The position numbers and the translations under genes were made by a program. A stretch of 64,000 nucleotides of DNA from an uncultured Acidobacteriaceae bacterium. Lineage in GTDB: Bacteria > Acidobacteriota > Terriglobia > Bryobacterales > Bryobacteraceae. Below, piece after piece: positions 1 to 64,000 of the stretch (positions are counted from its first letter, which is position 1; each line of letters opens with the position of its first letter). The stretch is taken from the NCBI GenBank assembly GCA_963787575.1, contig CAWBDN010000001.1, positions 5,267 through 69,266 of the forward strand, read 5' to 3'. Below the pieces are notes generated by a model, which was given only the letters and a program-made list of their open reading frames with translations, had not been told where the DNA came from and ran no database searches.

Positions 1-1283
1 TCGTTGGTACGAATCAGCTTGGACTGCCTCAATCCATCCGCCGAACCGGATCTGGCCAGTGGCTTCCGCGCTTCGGGTTTGCCTGGCAGCCGGGAGGAAA
101 TGAGCGTGTCGTAGTACGGGGCGCTTATGGCATGTTCGATGAATATCTCGATACGAATCTTACGCTGCAATGGGCAAAGGTGCCGCCGTTCGAAATCACG
201 CAAACCGTGAACAACACCGTGCCAACACCCAGCTTCAACTGGGCAAATCCTTTCCAGCGCCAGCCGCTGGTTTCCGCGAATCCGCACCCGGGACAGGCCT
301 GCCCGGGTACGAATTCAGCCCTGCTGACTTGTATGCAACCGAACGTCTTCTCGGCGCAGCTACAGCTTCAGCAGACCTACATCCAGCAATGGAATCTTGC
401 GGTGCAGACGCGATGGGTAAGAGACATGGCGTTAACGCTGGCCTATGTAGGAAACAAAACGACTCATGAACAGCTCATCTCAGTGCCGGATAATGTTCCC
501 GCTCCTGCGGCAGGGGCCATTCAGGCTCGCCGGCCATACCCTCAGTGGGGCCAGTTCTCGATAGGAGAGATGAACGGAAACGCTAACTACAACGCACTCC
601 AGGTTACGCTGGAAAAGCGCTTCTCAGCGGGATACCAGCTACTGGCGTCATACACCTTTAGCAAATGCATTGATGAAGGCAGCAACCAAAACGGGCCTTT
701 AACCGTGTCGCTGTTATCGGCGAATCGCGCGGTCTGCGATTATAACCTCCCGAATAACCTCACCGTCAGTTCTGTTTACGAACTGCCCTTTGGCCATGGA
801 AGAGCGTTCCTTGGAAATGCGAATCGTTTCGTCGACGGGATTTTAGGAGGCTGGGAGCTCGCCGGGATTTTGACGGCGCGATCCGGGTTGCCGTTCACTC
901 CTGTAATTTCCGGAGATCAAGCCAATACGGGTGTCGGCGGCCAAAGGCCCAACCTGGTGGGAGACCCCGGCTTGTCGAATCAAACCGCCCATGCCTGGTT
1001 CAATACGAATGACTTCGCTATTCCCGCGAAATATACGTATGGTGATTCAGGCCGCAATATCCTCACAGCTCAATCGCTGATTCAGTTAGATATGACGCTC
1101 GAAAAACGCTTCAGCATTCTCGAAAGCCGGCAGCTTGAATTTCGCGCCGAGGCGTTCAACTTGTTCAACAGGCCGACATTTGCAGCGCCTAATGCAACTA
1201 TCGGTTCCTCATCCGCGGGTACCGTGACCACTACACTGAACGCGAACCGAATACTCCAACTGGCGCTAAAGGTTTACTTTTGA
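1..1283 (+). CDS. TonB-dependent receptor, C-terminal part (5' end lies outside the window)
   Basis: The frame is open from nt 3 ('..RFGFAWQP..VVRGAYGMFDEY'). It shows beta-barrel style repeats, 'RAEAFNLFNRPTF' and a terminal aromatic residue ('LKVYF*'), all typical of TonB-dependent receptors. Confidence 0.85.
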   Translation, partial: VGTNQLGLPQSIRRTGSGQWLPRFGFAWQPGGNERVVVRGAYGMFDEYLDTNLTLQWAKVPPFEITQTVNNTVPTPSFNWANPFQRQPLVSANPHPGQACPGTNSALLTCMQPNVFSAQLQLQQTYIQQWNLAVQTRWVRDMALTLAYVGNKTTHEQLISVPDNVPAPAAGAIQARRPYPQWGQFSIGEMNGNANYNALQVTLEKRFSAGYQLLASYTFSKCIDEGSNQNGPLTVSLLSANRAVCDYNLPNNLTVSSVYELPFGHGRAFLGNANRFVDGILGGWELAGILTARSGLPFTPVISGDQANTGVGGQRPNLVGDPGLSNQTAHAWFNTNDFAIPAKYTYGDSGRNILTAQSLIQLDMTLEKRFSILESRQLEFRAEAFNLFNRPTFAAPNATIGSSSAGTVTTTLNANRILQLALKVYF

Positions 1284-1297
1284 GCTTTGCAAATCAT

Positions 1298-2782
1298 ATG
1301 ACTGACAATCAGTGGGACCGCCGCCAATTCCTCCGAACGGCCGCAGCCATTTCGGCGACGCCTGTGTTTCTGCAAGCAGCCGGCCCTTCCAAGAAGATGA
1401 TCGGGATTCAGATCGGCGCGGTTTCCTTTATCGATGAAGGTACCGAACAGACGCTGGATATTCTTCAGCAGCGCGGCGCAGTAAACACGCTGTTTCTCGC
1501 CGTGTTCACCTATGGCCGCGGTATCGCGGGCCGCCAGGTACCCGGACAGCCTCTCCCGGATCATGGGAAACAGGAGTACGATCTGAACTTTCACGGCGGC
1601 AACTTCGCAACTCCGCATCCGCAGTATTACAAGAATACGGTCCTGAAGGAGACGCGCGCACCGGACCACGGCAATCTGGATATTCTCGAGACGGTTTTGC
1701 CTGCAGCAAGAAAACGCGACATGAAGACGATTTGCTGGCTCGAAGATGTCTTCCGCGCAGACATCCCCAATATCGAGAAGCTTCAGGAAGTCGATCTGCA
1801 CGGCCAGAAAGCTCACACGCTCTGCTTCAACAATCCGAATTACCATAACTTTCTTACGGGCCTGGTGGAAGATTACACCCGTTCGTACGAAATCGACGGG
1901 TTGATGTGGGGTTCCGAAAGGCAGGGCGCGCTGAGTAATTCCTTAGGAGCAATGCATGGGGGGGCGCACAGCGATCCGGGCCGCGTCACTTGTTTTTGCG
2001 AGTTCTGCCAGCACAAAGCTCGAGCCCGCGGCATCAATGTTGAGCGCGCCCGCCGGGGTTTTATCGAGCTCGAGAAGTTCGTCCGGGCCGGGCGGGCTGG
2101 GAGTCGTCCTGTTGATGGTTACTATGTCACGTTCTGGCGCATCTTACTAAATTACCCTGAAATCGCTGCCTGGGAAATGTTGTGGACCGAAAGTCTCCGA
2201 GAAACTTACTCTGCTATTTATAAAACCGTCAAATCCGCAAAATCAAATGTGCCGGTTGGATGGCATATCTGGCATAACAGCTCTTTCAACCCCATCTACA
2301 GAGCCGAGCAGGATCTCCAAGTGCTCTCCGAATATTCGGATTTTCTCAAGATGGTTATGTATCACAACTGTGCCGGAGAGCGTATGGCTAGCTACATCGA
2401 CAGCGTGGGCCAGACGATTTATGGCGACACTCCGAAACAGCTTCTCCTCGAATTTGAATATAGCGCGATGAATTTCGAGGAGAGGAGCTACCCTGAAATT
2501 CCTTTTACCGGGCTATCGAGTGACTACGTGTATCGCGAAACCAAGCGCGCCATGGACGGAATAGCAGGCAAGAATACTCTCATTTGGCCCGGCATCGACA
2601 TCGATATTCCTACTGCGCAAAAGTATAGTAAGTGCACGCCGCAGGGAACGAAGGACGCTGTACTGGCTGCTTTCCGCGCTGGTGCGCCGGGCGTTATTCT
2701 CTCGCGAAAGTACTCTGAAATGAAACTCGGCAATCTCAGCGGCGCGGGAGACGCGGTCCGGAGGCTGGGTGTCGCATCATGA
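1298..2782 (+). CDS. Tat-signal secreted protein of unknown family (paralogue A), possibly a TIM-barrel/glycoside-hydrolase-like enzyme
   Basis: It has a twin-arginine motif 'DRRQFLRTAAAISA'. It lies directly downstream of the receptor; a TTG at 1280 overlaps the receptor stop, but I prefer the ATG at 1298. Function is not recognised. Confidence 0.6.
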   Translation: MTDNQWDRRQFLRTAAAISATPVFLQAAGPSKKMIGIQIGAVSFIDEGTEQTLDILQQRGAVNTLFLAVFTYGRGIAGRQVPGQPLPDHGKQEYDLNFHGGNFATPHPQYYKNTVLKETRAPDHGNLDILETVLPAARKRDMKTICWLEDVFRADIPNIEKLQEVDLHGQKAHTLCFNNPNYHNFLTGLVEDYTRSYEIDGLMWGSERQGALSNSLGAMHGGAHSDPGRVTCFCEFCQHKARARGINVERARRGFIELEKFVRAGRAGSRPVDGYYVTFWRILLNYPEIAAWEMLWTESLRETYSAIYKTVKSAKSNVPVGWHIWHNSSFNPIYRAEQDLQVLSEYSDFLKMVMYHNCAGERMASYIDSVGQTIYGDTPKQLLLEFEYSAMNFEERSYPEIPFTGLSSDYVYRETKRAMDGIAGKNTLIWPGIDIDIPTAQKYSKCTPQGTKDAVLAAFRAGAPGVILSRKYSEMKLGNLSGAGDAVRRLGVAS

Positions 2783-4279
2783 CATCGACTGAGATCGACC
2801 GGCGTACATTTCTGGCTGCGATGGGATCAGGAGCCTCGGCTTTGGGCGCTCAAGTTCAAGCGCCTTCTATAACCAAACCGATTTCCAGCCAAGTCATCGG
2901 AATCCAGATCGGCTCTATTTCATTCCTCGACGAAGGAACTGAAAAAGTCCTGGATATCCTACAGGAAAAAGCACTCGTCAATACCCTTTTTCTTGCCACT
3001 TTCACGTACGGGAACGGAATTGCCAGCCGCCAGTTGCCGGGCCATCCCCTTCCCGACCACGGAGTTCCAGAAATACGACGAACATTTCCACGGCGGCAAT
3101 TACGCAACGCCACACTTGCAGTACTACAAGAACACCGTCATTAAAGACGTAAAGGCACCTGACCATGGCAAGCTAAACATCCTCGAACTTGTCATTCCCG
3201 TAGCTAAGAAACGCGGCGTGAAAGTGTACACCTGGAGCGAAGACGTCTGGAGCCCGTCTGTTCCGAACGTCGATAAGATCCAGGAGAAAGATCTGTACGG
3301 AAGAAACGCCCGCACCGTATGCTTCAATAATCCGGACCATCACAATTTCCTGCTTGATCTCATGGAAGATTTCAGTCGCTCCTATGACATCGATGGCATT
3401 ATGTGGGGCTCAGAGCGCTATGGCGCGTTCGGCAACATGATCGAATCGGTTCACAACCGGAATGGGAACGATCCATCTCGTGTCACCTGCTTCTGCAGCT
3501 TTTGTCAGGAGAAAGCACGCAAACGAAGCATCAATGTCGAGCGCGCTTTCGAAGGTTTTCACGCGCTGGAGACCTGGGTGCGTAGCTGCCGCTCAGGCGA
3601 GCGTCCTGGCGATGGCTACTATGTCACACTCTGGCGTATTCTGTTTCGCTACCCGGAGATTCTCGCTTGGGAAACGATGTGGAACGATAGCGTTCACGAA
3701 ACCTATGAGGCTATCTATAAACTCGTAAAGTCCATTAAGCCGCAGATGCAGGTTGGCTGGCATGTCTGGCACGCGCATAGCTTCAGCCCGTTCTTCCGGG
3801 CGCAAACCGATCTGAAGGAGCTCAGTAAATACTCTGACTATCTGAAGATGACGGTGTACCACAACCTCGGTGGGACACGCATGGAAACCTACATCACCAG
3901 TACGCGGAACACTCTGTACGGCGACATGCGCATTGAAGACGTGCTGGAGTTTGAATATCACATCATGAATTACCGCGAGCGCGGTTACGAGGAACTACCG
4001 TATACCGGGTTGTCTCCCGATTATGTTTATCGCGAGACAAAACGCTGCGTTGAGGGAGTTCAGGGTACGAACACCCAGATCTGGCCTGGCATTGACGTGG
4101 ATATCTCGAACATGGACCCGAACTTCAGCCGCTGCACCCCGCCAGTCACAAAGGAAGTAACGATGGCCGCTTACAGGGGCGGCGCCCAGGGCCTCGTGAT
4201 CTCCCGCAAATATTCGGAAATGAAGCTCGCCAATCTAGCTGCCGTTGGAGATGCACTGCGTGAAATGAAGATCGCGTAG
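2779..4279 (+). pseudogene. Paralogue B of the Tat-signal protein, interrupted by a 1-nt frameshift near 3058-3066
   Basis: ORF 2779..3144 carries 'DRRTFLAAMG..IGIQIGSISFLDEGTE..GHPLPDHG'. ORF 2993..4279 carries '..FQKYDEHFHGGNYATPHLQYYKNTV..'. Joined, they align end to end with paralogue A. An ATGA start/stop overlap links it to paralogue A. Confidence 0.7.
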
Positions 4280-4380
4280 CGTCGCTCCATGAACGCTTGT
4301 CAAAGAAAATCCAGCCGGTCCGTTTGGATGGGATTGAATAGCGCCTTTGGTCCGGGTGCAGCAGGAGCCAAACTGGAAAA

Positions 4381-4800
4381 ATGACTTGGCTCACTTGGGC
4401 GCTGCTGTCGGCGGCCTTTGCGGCTGCGACGGCGATTCTGGCGAAGCTTGGGGTCGCCGGAGTGGATGCAAATTTCGCGACCGCGGTACGGACCAGCGTT
4501 GTGGTCGCGTTTACGTGGATGATCGCGTATGCGGCGCGGCAACCGGATACGTTTCGCGTTCCGTCCAACAGTACCTGGCTGTTTCTCGGGCTATCGGGAC
4601 TGGCGACCGGACTGTCCTGGCTGTGCTATTTCCGCGCGCTGCAGGTAGGGCCCGCTTCCCGTGTAGCGCCCATCGACAAGCTGAGCGTCGTACTAGTCAT
4701 TCTGTTCGGGACGTTGTTCCTGGGCGAAAGGATGACCTGGGGAAAAGCTGTAGGCGGCGCACTCATTTTCGCCGGGGCTGTGGCGGTGGCGTTCGACTAG
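4381..4800 (+). CDS. EamA-like small membrane transporter (single EamA domain)
   Basis: It is 139 aa with four hydrophobic helices. N-terminus is 'MTWLTWALLSAAFAAATAILAKLGV' and C-terminus is 'GGALIFAGAVAVAF'. Confidence 0.7.
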   Translation: MTWLTWALLSAAFAAATAILAKLGVAGVDANFATAVRTSVVVAFTWMIAYAARQPDTFRVPSNSTWLFLGLSGLATGLSWLCYFRALQVGPASRVAPIDKLSVVLVILFGTLFLGERMTWGKAVGGALIFAGAVAVAFD

Positions 4801-4912
4801 GGCGTGGGTAGACGGCGACCGCTGAACGCGATTACTGATGCTTGCAGGAGGCTGTGACGCACAATCACTATAGCTGCTAATGCAGGCTTTTCAAAATTAA
4901 GATTTCCAACAT

Positions 4913-5827
4913 ATGGTTCAGCAACAATCGGGATGCAATATTCGCAAGCGCGCGCGCCAATCGCTCGTTCCTCTGGTCACGCCGGCGCTTGTCCTGGCGA
5001 TGATTTCTTATCCAGGTTTCAGCCAAACGCGACCCATGCTCGATCCGGTCCATCCTCTGGACGGCTCGGTTCCAGCCATTGACCTTGATGGGTTCGGTGT
5101 TCCTGCCACAAACGCTCCAGCGGCTCCGGCAACGTCCGACGATGGAACTCCCGATGAAACGGAAACACCCGGGCGGGCGCGGCGCGGCATGACCCGGTGT
5201 TTGCGGGATCAAAAGGAACTTTACCGTGCCCCCTTTCAGCGGTCTAACTTGAAATGGGACGCGATTATGCTGGCAGGGACGGGAGCGCTGATAGCCACGG
5301 ACCGGCACATCGAGAGACATCTTCCAGGCGGGAACGTCGATATCTATGGAAACTTTTCGAATGTCGCTCTCGGCGGCACTGCCGGCGCTCTCGCCCTTGC
5401 CTGGGGCTATGGGATAAAGACCCACAACGAGCATCTCAAGGAGACGGGATTACTCGAGGTGGAAGCTCTGGTGAACACTTTCCTGATTTATACGCCGATG
5501 CAATTCATCGCTGGACGCCAGCGTCCCGGGGAGGGCAACGGTTATGGAGATTTCGGGCGTCACCACAACGTAGACACGTCGTTCCCCGCGGGTCATCCAA
5601 TGTTCACCATCGCCATGGCCAGCGTGGTGGCCCATGAATATCCGAAGCCTTGGGTGGAGGCGCTAGCGTATGGCGCAGCGGGGGCGGTAATGGGCGGACG
5701 CCTTCTCGGCCGCGACCACTGGAGTTCGGACGTATTCGTGGGCTCAGCGCTCGGCTACTTCATTGGCGCGCACATCTTCCATTCACATTGCAATCCAAAG
5801 TTCAGCGAGGCTTGCCGTTCCCACTAG
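4913..5827 (+). CDS. PAP2-family phosphatase
   Basis: It carries PAP2 signature blocks: 'RQRPGEG', 'SFPAGHP' and 'GRLLGRDHWSSDVFVGSALGY'. Confidence 0.8.
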   Translation: MVQQQSGCNIRKRARQSLVPLVTPALVLAMISYPGFSQTRPMLDPVHPLDGSVPAIDLDGFGVPATNAPAAPATSDDGTPDETETPGRARRGMTRCLRDQKELYRAPFQRSNLKWDAIMLAGTGALIATDRHIERHLPGGNVDIYGNFSNVALGGTAGALALAWGYGIKTHNEHLKETGLLEVEALVNTFLIYTPMQFIAGRQRPGEGNGYGDFGRHHNVDTSFPAGHPMFTIAMASVVAHEYPKPWVEALAYGAAGAVMGGRLLGRDHWSSDVFVGSALGYFIGAHIFHSHCNPKFSEACRSH

Positions 5828-5971
5828 CAGGAGACGCATGAGCGCTGACGCGAATCGCGCCAATACGCCAAGGCCGGCAATATTCACAGCGGAAAAGCCG
5901 CGTAGCGCGAGCTATAAGCTCTCAGAAAAAGCTCGCCGGAACGACCGCATTTGCGTGCTATTTTGTAGCTA

Positions 5972-6757
5972 GTGTCACCGGCCTTAAACTTCCATCTCGA
6001 ACACTACGAGGGCCCGCTGGACTTGCTGCTTGACCTGATTCGCAAGCAGCAGATCGACATTTACGACATTCCGATCTCGCAGATCACTTCGCAGTATTTG
6101 GATTATATGCAAAAGGCTCTGGAACTGGACATCGAGCTCAGCTCGGAGTTCGTTTTCATGGCCGCAAGCTTAATTCATATCAAGAGCAAGCTACTGCTGC
6201 CCAAAGATCCGGAGCTGGAAAGGATCTCGCCGGAAGAGGATCCGCGAGCGGAACTAGTGGAGCGTCTGCTCGAGCACGAGCGCTTCAAGAACGCAGCCGA
6301 GATGCTGCAGCAAAAGCGCGTGGTGGAAGAAGCGATGTGGTCGAACCCGCAGATGGAGAATTTCCTGGCGGAGGAGGAAGGGCCAGGGCTGGCGGTCACG
6401 ATTTTCGATCTGGTCAGGACATTTCAAGATGTCGTCGAACGCGCTAAGAACCGGCCCATTTACGAAATCGGCAAGGAAGATATCAGTATTCCGGACATGA
6501 TCCATTTTCTGCGTCATCAGCTCACGCGAGCGCGCCGCCAGGAAGCGCTCTCCGCGACGCAGCTTTTCGAGCGCCAGCGCAGCCGCCGCGCGATGATTTG
6601 CCTCTTTCTCGCGATTCTGGAATTGGTGAAGCGCCAGGCGGTCGAATTGACGCAAGGCGAAGCTTTCGGCGACATTGGCCTGCGACGCGGGCCGGGCTTC
6701 GATGAATCGGCCGAGAGTACGGACGACTTGGCAACCGTGGAACAGGAATATCACTGA
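5972..6757 (+). CDS. scpA: Segregation and condensation protein A
   Basis: The sequence 'YEGPLDLLLDLIRKQQIDIYDIPISQITSQYLDYM' is a classic ScpA N-terminus. It has a GTG start and is followed by scpB. Confidence 0.9.
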   Translation: MSPALNFHLEHYEGPLDLLLDLIRKQQIDIYDIPISQITSQYLDYMQKALELDIELSSEFVFMAASLIHIKSKLLLPKDPELERISPEEDPRAELVERLLEHERFKNAAEMLQQKRVVEEAMWSNPQMENFLAEEEGPGLAVTIFDLVRTFQDVVERAKNRPIYEIGKEDISIPDMIHFLRHQLTRARRQEALSATQLFERQRSRRAMICLFLAILELVKRQAVELTQGEAFGDIGLRRGPGFDESAESTDDLATVEQEYH

Positions 6758-6765
6758 CAGGAAGC

Positions 6766-7470
6766 ATGGAAGAAGTAGAAGAGGATTCGCGCCCAGACCT
6801 CCTGCTGGCCGAAGCCATATCGGAGGCGCCTGCGGTGGATTCGTCCGCCCATCTGAAGGCGATCATTGAAGCGGCAATCTATATCACGGATGAGCCTTTG
6901 ACAGCGGAACAAATTGCCTCGGCCACCGATCAGCCCCTCGACCGGGTGCAAGGCATCTTGAATCAATTAGTCGAGGAGTACTCCGCGCCCGATCGTGGAT
7001 TGTCCGTTCGCGAACTCGCCGGCGGCTACAAGATGGCTACCAAGGCGGAGCACCACGAATCGATACGGCGCTTCGTCAAGAAGCTACAGCCGCCGCTGAA
7101 ACTGTCACTCGCTGCTCTTGAGACGCTTGCCGTTATTGCTTACAAGCAGCCCATTACAGCGCCCGAGGTCTTGGAGATTCGCGGTGTGCAAGGCGCCGGC
7201 GTTTTGAAAACGCTGCTCGATCGTAAATTGATCGCCGCAGCGGGCAGGAAAAACGTACTCGGCAAGCCGATCATGTACAAAACCACGCGAGAGTTCGAAG
7301 TGCAGTTCGGTCTGAGTTCGCTCGCCGAACTGCCTACGCTCAAGGAATTCGAAGAACTGGGGCGTCTTGCTTTGAGCGATGCGGAGGAGCAGACGGCGGA
7401 GGCTCAGCCGGCCGCCGAAACGGAGCAAGCGAATGGCTCAGGAACGCCTCCAGAAGATCATCGCGAATAG
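6766..7470 (+). CDS. scpB: Segregation and condensation protein B
   Basis: It contains 'IIEAAIYITDEPLTAEQIA', 'GGYKMATK' and 'LSLAALETLAVIAYKQPITAPEVLEIRGV'. Confidence 0.9.
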   Translation: MEEVEEDSRPDLLLAEAISEAPAVDSSAHLKAIIEAAIYITDEPLTAEQIASATDQPLDRVQGILNQLVEEYSAPDRGLSVRELAGGYKMATKAEHHESIRRFVKKLQPPLKLSLAALETLAVIAYKQPITAPEVLEIRGVQGAGVLKTLLDRKLIAAAGRKNVLGKPIMYKTTREFEVQFGLSSLAELPTLKEFEELGRLALSDAEEQTAEAQPAAETEQANGSGTPPEDHRE

Positions 7471-8191
7471 CGGTGTTGCCAGCCGCCGCAAGGCCGAAGA
7501 GCTGATCAGCGCCGGTCGCGTTTCGGTGAACGGCAAAACGGTTACCGAGCTCGGCTCTAAAGCCGATTTGTCGGTCGACAAGGTAAAGGTGGACGGACGG
7601 ATTTTGAGCGCTCCCAAGAACCACCTTTACGTGGCGCTAAACAAGCCCAAGAATTGCGTGAGCACCGTTCACGATCCGGAGGGGCGCCCGACTGTGATGT
7701 CCTTCTTTAAAGGCATGCACGATCGCTTGTACCCGATCGGCCGGCTAGATTATGCGAGCGAGGGGCTGCTGCTGTTAACGAACGACGGCGAGTTTGCGAA
7801 CAAACTGATATCCCCGGCGAGCCATGTAACAAAGACTTATCTTGTCAAGGTAAACGGCGCTCTCACGCCCGAGCAGGAAGAGGAATTTCGGCGCGGCATT
7901 CCCATGCATGGCCGGCGGACCGCGCCTGCCGGGCTAAAACTGATTCGTAAGAGTGAGAATCCGTGGTATGAAGTTCGCCTTGTGGAAGGCCGGCAAAATC
8001 AGATTCGAATCATGTTCAAACATTTCGGCTGCCTCGTGGAGAAGCTAAAACGGGTGAAGATCGGGTTTCTGGATTTAGGCGCGTTGAAACCGGGCGCCTA
8101 TCGCACGCTTACAAACGCCGAGGTGTCGCATTTCAGGAAAATTTTGCGAATCGGCGATGAAGCTCCGCAAAAAGCAGCAGCCCATGAATGA
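7433..8191 (+). CDS. Pseudouridine synthase, RsuA/RluB family, with S4 domain
   Basis: The S4 domain reads 'RLQKIIANSGVASRRKAEELISAGRVSVNGK'. The catalytic block reads 'GRLDYASEGLLLLTNDG'. The ATG at 7433 is preferred over the longer ORF start at 7379, which overlaps scpB. Confidence 0.85.
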   Translation: MAQERLQKIIANSGVASRRKAEELISAGRVSVNGKTVTELGSKADLSVDKVKVDGRILSAPKNHLYVALNKPKNCVSTVHDPEGRPTVMSFFKGMHDRLYPIGRLDYASEGLLLLTNDGEFANKLISPASHVTKTYLVKVNGALTPEQEEEFRRGIPMHGRRTAPAGLKLIRKSENPWYEVRLVEGRQNQIRIMFKHFGCLVEKLKRVKIGFLDLGALKPGAYRTLTNAEVSHFRKILRIGDEAPQKAAAHE

Positions 8192-8609
8192 CGCCGAGAT
8201 GACGGAGTTGTTTCGAACCGCGAAAACGATCGCTGTCGTCGGCTTATCGAGCAATCCCGTGCGGCCCAGTTTTGGCGTATCACGGTTTCTGCAGCGGCAA
8301 GGTTATCGAGTCATTCCCGTTAATCCAAACGAGACCGAGGTTCTTGGCGAGCGCGCCTACGCATCAATCAAGGATGTACCGGAGCTAATCGATATCGTCA
8401 ATATTTTCCGACGGCCCTCTCGCGTTCGTGAAGTGGTCGAGGCTGCCCTTGAAAAAGGCGCCCGCTGCATCTGGATGCAGGAAGGTGTCGTAAACCGCGA
8501 CGCAGCGAAGAAGGCCGAAGCTGGCGGGATTCCGGTCGTCATGGACAAATGCATTCTCAAAGAATTGGCCCGGCTCCTGGGCCGTTTTACTCATACCTCA
8601 GCGCATTGA
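8184..8609 (+). CDS. CoA-binding domain protein
   Basis: It contains 'KTIAVVGLSSNPVRPSFGVSRFLQRQGYRVIPVNP'. The start is either 8184 or 8157. Its 3' end overlaps the convergent permease gene by 23 nt. Confidence 0.75.
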   Translation: MNDAEMTELFRTAKTIAVVGLSSNPVRPSFGVSRFLQRQGYRVIPVNPNETEVLGERAYASIKDVPELIDIVNIFRRPSRVREVVEAALEKGARCIWMQEGVVNRDAAKKAEAGGIPVVMDKCILKELARLLGRFTHTSAH

Positions 8610-11025
8610 CAGGCTCGATTCGCATGGCCCGAACGGCCGGCAGAAACGATGCCAGAATGGTGGCCGCCATAAGAATCACTCCCGTAACAACGAAGGCGGA
8701 TGGATCGAAGCGTGAAACGCCGAAAAGCAACCCCTCGAGCGAGCGTGTGAGAAATAGCGCGCCAGCGACGCCGACCACGACGCCGACCACACCGAGCATC
8801 AGGCCTTGACTGATCACTTGCAACAGAAGCTGCCACGGCTCAGCGCCGAGCGCCATCTTAATGCCAAATTCGGAAGTACGCTGCTCAACCGAGTACGAGA
8901 TGACGCCGTAAATGCCCACTGTTGCCAGCCCAAGCGCCAGTACGGAGAACATAGTCAGCACAAGGGTCAGGAAGCGCGGGCGCGCCGTCGCCGCTGCAAT
9001 GACGTCGTTCATCGTGCGAACCTTGGCGACTGGGACGCTGGGATCTATCGATGTCACAGCGCGACGAACTGCACCTGCCAACGAAAGAGGATTGCCGGTA
9101 GTTCTCACCACCACGCTCGCATCAGTCAAACCATTGCCTCCGGTGAGGGCTCTATAAGGCAGGAACAACTCGGTTCCCGCCGGTTTGTCCACGCCACCGT
9201 TCTTAATGTCGCCAACAACGCCGACAACCGTGAACCATGACCCGTTACTGCCGCTCGGACGAACTCGCCTCCCGATGGCGGATTGATGAGGCCAGAAGGT
9301 ATTTGCCATGGCGGCATTGACTACAACACCCGGCGTACTCTTGTTTCCATCGCGCGGCTCCAGAAACCGACCTTCAATCAGGCGAGCGCCAAGAGTCTCG
9401 AAGAAATGATCGCCGGCGATTTGATAGTAGGCGACGTTTTGAATCGGCCCGTTCGGCACGGGTACAAAACCCTCGACCGTCGTGTCGTTGTCGTTTTCCC
9501 TGCGTAGAGGCGGCAACCCATACATCATCGTTGCCGATTTGACACCCGGTAACGCGCTTAGCCGGTCCTGCAGAAGTTTCCAAAAGTTCTGTGCCCGGCC
9601 TACATCTTTGTAAGTTGCGTTGGGCAGACTCACGTTGAGCGCCAGCATCCGATCCGGGTTGAATCCCGGGTTGACCTGCTGGAGCTTCCAAAATCCGCGC
9701 ACCATCAGTCCGGCGCCCGCCACCAGCAGAAAGGCCATGCTCATTTGCGTAATCACGAGCGCGCCACGGAAACGAGTAGATGCTGTATTTGCCGATGAGC
9801 GGCCGCTGGATGCTTTCAACGTTTCGTAGACCCGGATGGCCGAGACATGGATGAAAGGAGCGAGCCCGAAAACGACGCCTGTGAGCAATGAGACGATAAG
9901 GGTAAATAGCAGGACGAACCAGTCCAGCCGAATTTCGTCAGCGCGCGGGATACTTCCGGAATTCGTAGCCACAATCAATTTCAGACTGGCTCCGGCAAGT
10001 GCGAGGCCAAGCACGGCACCGGCTACGGAAAGGAGGGCGCCCTCGACGATGAACTGCTTCAGGAGGCGCCCGGTGGACGCCCCAATGGCCCGGCGGATAG
10101 CTACTTCACGCTGCCGGGCTTCGCTTCGGGCGAGCAGAAGGTTCGCCACATTCACGCATGCGATCAGCAGAACGAAAACCACCGCGCCAAGGAGAAGAAG
10201 CATGGACTTGCGAACGCCCCCGACGACCTCGTCGTAAAACGAATACATAGAAACAGGGTGAATCCGTGGGCTGAATACATGATGCCCGGGCGACAACGCC
10301 TCTCCCCAGCGTGCGACCAGACGCGACATTTCGTCTCGCGCCTGCGCCAACGAAACGCCGGGACGGAGCCGCCCCAGAACGTTGTAATTGTGGCCTCCCC
10401 GGTTGGTGCTCTTGGAATTCAACTGCAAGGCGCTCCAAGCTTCCGTCTCGTCCACCTGGCCTGGAGGAAAAACGAAGCTCTTGGGCATGACGCCGATTAC
10501 CGTTGCTTTCGCACCGTTCAGGTACGTGTCTTTTCCCAGGATGTTCGGATCTCCAGCGAACGCACGCTTCCACAGCCCATAGGAAAGGATCACGACCGGA
10601 GCCGCGCCGGGAACGTCATCTTGCAGCGTGATGAGATGGCCCAGAAGAGGTTTGGCATCGAGTATTTGCAGCAGGTCGGCGCTTGCATAGGTGGTCGTCA
10701 CACGCAGAGGTTGGTTCAGCCCTGCAATGTTACTTCCCGTGGTCGCCCACGCGCCGATTGTCTGGAACGATTGCGCGGTTTTTAGATCGAAAACTTCGGG
10801 TTCCGAGACCCAGAACTTGTGAAGACCTCCGCCCGGGAAAGTCGGGAATTCGGTATAGATCCGGACAAGCTGATCGGAATTCCGATAGGGCAGCGGTCGC
10901 AGCACGACGGCGTTCACGATACTGAAGATCGCGGACGTCGCTCCGATGCCAAGCGTCAGGCAGATGAGTGCCGCCAGAGTGAATCCAGGCGTACGAAGGA
11001 GGGTACGAATCGCGTAGCGAAGCAT
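8587..11025 (-). CDS. ADOP-family duplicated orphan ABC permease (MacB/FtsX-type), with no adjacent ATPase
   Basis: The N-terminus 'MLRYAIRTLLRTPGFTLAALICLTLGIGATSAIFSIVNAVVLRPLPY' is typical, and there are two FtsX-like membrane modules. The ATG at 11025 overlaps the upstream stop (TAATG). Confidence 0.85.
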   Translation of the reverse strand: MLRYAIRTLLRTPGFTLAALICLTLGIGATSAIFSIVNAVVLRPLPYRNSDQLVRIYTEFPTFPGGGLHKFWVSEPEVFDLKTAQSFQTIGAWATTGSNIAGLNQPLRVTTTYASADLLQILDAKPLLGHLITLQDDVPGAAPVVILSYGLWKRAFAGDPNILGKDTYLNGAKATVIGVMPKSFVFPPGQVDETEAWSALQLNSKSTNRGGHNYNVLGRLRPGVSLAQARDEMSRLVARWGEALSPGHHVFSPRIHPVSMYSFYDEVVGGVRKSMLLLLGAVVFVLLIACVNVANLLLARSEARQREVAIRRAIGASTGRLLKQFIVEGALLSVAGAVLGLALAGASLKLIVATNSGSIPRADEIRLDWFVLLFTLIVSLLTGVVFGLAPFIHVSAIRVYETLKASSGRSSANTASTRFRGALVITQMSMAFLLVAGAGLMVRGFWKLQQVNPGFNPDRMLALNVSLPNATYKDVGRAQNFWKLLQDRLSALPGVKSATMMYGLPPLRRENDNDTTVEGFVPVPNGPIQNVAYYQIAGDHFFETLGARLIEGRFLEPRDGNKSTPGVVVNAAMANTFWPHQSAIGRRVRPSGSNGSWFTVVGVVGDIKNGGVDKPAGTELFLPYRALTGGNGLTDASVVVRTTGNPLSLAGAVRRAVTSIDPSVPVAKVRTMNDVIAAATARPRFLTLVLTMFSVLALGLATVGIYGVISYSVEQRTSEFGIKMALGAEPWQLLLQVISQGLMLGVVGVVVGVAGALFLTRSLEGLLFGVSRFDPSAFVVTGVILMAATILASFLPAVRAMRIEPVNALRYE

Positions 11026-12686
11026 TACTTGATGATCCCGCGGGCTTCGTCTATAGTTACGAACTGGTTCACTGAAAGGTTCTTGAAATCTTGGCGGGTT
11101 CCACTCGGCCATTCCACGGAAACTGAATTGACGACTTTGTCCTGGCCCAGGCCAAAGGTGAGAGCGAGATCGCTTTGTGAGCAGTAGCTCGAGCCGCTAT
11201 GGACCGTTTGCCACTGCTTACCCAACGCGCTCTCGATGCGAACGACCGCGCCCAAGGCGCTCCGGTTTGAGCGGCTTCCGATGAGGTGAACGTTCAGCCA
11301 GTGATTGTGATTGCCTCCTTGATTGACGTAAAGGAGCGGCGATCCGTCGTTTGTGCTGACCAAGACATCGAGATCGCCATCATGATCGAAATCGGCGTAC
11401 GCTGCGCCACGCGCAAGAATGGGGCGTTGAAAGTCCGCTCCAACGCTCTGGCTAATGTTCTCAAAATGCCCATTGCGCTCATTCCGGAAGAGGAGCGGAG
11501 GCTCGCGATATTGAACTTTGGATTGGATATGGTTGATATCCGGCTCGATGTGGCCGTTGCCGGCAAAAATGTCATCGTAGCCGTCCAGATCGAAGTCGAA
11601 AAAGAACACGCCGAAGGTCAGGCTCAGGAGACTGGCGCGGCCGACCGTCGAAGAAGGCGCCTCGTCCACAAAGAATCCTTTCCCCTCGTTGTGATACAGA
11701 CCGAGCATCTGATTAGCGAAATTGCCGACCAGCAGATGGGGCCTGCCGGAATGATCGTAATCGCCCGTATCCACGCCCATCGCTCCACGCGCCACGCCAT
11801 CCTCCCCGTAGGCGACACCGGCTTGCATGCCCTCTTCAGTAAATGTTCCGTTTCCGTTGTTCCTGTAAAGCTTGCTCGGTTGAGTGTCGTTCGATACGAA
11901 AATGTCCGGCCAGCCGTCGCCGTTGTAATCGAAGACGGCAACACCAAGAGACTTGCTGGTCGTATCTCCTAGCCCGGCTTTCTGCGTAACATCTTCGAAT
12001 TTGCCGCCTCCCAAATTGTGGTAGAGCTTCGAGGAAGTTCCTTTATAGGATTCCGGAGTGCAGTAGGATTTCGTGGCCCCATCGAGCGAGCACCACAGGT
12101 CGTTCCGCGGTGTCCAGGTGACGTAATTCGCGACAAAAAGATCGGCTTTGCCGTCGCGATCATAATCGAGCCAAGCGGCGCTTGTGCCAAAGTTGGCGTT
12201 GTGAATGCCGCTCTGGGCAGTTACATCGCGGAAACGGCCATGACCTTCGTTGTGAAAGAGGCGATCGCCTTCCAATGCCGTGATGTAAACATCAGGCAGT
12301 CCGTCGTTATCATAATCAGCAACAGCCACACCCATGCCGTACATTTCGACATCCAGGCCGCTGCCGCGCGTGATGTCTGTAAATGTGCCGTTATGATTGT
12401 TCCGATAGAGCCCAGGAAGCGACTTCTGAGTGTGCGGAGTGAAATCTCTGCCGTTGATGAGAAGAATGTCGGGCCAGCCGTCTCCGTCAAGGTCAACAAA
12501 AGCGCAGCCGGCTCCTAAGGTTTCGGGCAGATATTTCTTCCCGGTAGCTCCCGTGTGATGAGTAAAGTGGAGGCCCGCTCTTTTTGCGCATTCGACAAAT
12601 TGAATTCCGTTCACAATGGGCGTTGCGGCGAAACTGAACAGGCACAAACTGCCAGCGAGATTAAAAAAAATGCCGGATGTTTTCAT
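11025..12686 (-). CDS. Secreted FG-GAP repeat / ASPIC-UnbV (CRTAC1-like) protein
   Basis: The signal peptide is 'MKTSGIFFNLAGSLCLFSFA'. It has repeated 'D.D.DG..D' FG-GAP calcium motifs (e.g. 'ADYDNDGLPDVYI', 'FDYNGDGWPDIFV') and a C-terminal UnbV block 'ALGAVVRIES..GSSYCSQSDL..FGLG'. Confidence 0.85.
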   Translation of the reverse strand: MKTSGIFFNLAGSLCLFSFAATPIVNGIQFVECAKRAGLHFTHHTGATGKKYLPETLGAGCAFVDLDGDGWPDILLINGRDFTPHTQKSLPGLYRNNHNGTFTDITRGSGLDVEMYGMGVAVADYDNDGLPDVYITALEGDRLFHNEGHGRFRDVTAQSGIHNANFGTSAAWLDYDRDGKADLFVANYVTWTPRNDLWCSLDGATKSYCTPESYKGTSSKLYHNLGGGKFEDVTQKAGLGDTTSKSLGVAVFDYNGDGWPDIFVSNDTQPSKLYRNNGNGTFTEEGMQAGVAYGEDGVARGAMGVDTGDYDHSGRPHLLVGNFANQMLGLYHNEGKGFFVDEAPSSTVGRASLLSLTFGVFFFDFDLDGYDDIFAGNGHIEPDINHIQSKVQYREPPLLFRNERNGHFENISQSVGADFQRPILARGAAYADFDHDGDLDVLVSTNDGSPLLYVNQGGNHNHWLNVHLIGSRSNRSALGAVVRIESALGKQWQTVHSGSSYCSQSDLALTFGLGQDKVVNSVSVEWPSGTRQDFKNLSVNQFVTIDEARGIIK

Positions 12687-12688
12687 GT

Positions 12689-15148
12689 TTACGGCAGCGG
12701 CGCGGATTCGTGATCGTGAATCAATTGCCGTTCGTTGTTGTCTTCCGGGCTGATCATGCGGCGTTGCGCGGTAATCGTCTGAGACGCTTCGTCGGCCTTG
12801 AACCGCTGGAACAGAATCTGCTCCCGGTTGGCACTCGACGTATCGCCCAAACCCCGGTAGCACAGCATGGCTGTATAGTGCATCTGTACATCTTCAGGAT
12901 CGATATCACAGACGCGCTCGAGATAATCGATGGCTTTCGAATACTGGCGCTTAAGGAACAGAATGCGCGCAATCTGATTTAGAACCACTCGATCGCGCGG
13001 ATACTGGGACTCCACGTGCTCCAACGATTTCAGCGCGTCATCGTAGTTGCCATCGGCTTTTTCTATCATGGCGCGGAAGAAATAGATTCTGCCGAGAGAG
13101 GAGTTGATCTTCAGGGCTTGCTCCACAAATGGCTTGGCGGCATCCGTCTCACCCTCCTGAATCAATGCCCGTGCTACGTTCAGCCAACCGTCGGCATATC
13201 CCGGGTCCGCTTCGGTTGTCTTTCGAAAAGCGAACTCCGCTCCTTTCAGATCGCCTTGCAGCAATAATCCGATGCCCCAATCGTTCCACCGCTCCCGTGT
13301 GCCGGAGCGAGCGACGGAATTCCACTGCGGCGTTTCGGTGGAGACGGGAAGCGTAATGCGCGCCTCGGCGAGCGTGACAATTGGAAGATCGGGGATCTGT
13401 CCCTTAAGCCGGCCGGAAACATCGGCGGGAATATTCTTTGGATCGAAGCTGTATTCGAGACTGTTGCGGTCGCTCGCGAGCAGCAGCGAAGGTTGCCCCG
13501 GCTTCGGCTCGCCTGCATAGGAGAAGTGCGTGTAATACCAGGAAAACTTGCGATAGTTCAGTTTCGCGGCGAAGTGAATCCGGCCCTTCGCATCCGGCGG
13601 CACTCTCACCAGGAAATGGGCCACGTCGGCGGCCCCCGGCGGAATCAAGCGAGCATATAGAGTCGTCCGGGACTGCCAGGCGTTGCGTTTGTTAATAGGA
13701 TTTCCGAGGGCATCGAGTTGGTAAGAACGATAGAAGTGCGCGCCGGGTTCCACTGGGCCCTTGCCGTTCTCTTCCACTTTGCCGCTCCAGAAAATGGGCT
13801 TTCCAGCGTCATCCTGCGCTTCTAATTCGAGCCAAACATCGAAGGCGTCGACCGTTCCCCCCGGAAAGAAGTGGCCGATCGTTCGCGTTCGAACGACGAC
13901 ATCCATCCGTACCGTCTCGCCCGGCTGAAGCGAAGCGCTGGATAGATCGAGAGGGGCGGCAACCGCGCCGACTTTGCGAATCACTGCGGGGCCCGTCTGT
14001 TCGGCTTCCTCACCCACCGCAAATGACGTGTTGGCTTGGGGCGCCTCGCCGCGCCGGATCATCTCGGTGTCGGATTTTTGGCGGTTTACGGGGCTCATCG
14101 CCACGATATCCACGGTGACAAACCGGGATTTGAGGAACTTCTCTGTTACGTCCAGTTGCTCCTGATCTTTGTTCGCAAACGGCACAGCTGTATTAGCGGC
14201 CGGAAAACGATGGGAATGAACTTGTCCGTTGATATTGCCAGGATCGTGGGACTTCACTAGCGGCATGTGGCAATCCGCGCAGTTACTGGATTTAGCGGGA
14301 TAGTAAAACGAGCGAGCGCCCTGGCCGGACACGCCGCTCGCCTGCCAATTATCGTATTCGTTAAACCCTCGAAACCAGCGATATTCATTCACCGGGACAT
14401 CGAGGTGAACCTTATGGCATGCCGAACAAAATTCAGCGGAGCTCTCGCGCATAAAAGGCTTCATGAAGGTCCGGCGATGCGCCTCAGGAGCGGCATAGGT
14501 GACGAAATATTCCAGGCGTCGGATCACCGGGTTTGAGCTGCTGGCAATTTCATGCAGCGGGGGATAAGACATCGTAAAATCGCCGTTTCCCACGCTGCCG
14601 TTCACGTGCACAACGGAGTGGCACGACATGCAGCTCAGCCCGGCCTGAGCCTCCGGTGTGTCGATCTGCTCCTTGATTGGACGGTCGAAGCGGCCGTTGA
14701 AGAAGACCGCGTGATCGTGGCAGCCGGCGCACCACTTGCTGGGCTTTGTGCCCACCACGGACTGCATGTATTCAATGGATTTTCGATAGAACTGGTTGTT
14801 GAAAGAGGCGAAGTGATGAGCCGAACTCTGCCACTGGTTGTAAATATCGCGGTGGCATTCGCCACACTTCTTCGACTCCATAAAAAAACTGGACGGCACA
14901 AGATTTCCGTCCGAAGTCTTCGCGCCTGAAGGAAAGAAAGGACTGCGCGGTCCTGCGCCTTCCTGATCCATCGACAGCGGCACGACGCGCGAGTTGACAA
15001 TATGCGCTTGCGGGCGGACGATGTACCAGCGATAGGCAATGCCGCTTACCAGAACCACGGCCGCGGCGGTTAGGGAGAGCTTCGCCCAGAGGAAGTTCTG
15101 CCGACGTGAGAACAGAACGGCGACTGCGAACGAGCGAGAGAACCACAT
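12689..15148 (-). CDS. Multiheme c-type cytochrome (5 CXXCH) fused to C-terminal TPR repeats
   Basis: The heme motifs CGECH, CAGCH, CMSCH, CSACH and CADCH lie between nt 14267 and 14866. TPR-like repeats occupy the last ~200 aa. The stop lies 2 nt before the next gene's start. Confidence 0.8.
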   Translation of the reverse strand: MWFSRSFAVAVLFSRRQNFLWAKLSLTAAAVVLVSGIAYRWYIVRPQAHIVNSRVVPLSMDQEGAGPRSPFFPSGAKTSDGNLVPSSFFMESKKCGECHRDIYNQWQSSAHHFASFNNQFYRKSIEYMQSVVGTKPSKWCAGCHDHAVFFNGRFDRPIKEQIDTPEAQAGLSCMSCHSVVHVNGSVGNGDFTMSYPPLHEIASSSNPVIRRLEYFVTYAAPEAHRRTFMKPFMRESSAEFCSACHKVHLDVPVNEYRWFRGFNEYDNWQASGVSGQGARSFYYPAKSSNCADCHMPLVKSHDPGNINGQVHSHRFPAANTAVPFANKDQEQLDVTEKFLKSRFVTVDIVAMSPVNRQKSDTEMIRRGEAPQANTSFAVGEEAEQTGPAVIRKVGAVAAPLDLSSASLQPGETVRMDVVVRTRTIGHFFPGGTVDAFDVWLELEAQDDAGKPIFWSGKVEENGKGPVEPGAHFYRSYQLDALGNPINKRNAWQSRTTLYARLIPPGAADVAHFLVRVPPDAKGRIHFAAKLNYRKFSWYYTHFSYAGEPKPGQPSLLLASDRNSLEYSFDPKNIPADVSGRLKGQIPDLPIVTLAEARITLPVSTETPQWNSVARSGTRERWNDWGIGLLLQGDLKGAEFAFRKTTEADPGYADGWLNVARALIQEGETDAAKPFVEQALKINSSLGRIYFFRAMIEKADGNYDDALKSLEHVESQYPRDRVVLNQIARILFLKRQYSKAIDYLERVCDIDPEDVQMHYTAMLCYRGLGDTSSANREQILFQRFKADEASQTITAQRRMISPEDNNERQLIHDHESAPLP

Positions 15149-15416
15149 GAACGATGAGCACGCTCTTGTGATCGTGCGTATTACCGATGGCGGTGAGCAG
15201 AACTCCGGAGGCTGCGGCGACTACGATCCAAATGAGCCGCCGTTCCTTGCGCGAGAAAATCAGCGCCGCTATCCCGAGTGCCGCTCCGAGTCCGACGTGA
15301 AGCAGCAAGTTTGCGACATTGAACGCCGTTGCCATGGGGAATGCCCATAAGATCGCGCTGTTGACGAGCAGAACGGCTGCCGAGAGAACCGTGAGAATTG
15401 TGAGGCGGCGATTCAT
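15147..15416 (-). other. Segment of ~90 codons encoding three TM helices, out of frame with and abutting the cytochrome gene start
   Basis: The first 90 aa of ORF 14772..15416 ('MNRRLTILTVLSAAVLLVNSAILWAF..') form three clean hydrophobic helices. The rest of that ORF is the out-of-frame shadow of the cytochrome gene. Confidence 0.4.
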
Positions 15417-15423
15417 CGGATGT

Positions 15424-18400
15424 CTAATCTGAAGGTCTGACCGGAGCTAAGGGCCGGATAAGGCGCAGTGCCGGACGCGTGAGGTAGTCGCGCACGTACT
15501 GCCGGTGCCCGGCGTCGGACGGGAAATGCTCAATGTTCTCGTAAGGGTAGGCGCTCATGGCATGGAATGGCAGCGGCGTAACCGTTTGGCTGAATGCAGT
15601 ATTGGGATCCGCGTCCTTCGCCCAGCCATCGACCATCAGCAGGAAGTCGCGCGACCATCCCTGCGGCAAGCGGGGCAATCCCGTCGATGGATACTGCAGT
15701 TTTAATTCATCGCCCGAACCCATGATCACCAGTTCGTCATCCACGTTGCGCACGAGTGGCAGCACGTCCCCATAGCGTGTATACATTCCCGCTATAGGGT
15801 TCCAGTTGGATATGGGCCGGACTTGATCGTACAGAAATCGCTCCGGCTGCTGCCGTGCGGGGTCGATCACCGCCCGCGAGAAGCCGCGGAAATGCAAATT
15901 CGCGGACTCAGCATTCAAAGGGGTCAGGCGCACCTGCGGAGCGCGCGAGTCCTCCAACAGGAAGATTTCATCCCAATAGACACACAGATTGGTTACGATG
16001 CGTACTTCTCGCGAGCGCGAGAGAAATTTTCCGGTCAAGTCGACCACGATCGTTTTTGGTTTGCCCGATGGAATACCCATGTCTTCGACGACCGTCTTCC
16101 ATTGGCCGGAAGCGTCCTTGACCTGCAGATACGGGAAGACCAACCCGCCTTTGCCATCCTGGGAAGCCCCGAGGAAGGTGCTGCCGTCAGCCCAATCTAC
16201 CCACCCGTTTAATACGAGAGCGGCACGATTAGAAGCCGCCGGATGCCCGAAATCGAGATCGAGCGTGTGCAACTGTGCAACTCCCGCTGCATTGTGTGCG
16301 AAGCCGTCCGGATAGCGATGGTCCGTCCGAGCGACACGGTCGGTAACGTCGACTCCGCGATCGTCTATGGCGCGAACCGGGTGAATCTCGGTATCTCCCC
16401 CGAAGAGGCGAAACTCGGGATACGGTGGCGACTTAAACTTATCGTTCGTGTAGACGTGAACAGGCGACGGATGATCGACGGCAATGAGCTGAACCTTATC
16501 AAGATAGGAAACTTCGTGCAGCTCTTCGGTGATGTGAATCCTGTACTTGCCGTCTGCGGGCTTCAGCGCCGAACCTGGAATCTGAATATGCTCATCGTGA
16601 TTCACTGGAAAGTAATTTCCATCGCTCGAACTCGCCCCCAGCGGAGCCACGCCTAAGACATCGGTGATGAACTGAAATTTCTCGCCATTCCAGGTGAAGA
16701 TCATCGGGCAGGAACCGGAAAGCCGCTGTGCTTCGGCGATGGTCATCGCTCCTCCGCTCTTCTTTTGCGTTTCGTTCTGAATCAACCCATTGGGCCAGGT
16801 GATGCGGATCGTGTCGATGCCAGCATGTCCATCGGTAGCGAAGGCGAGCGGCGATCCGCGATAGATGCGCTTGTCGTAGAACGCTCCCGATTTCATTTCC
16901 ACCGTGGCGCCCATGGCGTTCTTCAGGTTCTTGACGCCCTGGATCCGAACACTGGCCCAACTCTGCCCGGGTGTGGCGTCCATATAAATATGAAGTGAAC
17001 CGTCGGGCAAGATCCGGGCGTAGTCTTCGCGGGTATCGCCGTTGAAATCTGCTCGGACCGGCGCTGCTGCTACACGGGCGTTTGCCGCCGCAATGAACCG
17101 CTCGGAATCGTTATGCACCGCCAACACCCTCGGGCTATAGCTGACGATGTCCAGCAGTCCGTCGTGGTTGAAATCCTGAATGTCCAGCGACGCGGCGCCT
17201 GCTGGAATCGCGGCAATGTCCACAGCTTCAAATATGCCGTTCAGCTCATCCCGGTACAAAACGCCCGGCCGATCCGCATAAGAGGCCACTACATCGCGTG
17301 CCGCCGTATCGCCTCGAATCGCGAACGCTATAGCATCGAGGGCAGTGCCCTTTACAAATGGAAATGCCGAAGTATGCTCCTCGAATTTCCCGTTGCCGTC
17401 ATTACGCATGAGAATGGGGTTTGGGCCGAAAAGCAGAAGATCAAGGTCGTAGTCATGATCGTAATCAAGCCAGAGCGCCTTTGTGACACCAGCAGTACCC
17501 GGGAGTTCGGCGAACTTCGCGAAAGTACCGCGATTGTTGCGGAATACCGCCGCGCCCGCGTCAGTCACGACGCATAAATCGGTTAAGCCGTCGTTATCGA
17601 AATCGCCCGCCGCAATGTCGCGGACGCCGCGGAGACCTTCGAGGCCGGAATTCTTTACAACCTCGCTGCCCCGCTTCAGGAGCGACACTCGATCCGGAGA
17701 CCAGACGAGAAGGTCGGAATGGCCGCTCCCCTCGGAATCGATCACCAGCATCGCGGTATCGGACGAATTCCAACCCGTGCTGATGCGGCGGTCGTCATAA
17801 TGCGTGGACTCATTGGCAGCAGATGGCCGCGGATCGGGCGGGTCGTAGAGCTCCGCGTAAAAGCACCACTCCATGTCTTCCTGAACAGCAGCGCCCTCGC
17901 CGCGCTTCTTCTCCTCCTCGAAAAGCCGGCGTTCGCGAGCCGCATTTTCCTTCTGTCCAGAGCGCTGATAAATAGTAAAGAGCTGAAAGTGGGGTCCAGC
18001 AAGGTTCGGATTCAACTTCTCCGATTCAACGAACTCCGGAAGCGCCGCTTCGAGATCGCCCTTTGATCGCAATACCGCGGCAAGATTGTAATGGCCTATC
18101 GGCTCGGCAGGAACCAGCCGGATGAAACCACGGAACTGCTCGATGGCCCTGTCATAATCGCCGGCATGCTTGTACGCGATGGCCAGGTTGAACCATGTGT
18201 GGGGAATAGCCGGATCCTCTTCCTGAGCGCGGAGCAGCTCTTTGACTCCGGGATCCGTTTGGCCCGCGCGGAGAAGCGCCAGTCCATAATTGATGCGCTC
18301 TCTTACTGAGCGAGGAGCAAGCTGGAGCGCAAGCCGTAATTGCTCGACAGCTTGAAGATGAGTGTCCGGGTTCTCATAGAAGGCCTTGCCGAGGTTGCGA

Positions 18401-18519
18401 TATTCCCAAAGGCGATTCTCGTTCAGGGGAATGTCGGCGGCTAACAAGAGCAAAGCGCAGAGCGCGAGCACGGCGGCGGAAGCCCTGAAACACATCATTG
18501 GATGGACAGAATCAATCAT
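15424..18519 (-). CDS. Large secreted TPR + FG-GAP + ASPIC/UnbV protein with an uncharacterised ~450 aa C-terminal domain
   Basis: It has N-terminal TPR repeats and FG-GAP motifs ('GDFDNDGLTDLCVV', 'DYDHDYDLDLLLF', 'DFNHDGLLDIV'). The UnbV-like block reads 'WASVRIQGVKNLKNAMGATVEMKSG'. Confidence 0.8.
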   Translation of the reverse strand: MIDSVHPMMCFRASAAVLALCALLLLAADIPLNENRLWEYRNLGKAFYENPDTHLQAVEQLRLALQLAPRSVRERINYGLALLRAGQTDPGVKELLRAQEEDPAIPHTWFNLAIAYKHAGDYDRAIEQFRGFIRLVPAEPIGHYNLAAVLRSKGDLEAALPEFVESEKLNPNLAGPHFQLFTIYQRSGQKENAARERRLFEEEKKRGEGAAVQEDMEWCFYAELYDPPDPRPSAANESTHYDDRRISTGWNSSDTAMLVIDSEGSGHSDLLVWSPDRVSLLKRGSEVVKNSGLEGLRGVRDIAAGDFDNDGLTDLCVVTDAGAAVFRNNRGTFAKFAELPGTAGVTKALWLDYDHDYDLDLLLFGPNPILMRNDGNGKFEEHTSAFPFVKGTALDAIAFAIRGDTAARDVVASYADRPGVLYRDELNGIFEAVDIAAIPAGAASLDIQDFNHDGLLDIVSYSPRVLAVHNDSERFIAAANARVAAAPVRADFNGDTREDYARILPDGSLHIYMDATPGQSWASVRIQGVKNLKNAMGATVEMKSGAFYDKRIYRGSPLAFATDGHAGIDTIRITWPNGLIQNETQKKSGGAMTIAEAQRLSGSCPMIFTWNGEKFQFITDVLGVAPLGASSSDGNYFPVNHDEHIQIPGSALKPADGKYRIHITEELHEVSYLDKVQLIAVDHPSPVHVYTNDKFKSPPYPEFRLFGGDTEIHPVRAIDDRGVDVTDRVARTDHRYPDGFAHNAAGVAQLHTLDLDFGHPAASNRAALVLNGWVDWADGSTFLGASQDGKGGLVFPYLQVKDASGQWKTVVEDMGIPSGKPKTIVVDLTGKFLSRSREVRIVTNLCVYWDEIFLLEDSRAPQVRLTPLNAESANLHFRGFSRAVIDPARQQPERFLYDQVRPISNWNPIAGMYTRYGDVLPLVRNVDDELVIMGSGDELKLQYPSTGLPRLPQGWSRDFLLMVDGWAKDADPNTAFSQTVTPLPFHAMSAYPYENIEHFPSDAGHRQYVRDYLTRPALRLIRPLAPVRPSD

Positions 18520-18566
18520 TTTATCGGACGGAATTCGAGGCAGGCATCAACTGATAGATTGATATT

Positions 18567-19970
18567 TTGCTCCACCTAAGCGCCGTAGCGATGGCGAAGA
18601 TGATCCGCACACGGCAGATCTCTTCCGTCGAATTGATACAGGCGCATCTCGCGCAGATCGAGCGGGCCAATCCAGATATCAATGCAGTGGTTGAACTGCT
18701 CGCCGATTCGGCGCTGGCGAAGGCGAAGGCCGCGGACGAACAGGTGGCGGCGGGCGAATTCACCGGACCTCTTCACGGCGTTCCTTTCTCGATCAAGGAT
18801 TCGATCGAGGTGAAAGGAACAAGATGCACGGCCGGTACTCTGGGCCGGAAAAATGCCGCGCCGGCGGAAACCGACGCGACGCTCGTCGCCCGCTTACGGA
18901 AAGCAGGTGGGATTCCCATCGCCAAAACGAATCTTCCCGATCTGCTCTTCTCGTTTGAAACGGATAACCTGATTTGCGGCCGCACAAATAATCCGTACGA
19001 TCTGGATCGCACGCCCGGGGGCAGCAGCGGGGGCGAATCGGCACTGATCGCGGCATGCGGATCACCGCTGGGACTGGGAAGCGATGCGTTCGGGAGCGTC
19101 AGGATTCCAGCCGCGTTCTGCGGGATCGCCAGCATCAAGCCGACGAGCGGACGCCTCCCGCGCACCGGTCACGTTCCGCCCGCCGGCGGTTGGCTGGAGG
19201 CGGTGTGGCAAATGGGCCCGATGGTCCGCCGTACCGAGGACTTACTTCTTGCGATGAACATTCTAGCCGGCGAAGATGACCTCGATTTCACGTCGCCGCC
19301 CGTGATTCCGGTGCCCGTCGATCATTCGCGGAAGGCGCGGCTAGCGTTTTTCACGGATAACGGATTCGCACCTTGTTCGGCCGAAGTCCAAACCGCTGTC
19401 CGGCGCTGCGCGGACTTTCTTCGCGACACGGGCGCGATTGTTGAAGAACTAAGGCCGCCCGGAGTTGAGCAGGCCTACGAACTCGAACTTGCGATTGCGG
19501 GGGCAGATGGCGGCGATGGGATCGACGCGTATCTGCAAAAAATGGGGAGTACGCAAGTCCATCCGCTGCTGACCGGTTTCCTGCATCGCATGCGGCCTTA
19601 CCGCGCGACAGCTTCCGAGTTAGCCGGGCGATGGAACCAGTGGGACGAATATCGACTGCAAATCAGGCGCTTTTTCCAAAATTACGATGCGATTCTTTGT
19701 CCTGTATATACGCAGGCCGCACTGAAACATGGCGAATCCGAGCACGATGGGAACTTCGAGGGATTCAGCTATACGATGGCCTGGAACATGGCCGGCGTTC
19801 CAGCCGCCACGGTGCGATGCGGCGAGCATGGTGGGCTTCCCATCAACGTGCAAGTCGTCACACGTGCGTGGCGAGATTTGCTGGCCTTAGAGATCTGCCG
19901 CTTGATCGAACTGCAGTTCGGCGGGTGGAAGCCGTCCGAATTACTCCATTCCGCGGCGATTAACGTTTAG
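18567..19970 (+). CDS. Amidase (amidase-signature family)
   Basis: It has the 'GGSSGGESALIA' AS motif, 'HGVPFSIKD' and 'DAFGSVRIPAAFCG'. It has a TTG start. Confidence 0.85.
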   Translation: MLHLSAVAMAKMIRTRQISSVELIQAHLAQIERANPDINAVVELLADSALAKAKAADEQVAAGEFTGPLHGVPFSIKDSIEVKGTRCTAGTLGRKNAAPAETDATLVARLRKAGGIPIAKTNLPDLLFSFETDNLICGRTNNPYDLDRTPGGSSGGESALIAACGSPLGLGSDAFGSVRIPAAFCGIASIKPTSGRLPRTGHVPPAGGWLEAVWQMGPMVRRTEDLLLAMNILAGEDDLDFTSPPVIPVPVDHSRKARLAFFTDNGFAPCSAEVQTAVRRCADFLRDTGAIVEELRPPGVEQAYELELAIAGADGGDGIDAYLQKMGSTQVHPLLTGFLHRMRPYRATASELAGRWNQWDEYRLQIRRFFQNYDAILCPVYTQAALKHGESEHDGNFEGFSYTMAWNMAGVPAATVRCGEHGGLPINVQVVTRAWRDLLALEICRLIELQFGGWKPSELLHSAAINV

Positions 19971-20073
19971 CCGAAAGGCTGCGGACGCCCCGCTTGGCTC
20001 TTCTCTTTGCGCCCGCGGAGCTTGGCTGCCGAGGCAATGCACCTCCATCTGGCGCAATCGCGCGGCATTTGCC

Positions 20074-20334
20074 GTGCCGCCTAAAGGTGTCTGGGGAAAT
20101 TTAGGACGCGCAACATTCTACGGACCTTCCGGCTGGAATCTGGATGCAGCGCTTGAAAAAAGCTTCCGGCTTACCGAACACGCCCGCCTCTCATTGCGGG
20201 GAGAAGCTTTCAACGCGCTCAATCATCCCCAGTACAACAGCCCGATATCGAATATCTCCAACGGCGCCTTCGGACGGATTACAGGCGCCGGACCGGCGCG
20301 TCAGCTGCAAGGCGCGATCCGCATCGATTTTTGA
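20074..20334 (+). pseudogene. Relic of the last ~90 codons of a TonB-dependent receptor
   Basis: The sequence 'GNLGRATFYGPSGWNLDAALEKSFRLTEHARLSLRGEAFNALNHPQY..RQLQGAIRIDF*' is only the C-terminal barrel strands. No receptor-like sequence lies upstream. Confidence 0.7.
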
Positions 20335-20384
20335 ATGTGGAGGGTGCACCCGGCGGGACGCGAGATTCCGAAGAGCATCTTTGT

Positions 20385-22796
20385 TCACCTGGTTGCCGAG
20401 TGAGCCTCAGGCCGCGTCAATTTTATAAGCCAGACTTCCGCCAGACGCGATTTCTTTCTCCAGTTCAGATTTTCTTCGTTGGCGGGCCGGTCCCAGGTCA
20501 GTACCAGCCTTCGATCTTTTACATATGTGGCCGCAACGGGAAATTCTTTAAAATCGCCCATTTCCTTGCCATCCAGAGTGGGTTCAACGCGATCTCCGTT
20601 TATACGCAGCAAGGCTTGGCCCGCGCCTGTGGAACGCACGAGATAGCTTGCGTTCGGATCAAGCGCTTCGTAAACAAGCGCCGCGGGCCAAGAGGTGACT
20701 TGCCAGGAAAGCCGTGCACGGCTCTTACCCTGATCCCACCACCAGAATGTAACTCCCGGTTCTCTAGTTAACACCGGCCCGTTTTCCGGATCGAGATGCA
20801 CTACATGCGGCGATTTGGCGATATTTCCAAGATCGTCATAGAAACTGCCCGGACCAGGATGCTCCCAGATGGCAAGCTCGTGCAATCGGCGGTTCTTCTC
20901 GTCTTCGCCCCGCAGTTGGCGGATGGCCGCGAACTGGTCTTCGAGCCACCAGCGGTTATTCAGGGGATAGTCGACGAAATCGAGCACGGCGCCCCGTTCT
21001 TCTCCGATGGCGAAGTATTTCGGGACGCTTGTCTGAAGGCCGATCGAATGGAATAGCTTGTCACAAAGATTGAAGATGCGATTGCGCAAATCGGAACGGA
21101 CCGGCTGGCGCACCGCGCGATTCAGCACATCTGTGGCTGCAGAGATCGCATGGCCCGAACCTCTCTTTGCGGAGTCGGCCAAGATGCCGTTTGCTTCGGA
21201 TTCGAGCGCGGCTTCATAAATTAAGCGGCTTCGAATATAGGCATCATAGTTGGCGCGCAAGAGGCACATTTGCCAGCGCCAATTGCTTTCGAGCTCCGGA
21301 GCCGCCCTTTCCAGGTGTTGCCACTGAAGTAAGGTCCCATCGACCGCGCCATTGTCCACCAAAGTTCCATGCCAGTTCTTTTCAAGCGCCAAGATGGCGG
21401 TGGCCGCGTCCTCGGCCACGCGCGGACTGAAGTAGACCCGCGCGTAATCGATTAAGATGCCGCGCACGCTTTGATTCGGATCCCAGCTCAACGCACTCCA
21501 AATCGTCTTGTTCACGTCATCGTGAATGCCGTCCGAATATGAGATAAACCCATCGGTGTAGCCGGAGAAGCGATGAAACGTAGCGGCATATTCGACCGGT
21601 CTTGGATTAACGGCTTCGCGTCCCTCCGTCAACGCAAAAGCCTGATCCCACTCCGGGACCTCGTATTGACAGAGCTTGTTGTGCGTCAAGTCGGGATAAT
21701 CGCGCAGCTTGTACTGCTTCGGAAGACTGCTTCGCATCTGGCGCAATGCCGGGCTGGAAGGTCCGGCCACCAGCCCGCCGAGCCATGGAGGCTGCTGGCG
21801 ATTGATGTAATCGTACACATAATCGATATCCGGCTGCCGGAATTGCTGTAGAGAGAGCCAAATTCTGGCCTGCGGGTGAGTAGACCGCAGCAGACGCGCG
21901 ATCTCTTCCAGAAACGGGAAGACAAGTTGAGGTGGATTGCCGCCCGGGTCACCTCCAGGAAAGAAGAGTCCGGTCAGCTCCGGCGTGTCTTCAAAAAATT
22001 GAGCGCACCGCTCGAGCAATTCTCTGCGCCGCACTTCATCCTTCAAATTGAAATCGGCCGGAACCCACACCCAGTAATCCAATCCGTAGCGCTTGCAGAT
22101 TTCACCGATGGCCCGGTTCATATCACGCCGGGGAAACTTCATGACGGGCGTTGTCCGATCGTCCTGGAACGGAATACCTTCAATACTGTTCACGCCGAAG
22201 AAAGTCAGTTCGCGGATGTACTGCTCGAACTGTGCGGGGTCCCAGGCATCGTAGGAGTTCGCCTGGGCGCGATACCCGAGTTGATGGCCGCGAATCGAGA
22301 AGGCGGGCGCGGTTGCCGCGTCTAGCGGAGCATCGAGGGTTAGCCGGCCGCGGCTCCAATCAATTCTTCGCAAAAGATCTCCGACTCCGTATAAGGTGGC
22401 TCGGGCATTCGCGCCGACGATCCAGACAACCGGTGAGGCGCGGCTGGTCTCGTCCACGTAGAGGCGATATCCATCCGCCCGGGTTTCGGGAAGATCGTGT
22501 CCTTCGCGCACCGGTACGCGGCGTTTCCAGCCGGGTACGCTGGTCTGGCAGGTGATCGCGATAACGGGCTGTGTTTCCGGCCATCTGGTAGACATCGCAA
22601 GACGAATTCCAGTGCGTTTTTGGAGTTCTTCGACCAGAACAATGGCGGCGGTCTTCTCGACGTCCGGCAATTCCCCGGGGCGCGATACGACGACTGCGTT
22701 AGCAAGATCGACGGACGTAACAGCGGAAGCGAAACAACACAAGGACTCGACGCACAGCAGCGCGCCAATGCCACATCGCATGAAGATGCACGTCAT
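20385..22796 (-). CDS. Secreted putative glycoside hydrolase (GH20b/GH67N-like N-domain plus TIM-barrel-like core), family not identified
   Basis: It has a signal peptide, 'ADGYRLYVDE..IVGANARATLYGVGDLLRRI' and 'FSIRGHQLGYR..NSYDAWD'. It starts 8 nt downstream of the receptor gene. Confidence 0.5.
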   Translation of the reverse strand: MTCIFMRCGIGALLCVESLCCFASAVTSVDLANAVVVSRPGELPDVEKTAAIVLVEELQKRTGIRLAMSTRWPETQPVIAITCQTSVPGWKRRVPVREGHDLPETRADGYRLYVDETSRASPVVWIVGANARATLYGVGDLLRRIDWSRGRLTLDAPLDAATAPAFSIRGHQLGYRAQANSYDAWDPAQFEQYIRELTFFGVNSIEGIPFQDDRTTPVMKFPRRDMNRAIGEICKRYGLDYWVWVPADFNLKDEVRRRELLERCAQFFEDTPELTGLFFPGGDPGGNPPQLVFPFLEEIARLLRSTHPQARIWLSLQQFRQPDIDYVYDYINRQQPPWLGGLVAGPSSPALRQMRSSLPKQYKLRDYPDLTHNKLCQYEVPEWDQAFALTEGREAVNPRPVEYAATFHRFSGYTDGFISYSDGIHDDVNKTIWSALSWDPNQSVRGILIDYARVYFSPRVAEDAATAILALEKNWHGTLVDNGAVDGTLLQWQHLERAAPELESNWRWQMCLLRANYDAYIRSRLIYEAALESEANGILADSAKRGSGHAISAATDVLNRAVRQPVRSDLRNRIFNLCDKLFHSIGLQTSVPKYFAIGEERGAVLDFVDYPLNNRWWLEDQFAAIRQLRGEDEKNRRLHELAIWEHPGPGSFYDDLGNIAKSPHVVHLDPENGPVLTREPGVTFWWWDQGKSRARLSWQVTSWPAALVYEALDPNASYLVRSTGAGQALLRINGDRVEPTLDGKEMGDFKEFPVAATYVKDRRLVLTWDRPANEENLNWRKKSRLAEVWLIKLTRPEAHSATR

Positions 22797-22804
22797 CGGG
22801 CAGG

Positions 22805-25800
22805 TTACCAGTGCAGGCGTAACGCGAACTGAATCTGCCGCCCTGTGGTGACGACACTATTGATGCTGCCGGCCGAGGGCGAGCCGATGCTGGTGCTCGG
22901 ATAACCGAAGTTCGCCTTGTTTAAGATGTTGAAGAATTCGGAACGGAACGTCAACCCGAATCTCTCGGTCAGGCGGAAGTCTTTATGTCCGCCAAGATCC
23001 CACGTGACCAATCCCGGCGCAATGACGATATTGCGTCCCGCGTTCCCGAAAGTGTAGAGCGCAGGAGCGGTAAAGCAACTCGTTTGAAACCATTGCTGGA
23101 TGCGGCGCTGCGAATCGGGAAGGTTTCCGTCGCAAACACGGTCGGGATATTGGGTTGTTCCGGTGTTGGAAGTGGAGGTCGACATCGTGACCGTACCCGG
23201 AGGACCGTCCTGGGCGCTCACAATGCTGGTTAATTCCCAGCTGCCAGCGAGAGCATTCAGCACACGGTTTGCATTGTTAAGAAACGCATGACCGTGTCCG
23301 AAGGGTAAATCGTACATGAGGCTGAGGGTGAACCGGTGCGGGAAATTGAAATCGGAGAGTCCATACTCCGCATTGACGTTGCGCGGGTTTTGCACGTTAT
23401 TTCTGGATTCCGCCGATGCTGAATTTCCGCCACCGCCCATATCGAGGCTCTTGCTCCAGGTGTAGGCCGCCAAAAACGAGAGGCCGTTCTGCCACCGCTT
23501 TTCCGCCGAGAGCTCGAGAGCATCGTAATTGGATATGCCCCGGGGCTCCCAAGACGAGATGGAAGCATATTGCGGATAGGGGCGCCGCGCAGGAACCGCG
23601 CCTGGGCCAGGGTAGGCGACATTTTCATCGAGCGCAATGAACAAATGATTGCCGCGTGTGCCTACATATGAACTCCGCGCAACCAGAGAGGACGTTAATT
23701 GGCGCTCAATGGTGAAGTTCCACTGCTGCATGTTCGAGGTCTGGTTGGCGGTGGGGATATAGACAAGGCTCGGCAAGTTGGCGGGCGACAAGGTATTCGG
23801 GATACCTTGCACGGTCGTCAGACAGGGTGCGGTCGCACTGCAACTGACGCTGTATTGCTGAGAAAAAGGGTAATTGATGAAGAGCCGCGCCGAGCCTCCG
23901 GTGCCTTGCTCGTTGAAGTAAAACAAGCCGTAAGCGGCGCGCACTACGGTCTTGTCGCCAATACGATAAGCAAGCCCGATGCGCGGGCTGAAATTACACT
24001 TTCGCGTATCAATGATGGCCGGAGGCACGCCGTTTTGTCCCGCGAGCTCTATCGTGCCAAGTCCCGGAACGAAATCCGACTGACGGTTGTATCTCTCGAC
24101 CGGCGGCGTGAACAGGTCATAGCGCAGGCCGAGAGTCACAGTAAGCCGATTGGTGGCGCGCCACTGATCTTGTGCGAATCCGCCATATTCCGTGTAGCTC
24201 AGATAAGGTACACCGTTAACTAACGCGGCTTTCGACGAGCTGCCGGGCAATCCCAGGAGAAAGTCGGCATAGCCGATTCCCGTGCCAGAGGAATGCGCGG
24301 GATTATTCGTGAAATTGCCGCTGTAGTTCAACGACCCGGAAGATCCGGAAAGCTGGAAGAAGCCGAACCCATTGTGAACAGCGCTGAATCCGAATTTGAC
24401 CGAATGCGCTCCATGTATATAAGAGAGCGTGTCACTAACCTGATACGTGTTCTGCGGAACGATTTCGGGAACGGAACTCTCGCTATATCCGCTTTCCGAA
24501 GTGATGCCGATGCTTGCCATGCCGGAAGCCAAGTAACTGGTGTTCGAGCCTTGCAGCCCGAGCTGCGTGGAGAGATTCGTTCCGAGATCGAGCGGTGTTA
24601 CCTGCAAGTACCAGCGCGTGTAGCCAACGGCAAGTTGATTGACCAGAGCGGCCGAAAACGAATGGATCTCCTGAAGCGTCGCCTGGGTACTCGGCGCGTG
24701 ATTGAGCCGTTGGGAAGATCCCAAGAAGGCGTTGGGGTTGGGAGTTCCATTCTTTACGGCGGGAAGCGCGTTGGGATATGTCTCGTCGGCGCCGCCGTAT
24801 GTATAGCGCGCGAACATATTGTCTTTTCCGGAAAACTGCTGGTCTATGCGCCCGTCCCATTCGTTCTGTGTTTGCACCTGTAGAGAGTTCACGCGCAGAT
24901 TATTAGCCACTCCTGGGAGGTTCGGCAGAGCGAAGATTTGCTGGATATTTTGTGCGATCGGATCAATGCGGTTCGCGGGAATCTTGTTGTTCGAGAATAG
25001 CTGCCGGGTGTTGGTGGCGGAACTGTAGGTGTTGGGATCGTAGATGCCCGCCGGATACCCGGAGAAATCTCCGGCGCGCATGGCCGGGGTGGGTTCGCTC
25101 AAGATCGAAGTCGTGGACGAATGGGCGTTTAAACCCTGATAGTCCGCAAAAAAGAAAATCTTGTTTTTGCGTATAGGTCCTCCGATCGCGGCCCCAAACT
25201 GATTTTGCTGGAATGGGGGCTTCTGCGCGTCAAAAAACTCGCGCGCGTCCAAATCGGAATTCCGGAGGAACTCGAACGCCGAGCCGTGGATCTCGTTGGA
25301 GCCCGAACGCGTTATTACATTGACCACCGCGCCGCCGGTGGCAAACTCGGCGTCAGCATCACCCACTTGAACCTTGAACTCGGCGATGTCTTCCAGATTT
25401 GGAAACACCTTCAAGGTACCGACGGATTGGTCGCGATCATCCAGGCCATCAACCATGAAGAGGTTGTATGTGCCGCGAGCCCCACTGGCGGTAATCTCGG
25501 CGCCCGCTCTTTGCGTCTCGTTGCCGCCCTTGGTCTGACGAATTCCACCGACGGGGCCGGGCGTCGTTCCGGGAACAGCCAGTCCGAGCTGGGCGAAGTT
25601 CCTTCCGTTCAATGGCAACTGCTGTATCTGTTCCTGACTGATTACGTTGCCGACTTCGGTCGATTCCGTACTCAGCAGTGGCGCACCGCCCTGCACCGTA
25701 ACCTCCTGCTGAATGCTGCCCACCTGCAACCTAAAATCCTGTTGGACGATTTGCTGAATTTGCAGCGAAAGATCCTTTCGAAGTCCAGAAGCGAATCCCT

Positions 25801-26050
25801 GCGCCGTCACCGCAATGCTGTATGTGCCCGGCGGGAGCAAAGGCGCGGTGTAGAAACCGTTAGCGCTGGTGCGCTCCGTCACTTCGATACCGGTTTCCTG
25901 ATTGGTGACCTTGACCTGCGCGCCCGGAACCGCTCCCCCGCTCGCATCGGTCACATGGCCGGAGAAAGTGCCAGTTGCATTCACCTGCGCATATGCAAAC
26001 GATAGGGCAACAGAGACAACGAACAACGTATGAATCGAAGCGTGCTTCAT
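22805..26050 (-). CDS. TonB-dependent receptor with N-terminal carboxypeptidase-regulatory-like domain
   Basis: The signal peptide is followed by 'GTFSGHVTDASGGAVPGAQVKVTNQETG'. There is a plug region, and the C-terminus reads 'GRQIQFALRLHW*'. Confidence 0.9.
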   Translation of the reverse strand: MKHASIHTLFVVSVALSFAYAQVNATGTFSGHVTDASGGAVPGAQVKVTNQETGIEVTERTSANGFYTAPLLPPGTYSIAVTAQGFASGLRKDLSLQIQQIVQQDFRLQVGSIQQEVTVQGGAPLLSTESTEVGNVISQEQIQQLPLNGRNFAQLGLAVPGTTPGPVGGIRQTKGGNETQRAGAEITASGARGTYNLFMVDGLDDRDQSVGTLKVFPNLEDIAEFKVQVGDADAEFATGGAVVNVITRSGSNEIHGSAFEFLRNSDLDAREFFDAQKPPFQQNQFGAAIGGPIRKNKIFFFADYQGLNAHSSTTSILSEPTPAMRAGDFSGYPAGIYDPNTYSSATNTRQLFSNNKIPANRIDPIAQNIQQIFALPNLPGVANNLRVNSLQVQTQNEWDGRIDQQFSGKDNMFARYTYGGADETYPNALPAVKNGTPNPNAFLGSSQRLNHAPSTQATLQEIHSFSAALVNQLAVGYTRWYLQVTPLDLGTNLSTQLGLQGSNTSYLASGMASIGITSESGYSESSVPEIVPQNTYQVSDTLSYIHGAHSVKFGFSAVHNGFGFFQLSGSSGSLNYSGNFTNNPAHSSGTGIGYADFLLGLPGSSSKAALVNGVPYLSYTEYGGFAQDQWRATNRLTVTLGLRYDLFTPPVERYNRQSDFVPGLGTIELAGQNGVPPAIIDTRKCNFSPRIGLAYRIGDKTVVRAAYGLFYFNEQGTGGSARLFINYPFSQQYSVSCSATAPCLTTVQGIPNTLSPANLPSLVYIPTANQTSNMQQWNFTIERQLTSSLVARSSYVGTRGNHLFIALDENVAYPGPGAVPARRPYPQYASISSWEPRGISNYDALELSAEKRWQNGLSFLAAYTWSKSLDMGGGGNSASAESRNNVQNPRNVNAEYGLSDFNFPHRFTLSLMYDLPFGHGHAFLNNANRVLNALAGSWELTSIVSAQDGPPGTVTMSTSTSNTGTTQYPDRVCDGNLPDSQRRIQQWFQTSCFTAPALYTFGNAGRNIVIAPGLVTWDLGGHKDFRLTERFGLTFRSEFFNILNKANFGYPSTSIGSPSAGSINSVVTTGRQIQFALRLHW

Positions 26051-26310
26051 GCCAAATCCTCTCGCGTGGGGGGCTCCCTTTGCGAACGATTGTATGCAAT
26101 CAATAACCGGATTCTAAAGTTAGTCAAGGAGACGCGGCTGATGATCCGGGTTTTGCCAATACATCCGCGAAAATCGTACTATAACCACCGGGCGCCATTG
26201 TTTCGCAAAGCTGTTCCAGCTCGATGATGTATGCTCGATAGCCTGCAGCTGTATCTCCTAAACAACCCTGAGCGCAGCGCGAGCAAGGCGGCCTGTGCCG
26301 TAGATCTCAA

Positions 26311-28545
26311 CTATTTCGAGAACCGGAGCTCGATGGCCAGCGGCTCGACCGAATTTTGAAAACGCAGGCGCGCAACGCCGTGCGAAAAGTCGTAATCCGA
26401 GCTTGGCAGCGGTTTCCCTCCGATCAGAACCTCTCTCGGGGCTGCATGCGTTGCAATCGCGACAATAGCTTGGGTGTCGCTGATCCCGTCGGCGTGAAAT
26501 TGCAAACTGTTGTTTTCGATGCGCTCATCGCGAATGCGACACGCCGCCGCAACCACACTGGGCTGAGATCCCTTGAGGCTGTCGAGATCCAGCAGCAGCA
26601 TGCGGTCCCCGGGGGAAATCGTCACTCGACTTAGCAATGCCAGTTCCGGATCGAACAAATTCAGATAGCGGCCGCGCAGCACGTAGGGCTGTGTATCAGG
26701 TACCGATTCGTCCAAACCCGCAGCCACAAGGTAAGGGCCTCGCCGCAAAACCAAAGAATTCGTCTCTTTCCAGCGGAGCTTGACCGCAACCGCAGCTTTG
26801 TGAGCTATGGTCCGAATTGTCTGGGCGCCATCTTCCTTGTAGGTCAACGCTGCCGGCGAGAATGGTGCGTATACGACAACGCCGCGGCCTATTCTATGAA
26901 GGCCGGTAGCATCTTCCGGAATTCCCAACTTTTCGAAGAGGTGCTCCCGTGGCGTTTTGTATGAAAACGGAGCCGTGTTCCACCATTCACGCACGAGATT
27001 ATAAGGATCGCTGTCATCATCTACGACGACCAAGCTGCCGCCGTTGCGTACCCATCTCACAAGCGCTTCGTGGAATTCAGGACTGGGCGGTTTCTGCCCC
27101 TCATACGTAAGCAATAGAAGTTTGTAGCGGTTCAGGAAACCCGGCGAACCGGCGCTCTCGATCTGCACCGGCTCGGCAGGTATGCCGCGCTTGAGAAGAG
27201 GCATCGCCAACCCGTAAAATGAGCCGAGATTTGGGTCGGACGGATTCGGATCGGCGCGTTGGAACATCATAGTGTCGGAAATGAGCACTCCCGCGTTCGC
27301 GGTTCCGGCGTTCTCCCAACGCACCTCCGACTGTTTCATATCGCCCAGCGCAGTAATGACGGTTTGCAACTCCGTCTCATACGGCCTTGGAATACCGACG
27401 CGTTCGGCATTGGGATCACCGCGACCGAATCCGTTAAGTCCGGTGCCGATCGGGGTCTGCTCCTGGTTTGTCTGCACTTGGCCGTCACGAACGCTATGAG
27501 CGGGATGCCGGCTGTTGAAGACCCGATCCGGCCACGGCATAATTTCGTAGCGCCACACTTCCGCTTGCATCAGAGATGCGGTCAACGTGTTCTGCCAATT
27601 TCTGCGGTAATCGTCCCAATCGTGGTTGGGATTGTCTTCAATAGGATCGTTCAAATACCAAACGCGCCGGCCTGAGGCGCGAACCAGGTTCTGCATCGCA
27701 CCGTATTCCAGGAAGGCTGTCTCGAACGTTCGCTCTTTGCGGCGGCTTTCGTAAATATTCGGTGTTCGCGCCGTACCGGTCCAAACTTGAGCAATGTAGC
27801 CATCGGCGCCCACTCCAATCAGCGAAGATTCCGGGCTGACGATTCGCCAGTGTGCATAGTTAATCAGCGAATGCGTTGGTACATAGCAAGGGACCGAGCC
27901 AGTTTTTGATTTCCCGTATTCCTTGGCGAAATCGAACACTTGTGAGAGGGCGCGCCGGTAAAGGTAGTACTTCAGCTTCGAGGCGCGATACTGCGCGTCA
28001 GGAGAGGAATTGGGGGCTTGCCAGTCCTCGTGATAATAAGCCTTCCATTCGCGTTTGAAATTTTCCTCCCAGCCGCCTCTGGCCCAGAATTCAGGCTCCT
28101 CCAGGTAGATCGCCTGCGCGCCGGAGTCGAGTGCCCGCTTCACTCCCAGCGTCAGGTATTTTCCATAGTTTTCTCCGGGCGAGATATAGGGAACGTTGCG
28201 ATTTCCGCCGTGGAGGATCGGTCTGCCATCAGCCTGGGTTTGAGCTTGATCCCAGTGGTTCTGGCCATCGAACTGGCCGTTGAGGTAATCCTGATACTGG
28301 CCCCAAGCCACGCCCGTCATGACCTGGACTTTGTAACCATGTTGCTGCCACGTTTCGATGTTTCCGGGCATTCGTTCACCGATGCCATAGACCATCGCAA
28401 CATCGGCGTTCAGGTTGGTGCGCGGCGACCAGGGACCGCTCGTCTGAAAACTCAAGCGCTCCTCCGTGGCGCGTTCGCCGAGAGACGGAAGAAATGCGCC
28501 TGCTGCAACCAGCGACGCGAAAACTCCAAATGTGCTGAGTTTCAA
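26311..28545 (-). CDS. Secreted protein of unknown family (possibly glycoside-hydrolase-like)
   Basis: The preferred start is the TTG at 28545, which overlaps the upstream TGA (TTGA) and gives the signal peptide 'KLSTFGVFASLVAAGAFLPSLG'. The longer ORF to 28758 overlaps the receptor gene. The start is uncertain. Confidence 0.6.
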   Translation of the reverse strand: MKLSTFGVFASLVAAGAFLPSLGERATEERLSFQTSGPWSPRTNLNADVAMVYGIGERMPGNIETWQQHGYKVQVMTGVAWGQYQDYLNGQFDGQNHWDQAQTQADGRPILHGGNRNVPYISPGENYGKYLTLGVKRALDSGAQAIYLEEPEFWARGGWEENFKREWKAYYHEDWQAPNSSPDAQYRASKLKYYLYRRALSQVFDFAKEYGKSKTGSVPCYVPTHSLINYAHWRIVSPESSLIGVGADGYIAQVWTGTARTPNIYESRRKERTFETAFLEYGAMQNLVRASGRRVWYLNDPIEDNPNHDWDDYRRNWQNTLTASLMQAEVWRYEIMPWPDRVFNSRHPAHSVRDGQVQTNQEQTPIGTGLNGFGRGDPNAERVGIPRPYETELQTVITALGDMKQSEVRWENAGTANAGVLISDTMMFQRADPNPSDPNLGSFYGLAMPLLKRGIPAEPVQIESAGSPGFLNRYKLLLLTYEGQKPPSPEFHEALVRWVRNGGSLVVVDDDSDPYNLVREWWNTAPFSYKTPREHLFEKLGIPEDATGLHRIGRGVVVYAPFSPAALTYKEDGAQTIRTIAHKAAVAVKLRWKETNSLVLRRGPYLVAAGLDESVPDTQPYVLRGRYLNLFDPELALLSRVTISPGDRMLLLDLDSLKGSQPSVVAAACRIRDERIENNSLQFHADGISDTQAIVAIATHAAPREVLIGGKPLPSSDYDFSHGVARLRFQNSVEPLAIELRFSK

Positions 28546-31500
28546 AATAAAAATTTCAGCCCGAACTGAATGGAGCGGGGGCTGTTGAACTGCGCCCCTG
28601 TGAGATAACCAAAATTCGAATTGCCCATGGTTGTGTTGGGCCGCTTGTCGATAGTGTGCCGGTTGAAAGCGTCCGTTGCGGTCGCACGAAGCTCGAAATA
28701 CTTCTTTTCGGTAACGTAAAAGTTCTTCAGGACCGAGATGTCCTCGTTGACGGTCCATGGCCCGCGAAGCTGGTCGATATAGCGAGGCGTGTTGCCATAA
28801 ACGCCATTGGGTGGGTAGACGAACGCTGCAGGATTGAGATAGGGAATTGGATTAGCGCTGAGCCCGGGCCCATACGCGCTCGCCGGACTAGAGTTCCAAG
28901 CCGGATTAATTAATGGGATTGTCTGCCCGGCTCCCGGAGCAAAGCTGCAGCGGGTCGTTCCGGCAGCGCCATACATGTTCTGCCCACAACTGATTGCTAG
29001 CGGTTGGCCGGAGACATAGGTCTGGATGGCTGAAATTCTCCAATTTCCAATTGCAGCGTTGACCAGTTTTGGCATGTTGCTTAAGTAGGTTTTGCCTCTC
29101 CCAACCGGTAACTCGTAGACATAAGCGAGCCGCAGATTGTGCCGCGTGTCCTGGTCTGATACCGCTTTATCCAAGCGGCGGTTGAATGGGTTCTGCACGG
29201 CATTCGTGTCCTGGCGATCGGAATCTTCGCCATCTGTATTGTTGATTGTCTTCGCGTACGTGTATGTGATCATTGCGTAGAAGCCGTGTGCGAAGCGGTG
29301 TTCAAGACTGGCTTCTAGAGCATTGAAGGTCAGGTGACCGTCGTTGCTCGCACCTGCATGGACGTCGATATTGCTGTATTGCGGAAATGGACGAAGGGCT
29401 TGCGACAGAGTGAGATTTAACGGATAAGAGGAATAGAGGCAGCCGGGCGCGATACACGATGCAAACGGCAGCTTAAATCCATTCGCGTTGAGGACCGCAG
29501 CTGTTGTGGGATTACTCATCAGGCTGCTCAGGGACTGATTCAGAAGGCTTCCATAGATGCCGATGTACTTCGGATCCAGAGCATTGACCACCCCGTTCTG
29601 CCAGTCTGTCAGTAACCGCACCCCGGCGGTATTGTGATAGCTAACTCTAAATAGCGAGGAAGTGCCGATGCTGCGATCAATTGAAAAGTTGAAGTCGATG
29701 AAATAAGGTGTGCGGCCCGCTGGCGGAAAGAACCAGTATGGACTACCGAAGAGCTGGATAGAGTTGGGATCCAGGACTACGGGCTGGTTCGCCGCGACGC
29801 TGGCGGCGAATGGTAGAAATCCTTGCGACGCCAGCATCGAAATCCCAGAGGACAAGTAGTTGGAGGGCGGACTGTAGGTTCCGGCGTAGCCTTGTGTGCC
29901 GTTGTCCGCATTGCCATCTTCGCGCGGCGGCATGTAATAGATGGATCCACCTGTTCGGATCACCGTCTTCGGGGTAAGTTGATAGGCAATTCCTAAGCGT
30001 GGACCAAAGGCATTTTCGCGGAGCTGTCCAAAGTAGAGCGGCTGCCCGCCGAGGCCCGCGTAGACCATCGTTCCCAGCAGCCCGCCGGCATCAGGATTCG
30101 GACATGTCGGACAAAAATTGCTGTTGCGGCTATACCGTTCTCTTTTCGGGAAAGGTAACTCGTAGCGGAGGCCCAGATTCACTGTAAGTTTCTGGCTGAC
30201 TTTGATGTCGTCTTGCACGTACCAGGCGTAATAAGGGCCTTTGAACGTGGTGTCGTCGGGGTAGCGGAAGGTACCGCCGCTGGATAATCCGAGAAGCATC
30301 GACGCCCATGAGTCGCCGGTAGTGCCGCTGAGGCTTGGGTTGCCGGTCGCCCCGGCCCCGAAGTTGATTGTGCCGTAAGCGTCATTGTAATCGAGGCGCC
30401 GGTAAAGCCAGGTCAGGTACTCAAACCCGAACTTAACGCTGTGCTTTCCCTTGAGCCACGCTAACTGTTCCTTCCAGTCCGTGCTTCTCTGCCGTGAGTC
30501 GGTATCGACGAAAGTTCCCCAGCCTAACTCGCTTGTGGTGTAATTCGTCATTCTTCCCGAAGTCCACGGTGTCGGATTGCCTGGAGCATAAGTGGCCTTC
30601 GCAAATGCGTCGTTCTGCTCCAAGTGCGATACGCTGTACGGATTTTCCAGCACATGCCGCAAATTTAACCCGGCCGTGAAGTGATTTACTATGTTCGGGG
30701 AGATAATCCAATCTTCATTCACCCGGTAGTAAGAGATCAGGTTCGACGAGTTCCATCCTGTGGAAGGCGGAACACCCTCGATAACGGGCTGGTAGAGTGT
30801 CGCGGGGCTGTTGAATCTGCTGTAAAAGAAACTAAGTCGATTGTTCGAGGAAATAACATAATCCGCCTTGATCGACGGCACATTCGAGGTTCCTGTCGAA
30901 CCGTGGGCTGAACGCGTGTTATTCGTAATCGCGTCCGGATTGTCGGGCTCGGGCAGCACAGACATGAGCGTATGAGCAAGCGGAGTAATCATGCTTGCCG
31001 GCACGATGTTGTTTGGAAACGGAACCCGTGTGTTCGCATTCCCGATGATGGTTCCGTCCGCCGCGAAAGGATTGTAGATCGGAATCATGTTGCCGCTCGA
31101 ATCGACGAGAGTGCGGAAATCGCCGTTGCGCCATGCATCAATGGGTACAGTAACGAGGCTTGTCGAGCGGCCAATCCTCTGGTCATATCGCTCGTAAGCA
31201 AAGAAGAAGAACAGCTTGTTGTGTCCGTCAATCACCCGGGGAATATAGACAGGCCCCCCGATGGTCCCGCCGTTATTCCACTGCCGGTTCACTGGCCTCT
31301 CGGTCGGCGTGAAAGTGTAGCCGCGCGCATTGAAAAATTCGTTAATTCCAAAAGTAAACCAGTCGCCATGCAGTTCGTTGGTGCCGGATTTGGTCGCCCA
31401 ATTAATGACTCCATCTGACGTACGGCCATACTCAGCTGAATAGCTGGAGCTTTGTACTTTGAATTCCTCGACGCCCTCAACGCTGATGCCGTTCATCGCC

Positions 31501-32099
31501 GGGTCATTCCGGCGCTCGCTCTGCGACTCGGCGCCATCGAGCTGCTCGCTTTGGCCATCGAGCATGCCGCCCCCAATGCGCGGATTGCCAGATGATCCGA
31601 TCACGCCCGGTGTGAGGATCACAAATGACATATTGCTCCGGATACCACCGCCGATACTTAACGGCAGGTCCATGATGGCCTGAGTTGGCAGTACTTTTCC
31701 CAGGTTGGCTCCCGTTACCTCCAGCACGGGAGGCGCAGCGGTCACTTCCACGGATTGATTGACTGCACCTACCGAAAGCTTCACCGTGATCGGAATCACG
31801 CTGTTCACATCCACCCGGACGCCGCTGACTTCCGATTTCTTGAAACCGGCCTTTTCCGTCGTAACGATGTAGTTGCCGACCGGGAGATACAAGATGCTGA
31901 AGCTTCCGTCGGAGACTGTCTTGACGGTCTGCGTCACGCCGGTCTCTGCGTTTCGTGCGGTAACTGTAGCATCCGGCACACCCGAGTCCGTAGGGTCCGT
32001 GACGGTGCCGCGAAGGCTGCCTCGGTCCTGCGCGAAGCAGGATGGAAGAAGGTATGTTGCGAATAGGAGGAACGCTGAGAATCGGGAGGCGGATTTCAT
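28542..32099 (-). CDS. TonB-dependent receptor with carboxypeptidase-regulatory-like domain
   Basis: The ATG at 32099 gives the signal peptide 'MKSASRFSAFLLFATYLLPSCFAQ', followed by 'GSLRGTVTDPTDSGVPDATVTARNAETG'. The C-terminus reads 'SIQFGLKFLF*'. Confidence 0.9.
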   Translation of the reverse strand: MKSASRFSAFLLFATYLLPSCFAQDRGSLRGTVTDPTDSGVPDATVTARNAETGVTQTVKTVSDGSFSILYLPVGNYIVTTEKAGFKKSEVSGVRVDVNSVIPITVKLSVGAVNQSVEVTAAPPVLEVTGANLGKVLPTQAIMDLPLSIGGGIRSNMSFVILTPGVIGSSGNPRIGGGMLDGQSEQLDGAESQSERRNDPAMNGISVEGVEEFKVQSSSYSAEYGRTSDGVINWATKSGTNELHGDWFTFGINEFFNARGYTFTPTERPVNRQWNNGGTIGGPVYIPRVIDGHNKLFFFFAYERYDQRIGRSTSLVTVPIDAWRNGDFRTLVDSSGNMIPIYNPFAADGTIIGNANTRVPFPNNIVPASMITPLAHTLMSVLPEPDNPDAITNNTRSAHGSTGTSNVPSIKADYVISSNNRLSFFYSRFNSPATLYQPVIEGVPPSTGWNSSNLISYYRVNEDWIISPNIVNHFTAGLNLRHVLENPYSVSHLEQNDAFAKATYAPGNPTPWTSGRMTNYTTSELGWGTFVDTDSRQRSTDWKEQLAWLKGKHSVKFGFEYLTWLYRRLDYNDAYGTINFGAGATGNPSLSGTTGDSWASMLLGLSSGGTFRYPDDTTFKGPYYAWYVQDDIKVSQKLTVNLGLRYELPFPKRERYSRNSNFCPTCPNPDAGGLLGTMVYAGLGGQPLYFGQLRENAFGPRLGIAYQLTPKTVIRTGGSIYYMPPREDGNADNGTQGYAGTYSPPSNYLSSGISMLASQGFLPFAASVAANQPVVLDPNSIQLFGSPYWFFPPAGRTPYFIDFNFSIDRSIGTSSLFRVSYHNTAGVRLLTDWQNGVVNALDPKYIGIYGSLLNQSLSSLMSNPTTAAVLNANGFKLPFASCIAPGCLYSSYPLNLTLSQALRPFPQYSNIDVHAGASNDGHLTFNALEASLEHRFAHGFYAMITYTYAKTINNTDGEDSDRQDTNAVQNPFNRRLDKAVSDQDTRHNLRLAYVYELPVGRGKTYLSNMPKLVNAAIGNWRISAIQTYVSGQPLAISCGQNMYGAAGTTRCSFAPGAGQTIPLINPAWNSSPASAYGPGLSANPIPYLNPAAFVYPPNGVYGNTPRYIDQLRGPWTVNEDISVLKNFYVTEKKYFELRATATDAFNRHTIDKRPNTTMGNSNFGYLTGAQFNSPRSIQFGLKFLF

Positions 32100-32263
32100 T
32101 CCAAAATGACCCCTTCTATGGCTGCGCTCGCGCGGCGCGTGCGGACCCGGCTTGTATTCTCTACCGAATTCTGCCGGATCAAAAGTTAACTTAACCGTAA
32201 AGTTGGGACGCGATCGGCTGAAGCGGCTAAACAATTGCTCTTGCAGTAAACTACTAGTGCGAT

Positions 32264-32279
32264 TAAAGGCGCGCCTTTA
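32264..32279. promoter_or_regulatory. Perfect 16-bp palindrome TAAAGGCGCGCCTTTA, 9 nt upstream of the 32289 start codon
   Basis: It was read directly from the sequence. It lies in the divergent intergenic region between the receptor gene and the 32289 gene. Confidence 0.3.
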
Positions 32280-32288
32280 GAGTTCATC

Positions 32289-33608
32289 GTGTCTGGAGCG
32301 CGATCAGCAATCTCGAATCCGCCCTCCCCCGAGGCAGATTGTCATATCTCACAAGAGGAAAAGCGCGCGCTAGTCCGGCGTGTCGTAGATAGCCCTACAT
32401 TCGCCAGCTCGCCAGCTCTCCGGGCCTTCCTGCTATACATCGCCGAGCAGGCGCTCGCCGGGAAAAATGGGAAGGTTAAGGAACACCAGATTGGGACTGA
32501 TGTGCTGGGCCGCCCGGCCGATTACGACCCATCCACTGACAACATTGTTCGTGTTCGAGCTCACGAACTGCGGCAGCGGCTGAGCAAATATTTCAGCACG
32601 GAAGGATCTCATGAGCCCGTGATCGTGTCGGTACCAAAAGGCAGCTATGTTCCCCATTTCGAATTGAGCGTGTCTCGAGAGCCGGCCGGATCAAGGACGA
32701 AGTTGGCGGAAGCCCGTTCTAGAGTTTCTCGTGGCACGCTTTTGATTTTGGCTGGCGCTCTGGCATGTGTGCTGATATTTGCTTTGATTGCTCGCGCACC
32801 TAGCCAGGGCCGTTCGTTGGACACTCGTCGTCAGGCGACTGCGTTGCGCGATTTTTGGGCGCCTTTCTTCCGTTCCTCGGACCGTCCGCTGCTGGCAATT
32901 GCTGCGGATTCAGGTTTCGCTTTATGGCAGGATTTGACCGAACGCGATTTGAACTTGGGCGACTATCTTGGCCGGAAGTACCTGCAGATGGACGCTCGGA
33001 ACCCGAAGCTGAGAGAACTCGCCGCCAGACGCTGCACCAGCCCGGCTGATTTGAACATCACCTTGCGGCTGGAGGAGTTGAGTCGGCAATTCGGAGGCCG
33101 CTTGAACCCACAGTACGCCCGCAATGTCGATGTCCGCGAGCTCCGCAAGTCAAACGCGGTTCTCATTGGAAGCCGCCGGTCGAATCCCTGGGTTGAATTG
33201 TTCGAGTGCTCCATGAATTTTGTGCTGACTCGCGATGCCGTCTCGCGCGCTCCCGTCTTTCAAAATCGCCATCCCAAGCCAGGGGAAGCATCGTTTTTTG
33301 GCATCCCGGCTACTCTCGACGTGGACGGAACGGAACAGAAAGAGCTGGAATCTTTTGCCGTGATCGCTTTGGCTCCGAATTCTAGCGATGGCGGAGCGGT
33401 AGTAATCGTTGAAGGCCTGAACATGGAAGCCACGGAAGCCGCCGGAGAGATGGCGACCAATGCCAAGCAGCTTAGTGCTTTACTTCGCTCCATGGGACAC
33501 CGGCCCGGCACACCAGTACGCCCCTTTGAAGTGCTGTTAAAGTTGACATCCGTTCCTGGCGGCTATGCAAATTCGCGAGCTGTGTCGTTCAGGTATTTGG
33601 GGAATTGA
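32289..33608 (+). CDS. Membrane-anchored protein with an N-terminal regulatory-type module, function unknown
   Basis: The block 'HQIGTDVLGRPADYDPSTDNIVRVRAHELRQRLSKYFSTEG..VSVPKGSYVPHF' is a module I recognise from N-termini of CadC/kinase-like regulators. It is followed by one TM helix and a ~260 aa extracytoplasmic part. Confidence 0.5.
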   Translation: MSGARSAISNPPSPEADCHISQEEKRALVRRVVDSPTFASSPALRAFLLYIAEQALAGKNGKVKEHQIGTDVLGRPADYDPSTDNIVRVRAHELRQRLSKYFSTEGSHEPVIVSVPKGSYVPHFELSVSREPAGSRTKLAEARSRVSRGTLLILAGALACVLIFALIARAPSQGRSLDTRRQATALRDFWAPFFRSSDRPLLAIAADSGFALWQDLTERDLNLGDYLGRKYLQMDARNPKLRELAARRCTSPADLNITLRLEELSRQFGGRLNPQYARNVDVRELRKSNAVLIGSRRSNPWVELFECSMNFVLTRDAVSRAPVFQNRHPKPGEASFFGIPATLDVDGTEQKELESFAVIALAPNSSDGGAVVIVEGLNMEATEAAGEMATNAKQLSALLRSMGHRPGTPVRPFEVLLKLTSVPGGYANSRAVSFRYLGN

Positions 33609-33703
33609 TTGGTAAAACGATGTGGCGCGCACTAAGCACGTCCTGCTTGATGCGGCCGCGGTCTTCTCCAATTAGGAGCTCCGATTGAGTTAAGTCCTTC
33701 ATT

Positions 33704-33729
33704 TTCTGGCGGTGAGGGTGGGATTCGAA
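33704..33729. repeat. Distal att direct repeat, a copy of the tRNA-Ser 3' end
   Basis: The sequence TTCTGGCGGTGAGGGTGGGATTCGAA is identical to 42324..42349. Confidence 0.85.
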
Positions 33730-33808
33730 TGCTCAGGATGTGTTTAGACCCCTGTAAGTTATAGATTCTTCGTTGCAGCAGATGCAATTTTTGCAGGCTC
33801 TGCCGTCG

Positions 33809-33830
33809 CGCATTGCCCACCATTGCCCAC
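33809..33830. repeat. CG + 2x CATTGCCCAC tandem decamer (candidate integrase arm-type site, left arm)
   Basis: It is an exact 22-nt copy of 42265..42286 in the same orientation. Confidence 0.6.
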
Positions 33831-33926
33831 GGCGACCTACGCGGCAATTCAACAAGCGATTCAAAGGGCTGGATAAAAGTATCGGAAAATGTGCACAATA
33901 TCCGAAGGGTTTATCCGGTGCCAGCC

Positions 33927-34532
33927 ATGCCACAACCGCTCGCGAACGCGCGCCGCATATTCAAGGAATACGACGGCATACTGCGCACTAGCGAGGCGCT
34001 TCGGCGCGGCATCCACCCGCGGACTCTCTATGAACTTCGGGACCGCGGCGAGATTGAGCGCGTGGGAAGGGGGCTGTACCGGCTGGCCTCCGCGCCTCCC
34101 CTCACAAGCCCAGACCTGGTTGCAGTCGCTCTTCGAGCGCCGCTTGGTGTGGTGTGTCTCATATCCGCGCTTTCCCATCATGGCCTGACAACACAGATTC
34201 CACATGCAATTGATGTGGCGTTTCCGAGCCATGCTCAGGCCCCCAGGATGGAAAGCATTCCGCTGCGCATCTTCTGGTATTCGGAAGCCTCGTATCGTGC
34301 CGGCATTGAGACATTCACGATTGATCGCGTGTCTGTCAAAATATACTCTCCCGAAAAGACCATCGCCGATTGTTTCAAATACCGAAATAAAATCGGCCTT
34401 GATGTCGCAGTCGAAGCTCTCCGTGCTTATAGAGAGAAGAAACGCAAACCAGACCTGAAAGCACTCACAACATTCGCGCAAATCGATCGTGTCATGCGAG
34501 TAATGCGGCCATATCTGGAGGCCACATTTTGA
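33927..34532 (+). CDS. abiEi: AbiEi-family antitoxin/transcriptional regulator (type IV TA / abortive infection)
   Basis: It contains 'GILRTSEALRRGIHPRTLYELRDRGEIERVGRGLYRLA'. It overlaps the following AbiEii gene in a TTGA start/stop arrangement. Confidence 0.8.
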   Translation: MPQPLANARRIFKEYDGILRTSEALRRGIHPRTLYELRDRGEIERVGRGLYRLASAPPLTSPDLVAVALRAPLGVVCLISALSHHGLTTQIPHAIDVAFPSHAQAPRMESIPLRIFWYSEASYRAGIETFTIDRVSVKIYSPEKTIADCFKYRNKIGLDVAVEALRAYREKKRKPDLKALTTFAQIDRVMRVMRPYLEATF

Positions 34533-35452
34533 GCGCTCGTGACCTCGGCGCTTCTGTTCGACAGCGGCTGTTCAATCGGTCGCGGGCGAGTGAGCGCCCC
34601 TTTCAGGAACTGCTTCAGTATTACGCGATGGAAAGGTTCCTGTATCGCCTAGGCAAGTCGTCCTTCGTGGATCGATTTGTCTTGAAGGGGGCACTCCTGC
34701 TGACCGCCTGGCGGGCGCCAATCTCCAGGCCGACAGTAGATATCGACCTTTTGGGGCGCACAAGCAACGAGCTGGTACACATTCAATCTGTGATTACCGA
34801 AGTCTGCAGGGTAGCTGCGGAACCGGACGGAATTGAGTTCAACGTGCGCTCACTGCAAGTAACACGGATCAGGGAGGATGCCGTTTATGAAGGCGTTCGG
34901 GCCAAATTCAGTGCCGTTCTCGCCGGGGCGCGAATTCCGATGCAGATCGACATCGGGTTTGGCGACGTAATCGTTCCACGGCCGATCATGATCGAATATC
35001 CGACTCTTCTCGAATTTCCGGCTCCCGTCCTGACGACATACCCGAAAGAAACAGTGGTGGCCGAAAAACTCGAAGCGCTTACTGCGCTCGGGTTGTTGAA
35101 CAGCCGACTAAAAGACTATTACGATGTGGCTCTTCTCTCCCGCATCTTTCCTTTCGAAGGGCAGCTTCTGGTGGACGCAATCCGCGCTACCTTCCGGCAT
35201 CGTGGCACCACAGTGGAAGCCGAGCCTGTGGGTCTAACGGACGCATTTTATTCTGAACCCAATAGAGCCATTCAATGGCGAGCTTTTCTCCGGCGAAGCC
35301 GGCTCGCTCGTGCGGACACGGAACTGAATGCAGTCGGCGAAGAGATTCGCCGATTCGCAGCGCCGGTGCTTAGTGCAGCGGCATCTAATGTGCCGTTTAG
35401 TGCAGCGTGGTCTCCTGGCGGGCCGTGGAACGAGATGGCCTCCCGAACGTAA
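34529..35452 (+). CDS. abiEii: AbiEii/AbiGii-family nucleotidyltransferase toxin
   Basis: It contains 'SVRQRLFNRSRASERPFQELLQYYAMERFLYRL' and 'FVLKGALLL..RPTVDIDLLGR'. It is 307 aa and intact. Confidence 0.8.
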   Translation: MSARDLGASVRQRLFNRSRASERPFQELLQYYAMERFLYRLGKSSFVDRFVLKGALLLTAWRAPISRPTVDIDLLGRTSNELVHIQSVITEVCRVAAEPDGIEFNVRSLQVTRIREDAVYEGVRAKFSAVLAGARIPMQIDIGFGDVIVPRPIMIEYPTLLEFPAPVLTTYPKETVVAEKLEALTALGLLNSRLKDYYDVALLSRIFPFEGQLLVDAIRATFRHRGTTVEAEPVGLTDAFYSEPNRAIQWRAFLRRSRLARADTELNAVGEEIRRFAAPVLSAAASNVPFSAAWSPGGPWNEMASRT

Positions 35453-35570
35453 ACCAGGCAATGGGTTAGGAGCTTGTGTGAATCGGCGGGCAACGGGCTC
35501 GTATGGCTATGGACGAAGGACGAACGCCCGCATCAGGCGGAATAAGGCAATCAATCTGTCCCATTCCGCC

Positions 35571-35840
35571 TTATTTCGCCCCATTCGCAAGGGATGGTGG
35601 ATTGAACAGCTTCGTATGGACGCGGCGGGCAACCGATTCAGGTACGCTATAACGCGTCATCGACTTCCGGCGGCCGAGCCGGATTTTCACAACGCCTTGC
35701 TCGTCCTTAATCAACAGCCTCACCGTCTCGCGACTTAGTCGCCACTGGCGAGCAAGGTCGCCGATGCTATAGTGTGGTTCGAACGTTGTGTCCAGGACGG
35801 TGTGACGAACCGGGATAGTATCAACTCCGATCTCTAGCAT
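35571..35840 (-). CDS. Small HTH DNA-binding protein (excisionase/AlpA-like)
   Basis: It contains 'YSIGDLARQWRLSRETVRLLIKDEQGVVKI'. It is 89 aa. Confidence 0.5.
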   Translation of the reverse strand: MLEIGVDTIPVRHTVLDTTFEPHYSIGDLARQWRLSRETVRLLIKDEQGVVKIRLGRRKSMTRYSVPESVARRVHTKLFNPPSLANGAK

Positions 35841-35880
35841 CGTTTAAGTTCTCCGCGCTTTATTGCTTTGATTTCCCTAC

Positions 35881-36078
35881 TCACCAATTCCGCGGGCTCC
35901 GGGGTTGGCGTGGCCGGTATTTTGGTGCCAATGCCAGCACAATGACACCCACGGTCATGAGAAACTCGGCGAGCCAACTCGCCACGACCGTTTTTTCCAC
36001 GCCACCCTTCCCTTGTAGGACCAGGTGGATGGCAGTTTCCGGGCTTGATTGCGTGTGGTCTGTTCTTCCTGTTTGCAC
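35881..36078 (-). pseudogene. N-terminal fragment of a TraL/ParA-like P-loop protein
   Basis: The sequence 'IHLVLQGKGGVEKTVVASWLAEFL' resembles the IncP TraL N-terminus (QGKGGVGKS). Only ~65 codons remain. Confidence 0.5.
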
Positions 36079-36090
36079 TTTTTGCCTCGG

Positions 36091-36495
36091 TTAGATGAGA
36101 TTCTGTTCGCTCGGATCGCCGTCATTGTGGAGTTGCCGAATATCGAACCGCGGTTTGCTCAACGTCCGGCGTGCCAGCGCCATTGGATCGTGGTCGGTCA
36201 GCTTTTCGGCCCCAATCTGAACGCCTGGTCCGATGCAGCCTAGCTGCTCTTTTCTCCGGCATCGACTAATGTAAGAGCTGAGCGCTTTAGGAGTAACTAC
36301 GATTTCCGCTTCCTGAAGCCAGGCGCAAATAGTGTTCATTCGTTGTCCCCCGGCGACGGCCTTCTTAATCTCCGGCCAGAGCGCCCAGATCTGAGCGGCC
36401 TTGGTATCTGGCTTTTTCCGAAGCTTTGTCGCGAGGCGGCGTCGAGCCTCACTGACCCAGTCGCTCGTTTGATCTTTGTCGTCACTTGGCTTCAC
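36091..36495 (-). CDS. TraK-like relaxosome accessory (oriT-binding) protein
   Basis: It is 134 aa, lies upstream of the TraL-like fragment and is divergent from an RHH gene. It resembles IncP TraK in size and layout, judged from memory rather than by alignment. Confidence 0.4.
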   Translation of the reverse strand: MKPSDDKDQTSDWVSEARRRLATKLRKKPDTKAAQIWALWPEIKKAVAGGQRMNTICAWLQEAEIVVTPKALSSYISRCRRKEQLGCIGPGVQIGAEKLTDHDPMALARRTLSKPRFDIRQLHNDGDPSEQNLI

Positions 36496-36873
36496 GCCGC
36501 CTCTATGGCGAGGGAGTGGCGGCGGGCGATTCCGAACACTTCACAGACGATAAACGAGCGAATCCGACGTATGGCAAACACAGACGGGAGAGTGCAACAA
36601 AATACAACGAGCTACAGCAGCGTTCAACTTTTTGCCGCATTTGATAACGCAGGTAGCCCCGAAAGGGGGCGGATCGGCAGGAAAGACGCTGGTAGTGGAA
36701 CATAAAGGATTGCCAGGCACAGCGCATGATTTCCGCGGCTTTTTGATTTGCCTTCAGCCGCTTCCACAGCCGGGCACATTACTGACATTGCCCGGCATTT
36801 GCCCGGCAACTTTTTTCGAGGCTTAGTTGTTCGGAAATCCGCTCGCCGGTCCCTTTTTCAATGAGGCGGAGTT

Positions 36874-37302
36874 ATGAGGCCACGTCGGCGGGTCAAGGCT
36901 ACGGTCGGTTTAACGGAAGATGAGTACAAGCTCATCAGGCAGGCGGCAAAGGACCGCGCATACCTGAGCCCTACCGCTTTTATGCGAGCAGCGATTCGTA
37001 ATGAGATCAACCATCGGGACGGCGCGTTGAGCGAAGCCGAACTGCGCATCGCCGCCGGGCTTGAGCGAATTTCCCGAGATATTTTGCGTGTGCACAGGGC
37101 ACAACAGGCTCTGTTCGCGGTAGTCGATACGCTCGTCAAGACATTCCTTACCTGCGTTCCGGAGCCACCCAAGGAAGCTATTACCCACTCAGTTGCTCGG
37201 GCACGCGAGCGCTACGACCGGTTTGTCAAATCCGCGGGGCAAGCTGTGGTCGGAGATTCTCAAGTCGCCATGAACGACCTAGTCACCCGCGCGGATAACT
37301 GA
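36874..37302 (+). CDS. Ribbon-helix-helix MobC/TraJ-like mobilisation protein
   Basis: The sequence 'VKATVGLTEDEYKLIRQAAKDRAYLSPTAFMRAAIRNEI' is a typical MobC RHH N-terminus. No relaxase gene follows it. Confidence 0.6.
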   Translation: MRPRRRVKATVGLTEDEYKLIRQAAKDRAYLSPTAFMRAAIRNEINHRDGALSEAELRIAAGLERISRDILRVHRAQQALFAVVDTLVKTFLTCVPEPPKEAITHSVARARERYDRFVKSAGQAVVGDSQVAMNDLVTRADN

Positions 37303-37335
37303 GAAAGGTGAGTCCGCCAGCATGAATCCATCCCA

Positions 37336-38820
37336 TTAATGGGGCGTGATTCCGGCTATCGCTTTCCGTACTGAGTCGGCCAAAGGAACAGCGATCCGCT
37401 CTACGGCTGTGGCCATTGGAACCGCGGTTAACCAAATGTGAACCGCTCGCGAACCTACTGCGAGCTCGGCGCGATGTATCAGACGTCCGCGCTCTCGCAA
37501 AGAAGTCCAATTCTCGGCCGAGCAGGGATAAGCAAGGCAGACGATGACGTCTGAAGTCCGCGCCAAGTTAGCGTACGCGAGTACCTGAAGCAGATCGTTT
37601 CGATGTTGTTCCCGGAGTTCTTCTTCAACCCTCCACCATGAGTGCTGTTGGAGTTCTTCGCAATGGCGCTTGTACTTTGCATCAACGATCAGTGTCGCGG
37701 AATCCCATTCGAGCCAGATGTCTGGCGCGAGTGATTTCTGCGAGCCTAGATACGATGGCTCCCAATTGATGGGGTGGGTTGTTTCTCGCTTGCGCCCCAC
37801 CTTCATTTGAGCGCCAGTACGCTGGGCAACGAGTCGAAGCACAGTTTCGACCCAAGCTTCGAAAAATTTGTCCATTGGCATGGTCCACGGTATACCTTCC
37901 AGGTCACTCACTTCGGCCAGCCCGCTTTCCTCAATCGTCCATTCGATTGCCTGCAGGCCATTGATAAACTGCTCGGCGCGTAATGGGCGCTGAAGCCAGC
38001 TCCCGAGAGTTGTTGCCGATGGCACATACACTGGAACCGTTTGAACCGACATAGTAATTGCTGCCCAAACTCAATCATTCTGTGAATAAATGCGCCGTGC
38101 TCTTTTTGAGTCTCCAGCGCGCGTAGTTGACGCTCAATGGCATGCCGAATCGCGCCTTTGAGAAGTCGATCATCGCGAAGATCAGGAAACGTACAGGGTA
38201 GTGATAAAAAGCTGGCGTTTGGCAGGCTTTTTGTTGCATATTCAGCCCAACGCACGCTATCTCGCGGAGCGCGCCGGGTCTCCGTTGTAAGTTCGAATCT
38301 TCGATCAAGAGAGTCGAGCAGGGCTTTCAATCTCATGAGGATCATGAAGGACAGCACCCAGATCGGCACTCGGCGCTCCGAGCGACGCAGAAGCGGCAAA
38401 TGCAGCGCCGCTGGGCTGACACGCCACCCCATTTCGGCGAGCATCGGACCAATTCCTGCCCAAGGAAATCGTGGTTGAACAATGAGGCCGAAATCGTGTC
38501 GAGCGGTTGTTGGAGAAATCAGTGGAATCGCACCGACGGCAGCTCCGGCCTGGATGACGAGCCGGACATCATTTCCGTCATAGTCTCGCTCAATGCGAAC
38601 ATCTAACAGCGACATCAACGCTCTGTTCTGCTTTGACGAATTGTTCCGCTATTCGAGCGGCTTGCACGTGTGGATCGCGCATCCCGCGAACCTTGAAGAA
38701 ATGGATCGCCGATCGCTCCATGATCGAGTGATCTGTCAATTCCAGACACACTTCTCGGCCGGCTCCACCTGCCGTAGCGGTACAGCTTTCGGAAGGAGGT
38801 CGAGTATTTCGCGTCTTCAC
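37336..38820 (-). pseudogene. McrC-like PD-(D/E)xK nuclease subunit with at least 2 frameshifts
   Basis: Three ORF pieces (38590..38820, 37908..38618, 37336..38052) join into one protein. The nuclease motif 'PDIWLEW..LIVDAKYK' lies at 37669..37722. The GTG start overlaps the mcrB-like stop (GTGA). Confidence 0.7.
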
Positions 38821-40294
38821 AAGCTTCGCAGTTCTTGCAAATACCCGCGGATCGGCTCAGCGAAACCGCCGACGTAGCCTTGCGCTAAATACTCTTCCAG
38901 AAGTGGCGCCAGGTTCACACGAAGACTCCATTTGGCACGGTACTCATCCGGTTCCAGAAAATACGAATGACCGGGCACTAGCGGGAAAGCGTCTTCAGCG
39001 GCGTGCTCAACGAAGATCGAAATCAAATCTTGAAACGCCTTTTGCATGATGCCGCATCCGAATTGCTCAACCACGCTCATGCGCGGCCAGAGCGAAACGA
39101 ATGCAAATCGCCGCCGCACAGCCACATCAACGAATGGCGATGCTACGATCAGCACTGTTCATTGTTCCGAGAATATGCAAGTTGCTTGGAAGGAAGAAGG
39201 TCCGGTGAAATGGTTCGCCGAAGTCGTACGGAAGGGCAATCTTTCGGCCCGACGCCATCGGTTCAAGAAGAAATATCGCTTCACCGAGAATCTTGCCCAA
39301 GTCCGCGCGGTTAATCTCATCGATGTGCAGCAGGTAGTTGCTTGATGGATAGTTGGAGTGCCTCGGCTGCTGCCTCCATCAGAAAGCCGGGCACGGGTGT
39401 GAATCGAAACCCCAGTTCCCCATCAGTACTCATCATGGGAGCTAGGCCGCCGATGAAGTTTTCATACGTGGTATTCGGATGAAATTGTATGGTTCGCCCT
39501 CGCCCACCGTAGGTGGTGTCGAAGGAGTTCGGTTGCCATCATCGTCTTCCCGGTACCTGGCGGGCCTTGGATGATCACATATCGTCGAGCCGGCAAGCAA
39601 GTCTGCCACTTGACTGCTTTCGACGCTTGGCATGAGATAGTTAAACCACTCGGCGCGGATAGATTGGTAGCTGGCCTGGGCACTAGCGATCGGCTGATAA
39701 CCGCGTTCTTCAAAAAGAAGATCGAGAAACGCCGCTAATGCAGCCTCAGTTCCGGTGCGCTCGTCAGTCGGGCAATACACGGCGTAAATTTCCTTGCCGT
39801 ACCTATCGAAAACGCTTTTGTACTCTGGCCATCGTTTCGCCACGTTCTCCGGAACAGGAAGATCGGTCCGAGTTGGATCTTGCTTTGCCCAAGCGATAAA
39901 ATTTCCTCGGCCGTATTTTTGATTCAGCCAGGAACAGATCGCCTGTGTCTTCCGGGCGTGACCAGGCCGCCCGAGAATTGCCTCGTCCGGTGCAAGGCCT
40001 TGTGCGCCTACCACCATCCCAATCAGGCACGGTCGTTCAGGTACCGGAAACATAACGAACGAAAGCCCGCTGTATGGACCCAGAAGCTGGGTTCTGCGGG
40101 TGAATATAGGCGGCGAAAGGGACGCCGGAATCACCACTCATCTCTGGTGCGCGAAGTGTCAGCGCCTTTAACGCTTGCTTTGGATAACGTCCGGCGGGAC
40201 TCCCAAAGAGACCTTCAAATGCAGCCTTGTTTCGTTCGGACCATGCTTCCTGATTTAATGAATACGCAATTTCTACTAGGACCGGGATGCTCAT
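38817..40294 (-). pseudogene. McrB-like AAA+ GTPase subunit (MrcB_N-like N-domain) with at least 4 frameshifts
   Basis: Walker A 'GPPGTGKT' is at 39543..39566. 'IQFHPNTTYENFIGG' is in another frame. Walker B 'LHIDEINRAD' is at 39301..39330. 'LGTMNSADRSIA' is followed by a frame change into 'VDVAVRRRFAF' (39105..39116). Confidence 0.75.
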
Positions 40295-40620
40295 ATGCGA
40301 CTTTTAAATGAGACTGTATCAGTCACAGACCCTCCTAGCGGGAAGTTGGCCTTGAAGGGCGTGAATTCGCGCGTAAGCTAGAGACCGCCGCCCGCGACTT
40401 GTCAGGCGTTACGGAACCACAGATTTCCAGGGCAATTCGCGTGTACCGTGGCGAAAAGAAACGATTGCCGCAGACAACGGGTTGGCCGGCCCCAGACACC
40501 GTCCTAGAGGAGTGATCGACATCGCGGTCCTGGTAGCTGGAATCGCCGGATTCAAAGTAAGGCAAGCCTGTCCAGAACCCGAGCGCAAGCTTGCCGGGTT
40601 AATCTATGCAATAGGGCGCT

Positions 40621-40884
40621 ATGGATCTTACCGTCTCGATACCCGATGATCTTGCGGGCCGCCTAGGCGCGTCGGGCGTCGATCTGTCACGCCGGGCGCT
40701 CGAAGCGTTTGCATTAAAGGAATACAACAACGAGCGCATATCGAAGGCAGAACTATGCCGATTGCTGGGATTTCAAAGCCGGTACGAACTTGACGGATTC
40801 CTGAAGGCTCATGGCGTTTGGATCGAATACGGTATCGAGGACTTCCGGCGTGAACAGGAAGCTCTCGATCGCTTGGGCGTCTAA
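40621..40884 (+). CDS. UPF0175-family antitoxin-like protein, apparently without a partner toxin
   Basis: It contains 'LSRRALEAFALKEYNNERISKAELCRLLGFQSRYELDGFLKAHGV'. Only a 16-codon ORF follows before the integrase 3' end. Confidence 0.6.
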   Translation: MDLTVSIPDDLAGRLGASGVDLSRRALEAFALKEYNNERISKAELCRLLGFQSRYELDGFLKAHGVWIEYGIEDFRREQEALDRLGV

Positions 40885-40949
40885 ACAAATGCAGGTCGGC
40901 GATGCGGACGCCGGTTGCTGTTGTAAGTTCGAAGCCTAGCCACTCTTCT

Positions 40950-42194
40950 TCATTTCTTTGCGCGAATCACGGCAAGCTTTGGCCTTGGTGCTGTCGAAAG
41001 CTTTTCCCGCAAAATATTTGTCAGCCGCTCCTGGCGCTCCGGTACCCAGCGAGCGTAATGTTTCAAAACCATATCCTCTGTATCGCCGATCAGATCCGCG
41101 ACATCACGAGACGACACGCCGCGCTGAAGCAAGAGCCGCACAAACGTGTGCCGGAAAACGTGCGGCGTCGGCGTACCGCATTCAAAGGGCCCGGCAACAT
41201 CAAGAACACGATTGATTCTCCGCCGCCAAAGATCAGTTACGGTCTCTAACCGCTCCGAGCGGCCCAACGCAAAAATCTTTGGACCGAAATTTACGTTCAC
41301 GCGCTAATAGGCGCTCATAGAGCCAATCGTCAACCCATGTGAAGAGTGGCCCTTTGATCTTGTGCATTCGCAGGAAGATGTTGGCGCCGCCTTCAGCGTG
41401 CGGACTGGCACGGCTCATGTCGAACATGGCCCCGTCGCTAATGCGAAGGCCGGTCCAGCAGAGGAGCATCATCATGGTCTTCACATCGTCACCGCTCCAC
41501 GATCCGCAGCCCAAATGATTGTTCCATCGCGTCTCGGGCAGTTTGTCACACGTCTCGTAGATTCTTCACGAGTTCTGGGTCCGTCAAGGGCATCCGATTC
41601 GCTGCGCTTCCCGGCACCGACCGGCGCTTCAAGATCAGCGGCCGGGTTCTCCAGAATCCACTTTCGTTTAACGCAGAAACTTGAGAGAAGCCCTTTAGAC
41701 GCTCCAGCTTCTTTGCCTTTGCACGGATGCCGTCCTTCCATACGTGAATAAAACTCGTCCATATCCGTGATCTGGATCTGTTCGAGCAAGCACGTAACCT
41801 TTCTCTGCGGCGAAATCACGAAACTGCTTGACGAATGTGTTGTACTTGCGGAGCGTTGCTGGCGCGATACTGCGCCCGGCGCGGTTAGCGAGATACGCTT
41901 CCGTAGCGAAGTGAATAGTAATGGAAGGCTTTGATGGCTCGGCCTCGCTCACAGACTCGGTCTACGCACCGGCAAAGTGGAGGGTTCGCCAAAGCTCCCA
42001 ACTTGCAGCTTACTCCCATCACGGCGGCGATGAGCCTTCGCTTCTGGCCAGGTCGTCTTTTTGGTGTTTTTGCGTTGGAACTTTGCCAGCCTAACAGTGC
42101 CGCAGGCATAGATGGGACAGTGACACTTCTTCCAATTTCGCCGGAGCTCTTCGGGTTCGTAATTGCGGGAATACGGGAGCGTGCCCCCCGACAC
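40950..42194 (-). pseudogene. Tyrosine recombinase/integrase with at least 4 frameshifts
   Basis: Five overlapping ORF pieces in different frames reconstruct a full integrase. The pieces read 'RRNWKKCHCPIYACG..', 'ATLRKYNTFVKQFRDFAAEKG', 'MLLCWTGLRISDG' and 'HVFRHTFVRLLLQRGVS..VLKHYARW'. Confidence 0.8.
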
Positions 42195-42264
42195 ATTTTC
42201 CGGCTGTGCGGTGGTGGCGACGATAGAGATTCAGCGCCATAGAGCTTAGGCAAAATCCTAGCAT

Positions 42265-42286
42265 CGCATTGCCCACCATTGCCCAC
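42265..42286. repeat. CG + 2x CATTGCCCAC tandem decamer (candidate arm-type site, integrase-proximal arm)
   Basis: It is an exact copy of 33809..33830 and lies 37 nt from the core repeat. Confidence 0.6.
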
Positions 42287-42323
42287 CAAAATTGGCTGAT
42301 TGTCTGCTAAGTTATTGATTCTA

Positions 42324-42349
42324 TTCTGGCGGTGAGGGTGGGATTCGAA
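42324..42349. repeat. tRNA-proximal att direct repeat
   Basis: It is identical to 33704..33729 and covers the 3' 23 nt of tRNA-Ser plus 3 nt. Confidence 0.85.
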
Positions 42350-42416
42350 CCCACGGAACCCGTAAAGGTTCAACGGTTTTCGAGACCGCCCGATTCAACC
42401 ACTCTCGCACCTCACC
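42327..42416 (-). tRNA. tRNA-Ser (anticodon CGA), with encoded CCA
   Basis: Hand folding gives acceptor GGTGAGG/CCTCACC, anticodon loop CTCGAAA, a long variable arm and T-loop GTTCGAATC. Confidence 0.9.
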
Positions 42417-42605
42417 ACACCCTAAAGTAGCATTCGCGAGACGCTGTCATACGCTCGCCGACGAGTTGATGCGCTCTTTGCCAGTGCGCGATCCGGTGCA
42501 GGTTTGAGGGCGAATGTCACTTCGGTCATCGGACATCTCTTCCGCCGACAAATGAATATTGACTGAGTGCTGCCATGCGAGCGATGATGCTGGCGAGCTC
42601 TTCGG

Positions 42606-43754
42606 CTACCTGGCCGGTTCTTCGTTCCGGAACTCAGCCGGAACGAACTGGTCGGCCAGGTTCCACTCTTCCACCAGGAACACAGTCGGAATTTTTGGAT
42701 ACTCACGCTGCGCGAGCAGCAGGGTCCGAAAATCGAAGCTCTGAATATCCGAGCGCTCTTCCATGTGATTGGCCGCTACACTTTGGCACAGGGTGTGCAC
42801 GAATACTTCCGGACCGAATGTGTCGCCCGCCGATTGCGCCCGCGGATCTACCTTCGTCTCTAAGTTAAACCGCACCTTTCGGGCATTTCGACAGCGCATG
42901 TCGGCCTTCGGATCCGCTTGCCCCGGCCCCTCCCTGTAATAACCAGCATAGAAATTCACAAATCGGTAAAGCTGCTGCACATTCGTCGGAACGTAAGGGC
43001 TGATCAGTCCGTGTTCCTTGGCAAAGGCAACGGATACCGGTGAAAGCGCCACATCGTTCCTCTGCTGCGGCCCCCGGAAAACGCGATCACAGATGAACCG
43101 CTTCTGCGCCTCAGCCATGGTGATGTCTTTGATGAAGACGCGGTTCGCCGGCGTATAATTCGACCCATCCGCCGCCCGACAGGTCTGCGGGTTGATGAAG
43201 TGCTCGTGACTGATCAGCGACACGTGATCGGCCGTCACCCCAGTGTCCGTCTCAATCGTTGTGATCAAATTGTCAAGACCTGCTTCGAAAGCCGGCAGCG
43301 TGTTTTCAGGCCGCAGGTCCCGGGCCCCGCGATGGCCCTCTGCGTCGAAGCTCGAAAGGTACGCCGCGTCTCGCGGTCCTTTCGCGCTCCGTTTCGCCTG
43401 TTCTAACTCGCTATGGAGAAGATCCGGACGATCGCTGATGATTCCGTGGACACCCTCCCCAATCAACTCTCGCATCCGAGCCGTATCATCGATTGTCCAG
43501 GGGATGACGGCATAGCCGGCCCTTTGCACAGCCTTAAAGTCGATCTTGGCATTTGGGCCTCGCAGCAGCTCGTCCGATGGCGAGAGTAGCGGCATATACT
43601 GCGCGCCGTGAGCTTGCGCGTTTCTTTTCGCATTCTCAAGCAGACGGATGATTTTTGCGGTGCTTGCGTTCAAAGAGTCTTGCGTCCGAAGTGGTAATGA
43701 TGTAAGGCAAACGAGAGCTGCTGCCCCCAAGGTGCTAAATGCAATGGGCTTCAT
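42606..43754 (-). CDS. Secreted glycerophosphodiester phosphodiesterase family protein
   Basis: It contains 'EGHRGARDLRPENTLPAFEAGLD..IETDTGVTADHVSLISHEHF' and has a signal peptide. Confidence 0.8.
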   Translation of the reverse strand: MKPIAFSTLGAAALVCLTSLPLRTQDSLNASTAKIIRLLENAKRNAQAHGAQYMPLLSPSDELLRGPNAKIDFKAVQRAGYAVIPWTIDDTARMRELIGEGVHGIISDRPDLLHSELEQAKRSAKGPRDAAYLSSFDAEGHRGARDLRPENTLPAFEAGLDNLITTIETDTGVTADHVSLISHEHFINPQTCRAADGSNYTPANRVFIKDITMAEAQKRFICDRVFRGPQQRNDVALSPVSVAFAKEHGLISPYVPTNVQQLYRFVNFYAGYYREGPGQADPKADMRCRNARKVRFNLETKVDPRAQSAGDTFGPEVFVHTLCQSVAANHMEERSDIQSFDFRTLLLAQREYPKIPTVFLVEEWNLADQFVPAEFRNEEPAR

Positions 43755-43839
43755 CTGACGCGCCTTGCGACGCCTATATCCATTTCACGGCTCTTCATCC
43801 GGAGAGCGCCTTCGCGCGTAGATCGACCGATCGAATCCT

Positions 43840-44373
43840 TCACTTCACGGTAAACGGCACCGAGGCGATATGGTCCTCCCATGCCAACTGCAGCCTGCCC
43901 TTGTTGCCGCCCGCATCCGAAAGAGTGTACTTCAATTTCTCCACCATGGCCGGAGGTTTGCTCATGGTCATCTTGACGCGACCCAAGTCCTGCCCCTTGT
44001 TATAAGTCAGACCCCACTGGCCCGTCTGCTTGTTGACGATGAGTTCCCAGTTATCGGGATCCGCCAAATTAATGTAAAGCGTGTAATCGCCCTTCGGAAC
44101 GGCGAGCCCGCCTATATCGAGATCGGCGTCTGTATGCAGTGCGGTAGCGGCGTTTGCGCCTCCTCGCCACACCGGGTAATTCGGATCCTGGCCGATTCTG
44201 CCGTCCTTGCCGAAGAGCTTGCCTTCGCGGCCGTTCACGGATGGCGCGGAGTAGTTGATGCTGACGGTTTTGCCGTTGATGGTGACGGATTCCGTGGTGC
44301 GGCCTCCGCGCTGGGCGCACGCCAAAGCGGCCGCGGCGAGGAGCGCGGCAGTGCATAGTAGAGCAGATTTCAT
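43840..44373 (-). CDS. DUF2911-like secreted protein
   Basis: It has a signal peptide, 'VWRGGANAATALHTDADL..VPKGDYTLY' and 'WELIVNKQTGQWG'. Confidence 0.6.
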   Translation of the reverse strand: MKSALLCTAALLAAAALACAQRGGRTTESVTINGKTVSINYSAPSVNGREGKLFGKDGRIGQDPNYPVWRGGANAATALHTDADLDIGGLAVPKGDYTLYINLADPDNWELIVNKQTGQWGLTYNKGQDLGRVKMTMSKPPAMVEKLKYTLSDAGGNKGRLQLAWEDHIASVPFTVK

Positions 44374-44538
44374 GATCGATTCCTTCCGAAGGCGCGGTCT
44401 CGTAGCTTGGTCGGGTAGTGCACCAAGCAGTCACGTCTTCTCTTGCCGTTTGGTCCAACAACATTTTACAGGGACCAACTTACCCGCGCCCGGCAAGCGA
44501 CAAATCAGGAGCGGTACTTTATTCGCCTTCAGCTGTCG

Positions 44539-45153
44539 TCAAGTAGCGGCGATCGTATTCACTGTCATTTCCCGTTTTGCTTCGTACGCCGCGATTGCGT
44601 CTTCCTGCCGCAAGATGTAGCCAAGTTCGTCCACGCCCTGCAGCATGCAATCTTTCGCAAAAGAATCGATGGGGAAACTTACGGCTGAACCATCCGGAAG
44701 AGTAAGCTTCTGCTGGGCCAGGTCTACCGTCACTGTGGCTGAGGAATCCGCGGCGGCGGATTTGAGGAGCATTTCCTGGACCTCAGGCGAAACAACGATC
44801 GGCAAAAGCGAGTTCTTCAGAGCGTTGCCCCGAAAGATGTCGGCGAAGGATGTGCTAATCACGGCCCTGAACCCATATTGAGTCAGCGCCCAAGGAGCGT
44901 GTTCTCGCGAGCTGCCGCACCCGAAGTTATCTCCCGCGAGCAGGATCTGCGCCGCGCGGCCTTGCGGTTTATTTAGCAGGAAATCGGGATTAGGTTTTCC
45001 TTCGGCGTCGTATCGCCAATCGAAGAAGAGCTGATCGCCCAGTCCGGCTTTGGACGTGGTCTTGAGAAATCGCGCCGGGATGATCTGATCCGTATCGATA
45101 TTGTCGATTGGCAAGGGAGCCAGGCGGCTGGTGAAAGGCGTGAACTTTTCCAT
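44539..45153 (-). CDS. leuD: 3-isopropylmalate dehydratase small subunit
   Basis: It contains 'DNIDTDQIIPARFLK' and 'GDNFGCGSSREHAPWAL'. Confidence 0.9.
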   Translation of the reverse strand: MEKFTPFTSRLAPLPIDNIDTDQIIPARFLKTTSKAGLGDQLFFDWRYDAEGKPNPDFLLNKPQGRAAQILLAGDNFGCGSSREHAPWALTQYGFRAVISTSFADIFRGNALKNSLLPIVVSPEVQEMLLKSAAADSSATVTVDLAQQKLTLPDGSAVSFPIDSFAKDCMLQGVDELGYILRQEDAIAAYEAKREMTVNTIAAT

Positions 45154-45165
45154 GCGCTACTCTCT

Positions 45166-46593
45166 CTACAAAAGCGTCCTCACATCGGTGACAACGCCCG
45201 TCACTGCGCTCGCTGCCGCTGTCAAGGGACTTGCCAGAAACGTCCGGCCTCCCTTGCCTTGCCGCCCTTCGAAGTTTCGATTACTCGTCGAAACGCTGTA
45301 CTCGCCGGGCGCCAATTGATCTCCGTTCATGGCAATGCACATAGAGCAACCCGCTTCGCGCCAATCCGCCCCTGCCGCCCTGAACACTTGGTCCAGTCCT
45401 TCGACCTGAGCCTGCTTCCTGACCTGCTGAGAGCCGGGAACCACCATGACGCGTACGTTTGGATTCACCTTGCGTCCTTTCAGAATCTCCGCCGCGGCGC
45501 GGAGGTCGGAGATGCGCGAGTTCGTGCAGCTACCGATGAAGACCACGTTAATGGGATGCCCCAGAAGCGGCTTGCCAGAGGGCAGATCCATATAGCGCAG
45601 AGCTTTGCCGAGCGAATCCCGTTCGATAGGATCGCTTACAGCCGCCGGATCGGGAACGGGAGCCGTAATCGATATACCCATCCCTGGGTTCGTGCCAAAG
45701 GTAATCATCGGCTCGAGCGCGCCGGCTTCGATCGTAATCTGCTTGTCGAATTTCGCGCCTGCGTCGGTCGGCAGCTTCCGCCACAAACTTAGCGCTCGCT
45801 CCCAGGCAGCGGCCTTGGGTGCGAAGGGTCGGCCGGCTAAATATTGATAAGTGGTGTCGTCCGGCGCGATCAGTCCGGCACGCGCGCCGCCTTCTATCGA
45901 CATGTTGCAGATCGTCATCCGCTCCTCCATGGAGAGAGAACGAATGGCCGAGCCCGAATACTCGAGCACGGATCCGGTACCCCCGCCGATACCGATCCGC
46001 GAGATCAGGCTGAGGATGATGTCCTTGGCCCCCACGCCTGGCTTGAGAGTGCCTTCCACACGCACTTCATAGGTCTTGGAACGCGCCTGCAGCAGGCATT
46101 GCGAAGCCAGCACATGTTCCACTTGGCTGGTCCCGATTCCAAACGCTAACGCTCCGAACGCTCCGTGTGTCGACGTGTGGCTGTCACCGCACACCACCGT
46201 CATGCCTGGCTGTGTCAAACCCTGCTCCGGGCCGATGATGTGCACGATTCCTTGTTTATCGCTGTGAGGACCATAGAAGGGAATCCCGAAATCGCGGCAG
46301 TTCTTTTCGAATTGCATAATCTGCGCTTCGGCGACTTTATCGATGATTGGCAGCGAACGGTCATGCGTCGGTATGCTGTGATCCGTCGTGCCGATGGTAA
46401 GATCCGGACGCCTCACCTTGAGACCCCGGTCGCGCAAACCCGAAAAGGCTTGCGGCGACGTCACCTCGTGGACCAGGTGCAGATCGACATAGAGCAGCGC
46501 TGGGGCGCCTTCTCGCTCCGCCACCACGTGACTGTTCCAAACTTTCTCGATAATGGTGCGCGGCTTGGATGCCGGCAGGTTCCCTTGCGACAT
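45166..46593 (-). CDS. leuC: 3-isopropylmalate dehydratase large subunit
   Basis: It contains '[16 protein letters not shown]', '[23 protein letters not shown]' and '[12 protein letters not shown]'. Confidence 0.92.
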
Positions 46594-46621
46594 ATATTCC
46601 TATCTTGTGAGCGGTACGCTT

Positions 46622-47725
46622 CTACGCTGAAACCGCACGGGTCGACAGACACTCGCATACCGCGTCGCCCACTTCCCTGGTGCTAGCCGGCCGGCCGGCC
46701 GGCTTCAAATCCGCTGTTACCCTTCCGCTATTCAACACTTCCTCGATCGCGCGATTCACGGCCCGCGCTTCCTTCATGAGTCCAAAACTGTATTCCAGCA
46801 TCGCGCCCACAGACCCAATGGCCCCTAGCGGATTGGCTTTATCCAGGCCCGCAATGTCAGGAGCCGATCCGTGGACAGGCTCATACAATCCCACCCACGC
46901 GCCAGACACTTTCTTGCTTCCAATGGATGCGGAGGGCAGCATGCCGATGGATCCGGCCAGCACGGCGCCTTCATCGCTCAAAATATCGCCGAACAGGTTC
47001 TCTGTAAGAATCACATCGAAACGCTTTGGATTCAGTACCAGTTGCATCGCGCAGTTGTCCACCAGCACATGATCGAGCGTAACGTCCGGGTATTCCGCGC
47101 CAACTTCGCTGACTACCCGGCGCCAAAGCTGCGAATTTTCGAGCACGTTCGATTTATCCACGCTAGTCACCTTTTTCCGGCGTTTGCGTGCCAGCTCGAA
47201 CGCCATATGCGCGACGCGCTCAATCTCAGGACGTGTGTACGTCATGGTGTTGACGGCGCGTTCGTCCCGGCCTGTGCCGGAGATGCCTCGCGGGGTTCCA
47301 TAATAAAGGCCGCCCGTCAGCTCGCGAACAATAATCATGTCGGTCCCATTCACCAGCTCGTTCTTGAGCGGTGAAGAATCAATCAGCGCGGCATATGATC
47401 GAACCGGCCGGAGATTAGCATAGACCTGGAGCGCCTTGCGGATACCCAACAAGCCGCGTTCGGGTCTCTTGTCCGGCGGAGCGTTATCGAACTCGGGTAA
47501 ACCGACCGCGCCCAGCAGTGTCGCATCGGCCTCGAGCGCCAGCTCGCGAGTCTTCTCCGGGAACGGCGTGCCTGTTTTCTGAATTGCTATGCCGCCCAAC
47601 AAACCTTCGCTAAGCGAAAGTTCGTGATTGTGATCGGCGGCAACCTGGCGCAAAACCTTGACAGCTTCGCGAGTGACCTCGACGCCTATGCCGTCGCCCG
47701 GCAGAATCAAAACCTTCAGTTTCAT
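46622..47725 (-). CDS. leuB: 3-isopropylmalate dehydrogenase
   Basis: It contains '[11 protein letters not shown]', '[11 protein letters not shown]', '[10 protein letters not shown]' and '[13 protein letters not shown]'. Confidence 0.92.
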
Positions 47726-47731
47726 GAAGCG

Positions 47732-48925
47732 CTACCGCGCGACAGTAACGTGGGCGCCCACCGGTTCCCTGCGTTGAACTCCGCCGAGTACATCCCGCAC
47801 CAGTGCAGCGATTTCCTCGTTCCGTAAACCCTTCTTGTTATCCGCGATGGCCGTGAAGCGGTGATAAAGTTCATCGAGTTCTTCGCGTGAAAGCTCGAAA
47901 CCCAGGTCCTCGGCGCGCTTCTTCAGCGCGTGGCGTCCGCTATGCTTACCGAGCACGATCCGGCTCTCCGGTACCCCCACGCTTGCCGGATCCATGATCT
48001 CGTAAGTGGATCTCTCCTTCAGATATCCGTCCTGGTGAATGCCGGCTTCGTGGGCAAACGCGTTTTCTCCGACTATCGCCTTATTGGGTTGAGGACCAAA
48101 CGTAATGAATCGGGCCAGCGCCTGGCTGGCTCCAAAGAGTTTTTGCGCGTTGATCTTAGTTTCAAACGGTAGCCTGTCCGGCCTGATCTTGAGCGCCATC
48201 ACTACTTCTTCCAACGCAGCATTCCCCGCCCGTTCGCCAATGCCATTAATGGTGCATTCCACCTGCCGCGCACCGGCCCGAACGGCAGCCAGCGAGTTCG
48301 CCACGGCGAGACCCAGATCGTCATGGCAATGAACGCTGACGACGGCACGATCCCCGAGCAGCCCCACAATGCGGCCTATCAACTCGGCGTACTCGTCCGG
48401 CACGGAGTAGCCGACTGTATCCGGCAAATTCACCGTCCGCGCGCCCGCCGCCACCACCGCCTGGCATACCTCTTCGAGATATTCAATGTTTGTGCGCGTT
48501 GCATCTTCCGCTGAAAACTCCACGTCGTCCGTGTAATTGCGCGCGAGACTTACCGCTGCCACTGCATCGTCCAGAACTTGCTGGCGGCTTTTCCTTAGCT
48601 TGTATCTCAGATGAATCTCGCTGGTCGCGATGAACGTGTGTATGCGTGGACGTTTGGCATGCCGCAATGCCTGAGCGGCTCGTTCCACGTCAACCGTGCA
48701 GGAACGCGCCAGCGCGGCCACCTGCACCCACGGAAATTGACGGCTCACCGCATCCACGGCTTCGAAATCTCCTTCGGATGCGATCGGAAACCCTGCCTCT
48801 AAAATGTCGACGCCCAAGTCTACTAATTGAGCGGCCATGCTGAGCTTTTCGGGCGTAGTCATGCTGCAGCCCGGGGATTGCTCACCATCGCGCAAAGTAG
48901 TATCGAAGATGTAGACGCGGCTCAA
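47732..48925 (-). CDS. leuA: 2-isopropylmalate synthase / homocitrate synthase family, short form (397 aa, no C-terminal LeuA regulatory domain)
   Basis: It contains '[14 protein letters not shown]' and '[21 protein letters not shown]'. The TTG start is preceded by AAAGGAG. It is the first gene of the leuBCD cluster. Confidence 0.75.
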
Positions 48926-49046
48926 GTCAGTACTCCTTTGGGAACTTTTCCCATCCTAAGGCGAACAGGGGCGATTATGCAAATTTATACGGCAGGCCAG
49001 TCTCATTAGATATTATGATGGTATAAGCGGTTAATTTCGGTGGCGC

Positions 49047-49955
49047 ATGGAACTGTATCCCTTAAAAGTCTTTTTAACGGTAGCAACAGAGCGCAGTTTT
49101 TCCCGAGCGGGCGAAAAACTTTTGCGAACACAGCCCGCTATTTCCATCGCCATTCAGCGCTTGGAAAGTGATTTAAAAGAAAGGCTTATTGATAGGAGCG
49201 GCCGCGAGCTGCTACTTACCGATGCAGGCCGTGTCGTACTGGAATATGCCAAGCGTTTTCAGAACCTCGAAGCGGATCTGGAAAATGCCCTGCGTGAACT
49301 AAAAGACAATTACGCGGGCCGCCTTGCAATTGGCGCAAATGAATCGACTTCGCTTTATCTTATTCAGAATATTGAGCAATATCGGCGTTTATTCCCAAAA
49401 GTGAAGGTTCAGGTCAAGCGATCAGAATCGAGCAAAATACCCTCCCAACTTCTGGATGGAGAGTTGGAGCTGGGGGTAATCAGCTATGATCCCGCGGACG
49501 ACCACCTAACCGCTGAAATCATATACACCGACAGGCTCACCCTGATTGTCTCTCCCAAACATCGATTCGCCGATCAGTCCGAAATTTCGATTTCGGAGCT
49601 CGACATGGAAACCTTCATCGCCCACAACGTCCTATCACCCTATCGCGAGGTGGTGCTACGCGAATTCCAGCGGCACAAAGTGCCTTTGAACATGGACGTG
49701 GAGATGCCCACAGTCGAGACCATCCGCCGCCTGGTACAGGACAACGAAGGTGTGGCCTTTCTTCCTCGCATGTGTGTGGAGCAGGAGATCAAGCAGGGGC
49801 TTCTGCGCGAGATCCGTGTGAAGGAGTTAAACGTCGAGCGCAAGATCCGGCTGGTTTACCCTGCGCGGAGGGCCCTCAGCCACGCCGCGAAGGCTTTCCT
49901 GGAAGTGGTGAAACGCGGGAGCGCCGAGCCGGAATCTATGCAGGCACCTGCGTGA
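49047..49955 (+). CDS. LysR-family transcriptional regulator, divergent from the leu operon
   Basis: The HTH reads 'LKVFLTVATERSFSRAGEKLLRTQPAISIAIQRLE'. It is 302 aa. Confidence 0.85.
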   Translation: MELYPLKVFLTVATERSFSRAGEKLLRTQPAISIAIQRLESDLKERLIDRSGRELLLTDAGRVVLEYAKRFQNLEADLENALRELKDNYAGRLAIGANESTSLYLIQNIEQYRRLFPKVKVQVKRSESSKIPSQLLDGELELGVISYDPADDHLTAEIIYTDRLTLIVSPKHRFADQSEISISELDMETFIAHNVLSPYREVVLREFQRHKVPLNMDVEMPTVETIRRLVQDNEGVAFLPRMCVEQEIKQGLLREIRVKELNVERKIRLVYPARRALSHAAKAFLEVVKRGSAEPESMQAPA

Positions 49956-49968
49956 CTCGCGGCCGGAA

Positions 49969-51078
49969 TTGACGCAATCCGTTAGCCTCCCCGCCCGGAC
50001 GGGCGTCGACGCACACAATCGAATCGCGGTCGTCGGCGGCGGCATTATCGGTCTCGCTGTCGCTTGGCGCTTGGCACAAGATGGCTGGGACGTCACCATC
50101 TTTGATAAGGGAGAGCTAGGGGCAGAGGCGAGCTGGGCGGGAGCGGGCATGTTATCTCCGGGCGGCGAGATTGACGCCGAGTCTCCGCTGGCGCCGCTCG
50201 CGATTCAATCCCGCCAAATGTATGGCCAATTTGTCCGCCGGCTTGAGCAGGCGTCGAGGCTGACTATCGATTACCAGGAATGCGGCGGCCTTGACCTGGC
50301 CTATTCGCCGGACGAACAGCATGCGTTGGAATCGCGAGCCGCACGCCAAATCGCGCTCGGCATTGGATCGAAACCACTCTCTCGCGATCACGTTTCGATC
50401 TTTTGGCCGAGAGTGCGAAGCACCGATCTGGCAGGAGCTCGCTTTTATCCCGGGGACGCCATCGTAAATCCCCGCGAGGTAACCAGAGCCTTGGCCGCTG
50501 CATGCCGCAAGCTGAATGCCTCAATCGTAGAGCGCTGCTCGGCTTCAAGAGTTCACGTAAAAGAGGGCGGTGTCGAGCTCGAAACTGAGCAGGGTGCCTC
50601 GACCTTTCGGGCCGCGGTGATTGCCGCAGGCGCCTGGAGCGGGGATATTGCGGTAACCGGGGTTCCGCCATTGCCTGCTTCCGAGCCCGTCAAAGGCCAT
50701 CTGATCGGATACCAGCAGCCGGAACAGACCTGCACCACGGTTGTGCGGCATGGGCAAACCTATCTTCTGCAGCGAGCAAACGGTTTGCTGATTGCCGGAA
50801 CATCCGTCGAGCACGCCGGCTTTGATCGTCAGGTAAAACCTGACATAGCGGATGGGATTGCCCGGCGCGCCGCATTCATCTTCCCGCACCTTCGCGAAAC
50901 GAGCCCTTCGGAAATTTGGACTGGCTTCCGGCCGGACAGCGATCAGTTGCAGCTCGGAACATGGCATTCGCCGCATTTGTACCTGGCGTATGGGCACTTC
51001 CGAAACGGTATTCTGCTGGCGCCCCTCACGGCTCAGCGACTTTGCGATCAGATCAACGCCAATTGGCGAAGGCGCTAG
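49969..51078 (+). CDS. FAD-dependent oxidoreductase, glycine oxidase (ThiO)-like
   Basis: It contains 'IAVVGGGIIGLAVAWRLAQDGWDVTIFDKG' and a DAO-family layout. It has a TTG start. Confidence 0.7.
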   Translation: MTQSVSLPARTGVDAHNRIAVVGGGIIGLAVAWRLAQDGWDVTIFDKGELGAEASWAGAGMLSPGGEIDAESPLAPLAIQSRQMYGQFVRRLEQASRLTIDYQECGGLDLAYSPDEQHALESRAARQIALGIGSKPLSRDHVSIFWPRVRSTDLAGARFYPGDAIVNPREVTRALAAACRKLNASIVERCSASRVHVKEGGVELETEQGASTFRAAVIAAGAWSGDIAVTGVPPLPASEPVKGHLIGYQQPEQTCTTVVRHGQTYLLQRANGLLIAGTSVEHAGFDRQVKPDIADGIARRAAFIFPHLRETSPSEIWTGFRPDSDQLQLGTWHSPHLYLAYGHFRNGILLAPLTAQRLCDQINANWRRR

Positions 51079-51886
51079 AGCGCTTTTTCTGAACGTCCTG
51101 GATCAAGACAGCTACACGGGACCGGCGTTTTAGCAGGCTCTCGAGCAATTGTTCGAGAGCCTCCTCGTCCTGCTCGAGCCAATCCCGCGGAATCTCTTTC
51201 CACGCCGAATCGATGACCTCGACCGGGAAGTGCTCCACCATATCCAGCCACGGCTGGAAGGATTCGGTGGAACGTACCTCATCGTAGACGGAAGTTCGGA
51301 AATAGAGTCCCTGGATCGGCGAGTCCTGAAAAAACCAGTTCGATCCGTTGAATGCGAAGCCGTGATCGATCATCTGCGCAAAAAAGCCTAACCTCGATGG
51401 CGTGTCGCCTTTCAAGGGTGTCCAGCTTTTGCCGCGGGCTCGAAAGAACACAGCCTGGCGTGAGTCCGCGTTGGCAACCCATTTGTCGAAGACCAGCATC
51501 CCCAAGAAATCGAACCGGTTTTCAACCTTCAGCAAGAGCTTATCGGGAAGAAAATCGAATACAGCCACTCGCTCGGGATGGACGGCCATTCGCGAACCGA
51601 AGTGCAAACCCGGCGGAATTTTCTCGTGGCGCGGGCCAACCGACAGATAAAGATCCGGCGAACCCGCGATGAAGTCGGCCGTCAATTCGATAACCGCTGT
51701 ATCCGGCACGTGGATCTGAAGATAGCGTAGAAAGGCGCAGGCCAGCCACTCATTAATCAGGATCCGGCGATGCTGTGGATTGTTCACGAACTTGACAACG
51801 TAGAACCCCCCATCCTCGGCCTCGATGAGATGAGCCTGCGCTCCGCCACGCATCTTGCGAATCAACTTGCGGGCGCGAATGGGCAT
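51053..51886 (-). CDS. HipA-like (HipA_2-type) putative kinase
   Basis: The sequence 'MRGGAQAHLIEAEDGGFYVVKFVNNPQHRRILINEWLA' is typical of the stand-alone HipA-like family. Its 3' end overlaps the convergent oxidoreductase gene by 26 nt. Confidence 0.5.
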   Translation of the reverse strand: MPIRARKLIRKMRGGAQAHLIEAEDGGFYVVKFVNNPQHRRILINEWLACAFLRYLQIHVPDTAVIELTADFIAGSPDLYLSVGPRHEKIPPGLHFGSRMAVHPERVAVFDFLPDKLLLKVENRFDFLGMLVFDKWVANADSRQAVFFRARGKSWTPLKGDTPSRLGFFAQMIDHGFAFNGSNWFFQDSPIQGLYFRTSVYDEVRSTESFQPWLDMVEHFPVEVIDSAWKEIPRDWLEQDEEALEQLLESLLKRRSRVAVLIQDVQKKRSSAFANWR

Positions 51887-52007
51887 GCGTCAAATGCGCT
51901 TGGGTCCGAATGAGAGAATCAGACCTGGAGACAGGGCTTTCTCGCACAGACGCCCTGTCCATAGATAGGCTAACTTCTTAAACCACACAAGGAGCAAAAC
52001 GAAACGT

Positions 52008-52220
52008 ATGGCTGAAGACAATTCAGAGAAGCAGGCCCCGCGCAGTCCGGACGAGGTCGCTCTCGAATTGATGAAGTTCATCGCCGTGACAACAAGCTAC
52101 GGCAAAGGTACTCCCACGACCGGTTTCGGCGGGAAAGGACCGCGTTCCAGTGAAGAGTATGCCGACTCTTTGATCGAATTATTCGAGCGGTGCCGTTCAG
52201 TCGTTCGCAAGCAGAAGTAG
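52008..52220 (+). CDS. Small hypothetical protein (70 aa)
   Basis: An AAGGAG-type RBS lies ~12 nt upstream of the ATG. No recognisable family. Confidence 0.4.
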   Translation: MAEDNSEKQAPRSPDEVALELMKFIAVTTSYGKGTPTTGFGGKGPRSSEEYADSLIELFERCRSVVRKQK

Positions 52221-52287
52221 AGCCGCCTGCGAAGTCTCGAGGGGCCGTCGAGAGCCGTGACTGCAAACGAATGCGGCCCGCGATGGG

Positions 52288-52920
52288 CTAACGTCTGCGC
52301 TTCGCCGCCTTCTTGGCGCCCGATTTCTTCTGAGCCTTTTTCGCCGTACCTTTCCGGGCTGCCTTTTTGATGGGCCTGCGAAGCTCCGCGCGACGTCGCG
52401 TTGCCCCGCGGGCAGCCTTCTTGACGCTCGTCTTCTTCTTAGGTCGAGCTGCGGATTTAGCGGTTTTCTTGGCCCCGGTCCTTTTCGCCGCGGCGGTCTT
52501 CCCGGGTGCTTTCTTCCCAGAGGCTTTGCTCGTCGCCACGGATTTTTTCCCGGTTGGCGTTTTCTTTGCGGGGGCTGCCTGCTGAGCCGTACCGCCGCTA
52601 GCCGTTACGTCGGCTTTCTTAGGGGTGCTCTTCTTGGCCGGGCGCTTCTTGACAGGCGCTGCCTGCCCTTTCTCTGAGCCGGTCCCGCTGCTTTCCAGGC
52701 CCGCGCCCTCGGACGCCGTAGTCCTCGGCCCTCCGGATTCCGAACGACCACTCGGCGCCGCGCCTGATTTCTTTTCTAATGCTTCTGCTTCCTCGTCTTC
52801 GTCTTCTTCGTCCTCGTCCTCACCGTACTCTTTTTTGTCGGATTCGATCTCTACATGCTCATCTTCATAATCGAAATCGTCATCTTCGTCTTCTGGTTTT
52901 AGCCGGTACTCTAAACTCAC
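52288..52920 (-). CDS. Bipolar protein with an acidic N-terminal half and a Lys/Ala-rich histone-H1-like C-terminal half
   Basis: The GTG at 52920 lies 5 nt after AAGGAGG. The acidic half reads 'EDEDDDFDYEDE..EDEDEEDEDEEAE' and the basic half 'AKKTPTGKKSVATSKASGKKAPGKTAAAKRTGAKKTAK..'. Confidence 0.65.
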   Translation of the reverse strand: MSLEYRLKPEDEDDDFDYEDEHVEIESDKKEYGEDEDEEDEDEEAEALEKKSGAAPSGRSESGGPRTTASEGAGLESSGTGSEKGQAAPVKKRPAKKSTPKKADVTASGGTAQQAAPAKKTPTGKKSVATSKASGKKAPGKTAAAKRTGAKKTAKSAARPKKKTSVKKAARGATRRRAELRRPIKKAARKGTAKKAQKKSGAKKAAKRRR

Positions 52921-53083
52921 GCACTCCTCCTTTCTCACTTACTCACTACGCATCGAGATGATGCAGGCAGCAAAATGATTTCACATGCCGCGAAGAATCG
53001 CAAGCGCTAAATAAAAAGCTCGAACGAAAATCGTTCGAGCTGCAGTTGTCCAGCGGACCAAAAACCTATTCGGCGGAACTGTC

Positions 53084-54733
53084 CTAGCGCAAGCTGGCGG
53101 TGCGGATCGCGGCCTTGCGGTGCGCGATCTGTGAGGGTATCCGGCGCGATGTGGCGATATGAGAGCCGTGGTGGGCTACCGTGCTCGGCGTCGCCTTGCG
53201 GCTGCTCTTGCGTGCGTGCGTCGGCCGGTCCTCCGGATGATACACGGCAGGAATCAGAAGTACGTCGCCCGCTTCCAGGGAGTCCGCCGCGCGATTCACC
53301 GCCGCGATTCGCTCCGGACTCAGGTGATAAGACCTGGCGATAGCCTGAAGCGTGTCCCCGGCTTCCACATGGTGCAATCGCCACGCCTGCCGGCTTTCCG
53401 CTGGCACCGATTCAAGCCTGGCTTGGGTTATATCCGCCGACCCCCTCGGCACATGAATCTGAAAGCCGTAGGGAGCGACCATCCTCAGCAGCGACGGATT
53501 AAGATCCCGAATCACCGAAATCGGCTGCATCGTTGCATCCGCGATGAGATTCAAATTCGTCGACGCGCTCAGTTGAATTGAATCGTATTCGACAGGCGCG
53601 TCCACCTCGACGTTCTCCAGCCCGTAATCCCCTGGATTCTTCGCCATGATCGTCATCGCCACAATAATGGGGACGTAACTGGCGGTTTCTTTGGGGAGAG
53701 CGTGACGTTTTAACAGTTCCCAATAGTCTGCATATCCGGTGCGTTCGACAGCCCGGTCCACCGCGCCCGCTCCGCAGTTGTAGGCTGCCATGGCCAAATA
53801 CCAATCGCCATAGCGCGCGTGGAGATCCTTCAGAAGCTTGGCGGCCGCCCGGGTCGCTTTCTCGGGGTCGAAACGATCGTCTACTGTTCCGTTGTGAGCA
53901 AGATCGTAGGTCGAGCCCGTGCCTGCGATGAACTGCCACATGCCCACAGCCTGCTTATTTGAGATCGCGCGGGGGAGAAATCCCGATTCAGCCTGCGCCA
54001 GGTACATCAATTCCTGCGGCACGCCTTCCTCGGCGAAAATGCGCTGAATCAGACCTTTGTAGCGGCCCGCCCGCTGCAAACCGGAAACCAGAATTCTGCG
54101 CCCGCGCTCTGTCGAGAAATAATGCACGTAGCTGAGGACCGGGTCCGAAAGCTCCAGAGGTATGCCTGAAGCGGTCTGATTCAATTCGGTTTTCAGTTTC
54201 GGAGCGAGATTCTGATCGACTGGAAACGTCATGTGGCTGATCTCGTCGATGGGCGCTTTATCGAACGCCACAGTATCCTCGCTTTGCCCGGCGCCCAGCT
54301 TTTCTACGTCGAAGCGGTAGATAAGATCGCACATCTCATCCAGCCGGCGCTCGATGCGGCGACGATCAGGTAGCGCATCGGGCGCGCTCAGGAGCGCATC
54401 CACAGCCGCATCAAATTCCCGGCGGGCGCCCGCCAGATTCCCCTGAAAATACATCTGACGCCCAGCACTGAAATGCGCGTCCGCGCGCTTAAGCCTGTCA
54501 TCGGTTTCAACCGAATGAAAAGCTGAGGAATCCAGTGCCACGGAAGCGGAGGTGCCTTCCGGGGAAGCGGCGGACCCGCCGCTTGAGATCGCATCAGCCG
54601 GAGGATCTGCTGCCTCGATCTCAAAAGCTACACCGTTCGAAACTACGTGCTTTGCTTGCGCCCGAGAACTGCCGACAGAAACTGCTGCCAGAAATACGAT
54701 CCCGGTCAGAAGAGGCTGTGATCGTAGTATCAT
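53084..54733 (-). CDS. Lytic transglycosylase (MltD-like) with C-terminal LysM domain
   Basis: The SLT motif reads 'AQAESGFLPRAISNKQAVGMWQFI'. The LysM domain reads 'HHVEAGDTLQAIARSYHLSPERIAAVN'. It has a signal peptide. Confidence 0.85.
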   Translation of the reverse strand: MILRSQPLLTGIVFLAAVSVGSSRAQAKHVVSNGVAFEIEAADPPADAISSGGSAASPEGTSASVALDSSAFHSVETDDRLKRADAHFSAGRQMYFQGNLAGARREFDAAVDALLSAPDALPDRRRIERRLDEMCDLIYRFDVEKLGAGQSEDTVAFDKAPIDEISHMTFPVDQNLAPKLKTELNQTASGIPLELSDPVLSYVHYFSTERGRRILVSGLQRAGRYKGLIQRIFAEEGVPQELMYLAQAESGFLPRAISNKQAVGMWQFIAGTGSTYDLAHNGTVDDRFDPEKATRAAAKLLKDLHARYGDWYLAMAAYNCGAGAVDRAVERTGYADYWELLKRHALPKETASYVPIIVAMTIMAKNPGDYGLENVEVDAPVEYDSIQLSASTNLNLIADATMQPISVIRDLNPSLLRMVAPYGFQIHVPRGSADITQARLESVPAESRQAWRLHHVEAGDTLQAIARSYHLSPERIAAVNRAADSLEAGDVLLIPAVYHPEDRPTHARKSSRKATPSTVAHHGSHIATSRRIPSQIAHRKAAIRTASLR

Positions 54734-54968
54734 TCAATAAGCAGTTTTTATGACAGACCGATTTTGAATCGGAATCATTACTCTAACTCAGGCGGAATGT
54801 CGCGGTCAAGGGCAAAAGACCACCCCTACTTCCATATCCCGTATCGGTTCCCAAATATCATAGGAGTATCCGCTCTGTCCAGGATGGTGGAGAAAGAACC
54901 GAGAGTGTCAAAGGCCTCTATCGAAGAAGTAGATACTACAGGCTTTATCTCTGTTACCAAATCAAACC

Positions 54969-54987
54969 CTGGCCCGAGCCGGGCCAG
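54969..54987 (-). terminator. Candidate rho-independent terminator downstream of clpP
   Basis: The 8-bp GC-rich stem CTGGCCCG/CGGGCCAG has a 3-nt loop. On the minus strand it is followed by GGTTTGATTTGG, 30 nt after the clpP stop. Confidence 0.4.
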
Positions 54988-55016
54988 ATGGCGTCGAAAC
55001 TCGTGTCGGAATATTC

Positions 55017-55634
55017 TTACCGTGTCGGTACGGGCTGGAGGACCCGGTTCGAGATCACGCGATCGATCATCCCGTAATCCAAGGCAGCGTCCGGTTCAAG
55101 GATGTAATCGCGATCTACATCGCGAGCTATTTTATCGACCGGCTGGCCGGTCGCGTCTGCCAGGATTTCGTTCAGATTTTGACGCATCCGCAAAATCTCG
55201 CGGGCGTAAATATCGATGTCGGCTGCTTGCCCGCCCAGACCGCTCATCGAAGGCTGGTGGATGAGGATCCGCGAATGGGGAAGGCTGAATCGCTTTCCTT
55301 TTGTACCGCAGGCAAGAAGAACCGCAGCCATTGACGCGGCCTGTCCAATGCAATAGGTGACAATGTCGGGCTCAACCAGGCGCATGGTGTCGAGAATGGC
55401 CAGTCCTGCGGTAATCGAGCCTCCGGGAGAATTCAGATAAATGGAGATATCCCGCTCGGGGTCCTCCGCCGCCAGAAATAACATCTGGGCGATTACCAGG
55501 TTGGCGACGTTATCGTCGATCGGCGTGCCAAGAAAGATGATGTTCTCCTTCAGCAGCCTGGAATAGATGTCGTATGCGCGTTCACCTCTCGAGGTCTGCT
55601 CAACCACCATGGGCACAAGTACTGAATTATTCAT
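55017..55634 (-). CDS. clpP: ATP-dependent Clp protease proteolytic subunit
   Basis: It contains '[19 protein letters not shown]', '[15 protein letters not shown]' and '[11 protein letters not shown]'. Confidence 0.92.
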
Positions 55635-55955
55635 CCAAGCTCCTTACTGCAAAAGCTCTCCGCACCATTGGGTAAACAAGGCGGCACACCCATCATATAA
55701 GATGGCAGCCGCCGAACTACCTCTTTGGCGGGACCGCCGATCGGTGTGTTCGAGCTGGCCATTGACGCCGCAATTCAAGCCTCCCATATTAATAAAGGAT
55801 GTTGTTTTCTGTAGGTTGCAGACCCGCCTGATCTCGATCGGTCCCGTGGGTCCTGGAGCCGGCTCGGGAATAATGATCGTCTCGACGGATCCGGCTAATC
55901 ATTCTGGCCCATACAGACGATTGAGTTATTAGCATTAGTGAGACTTGCGCCAGGC

Positions 55956-56894
55956 ATGAAAGTTTTGATTGCAGACGACAGCGGAACCTCCCGGGCTTTG
56001 TTGCGGAGCGCACTTGTGCGGTGGGGGTATGAGGTGGTGATGGCGGAGAACGGGAACCAGGCCTGGGAGATCCTCGCCGAGGATGATGCCCCTCCCATGG
56101 CCATTCTGGATTGGGTTATGCCCCATATGACCGGCCCGGAGGTCTGCCGTAAGGTGCGCGAGACGCATAGAGAACCTTACACATACATCATCTTGCTCAC
56201 CTCCAAGAACACCAAGAACGAAACCGTGGAAGGGTTGGAGGCCGGCGCCGATGACTACGTTGTAAAGCCCTTCGATGAACACGAACTCCAGGTTCGATTG
56301 CGCGCCGGTAAGCGGATTATCGATTTACAGACGGACTTGTTGACCGCGCGCGAAGAGTTGCGCGAACGGGCCAACAAAGACCTGCTGACAATGCTGCCGA
56401 ACCGTCCCGCCATTGCGGCGGCCCTCGAACGGGAGATCTCCCGCTGCCACCGCGACAAGCGGACGGTCGGCGTCATCCTCCTAGATATCGATCACTTTAA
56501 GAAGATCAACGACACTTATGGTCATTTCGCGGGCGATGCCGTGTTGCGCGAAACCGCCTTGCGCCTGCGCGGAAACATGCGCCCCTACGACCAGGTCGGA
56601 CGCTACGGCGGCGAGGAGTTTCTCGTTGTTTTGCCCAACTGCGACATCGAACAGGCGGCGCTCCAGGCCGAGCGAATGCGCAGCAAACTGCATGCGAGTG
56701 CCATGCTTGTGGACGGCGTGGAAATGACTGTTTCTGCAAGCTTCGGAGTGACCGTCTCCGATGGCTCCGAACGCCCGCCCGATATTTTTGTGCGAGTCGC
56801 CGACGAGGCTCTTTATCGCGCTAAGGCGAGCGGCCGAAATTGCGTATCAAGCCTCACTCTAAGAGAGTCGGCCATCCGTGAGAACGGCGCCTAG
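55956..56894 (+). CDS. Response regulator receiver + GGDEF diguanylate cyclase (PleD-like)
   Basis: The REC domain reads 'MKVLIADDSG..DWVMPHMTG'. The GGDEF domain reads 'RYGGEEFLVVLP' and also contains 'DIDHFKKINDTYGH'. Confidence 0.88.
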   Translation: MKVLIADDSGTSRALLRSALVRWGYEVVMAENGNQAWEILAEDDAPPMAILDWVMPHMTGPEVCRKVRETHREPYTYIILLTSKNTKNETVEGLEAGADDYVVKPFDEHELQVRLRAGKRIIDLQTDLLTAREELRERANKDLLTMLPNRPAIAAALEREISRCHRDKRTVGVILLDIDHFKKINDTYGHFAGDAVLRETALRLRGNMRPYDQVGRYGGEEFLVVLPNCDIEQAALQAERMRSKLHASAMLVDGVEMTVSASFGVTVSDGSERPPDIFVRVADEALYRAKASGRNCVSSLTLRESAIRENGA

Positions 56895-56915
56895 CGCTGC
56901 TATACTGTCTCTGTT

Positions 56916-56992
56916 GCGCCCGTAGCTCAGCTGGATAGAGCGTCTGGCTACGAACCAGAAGGTCGGCAGTTCGAATCTGTCCGGGCGCACCA
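56916..56992 (+). tRNA. tRNA-Arg (anticodon ACG), with encoded CCA
   Basis: Hand folding gives acceptor GCGCCCG/CGGGCGC, anticodon stem TCTGG/CCAGA, loop CTACGAA and T-loop GTTCGAATC. Confidence 0.9.
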
Positions 56993-56995
56993 TTT

Positions 56996-57307
56996 AATCC
57001 AGTTGTCATCAAATCTTTTGAGCGACACTGGCATTCTCTCGAGCTCCGCCGTTCGGCCGGTATGCCCGAAAGTATGCCCACTCTTTTCCTCGTGGGCTCG
57101 ATCCATTGCGGCCCGTATGGTCTGTTCCTGCGGATGAACATAGCGCTTCGTGATGTTCATGTCGCGATGGCGGGCCAGGTAAGCGAGTGTCCACGGATCC
57201 ATGTGCGGCGCCCATCTCGTGAGGCAGGTGTGCCGAAGCGTGTAGAGCTCGAACGGCGAAAGCTGCGCGTGCTCCTTGTGAGTTTCTTCTCTCAGAATCC
57301 GCGGGAC
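56996..57307 (-). pseudogene. 5'-truncated tyrosine integrase, with only the last ~90 codons remaining
   Basis: It reads '..ELYTLRHTCLTRWAPHMDPWTLAYLARHRDMNITKRYVHP'. An in-frame stop lies at 57308..57310, so there is no N-terminal half. The frame runs on into the tRNA. Confidence 0.7.
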
Positions 57308-57479
57308 TCAGCTTCTCCCTTTTTGGTGCGCTGACGATTTATTTTCAATCTGTTCCGTTGGGATTCACTTTTGAAGGGCTGAGTCCCATCTGGGATGCAG
57401 CTTGGTTTTGCCTAACGCTGCTTAAAATTGTTGAATTCTGTCGAACTTTGCCTAAATCTGTCGAACCGCCCGCGTGGAG

Positions 57480-57847
57480 TGAACCCCTAAACTGAGACAG
57501 TCGAGATTGCTTCATTCAGCGCTCGGCTATCGGCCTCCGCAGGAGTTCGAAAAAGCGATTGCTGTCGGCGGAAATAACGGAGCGACCATGAGTTTTTTCA
57601 GGCATCGGGAGATCTATCGGTCCGATGCGCAATCTTTGATTCATGGGAAGCCGGCCGAAGCCGGCTCCCCGGACCATCGTTTCGATGAGTCTCCGGCTGA
57701 TTATTCCTTGACGGGTTGGTCTCCACCAGAGCCCGTCTCCGCTTCACCAGCCGAGGACCAGTTTGAAGGAAATGGAAAAGCTTGAGGAAGGAAAATTCGT
57801 TGAACGGCAAACTGTCGTAATCCAGTTTGTCTCAAGTTAGGGGTTCA
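57480..57847. mobile_element. Miniature IS3-family-derived element (internally deleted IS) with 20-bp terminal inverted repeats
   Basis: IR-L is TGAACCCCTAAACTGAGACA (57480..57499). The reverse complement of 57828..57847 is TGAACCCCTAACTTGAGACA, an 18/20 match. Inside is only a transposase C-terminal signature, 'HSALGYRPPQEFEKA'. Confidence 0.55.
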
Positions 57848-57964
57848 CCCGAGCGAGCCCGGCGGAAAAAGGCGATGCTGATGGCCCTCGGAAGATCCTT
57901 CCGGAGATTGGGGTTCGCCTCTATGGGGAGCACCGGGGCCCTGGTTAACGTAAAATGAAAAAGA

Positions 57965-58300
57965 GTGGATTCCGCGATGGTGCCCACGAGCCAATACGTC
58001 GAAGTCCGAAACAGCGCTTATTACGTAGCCGGAACGCGTATCGGCCTTGATCTGGTGATTCGGGAATTTCGTGATGGCCGCTCGCCTGAAGAAATCTTCG
58101 AAGCCTACCCATCGATTGGGTCACTCTCAAAGGTTTACGGTGCCCTTACGTTTATCCTAGAGCACCCCGGAGAGAGCGATTCGTATCTGAAGGCGCAGGA
58201 CGAGAAGTGGGAAGCGTTCAAAGCGAGCAATCCGCTCTCCCCTGACATGATCGAGTGGTTCGAGCGCGCCAAGCGCGACCTATCGGTCAGGCAGTCTTGA
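57965..58300 (+). CDS. DUF433-family antitoxin-like protein
   Basis: It contains 'YYVAGTRIGLDLVIREFRDGRSPEEIFEAYPSIGSLSKVYGAL'. Confidence 0.7.
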   Translation: MDSAMVPTSQYVEVRNSAYYVAGTRIGLDLVIREFRDGRSPEEIFEAYPSIGSLSKVYGALTFILEHPGESDSYLKAQDEKWEAFKASNPLSPDMIEWFERAKRDLSVRQS

Positions 58301-58569
58301 ACCTCCGGTTTCAGGCGGACGCCGATTTGAATCCTGCAATAGGCAGAGGCTTACGACGCCGTGAGCCGTCAATCGATTTTCGTGCCGCTGCTGGCGTCAT
58401 CCCGGATGGCGCCCCTGATCCGGAAGTTCTTCGGATCGCCACCGAGGCTGGGCGCGTTCTGGTCTCGCGTGACGTTAACACCACGCCCGAGCACTTTGAA
58501 CGATTCATCAGACACAGGAATCCCCAGGACTCTTGCTGGTCCACTCGCAACGGCCGATCGGCAGCCTAA
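58297..58569 (+). pseudogene. DUF5615 (Mut7-C/PIN-like) toxin-like gene, probably frameshifted near 58515
   Basis: The TTG start overlaps the DUF433 stop (TTGA). It begins 'LNLRFQADADLN..VLVSRDVN'. The expected C-terminal half, 'ESPGLLLVHSQRPIGSLIEGLLLVW', is in another frame (ORF 58533..). Confidence 0.5.
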
Positions 58570-58733
58570 TCGAGGGACTGCTGCTGGTTTGGATTTCCTG
58601 GACGGAAAACGACTTGCGCAACAAGGCTCGTGGCTGCCGTAGTCTGTCGCTAAACGGCCGATGGACCAGCCGCGAGAAGGTACGTCTTCCGGGCTGCGCG
58701 CAGCGCTTTATACTTGGTATTGTGCGCCAAGAG

Positions 58734-59111
58734 ATGCCGCCTAGTGTAATAGTCAGCGTCGGCTTTGCTGTTCAACTGCTAGGTACCCTTGCTGCGTATC
58801 AGTACGTGACGACGGGCCGTAGCTCAGCTGCGTTTGTTTGGGTACCCGCCGGGCTCGGTTGGGTACTGACTATTCTAGGACTGGCGATGATGTACCGGCA
58901 GACTACGACCACAGGCAAGCGTCTTCGGCTCGCGGGAAAGCTGTTGGCGGTGGGTATTCTGTCGTTCCTTGTGGTTGCCCTGGGTCATGCGTTCGCTGTG
59001 TTCTTCCTAATTGCGATTCCGGCCTTGGTTTTTGCCATCGTCATCAGCTTAATTGCGGCGGCAACTGCCTTTGTTAGCAAGCTTCGCCATCGGCACGCAC
59101 GTGCGGCGTAA
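58734..59111 (+). CDS. Small membrane protein (~125 aa, about four hydrophobic helices by eye)
   Basis: It has hydrophobic helices beginning 'MPPSVIVSVGFAVQLLGTLAAY..'. No family was recognised. Confidence 0.4.
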   Translation: MPPSVIVSVGFAVQLLGTLAAYQYVTTGRSSAAFVWVPAGLGWVLTILGLAMMYRQTTTTGKRLRLAGKLLAVGILSFLVVALGHAFAVFFLIAIPALVFAIVISLIAAATAFVSKLRHRHARAA

Positions 59112-59341
59112 AATGAGGACTTTAGCTCTGATCTCGTCTGTAGCTAAGTTCGCTAAGACCGGCCTTTTCTCCGGCTGCGACGCGCGGTTTAATTCAAAAG
59201 TTCGGGTATGCCCAATAGTATGGCCGCGCCCTGCATCTCAGCATTAATCAATGCTGCGCTTCCCATCGCCTAAGCAGTTGAAAACGCTAATTACTGATCA
59301 CGGATGGGCACCGCTGCAACTCGCTGATTCCTCGTCAGCCA

Positions 59342-59392
59342 CTGGCTACGAACCAGAAGGTCGGCAGTTCGAATCTGTCCGGGCGCACCATT
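59342..59392. repeat. Distal 51-nt direct repeat of the tRNA-Arg 3' part
   Basis: The sequence CTGGCTACGAACCAGAAGGTCGGCAGTTCGAATCTGTCCGGGCGCACCATT is identical to 56944..56994. Confidence 0.85.
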
Positions 59393-59516
59393 AACCGCGG
59401 CATTCAGAAGACGCGATCGCCGCATTAGCACCCGTCTCCGTTTTTCGAAGCCTCGATCGTCTGACCCGCCATTTACGGTCGACCGCAAACCTCACCGGGT
59501 TGTTACCTTTAGGCAC

Positions 59517-60563
59517 ATGCGACGATCTCTATCGGTCTCCTTGCTGTGCTTCCTCGGCCTGCTTCCCGCGCGGCTATGGGCGCGCCCGAAAGCGCTCTTC
59601 TATCTGACACAGGATGGAGCCTCGGTACGCTCCTTCATCGCTCACGCGAAGAAAATCGATATTCTCGTGCCCACGTGGTATTCCGTAGATGCGTCCGGGC
59701 TGGTTTGGGGCGGTCCGGACGATCTCGTCATGCAAACCGCGCATCGCGAGCATGTGCCCGTTATGCCCATTGTGGTGAACCCAGGCTTCGATCAAGATGC
59801 ATTCCACAAACTGCTCATCAGTGCGGATGCGAAGACGCACTTGCTCGACTCCCTCGTCAGCGAGTGCCGGAAGCATGGATTCATCGGGTTTCAGTTTGAT
59901 TTCGAACATGTCATCTGGACTGACCAACTGGCGCTTACGCAGCTCGTCATCGAGGCCGCCGCCGCACTACATAAGGACGGCTTGCAGCTTTCCATCGCTA
60001 CCGTGCCCAATGCCCCCGGCTATCCTGGCGAGGGCGGCTTTGCGCGATGGATCTACGCCAATTGGCGCGGCGCTTACGATTTGAAAGCGCTCGCACAGGT
60101 AGTGGATCTGATCTGCCTCATGACTTACGATGAGCACACACGCTATACGCCTCCCGGACCCGTAGCTGGATATCCATGGACAGCCGAGAATCTTGATTAC
60201 GCTCTTAAGCTGGTGCCCAAGGAGAAGCTCTCGCTGGGCATCCCGCTCTATGGTCGTCGTTGGTTCGCGGGCGAACCCGGAAATGACAACCGGCCCGCGG
60301 AATCAGTCGCCAGCGTTAGTGGCGCCGACGTGCAGCAGCTAATTGACACATACCACCCGCACCTCCAGTGGGATGCCGAGGACAGAAACAGTTGGTTCTA
60401 TTTCTATCGCGATCGAATGCGCGAGTGGGTCTTCTATACCGACGCACGTACGTTCCAAGAACGCTGGGACCTGGTCAATGAAAGAGGCTTACAAGGCTTC
60501 TGCTCCTGGGTGCTGGGACGCGAAGACGAAGCCATCTGGAAAGCGCTGCCGGAGCATCAATAA
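59517..60563 (+). CDS. Secreted glycoside hydrolase family 18-like protein
   Basis: It has a signal peptide and the catalytic-type block 'GFIGFQFDFEH', a variant of the DxxDxDxE motif. It also contains 'MTYDEH'. Confidence 0.7.
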   Translation: MRRSLSVSLLCFLGLLPARLWARPKALFYLTQDGASVRSFIAHAKKIDILVPTWYSVDASGLVWGGPDDLVMQTAHREHVPVMPIVVNPGFDQDAFHKLLISADAKTHLLDSLVSECRKHGFIGFQFDFEHVIWTDQLALTQLVIEAAAALHKDGLQLSIATVPNAPGYPGEGGFARWIYANWRGAYDLKALAQVVDLICLMTYDEHTRYTPPGPVAGYPWTAENLDYALKLVPKEKLSLGIPLYGRRWFAGEPGNDNRPAESVASVSGADVQQLIDTYHPHLQWDAEDRNSWFYFYRDRMREWVFYTDARTFQERWDLVNERGLQGFCSWVLGREDEAIWKALPEHQ

Positions 60564-60613
60564 TTGGTCATTCGCGCCCACACATCATATCTTCCGATTG
60601 AAAGGCCGCCAGG

Positions 60614-61042
60614 TTACTTAGTACCCTCTTCGGCCGCGATCGTGGTTGTCGCCGCCGAAGCGAAGGTAGATTCGCGAGTTCCTTTAGGCACGCCGAAAAT
60701 GAACGTTTTGCCCGTATGTCCCGACTTGTACTCCCTGACGTAATAAGTCCCATCCACCTTGACGAGCTCAAGATAACTGTGGTTTGTTATGGGTTTTGGC
60801 TCAGTTGTCGTCGGCATGACCATGCTGCCGTGCCCGTCGCCAAAGAGATGGAAGATGTGGGCCGCGGAGTCTGCTTGTGGAAGGGACACCGTATAGTCGC
60901 CAGGCTCTAACACAGCGCTGCCCCAGTGCGCTTCGACGGGCAGATTGAATTTCGCCTGTTGGGCGCTGGCCTGTAGTGCAAGTATCCCGAGCCCCGCCGC
61001 AACGGCAGCGAAACTAAAAGCGCGACCTGTTCTGCAATGCAT
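60614..61042 (-). CDS. Small secreted hypothetical protein
   Basis: The signal peptide is 'FSFAAVAAGLGILALQASAQ'. It is divergent from the winged-helix regulator. Confidence 0.45.
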   Translation of the reverse strand: MHCRTGRAFSFAAVAAGLGILALQASAQQAKFNLPVEAHWGSAVLEPGDYTVSLPQADSAAHIFHLFGDGHGSMVMPTTTEPKPITNHSYLELVKVDGTYYVREYKSGHTGKTFIFGVPKGTRESTFASAATTTIAAEEGTK

Positions 61043-61259
61043 GAGTGAATCTCCTTTTCGATTCCTACGGAACCACTTTGGGTTAAAATCCGTACACCCA
61101 CACAGACGAATAAACTCCCGGGATCGACCCTCAAGAGGAGATCAAGAAACTCTCAAGCGACAAGGCGGCATTGGAGAACGTTTTCTCTCGGCACATCAAT
61201 GCAGAGCTTGACGAGCAGGCTTCGTTCTCTCGAAACTTCCGCCGCTTTCAAGAATCACT

Positions 61260-62663
61260 ATGAGCAGCCACACGAACAACTCCATGCATCGTTCGCCTTC
61301 CAGCCCGCGAAAGCTTCGCTTCGGAAGTTTCGAGGTGGACCTGGAGACGCGGGAGTTGCGGAACCGGGGAATCCGAGTAAGACTTCAACACAAGCCATTT
61401 CAAATACTCGAAATTCTGTTGAGGAACCCGGGATCGCTCGTGACGCGTGAAGAGCTGATGCAGCAGCTTTGGCCGAACCTGCACGTGAACTTCGACAGCG
61501 GGCTGAATACTGCCATTAACACTCTCCGGCAGGCCTTGGGAGATTCGCCTCGAAACTGCCGCTTCATCGAGACGCGGCCTGGACTCGGGTATCGGTTTCT
61601 AACCTCAGTCGAGGAAATTTTTCAAGCCGAGCCCGCTGCTCGAGACAACCGCCGCCAGGACCCTCCTCGCACCTCGAATTTCGAGGCTCAACAGGACTAC
61701 CTCAAAGGGAAGTATTTCTTTGACAAGCTGTGTGAGGACGATCTTCGGAAGAGCATTGCCTATTTTGAATCGGCGATTGCACAGGATCCGGCTTTTGCCA
61801 CAGCCTACGCGGGACTTGCGGATGCCTACAGCCTGGGCGCCCTTTTGGGGGCCATTCCTGCCGGGGAGGCACACCCGCGAGCCAAAGAACTGGCGATTAC
61901 CGCGCTCCAGATGGATGAGGCCCTGCCGGAAGCCCATGTGGCCATGGCCGGAATCCGGAAGCTATTCGAACACGACTGGGCAGGCGCGGAGGCGGAGTGT
62001 CTTCGAGCGCTGGAGAGCAACGTAAACCATGCGGGCGCTCACCAGGCGTACGCCGCGCTTCTCGCGGCAACGGACCGGATCGCCGAAGCGCTCGAGGAGA
62101 TTCAGCGCGCGCAGAAGCTTGATCCGCTCTCGGTGGTGATCAGCACCCAGATGGCGTGGATTCTTTACTTGGCTCGCGACTTCGAAGGCGCCATCGGGCA
62201 ATCGTGGAAGGCTCTTGTCCTGGAGCCGAAATTTGCTGCCGCGCAACACACGCTCGGTCTGGCTTACGAGCAGACCGGGATGACCGACGACGCCATCGCC
62301 GAGTTTCAGAACGCACGTGTCTGCTCCTCTCACAACCCGATCACGATCGCCGCGCTGGGGCATGCGTATTCGACTGCCGGAAAGCGCGAGGAAGCTGTGC
62401 GGATTCTGGATGAGCTCGAAGAGATGTCGCGCCATCGATATGTCTCGCCCTACTGGAAGAGCATTGTTTATGCCGGAATTGAGGCAAATGACCTGGCATT
62501 ACAGGCGCTTGAAGAAAGCTGCGAAAACCGCGACGTTTGGCTCGTGGCGCTGAGAATGGAACCGCGGTTCGACGCGCTCCGCGCCGACCCGCGCTTTAAC
62601 CGTTTGCTGAGCCGCGCGGGTCTAACCGCTATGGGCAGAAAGACCCGAACGGCCGCTCAGTAA
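61260..62663 (+). CDS. CadC/OmpR-type winged-helix DNA-binding domain fused to TPR repeats
   Basis: It reads 'LRFGSFEVDLETRELRNRGIRVRLQHKPFQILEILLRNPGSLVTREEL..IETRPGLGYRF', followed by TPR repeats. Confidence 0.85.
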   Translation: MSSHTNNSMHRSPSSPRKLRFGSFEVDLETRELRNRGIRVRLQHKPFQILEILLRNPGSLVTREELMQQLWPNLHVNFDSGLNTAINTLRQALGDSPRNCRFIETRPGLGYRFLTSVEEIFQAEPAARDNRRQDPPRTSNFEAQQDYLKGKYFFDKLCEDDLRKSIAYFESAIAQDPAFATAYAGLADAYSLGALLGAIPAGEAHPRAKELAITALQMDEALPEAHVAMAGIRKLFEHDWAGAEAECLRALESNVNHAGAHQAYAALLAATDRIAEALEEIQRAQKLDPLSVVISTQMAWILYLARDFEGAIGQSWKALVLEPKFAAAQHTLGLAYEQTGMTDDAIAEFQNARVCSSHNPITIAALGHAYSTAGKREEAVRILDELEEMSRHRYVSPYWKSIVYAGIEANDLALQALEESCENRDVWLVALRMEPRFDALRADPRFNRLLSRAGLTAMGRKTRTAAQ

Positions 62664-62687
62664 CCGGATACAGTGGGTGCGCGGAGA

Positions 62688-64000
62688 TTAAAAGTAAAAC
62701 TTCGCTCCTAACTGAATTGTGCGCCCCGATGCGGCGGCAAGCACTCTTCCAAAGTTCGACGAGTTAAGATCTCCATTGACGCCCGAACCACCGGCTGCGG
62801 TGGAAATCGGACTGAATTGGGTGTGGTTGAACACGTTATAACCTTCCAGCCGCAATTCGATGAAGCGTTTCGATTCCGAGTCGAGGTACATTCGCTTGGA
62901 TAGTACAAGGTCGGTATTGTTGATTCCCGGGCCGTGGAAGTTATTCCGCCCCTCGTTGCCGAGAACCCCGATCGCCTCGCGCGAAAAGTCGTTGGGGTTG
63001 AACCAATAGTATGGTTTCGCGGTGCTCTGCGCGCCTTTGGTGCTGTTCACTTCCGAGGAGGTCCGGGGATCCAGGCTAGTGGGAGAGCTTACCAGGTTGG
63101 GCGCATCCCAACAGCCATAGCCATAGTTGAAAGTGTCGCAAGTCAACGATCGGAACTCTGAATCCGCCATCAATATGGGGAACCCGGTTTGAAGCGTGGT
63201 GATCCCGGCTAAATGCCAGCCGTCGAGCACGGTTCTCGTAACACTGTTATTCCAAAAGCGGCTGACGCGCGGCACAGCATAGTCATAGCTGATAACGAAT
63301 CGCTGCCGCGCATCGTAGGAAGAATCTCCTTTGTTGAGCGCAAAATTGTAAGGATTCAACCCGCGGATTCCATTGGAGCTGGTCTCATAGCTCGAAGTGT
63401 CATCGATCGAATGACTCCAGGTGTAAGCCGCAAGAAACGTCAGTCCGTGATTCAAATGCTTATTTAAGCTGACCTGCAGCGAGTTATAGCTGGACACGCC
63501 GAGGGTAGCTTGCGTTCCGATAGATCCGAAAATGTCACCTGGCGCGAATTGGGCGTGCGAGGGATAATCGCGATGCTGGAAAAGCTTGTCAGTAACGCAG
63601 GCGGGATCTGCCGCGCAAGCAGCCGCTCCGGCCGGACTGATCGGATTACCTTCGTAGGTCAGCTCTAAATGCCTTCCCAGAGCGCCCACATAGCCGACTT
63701 GCAGAATCATCGCTCCCGGCAGCTCATGCTGAACGTTGAAATTGAAGTTCATGGCATACGGCGAGGTGAAGTCGGGATTCACCACGTTGATCGAAAGCGG
63801 CTCGAAGTTGGAGAAATCCACATTCGATCCTTTCTTCGCTGGCACGAACGGGAATTTGTTGGGAATGCTTTGCCCCGTTGCTATATCCGTAAATGGATTG
63901 GCGAACGAAGGGCTCCCCAGCGCGTCCCCAATACCGGTTGAAGTGAGGGCGAAAGGAACGGCTCCCAGATTCTGTAGCGTAAGCTCTTCCTCCGAGCGGT
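62688..64000 (-). CDS. TonB-dependent receptor, C-terminal part (5' end lies outside the window)
   Basis: The frame is open to nt 64000. It contains 'RLEGYNVFNHTQF' and ends 'IQLGAKFYF*'. Confidence 0.85.
   Translation of the reverse strand, partial: RSEEELTLQNLGAVPFALTSTGIGDALGSPSFANPFTDIATGQSIPNKFPFVPAKKGSNVDFSNFEPLSINVVNPDFTSPYAMNFNFNVQHELPGAMILQVGYVGALGRHLELTYEGNPISPAGAAACAADPACVTDKLFQHRDYPSHAQFAPGDIFGSIGTQATLGVSSYNSLQVSLNKHLNHGLTFLAAYTWSHSIDDTSSYETSSNGIRGLNPYNFALNKGDSSYDARQRFVISYDYAVPRVSRFWNNSVTRTVLDGWHLAGITTLQTGFPILMADSEFRSLTCDTFNYGYGCWDAPNLVSSPTSLDPRTSSEVNSTKGAQSTAKPYYWFNPNDFSREAIGVLGNEGRNNFHGPGINNTDLVLSKRMYLDSESKRFIELRLEGYNVFNHTQFSPISTAAGGSGVNGDLNSSNFGRVLAAASGRTIQLGAKFYF

Follow-up and report, generated by a model that had tools for sequence, protein, structure and literature searches.

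Do the tightly packed minus-strand genes of this locus form a single envelope machine, and what would such a machine do? Acidobacteriota rank among the most abundant bacteria in soil, and a role is known for few of their envelope proteins. In the 64-kb stretch of DNA analysed here (the window), a first-pass annotation had described four large genes and a small membrane segment running head to tail, and had suggested an envelope redox or export machine. Our reading, to which we give a probability of roughly one half, is that the region holds a conserved, uncharacterised acidobacterial envelope module that would work with a propeller partner in periplasmic redox reactions linked to quinol, next to an unrelated ADOP permease gene. 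The features concerned are:

15424..18519, minus strand: gene A, 1031 aa, secreted (ORF call)
12689..15416, minus strand: gene B, membrane-anchored pentaheme cytochrome of ~908 aa, split by a frameshift in the window
15129..15131, minus strand: single extra base within gene B, located by DNA alignment with relatives
11025..12686, minus strand: gene C, 553 aa, secreted CRTAC1-like protein (ORF call)
8587..11025, minus strand: gene D, 812 aa, ADOP-family MacB/FtsX-type permease (TIGR03434)
8567..8583, minus strand: GC-rich hairpin directly 3' of the D stop, from a terminator-like scan (consensus match only)

The coupling of the four genes is as tight as first described, with spacings of 7 nt, 2 nt and −1 nt. 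The ORF of A runs from 18519 to 15424 and the ATG of the membrane ORF follows 7 nt on, at 15416; the 819-aa cytochrome ORF (15148 to 12689) ends in a TAA, 2 nt ahead of the ATG of C at 12686; and the TAA of C and the ATG of D overlap as TAATG (11027-11023), D itself ending at 8587. The cluster is bordered by a convergent gene and the hairpin on one side and by a divergent amidase gene on the other. The hairpin is common to D and the convergent plus-strand gene and likely marks the end of the transcription unit; promoter and terminator scans within the cluster gave matches at chance level. All products are predicted to be membrane-bound or exported, as had been proposed, and domain profile searches recovered ADOP, MacB_PCD/FtsX, FG-GAP_3/UnbV_ASPIC, Cytochrome_C554 and TPR matches along with five CXXCH motifs. 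Upstream in the window, two proteins of ~800 aa without a Pfam match are encoded, and these are not paralogs of each other.

The small membrane segment proved to be an artefact. Homologs of B are all 904-930 aa long and encoded as a single protein, in which an N-terminal domain of five transmembrane (TM) helices is followed by five CXXCH motifs, a beta-sandwich domain and a C-terminal TPR region (~6 repeats). In the window B is broken into two frames, 15416-~15132 and 15148-12689. DNA alignment with five relatives placed one inserted base at ~15129-15131, in the window only, and skipping base 15131 yields a 908-aa product that aligns without gaps to the homolog P0002 at 86.7% identity. By this alignment, the 819-aa ORF and the small membrane ORF both belong to B, a single gene from which the N-terminal 5-TM domain has been cut off. 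Either the gene was disrupted recently or the extra base arose in sequencing or assembly, an assembly error being most likely, and programmed frameshifting was ruled out because the base is missing from all relatives.

Which genes belong together was judged from 164 related loci, including 84 genome loci and 80 metagenome loci, the latter mostly of the same clade as the window; distant clades were sampled separately, at three loci only. C shares the strand of B and lies directly 3' of it in 82 of the 84 genome loci and in all 63 metagenome loci with room for it, with a median B-to-C gap of −1 nt (n = 151). The pairing is kept in loci whose B shares 52% (L169) or 33% (L167) identity with that of the window, and the identities of the locus proteins to the window proteins co-vary. 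A is found upstream of B in 81/164 loci, the commonest spacing being −4 nt (29/81), an ATGA overlap. One distant B-like clade (P0225) is without C and lies within a polysaccharide-synthesis cluster. Judged by this synteny, the conserved unit in soil Acidobacteriota is B plus C, with A optional and D outside. TPR, FG-GAP and ADOP paralogs are generally abundant in Acidobacteriota, and ASPIC/UnbV is among the paralog families expanded in Solibacter (PMC3174227), which would favour a chance juxtaposition of genes with no functional link. However, the same B-C order and strand, with abutting or overlapping codons, recurs at ~145 independent loci of 50-86% identity, making this explanation extremely improbable and refuting it for A, B and C.

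D stands apart. It is an ordinary, full-length ADOP protein of the MacB-type permeases (TIGR03434, 874.9 bits against a cut-off of 622.3, residues 2-812), with two stretches each of MacB_PCD (PF12704) and FtsX (PF02687) in its duplicated halves. It is without a nearby ATPase gene, as first reported: six-frame translation of the 64-kb window yielded no LSGGQ or Walker-A (GxxGxGK[ST]T) ABC motif. If all four genes, including this ATPase-less permease, formed one envelope export/redox machine, the TAATG overlap and the lack of a terminator between C and D in the window would fit, as would the orthologous ADOP genes 3' of C in L008, L009 and L019 and an ADOP-type gene directly upstream of B in the distant lineage L167. 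However, among the 164 related loci a D ortholog follows C only in the window and those three; any ADOP gene within 8 kb occurs in 8/84 genome loci, of which three are the orthologs, and in 0/80 metagenome flanks. Furthermore, equally close relatives (L012, L005, L006, L007 and L010; 81-86% B identity) are without it. Acidobacterial genomes carry tens of ADOP paralogs each, therefore an occasional ADOP adjacency is expected. The four-gene machine is thus largely refuted by synteny, and we find it hardly credible. Of the suggested cytochrome, CRTAC1 and ADOP trio, the first two are syntenic across Acidobacteriota far above chance; the third is missing beside ~160/164 loci, including some of the closest relatives, which leaves the export reading baseless. 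On the same comparison, D is a lineage-specific local neighbour rather than a conserved module member, and chance juxtaposition remains the best description for it; it may be co-transcribed with the module in the window, yet would be a recent and unrelated arrival. In practical terms, a false lead in the ADOP permease is removed and a probable assembly frameshift in B is flagged.

The partner of B had been called as a 612-aa FG-GAP/UnbV gene; its domains were borne out, but the length was not, as the 612-aa frame is the maximal ORF, opened by a GTG further upstream and overlapping B, and translation from the ATG at 12686 gives 553 aa. C matches FG-GAP_3 in seven stretches (167.9 bits) and FG-GAP (68.2 bits), consistent with a seven-blade FG-GAP propeller with calcium-type DxDxDG motifs, and UnbV_ASPIC (PF07593) at 70.7 bits against a threshold of 23.4, at residues 536-603 of the 612-aa ORF. 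Compared with the human CRTAC1 structure (9etn), it gave an E-value of 8.8e-19. By these matches, C is a member of the CRTAC1/ASPIC-UnbV family and the constant partner of B. The FG-GAP propeller and UnbV_ASPIC domain are those of human CRTAC1 (9ETN) and of the NCBI 'CRTAC1 family protein', whereas the coupling of its start codon to a multiheme cytochrome is what distinguishes the C sub-family.

A has a signal peptide, a TPR region (~30-207), an FG-GAP beta-propeller (~240-520), a degenerate UnbV/ASPIC-like beta domain (~520-595) and a conserved, beta-rich C-terminal domain of 437 aa that has no relative in Pfam or PDB. Its Pfam matches are TPR and FG-GAP_3; the UnbV_ASPIC match is partial and below threshold (20.1 bits against 23.4, E 5.9e-4), and PF07593 passes in a few A orthologs in precomputed Pfam annotation. 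On its profile matches, A is a divergent relative of the CRTAC1/ASPIC-UnbV family and no clean member of it, set apart by the additional TPR and 437-aa domains. Fold searches of the AF2 models of A (pLDDT 76.9) and B against the PDB returned TPR matches only. A fixed redox partner such as B gives a concrete handle on the bacterial branch of this family, which is so far without an assigned function.

The redox part of the proposal depends on B. In the reconstructed 908-aa product the CXXCH motifs start at residues 184, 229, 262, 330 and 379, and all five heme motifs are kept family-wide, the first becoming CX4CH in distant clades. The window protein matches Cytochrome_C554 and TPR in Pfam, and its beta-sandwich, predicted at residues 433-691, has an invariant GHxFPxG motif. 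Searched against the PDB, the heme-domain profile matched 5ze8, the pentaheme c552 of Thermochromatium tepidum, at E 4e-11 over hemes 1-3 only. The NCBIfam equivalog model for ExtKL scored 19 bits against a cut-off of 250 (E 4e-4), ruling out B as an ExtKL ortholog. Taken together, these profiles make the B heme domain a relative of the c552/ExtKL pentaheme family. T. tepidum c552 has been placed in one group with ExtKL and Gsu2801, all of them cytochromes that carry an Ig-like domain and have a presumed role in electron transfer (PMC11976967). Like B, these 'PHC' proteins have five c-heme motifs followed by a beta-sandwich; however, they are soluble periplasmic proteins of ~280-435 aa, whereas B adds the 5-TM domain with its His pair and the TPR arm, its gene being tied to that of a CRTAC1-like partner, and the match spans part of the heme domain only.

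B could also be a multiheme enzyme of the NrfA/MccA/c554 superfamily type that would act on a small molecule such as an N-oxide, S-oxide or peroxide at one open-coordination heme, with C and A as accessory proteins. The heme profile gave weaker matches to MccA (E 2.9e-4), the multiheme selenoprotein MccSep (5e-3) and c554 (0.016). Only three distal His are invariant for five hemes, beside near-invariant CHK, CHD and CHM contexts; therefore His/Met ligation or an open site may apply to one or two of the hemes, and B would then serve in catalysis and not as a relay. CRTAC1-family genes also lie beside hydrazine-synthase homologs in other anaerobes (PMC12758564). However, the enzyme matches are limited to heme-binding stretches, low-potential electron transport is the role described for the best relative, c552 (5ze8), and neither the CXXCK motif of NrfA nor the CX15CH motif and Cu site of MccA are present in B. 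We therefore consider a small-molecule enzyme quite unlikely. The AF2 model of B has a pLDDT <50 in the heme domain, too low for a comparison of heme geometry or fold.

The TM domain suggests where electrons might enter. The AF2 model of B has five TM helices, the K/R counts of successive loops are 2/0/4/1/3, and the predicted topology is N-in, C-out. Across 16 sequences of 20-30% identity, the sole invariant columns of this domain are H40, G44 and H90, and the two His would sit at the same depth, close to where TM2 and TM4 reach the periplasm. Profile matches to FdnI/HydC-type cytochromes b were not significant (FdnI, the top PDB entry for the TM profile, E 0.065), nor was Pfam Ni_hydr_CYTB in two distant B members (E 0.13 and 3.1). 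An FdnI-type domain with two b hemes was rejected, as it needs four His and only H40 and H90 are invariant; the conserved residues would allow at most one putative b heme, with bis-His ligation.

Fusions of TM and multiheme domains have a precedent as quinol oxidases/reductases in CbcL and ImcH of Geobacter (PMC6295460). In these, as in B, a single polypeptide joins a polytopic TM domain to a multiheme c domain in the periplasm. CbcL has nine N-terminal hemes and six C-terminal TM helices, with an FdnI-like TM domain holding a b heme, and ImcH has three TM helices, seven hemes and NapC/NirT similarity (PMC6295460). They belong to different families from B, without the TPR arm and propeller partner. 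B is a further candidate for the few inner-membrane multiheme proteins that could connect the quinone pool with the periplasm.

The core of the module consists of two genes: B, with its inner-membrane 5-TM domain, periplasmic pentaheme domain, beta-sandwich and TPR arm, and the secreted C, whose start codon is tied to the B stop codon. Roughly half of the lineages also have A upstream, a second, larger propeller protein with TPRs and the C-terminal 437-aa domain. In the redox mechanism that we favour, the H40/H90 pair may ligate a b heme or provide another link to the quinone pool, from which electrons would travel along the five c hemes of B. The TPR arm could dock the propeller protein(s) C and A, which would either bind an extracytoplasmic substrate or structure the complex. 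Several points count against this reading: the TM profile matched no cytochrome b significantly, only three distal His are invariant for the five hemes, the P0225 clade is without C, and FG-GAP/UnbV proteins are not known to carry a redox cofactor motif. A more specific version, which we put forward tentatively and think unlikely as it stands, is that B-C represents a kind of quinone-pool-linked periplasmic oxidoreductase not recognised before, in which C, as a calcium propeller, would bind the substrate for a TM-anchored b/c5 cytochrome or accept electrons from it. If so, the bacterial CRTAC1/ASPIC-UnbV family would gain its first biochemical role, such as exchanging electrons with humic, mineral or polymeric substrates outside the cell.

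The propellers also allow for a different role. In integrins and CRTAC1, propellers of the FG-GAP/CRTAC1 type serve in adhesion or bind ligands, and B may instead be a redox-sensing or scaffolding TPR protein for the assembly or processing of an envelope polymer (exopolysaccharide, matrix), with C and A as calcium-dependent glycan- or matrix-binding propellers and hemes that report redox state and carry no respiratory current. The propeller matches of C in the PDB are consistent with this, as are weak TPR matches of B to scaffolds of the PrsT (PEP-CTERM), PilW, TadD and LapB types and the position of the P0225 clade between polysaccharide deacetylases and glycosyltransferases. However, the TPR matches are generic and far under family cut-offs, the surroundings of the B-C clade show no conserved polysaccharide genes, and five conserved hemes plus a TM His pair would be a heavy investment for a sensor. 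We regard a sensor or scaffold as unlikely.

Secreted propellers beside periplasmic heme proteins have been seen before, as in the NHL-repeat proteins UetH/I of Tenderia and in a CRTAC1-family gene between hydrazine-synthase (HZS) homologs, where the propeller was proposed to structure a complex (10.1101/2022.05.06.490989; PMC12758564). Those clusters differ in their propeller families or heme proteins, and none has the TM-pentaheme-TPR fusion. The Verrucomicrobia porin-cytochrome system and the Paludibaculum genome note proved unrelated to the module. The suspicion that the combination matches no characterised system held in the literature searched, Pfam, NCBIfam and the PDB, and no description of the B-C pair was found in literature on UnbV/ASPIC/CRTAC1 with cytochromes or TPR, on ADOP, or on acidobacterial multiheme cytochromes. 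Database labels for the module read only 'tetratricopeptide repeat protein' and 'CRTAC1 family / VCBS repeat protein'. If the oxidoreductase reading is true, the type would be very common in soil Acidobacteriota: B is carried by at least 580 species-representative genomes, and 940 clusters (50% identity) were found at E <= 1e-30.

The minus-strand block at 8587-18519 is filled by four long open reading frames (ORFs) and one short ORF, and the four-gene layout reported in the first-pass annotation holds when the junctions are read directly. In order of transcription, we call the genes A (a TPR and FG-GAP protein), B (a membrane-anchored pentaheme cytochrome with TPRs), C (a CRTAC1-like propeller protein) and D (an ADOP permease). 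A ends in TAG at 15426-15424, and an ATG at 15416, 7 nt further on, starts the short, hydrophobic ORF. The cytochrome ORF of 819 aa (15148-12689, minus strand) ends in TAA and is followed after 2 nt by the ATG of C at 12686, from which C is 553 aa long and carries a signal peptide; the 612 aa previously given for C is its longest ORF, starting at a GTG within B. The TAA of C and the ATG of D overlap as TAATG (11027-11023). The borders of the block are marked by:

8157-8609: CoA-binding-domain gene, convergent with the block, one border
8567-8583: hairpin, at this convergent-gene border
18567-19970, plus strand: amidase-family gene, divergent from A and approximately 47 nt from its start, the other border

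The genes around the block, among them ScpA/ScpB, a pseudouridine synthase and CarboxypepD_reg/OMP_b-brl_4 outer-membrane proteins, assign the window to Acidobacteriota when combined with the closest homologues (Terriglobia/Bryobacterales-like MAGs).

The short ORF had been described as a separate small membrane segment, but it is actually the N-terminal part of B. Among the matches listed for the 819-aa ORF, all 119 non-fragment relatives are 904-930 aa long and open with the sequence of the short ORF (MNRRLT...NSA.LWAFP...NLLLHVGLG...GNTHDH...). DNA alignment with five relatives places one extra base in the window at 15129-15131 on the minus strand, directly after the HVVLSL codons, which divides B into a five-helix fragment and the 819-aa ORF and is absent from all five. 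When base 15131 is left out, B is 908 aa long and aligns without gaps to its homologue P0002 over residues 1-907 at 86.7% identity. Programmed frameshifting was ruled out, since no relative has a frameshift, and the extra base is therefore due to misassembly or to a recent lesion; given that the nearest relatives are long-contig MAGs, the assembly may plausibly contain a homopolymer or indel error here. If the frameshift is real, the 819-aa product keeps TM5 as a signal anchor and loses TM1-4.

Using one genome per GTDB species, relatives of B were found in at least 580 genomes, and the best 80 of these belong to several orders of Acidobacteriota. All ORFs of these best 80 loci and of four loci from exact-protein look-ups were clustered (n = 84); B was present in 84/84, C lay downstream on the same strand in 82/84 and A upstream on the same strand in 54/84. 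The only further recurrent neighbour in these loci was the amidase cluster (22/84), which suggests that the divergent amidase has a regulatory region in common with A within one sub-clade. A metagenome scan gave 80 more loci whose B is 50-80% identical to that of the window, and C was downstream of B in all 63 with room for it. Taking all loci together, B and C are separated by a median of -1 nt (n = 151), and the most frequent A-to-B gap is -4 nt, i.e., an ATGA overlap (29/81), with A truly missing in approximately 29 loci that have enough upstream sequence. Identities to the window proteins co-vary (r = 0.91 for B and A; r = 0.68 for B and C), which indicates co-inheritance of B with A and C, and the B-C pair is still found in L169, whose B is 52% identical, and in L167, whose B is 33% identical and whose B and C genes overlap. 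The B family amounts to 940 clusters (50% identity) at E <= 1e-30. The B-C pair, or the A-B-C trio, is a conserved unit with coupled stops and starts, and the synteny proposed in the first-pass annotation was right for the cytochrome and the CRTAC1-like gene.

The same annotation had counted the ADOP permease as a member of the system, which the related loci contradict. Over its full length D matches the ADOP model TIGR03434, scoring 874.9 bits where the cut-off is 622.3, and its MacB_PCD and FtsX halves are doubled; no ABC-ATPase signatures (LSGGQ, Walker A) occur in the whole 64 kb. Among the 84 genome loci an orthologue of D (70-78% identity) follows C in only three (L008, L009 and L019), at a spacing of approximately 150 nt to 2.3 kb by alignment coordinates, much wider than in the window. 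It is absent from relatives whose B is at least as similar to the window's, namely L012 (86%), L005, L006, L007 and L010, and none of the 80 metagenome loci has an ADOP. An ADOP-type gene of any sort lies within 8 kb in 8/84 genome loci. Acidobacterial genomes carry tens of ADOP paralogues each, so this frequency is presumably close to chance expectation. In L167 (5460-12400; GCA_044869805.1, JBIOXV010000005.1) an ADOP-type doubled MacB/FtsX gene stands directly upstream of B, the CRTAC1-like gene overlaps the B stop and the cluster adjoins large NRPS/PKS genes; we treat this upstream ADOP as coincidence. The TAATG overlap makes co-transcription of C and D likely in this genome, and their coupling is a local arrangement of this genome rather than a property of the module.

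Domain searches found five CXXCH motifs, a Cytochrome_C554 match and C-terminal TPRs in B. An AF2 model, trustworthy outside the heme domain only, has five TM helices (2-25, 31-54, 59-77, 84-101 and 105-131), a beta-sandwich region (433-691) and a TPR solenoid (707-888). The K/R counts of successive loops (2/0/4/1/3) fit a predicted N-in, C-out topology, which would place the heme domain in the periplasm. Across 16 TM domains at 20-30% identity the sole invariant columns are H40, G44 and H90, with H40 9 residues from the periplasmic end of TM2 and H90 6 residues from that of TM4, the pattern that a single, putative bis-His b heme towards the periplasm would leave. Comparison of the TM domain with cytochrome b families gave no significant match (best FdnI, E 0.065; Ni_hydr_CYTB, E 0.13). 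Over hemes 1-3, the heme-domain profile matches the Thermochromatium tepidum pentaheme c552 structure 5ze8 (E 4e-11), and matches to MccA, a multiheme selenoprotein and c554 are much weaker. c552, Geobacter ExtKL and Gsu2801 form one pentaheme family with an Ig-like domain, kin of archaeal cytochrome nanowires (PMC11976967). All five heme sites are kept across the B family, site 1 being CX4CH in distant clades. Only three distal histidines are invariant, as might be expected of a catalytic multiheme enzyme, a role that we consider improbable for B.

In C, FG-GAP_3 occurs in seven stretches and the UnbV_ASPIC domain scores 70.7 bits; the protein also matches the human CRTAC1 structure 9etn (E 8.8e-19). 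A combines N-terminal TPRs with FG-GAP_3 and a sub-threshold UnbV-like stretch (20.1 against 23.4 bits), followed by:

15427-16737, minus strand: C-terminal domain of A (residues 595-1031; 437 aa), beta-rich and highly conserved

These last 437 residues have no match in Pfam families or PDB sequences, and their conserved motifs include AEAQRLSGSCPMIFTWNG, GWVDWADGSTF and VDGWAKDAD.NTA. P0329, a homologue of A of 1431 aa on a 146,686-bp contig, also has a Cytochrome_C554 match and is an apparent A-B fusion, either true or produced where an error in the ATGA overlap caused read-through; a true fusion would count as Rosetta-stone evidence that A and B interact.

B spans the membrane several times, bears five c-heme sites of the c552/ExtKL type in the periplasm as well as a TPR arm, and keeps a strictly conserved pair of histidines within the membrane; C and A are secreted FG-GAP propellers. 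By analogy with CbcL and ImcH, which are TM-multiheme fusions like B (PMC6295460), B may pass electrons between the quinone pool of the membrane, possibly via a b heme, and the periplasm. Its TPR arm would dock the propeller proteins, and these could supply substrate binding or structural organisation, a role proposed for propeller proteins in other cytochrome clusters (10.1101/2022.05.06.490989); in non-anammox anaerobes, a CRTAC1-family gene is lodged between hydrazine-synthase homologues (PMC12758564). The B-like P0225 clade (29% identity; L165 8001-10790, Logan SRR21707639) also has TM helices, five hemes and TPRs, lacks C, and has polysaccharide deacetylase genes on both sides inside a glycosyltransferase/Polysacc_synt cluster. 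This EPS setting speaks for B as a redox sensor or scaffold in envelope polymer handling, which we regard as unlikely, though somewhat less so than catalysis. We prefer electron exchange, and class the module with membrane-anchored multiheme electron-transfer proteins having propeller partners.

None of the single domain families is new, and D is a typical ADOP. No description of the TM-pentaheme-TPR fusion with its fixed CRTAC1-like pairing was found in the papers, Pfam, NCBIfam and structures within reach, so the earlier view of an uncharacterised system is upheld; source annotations of the module proteins read only 'tetratricopeptide repeat protein', 'TadD/PilF' or 'VCBS/FG-GAP repeat protein'. 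The module matters because it is very widespread in soil bacteria and offers a testable partner for the bacterial CRTAC1 family.

Elsewhere in the window, two proteins of approximately 800 aa (20385-22796 and 26311-28758, both minus strand) have no Pfam or NCBIfam match and no similarity to each other; each gene lies directly 3' of a large gene for a CarboxypepD_reg and OMP_b-brl_4 outer-membrane protein (22805-26050 and 28542-32234, respectively).
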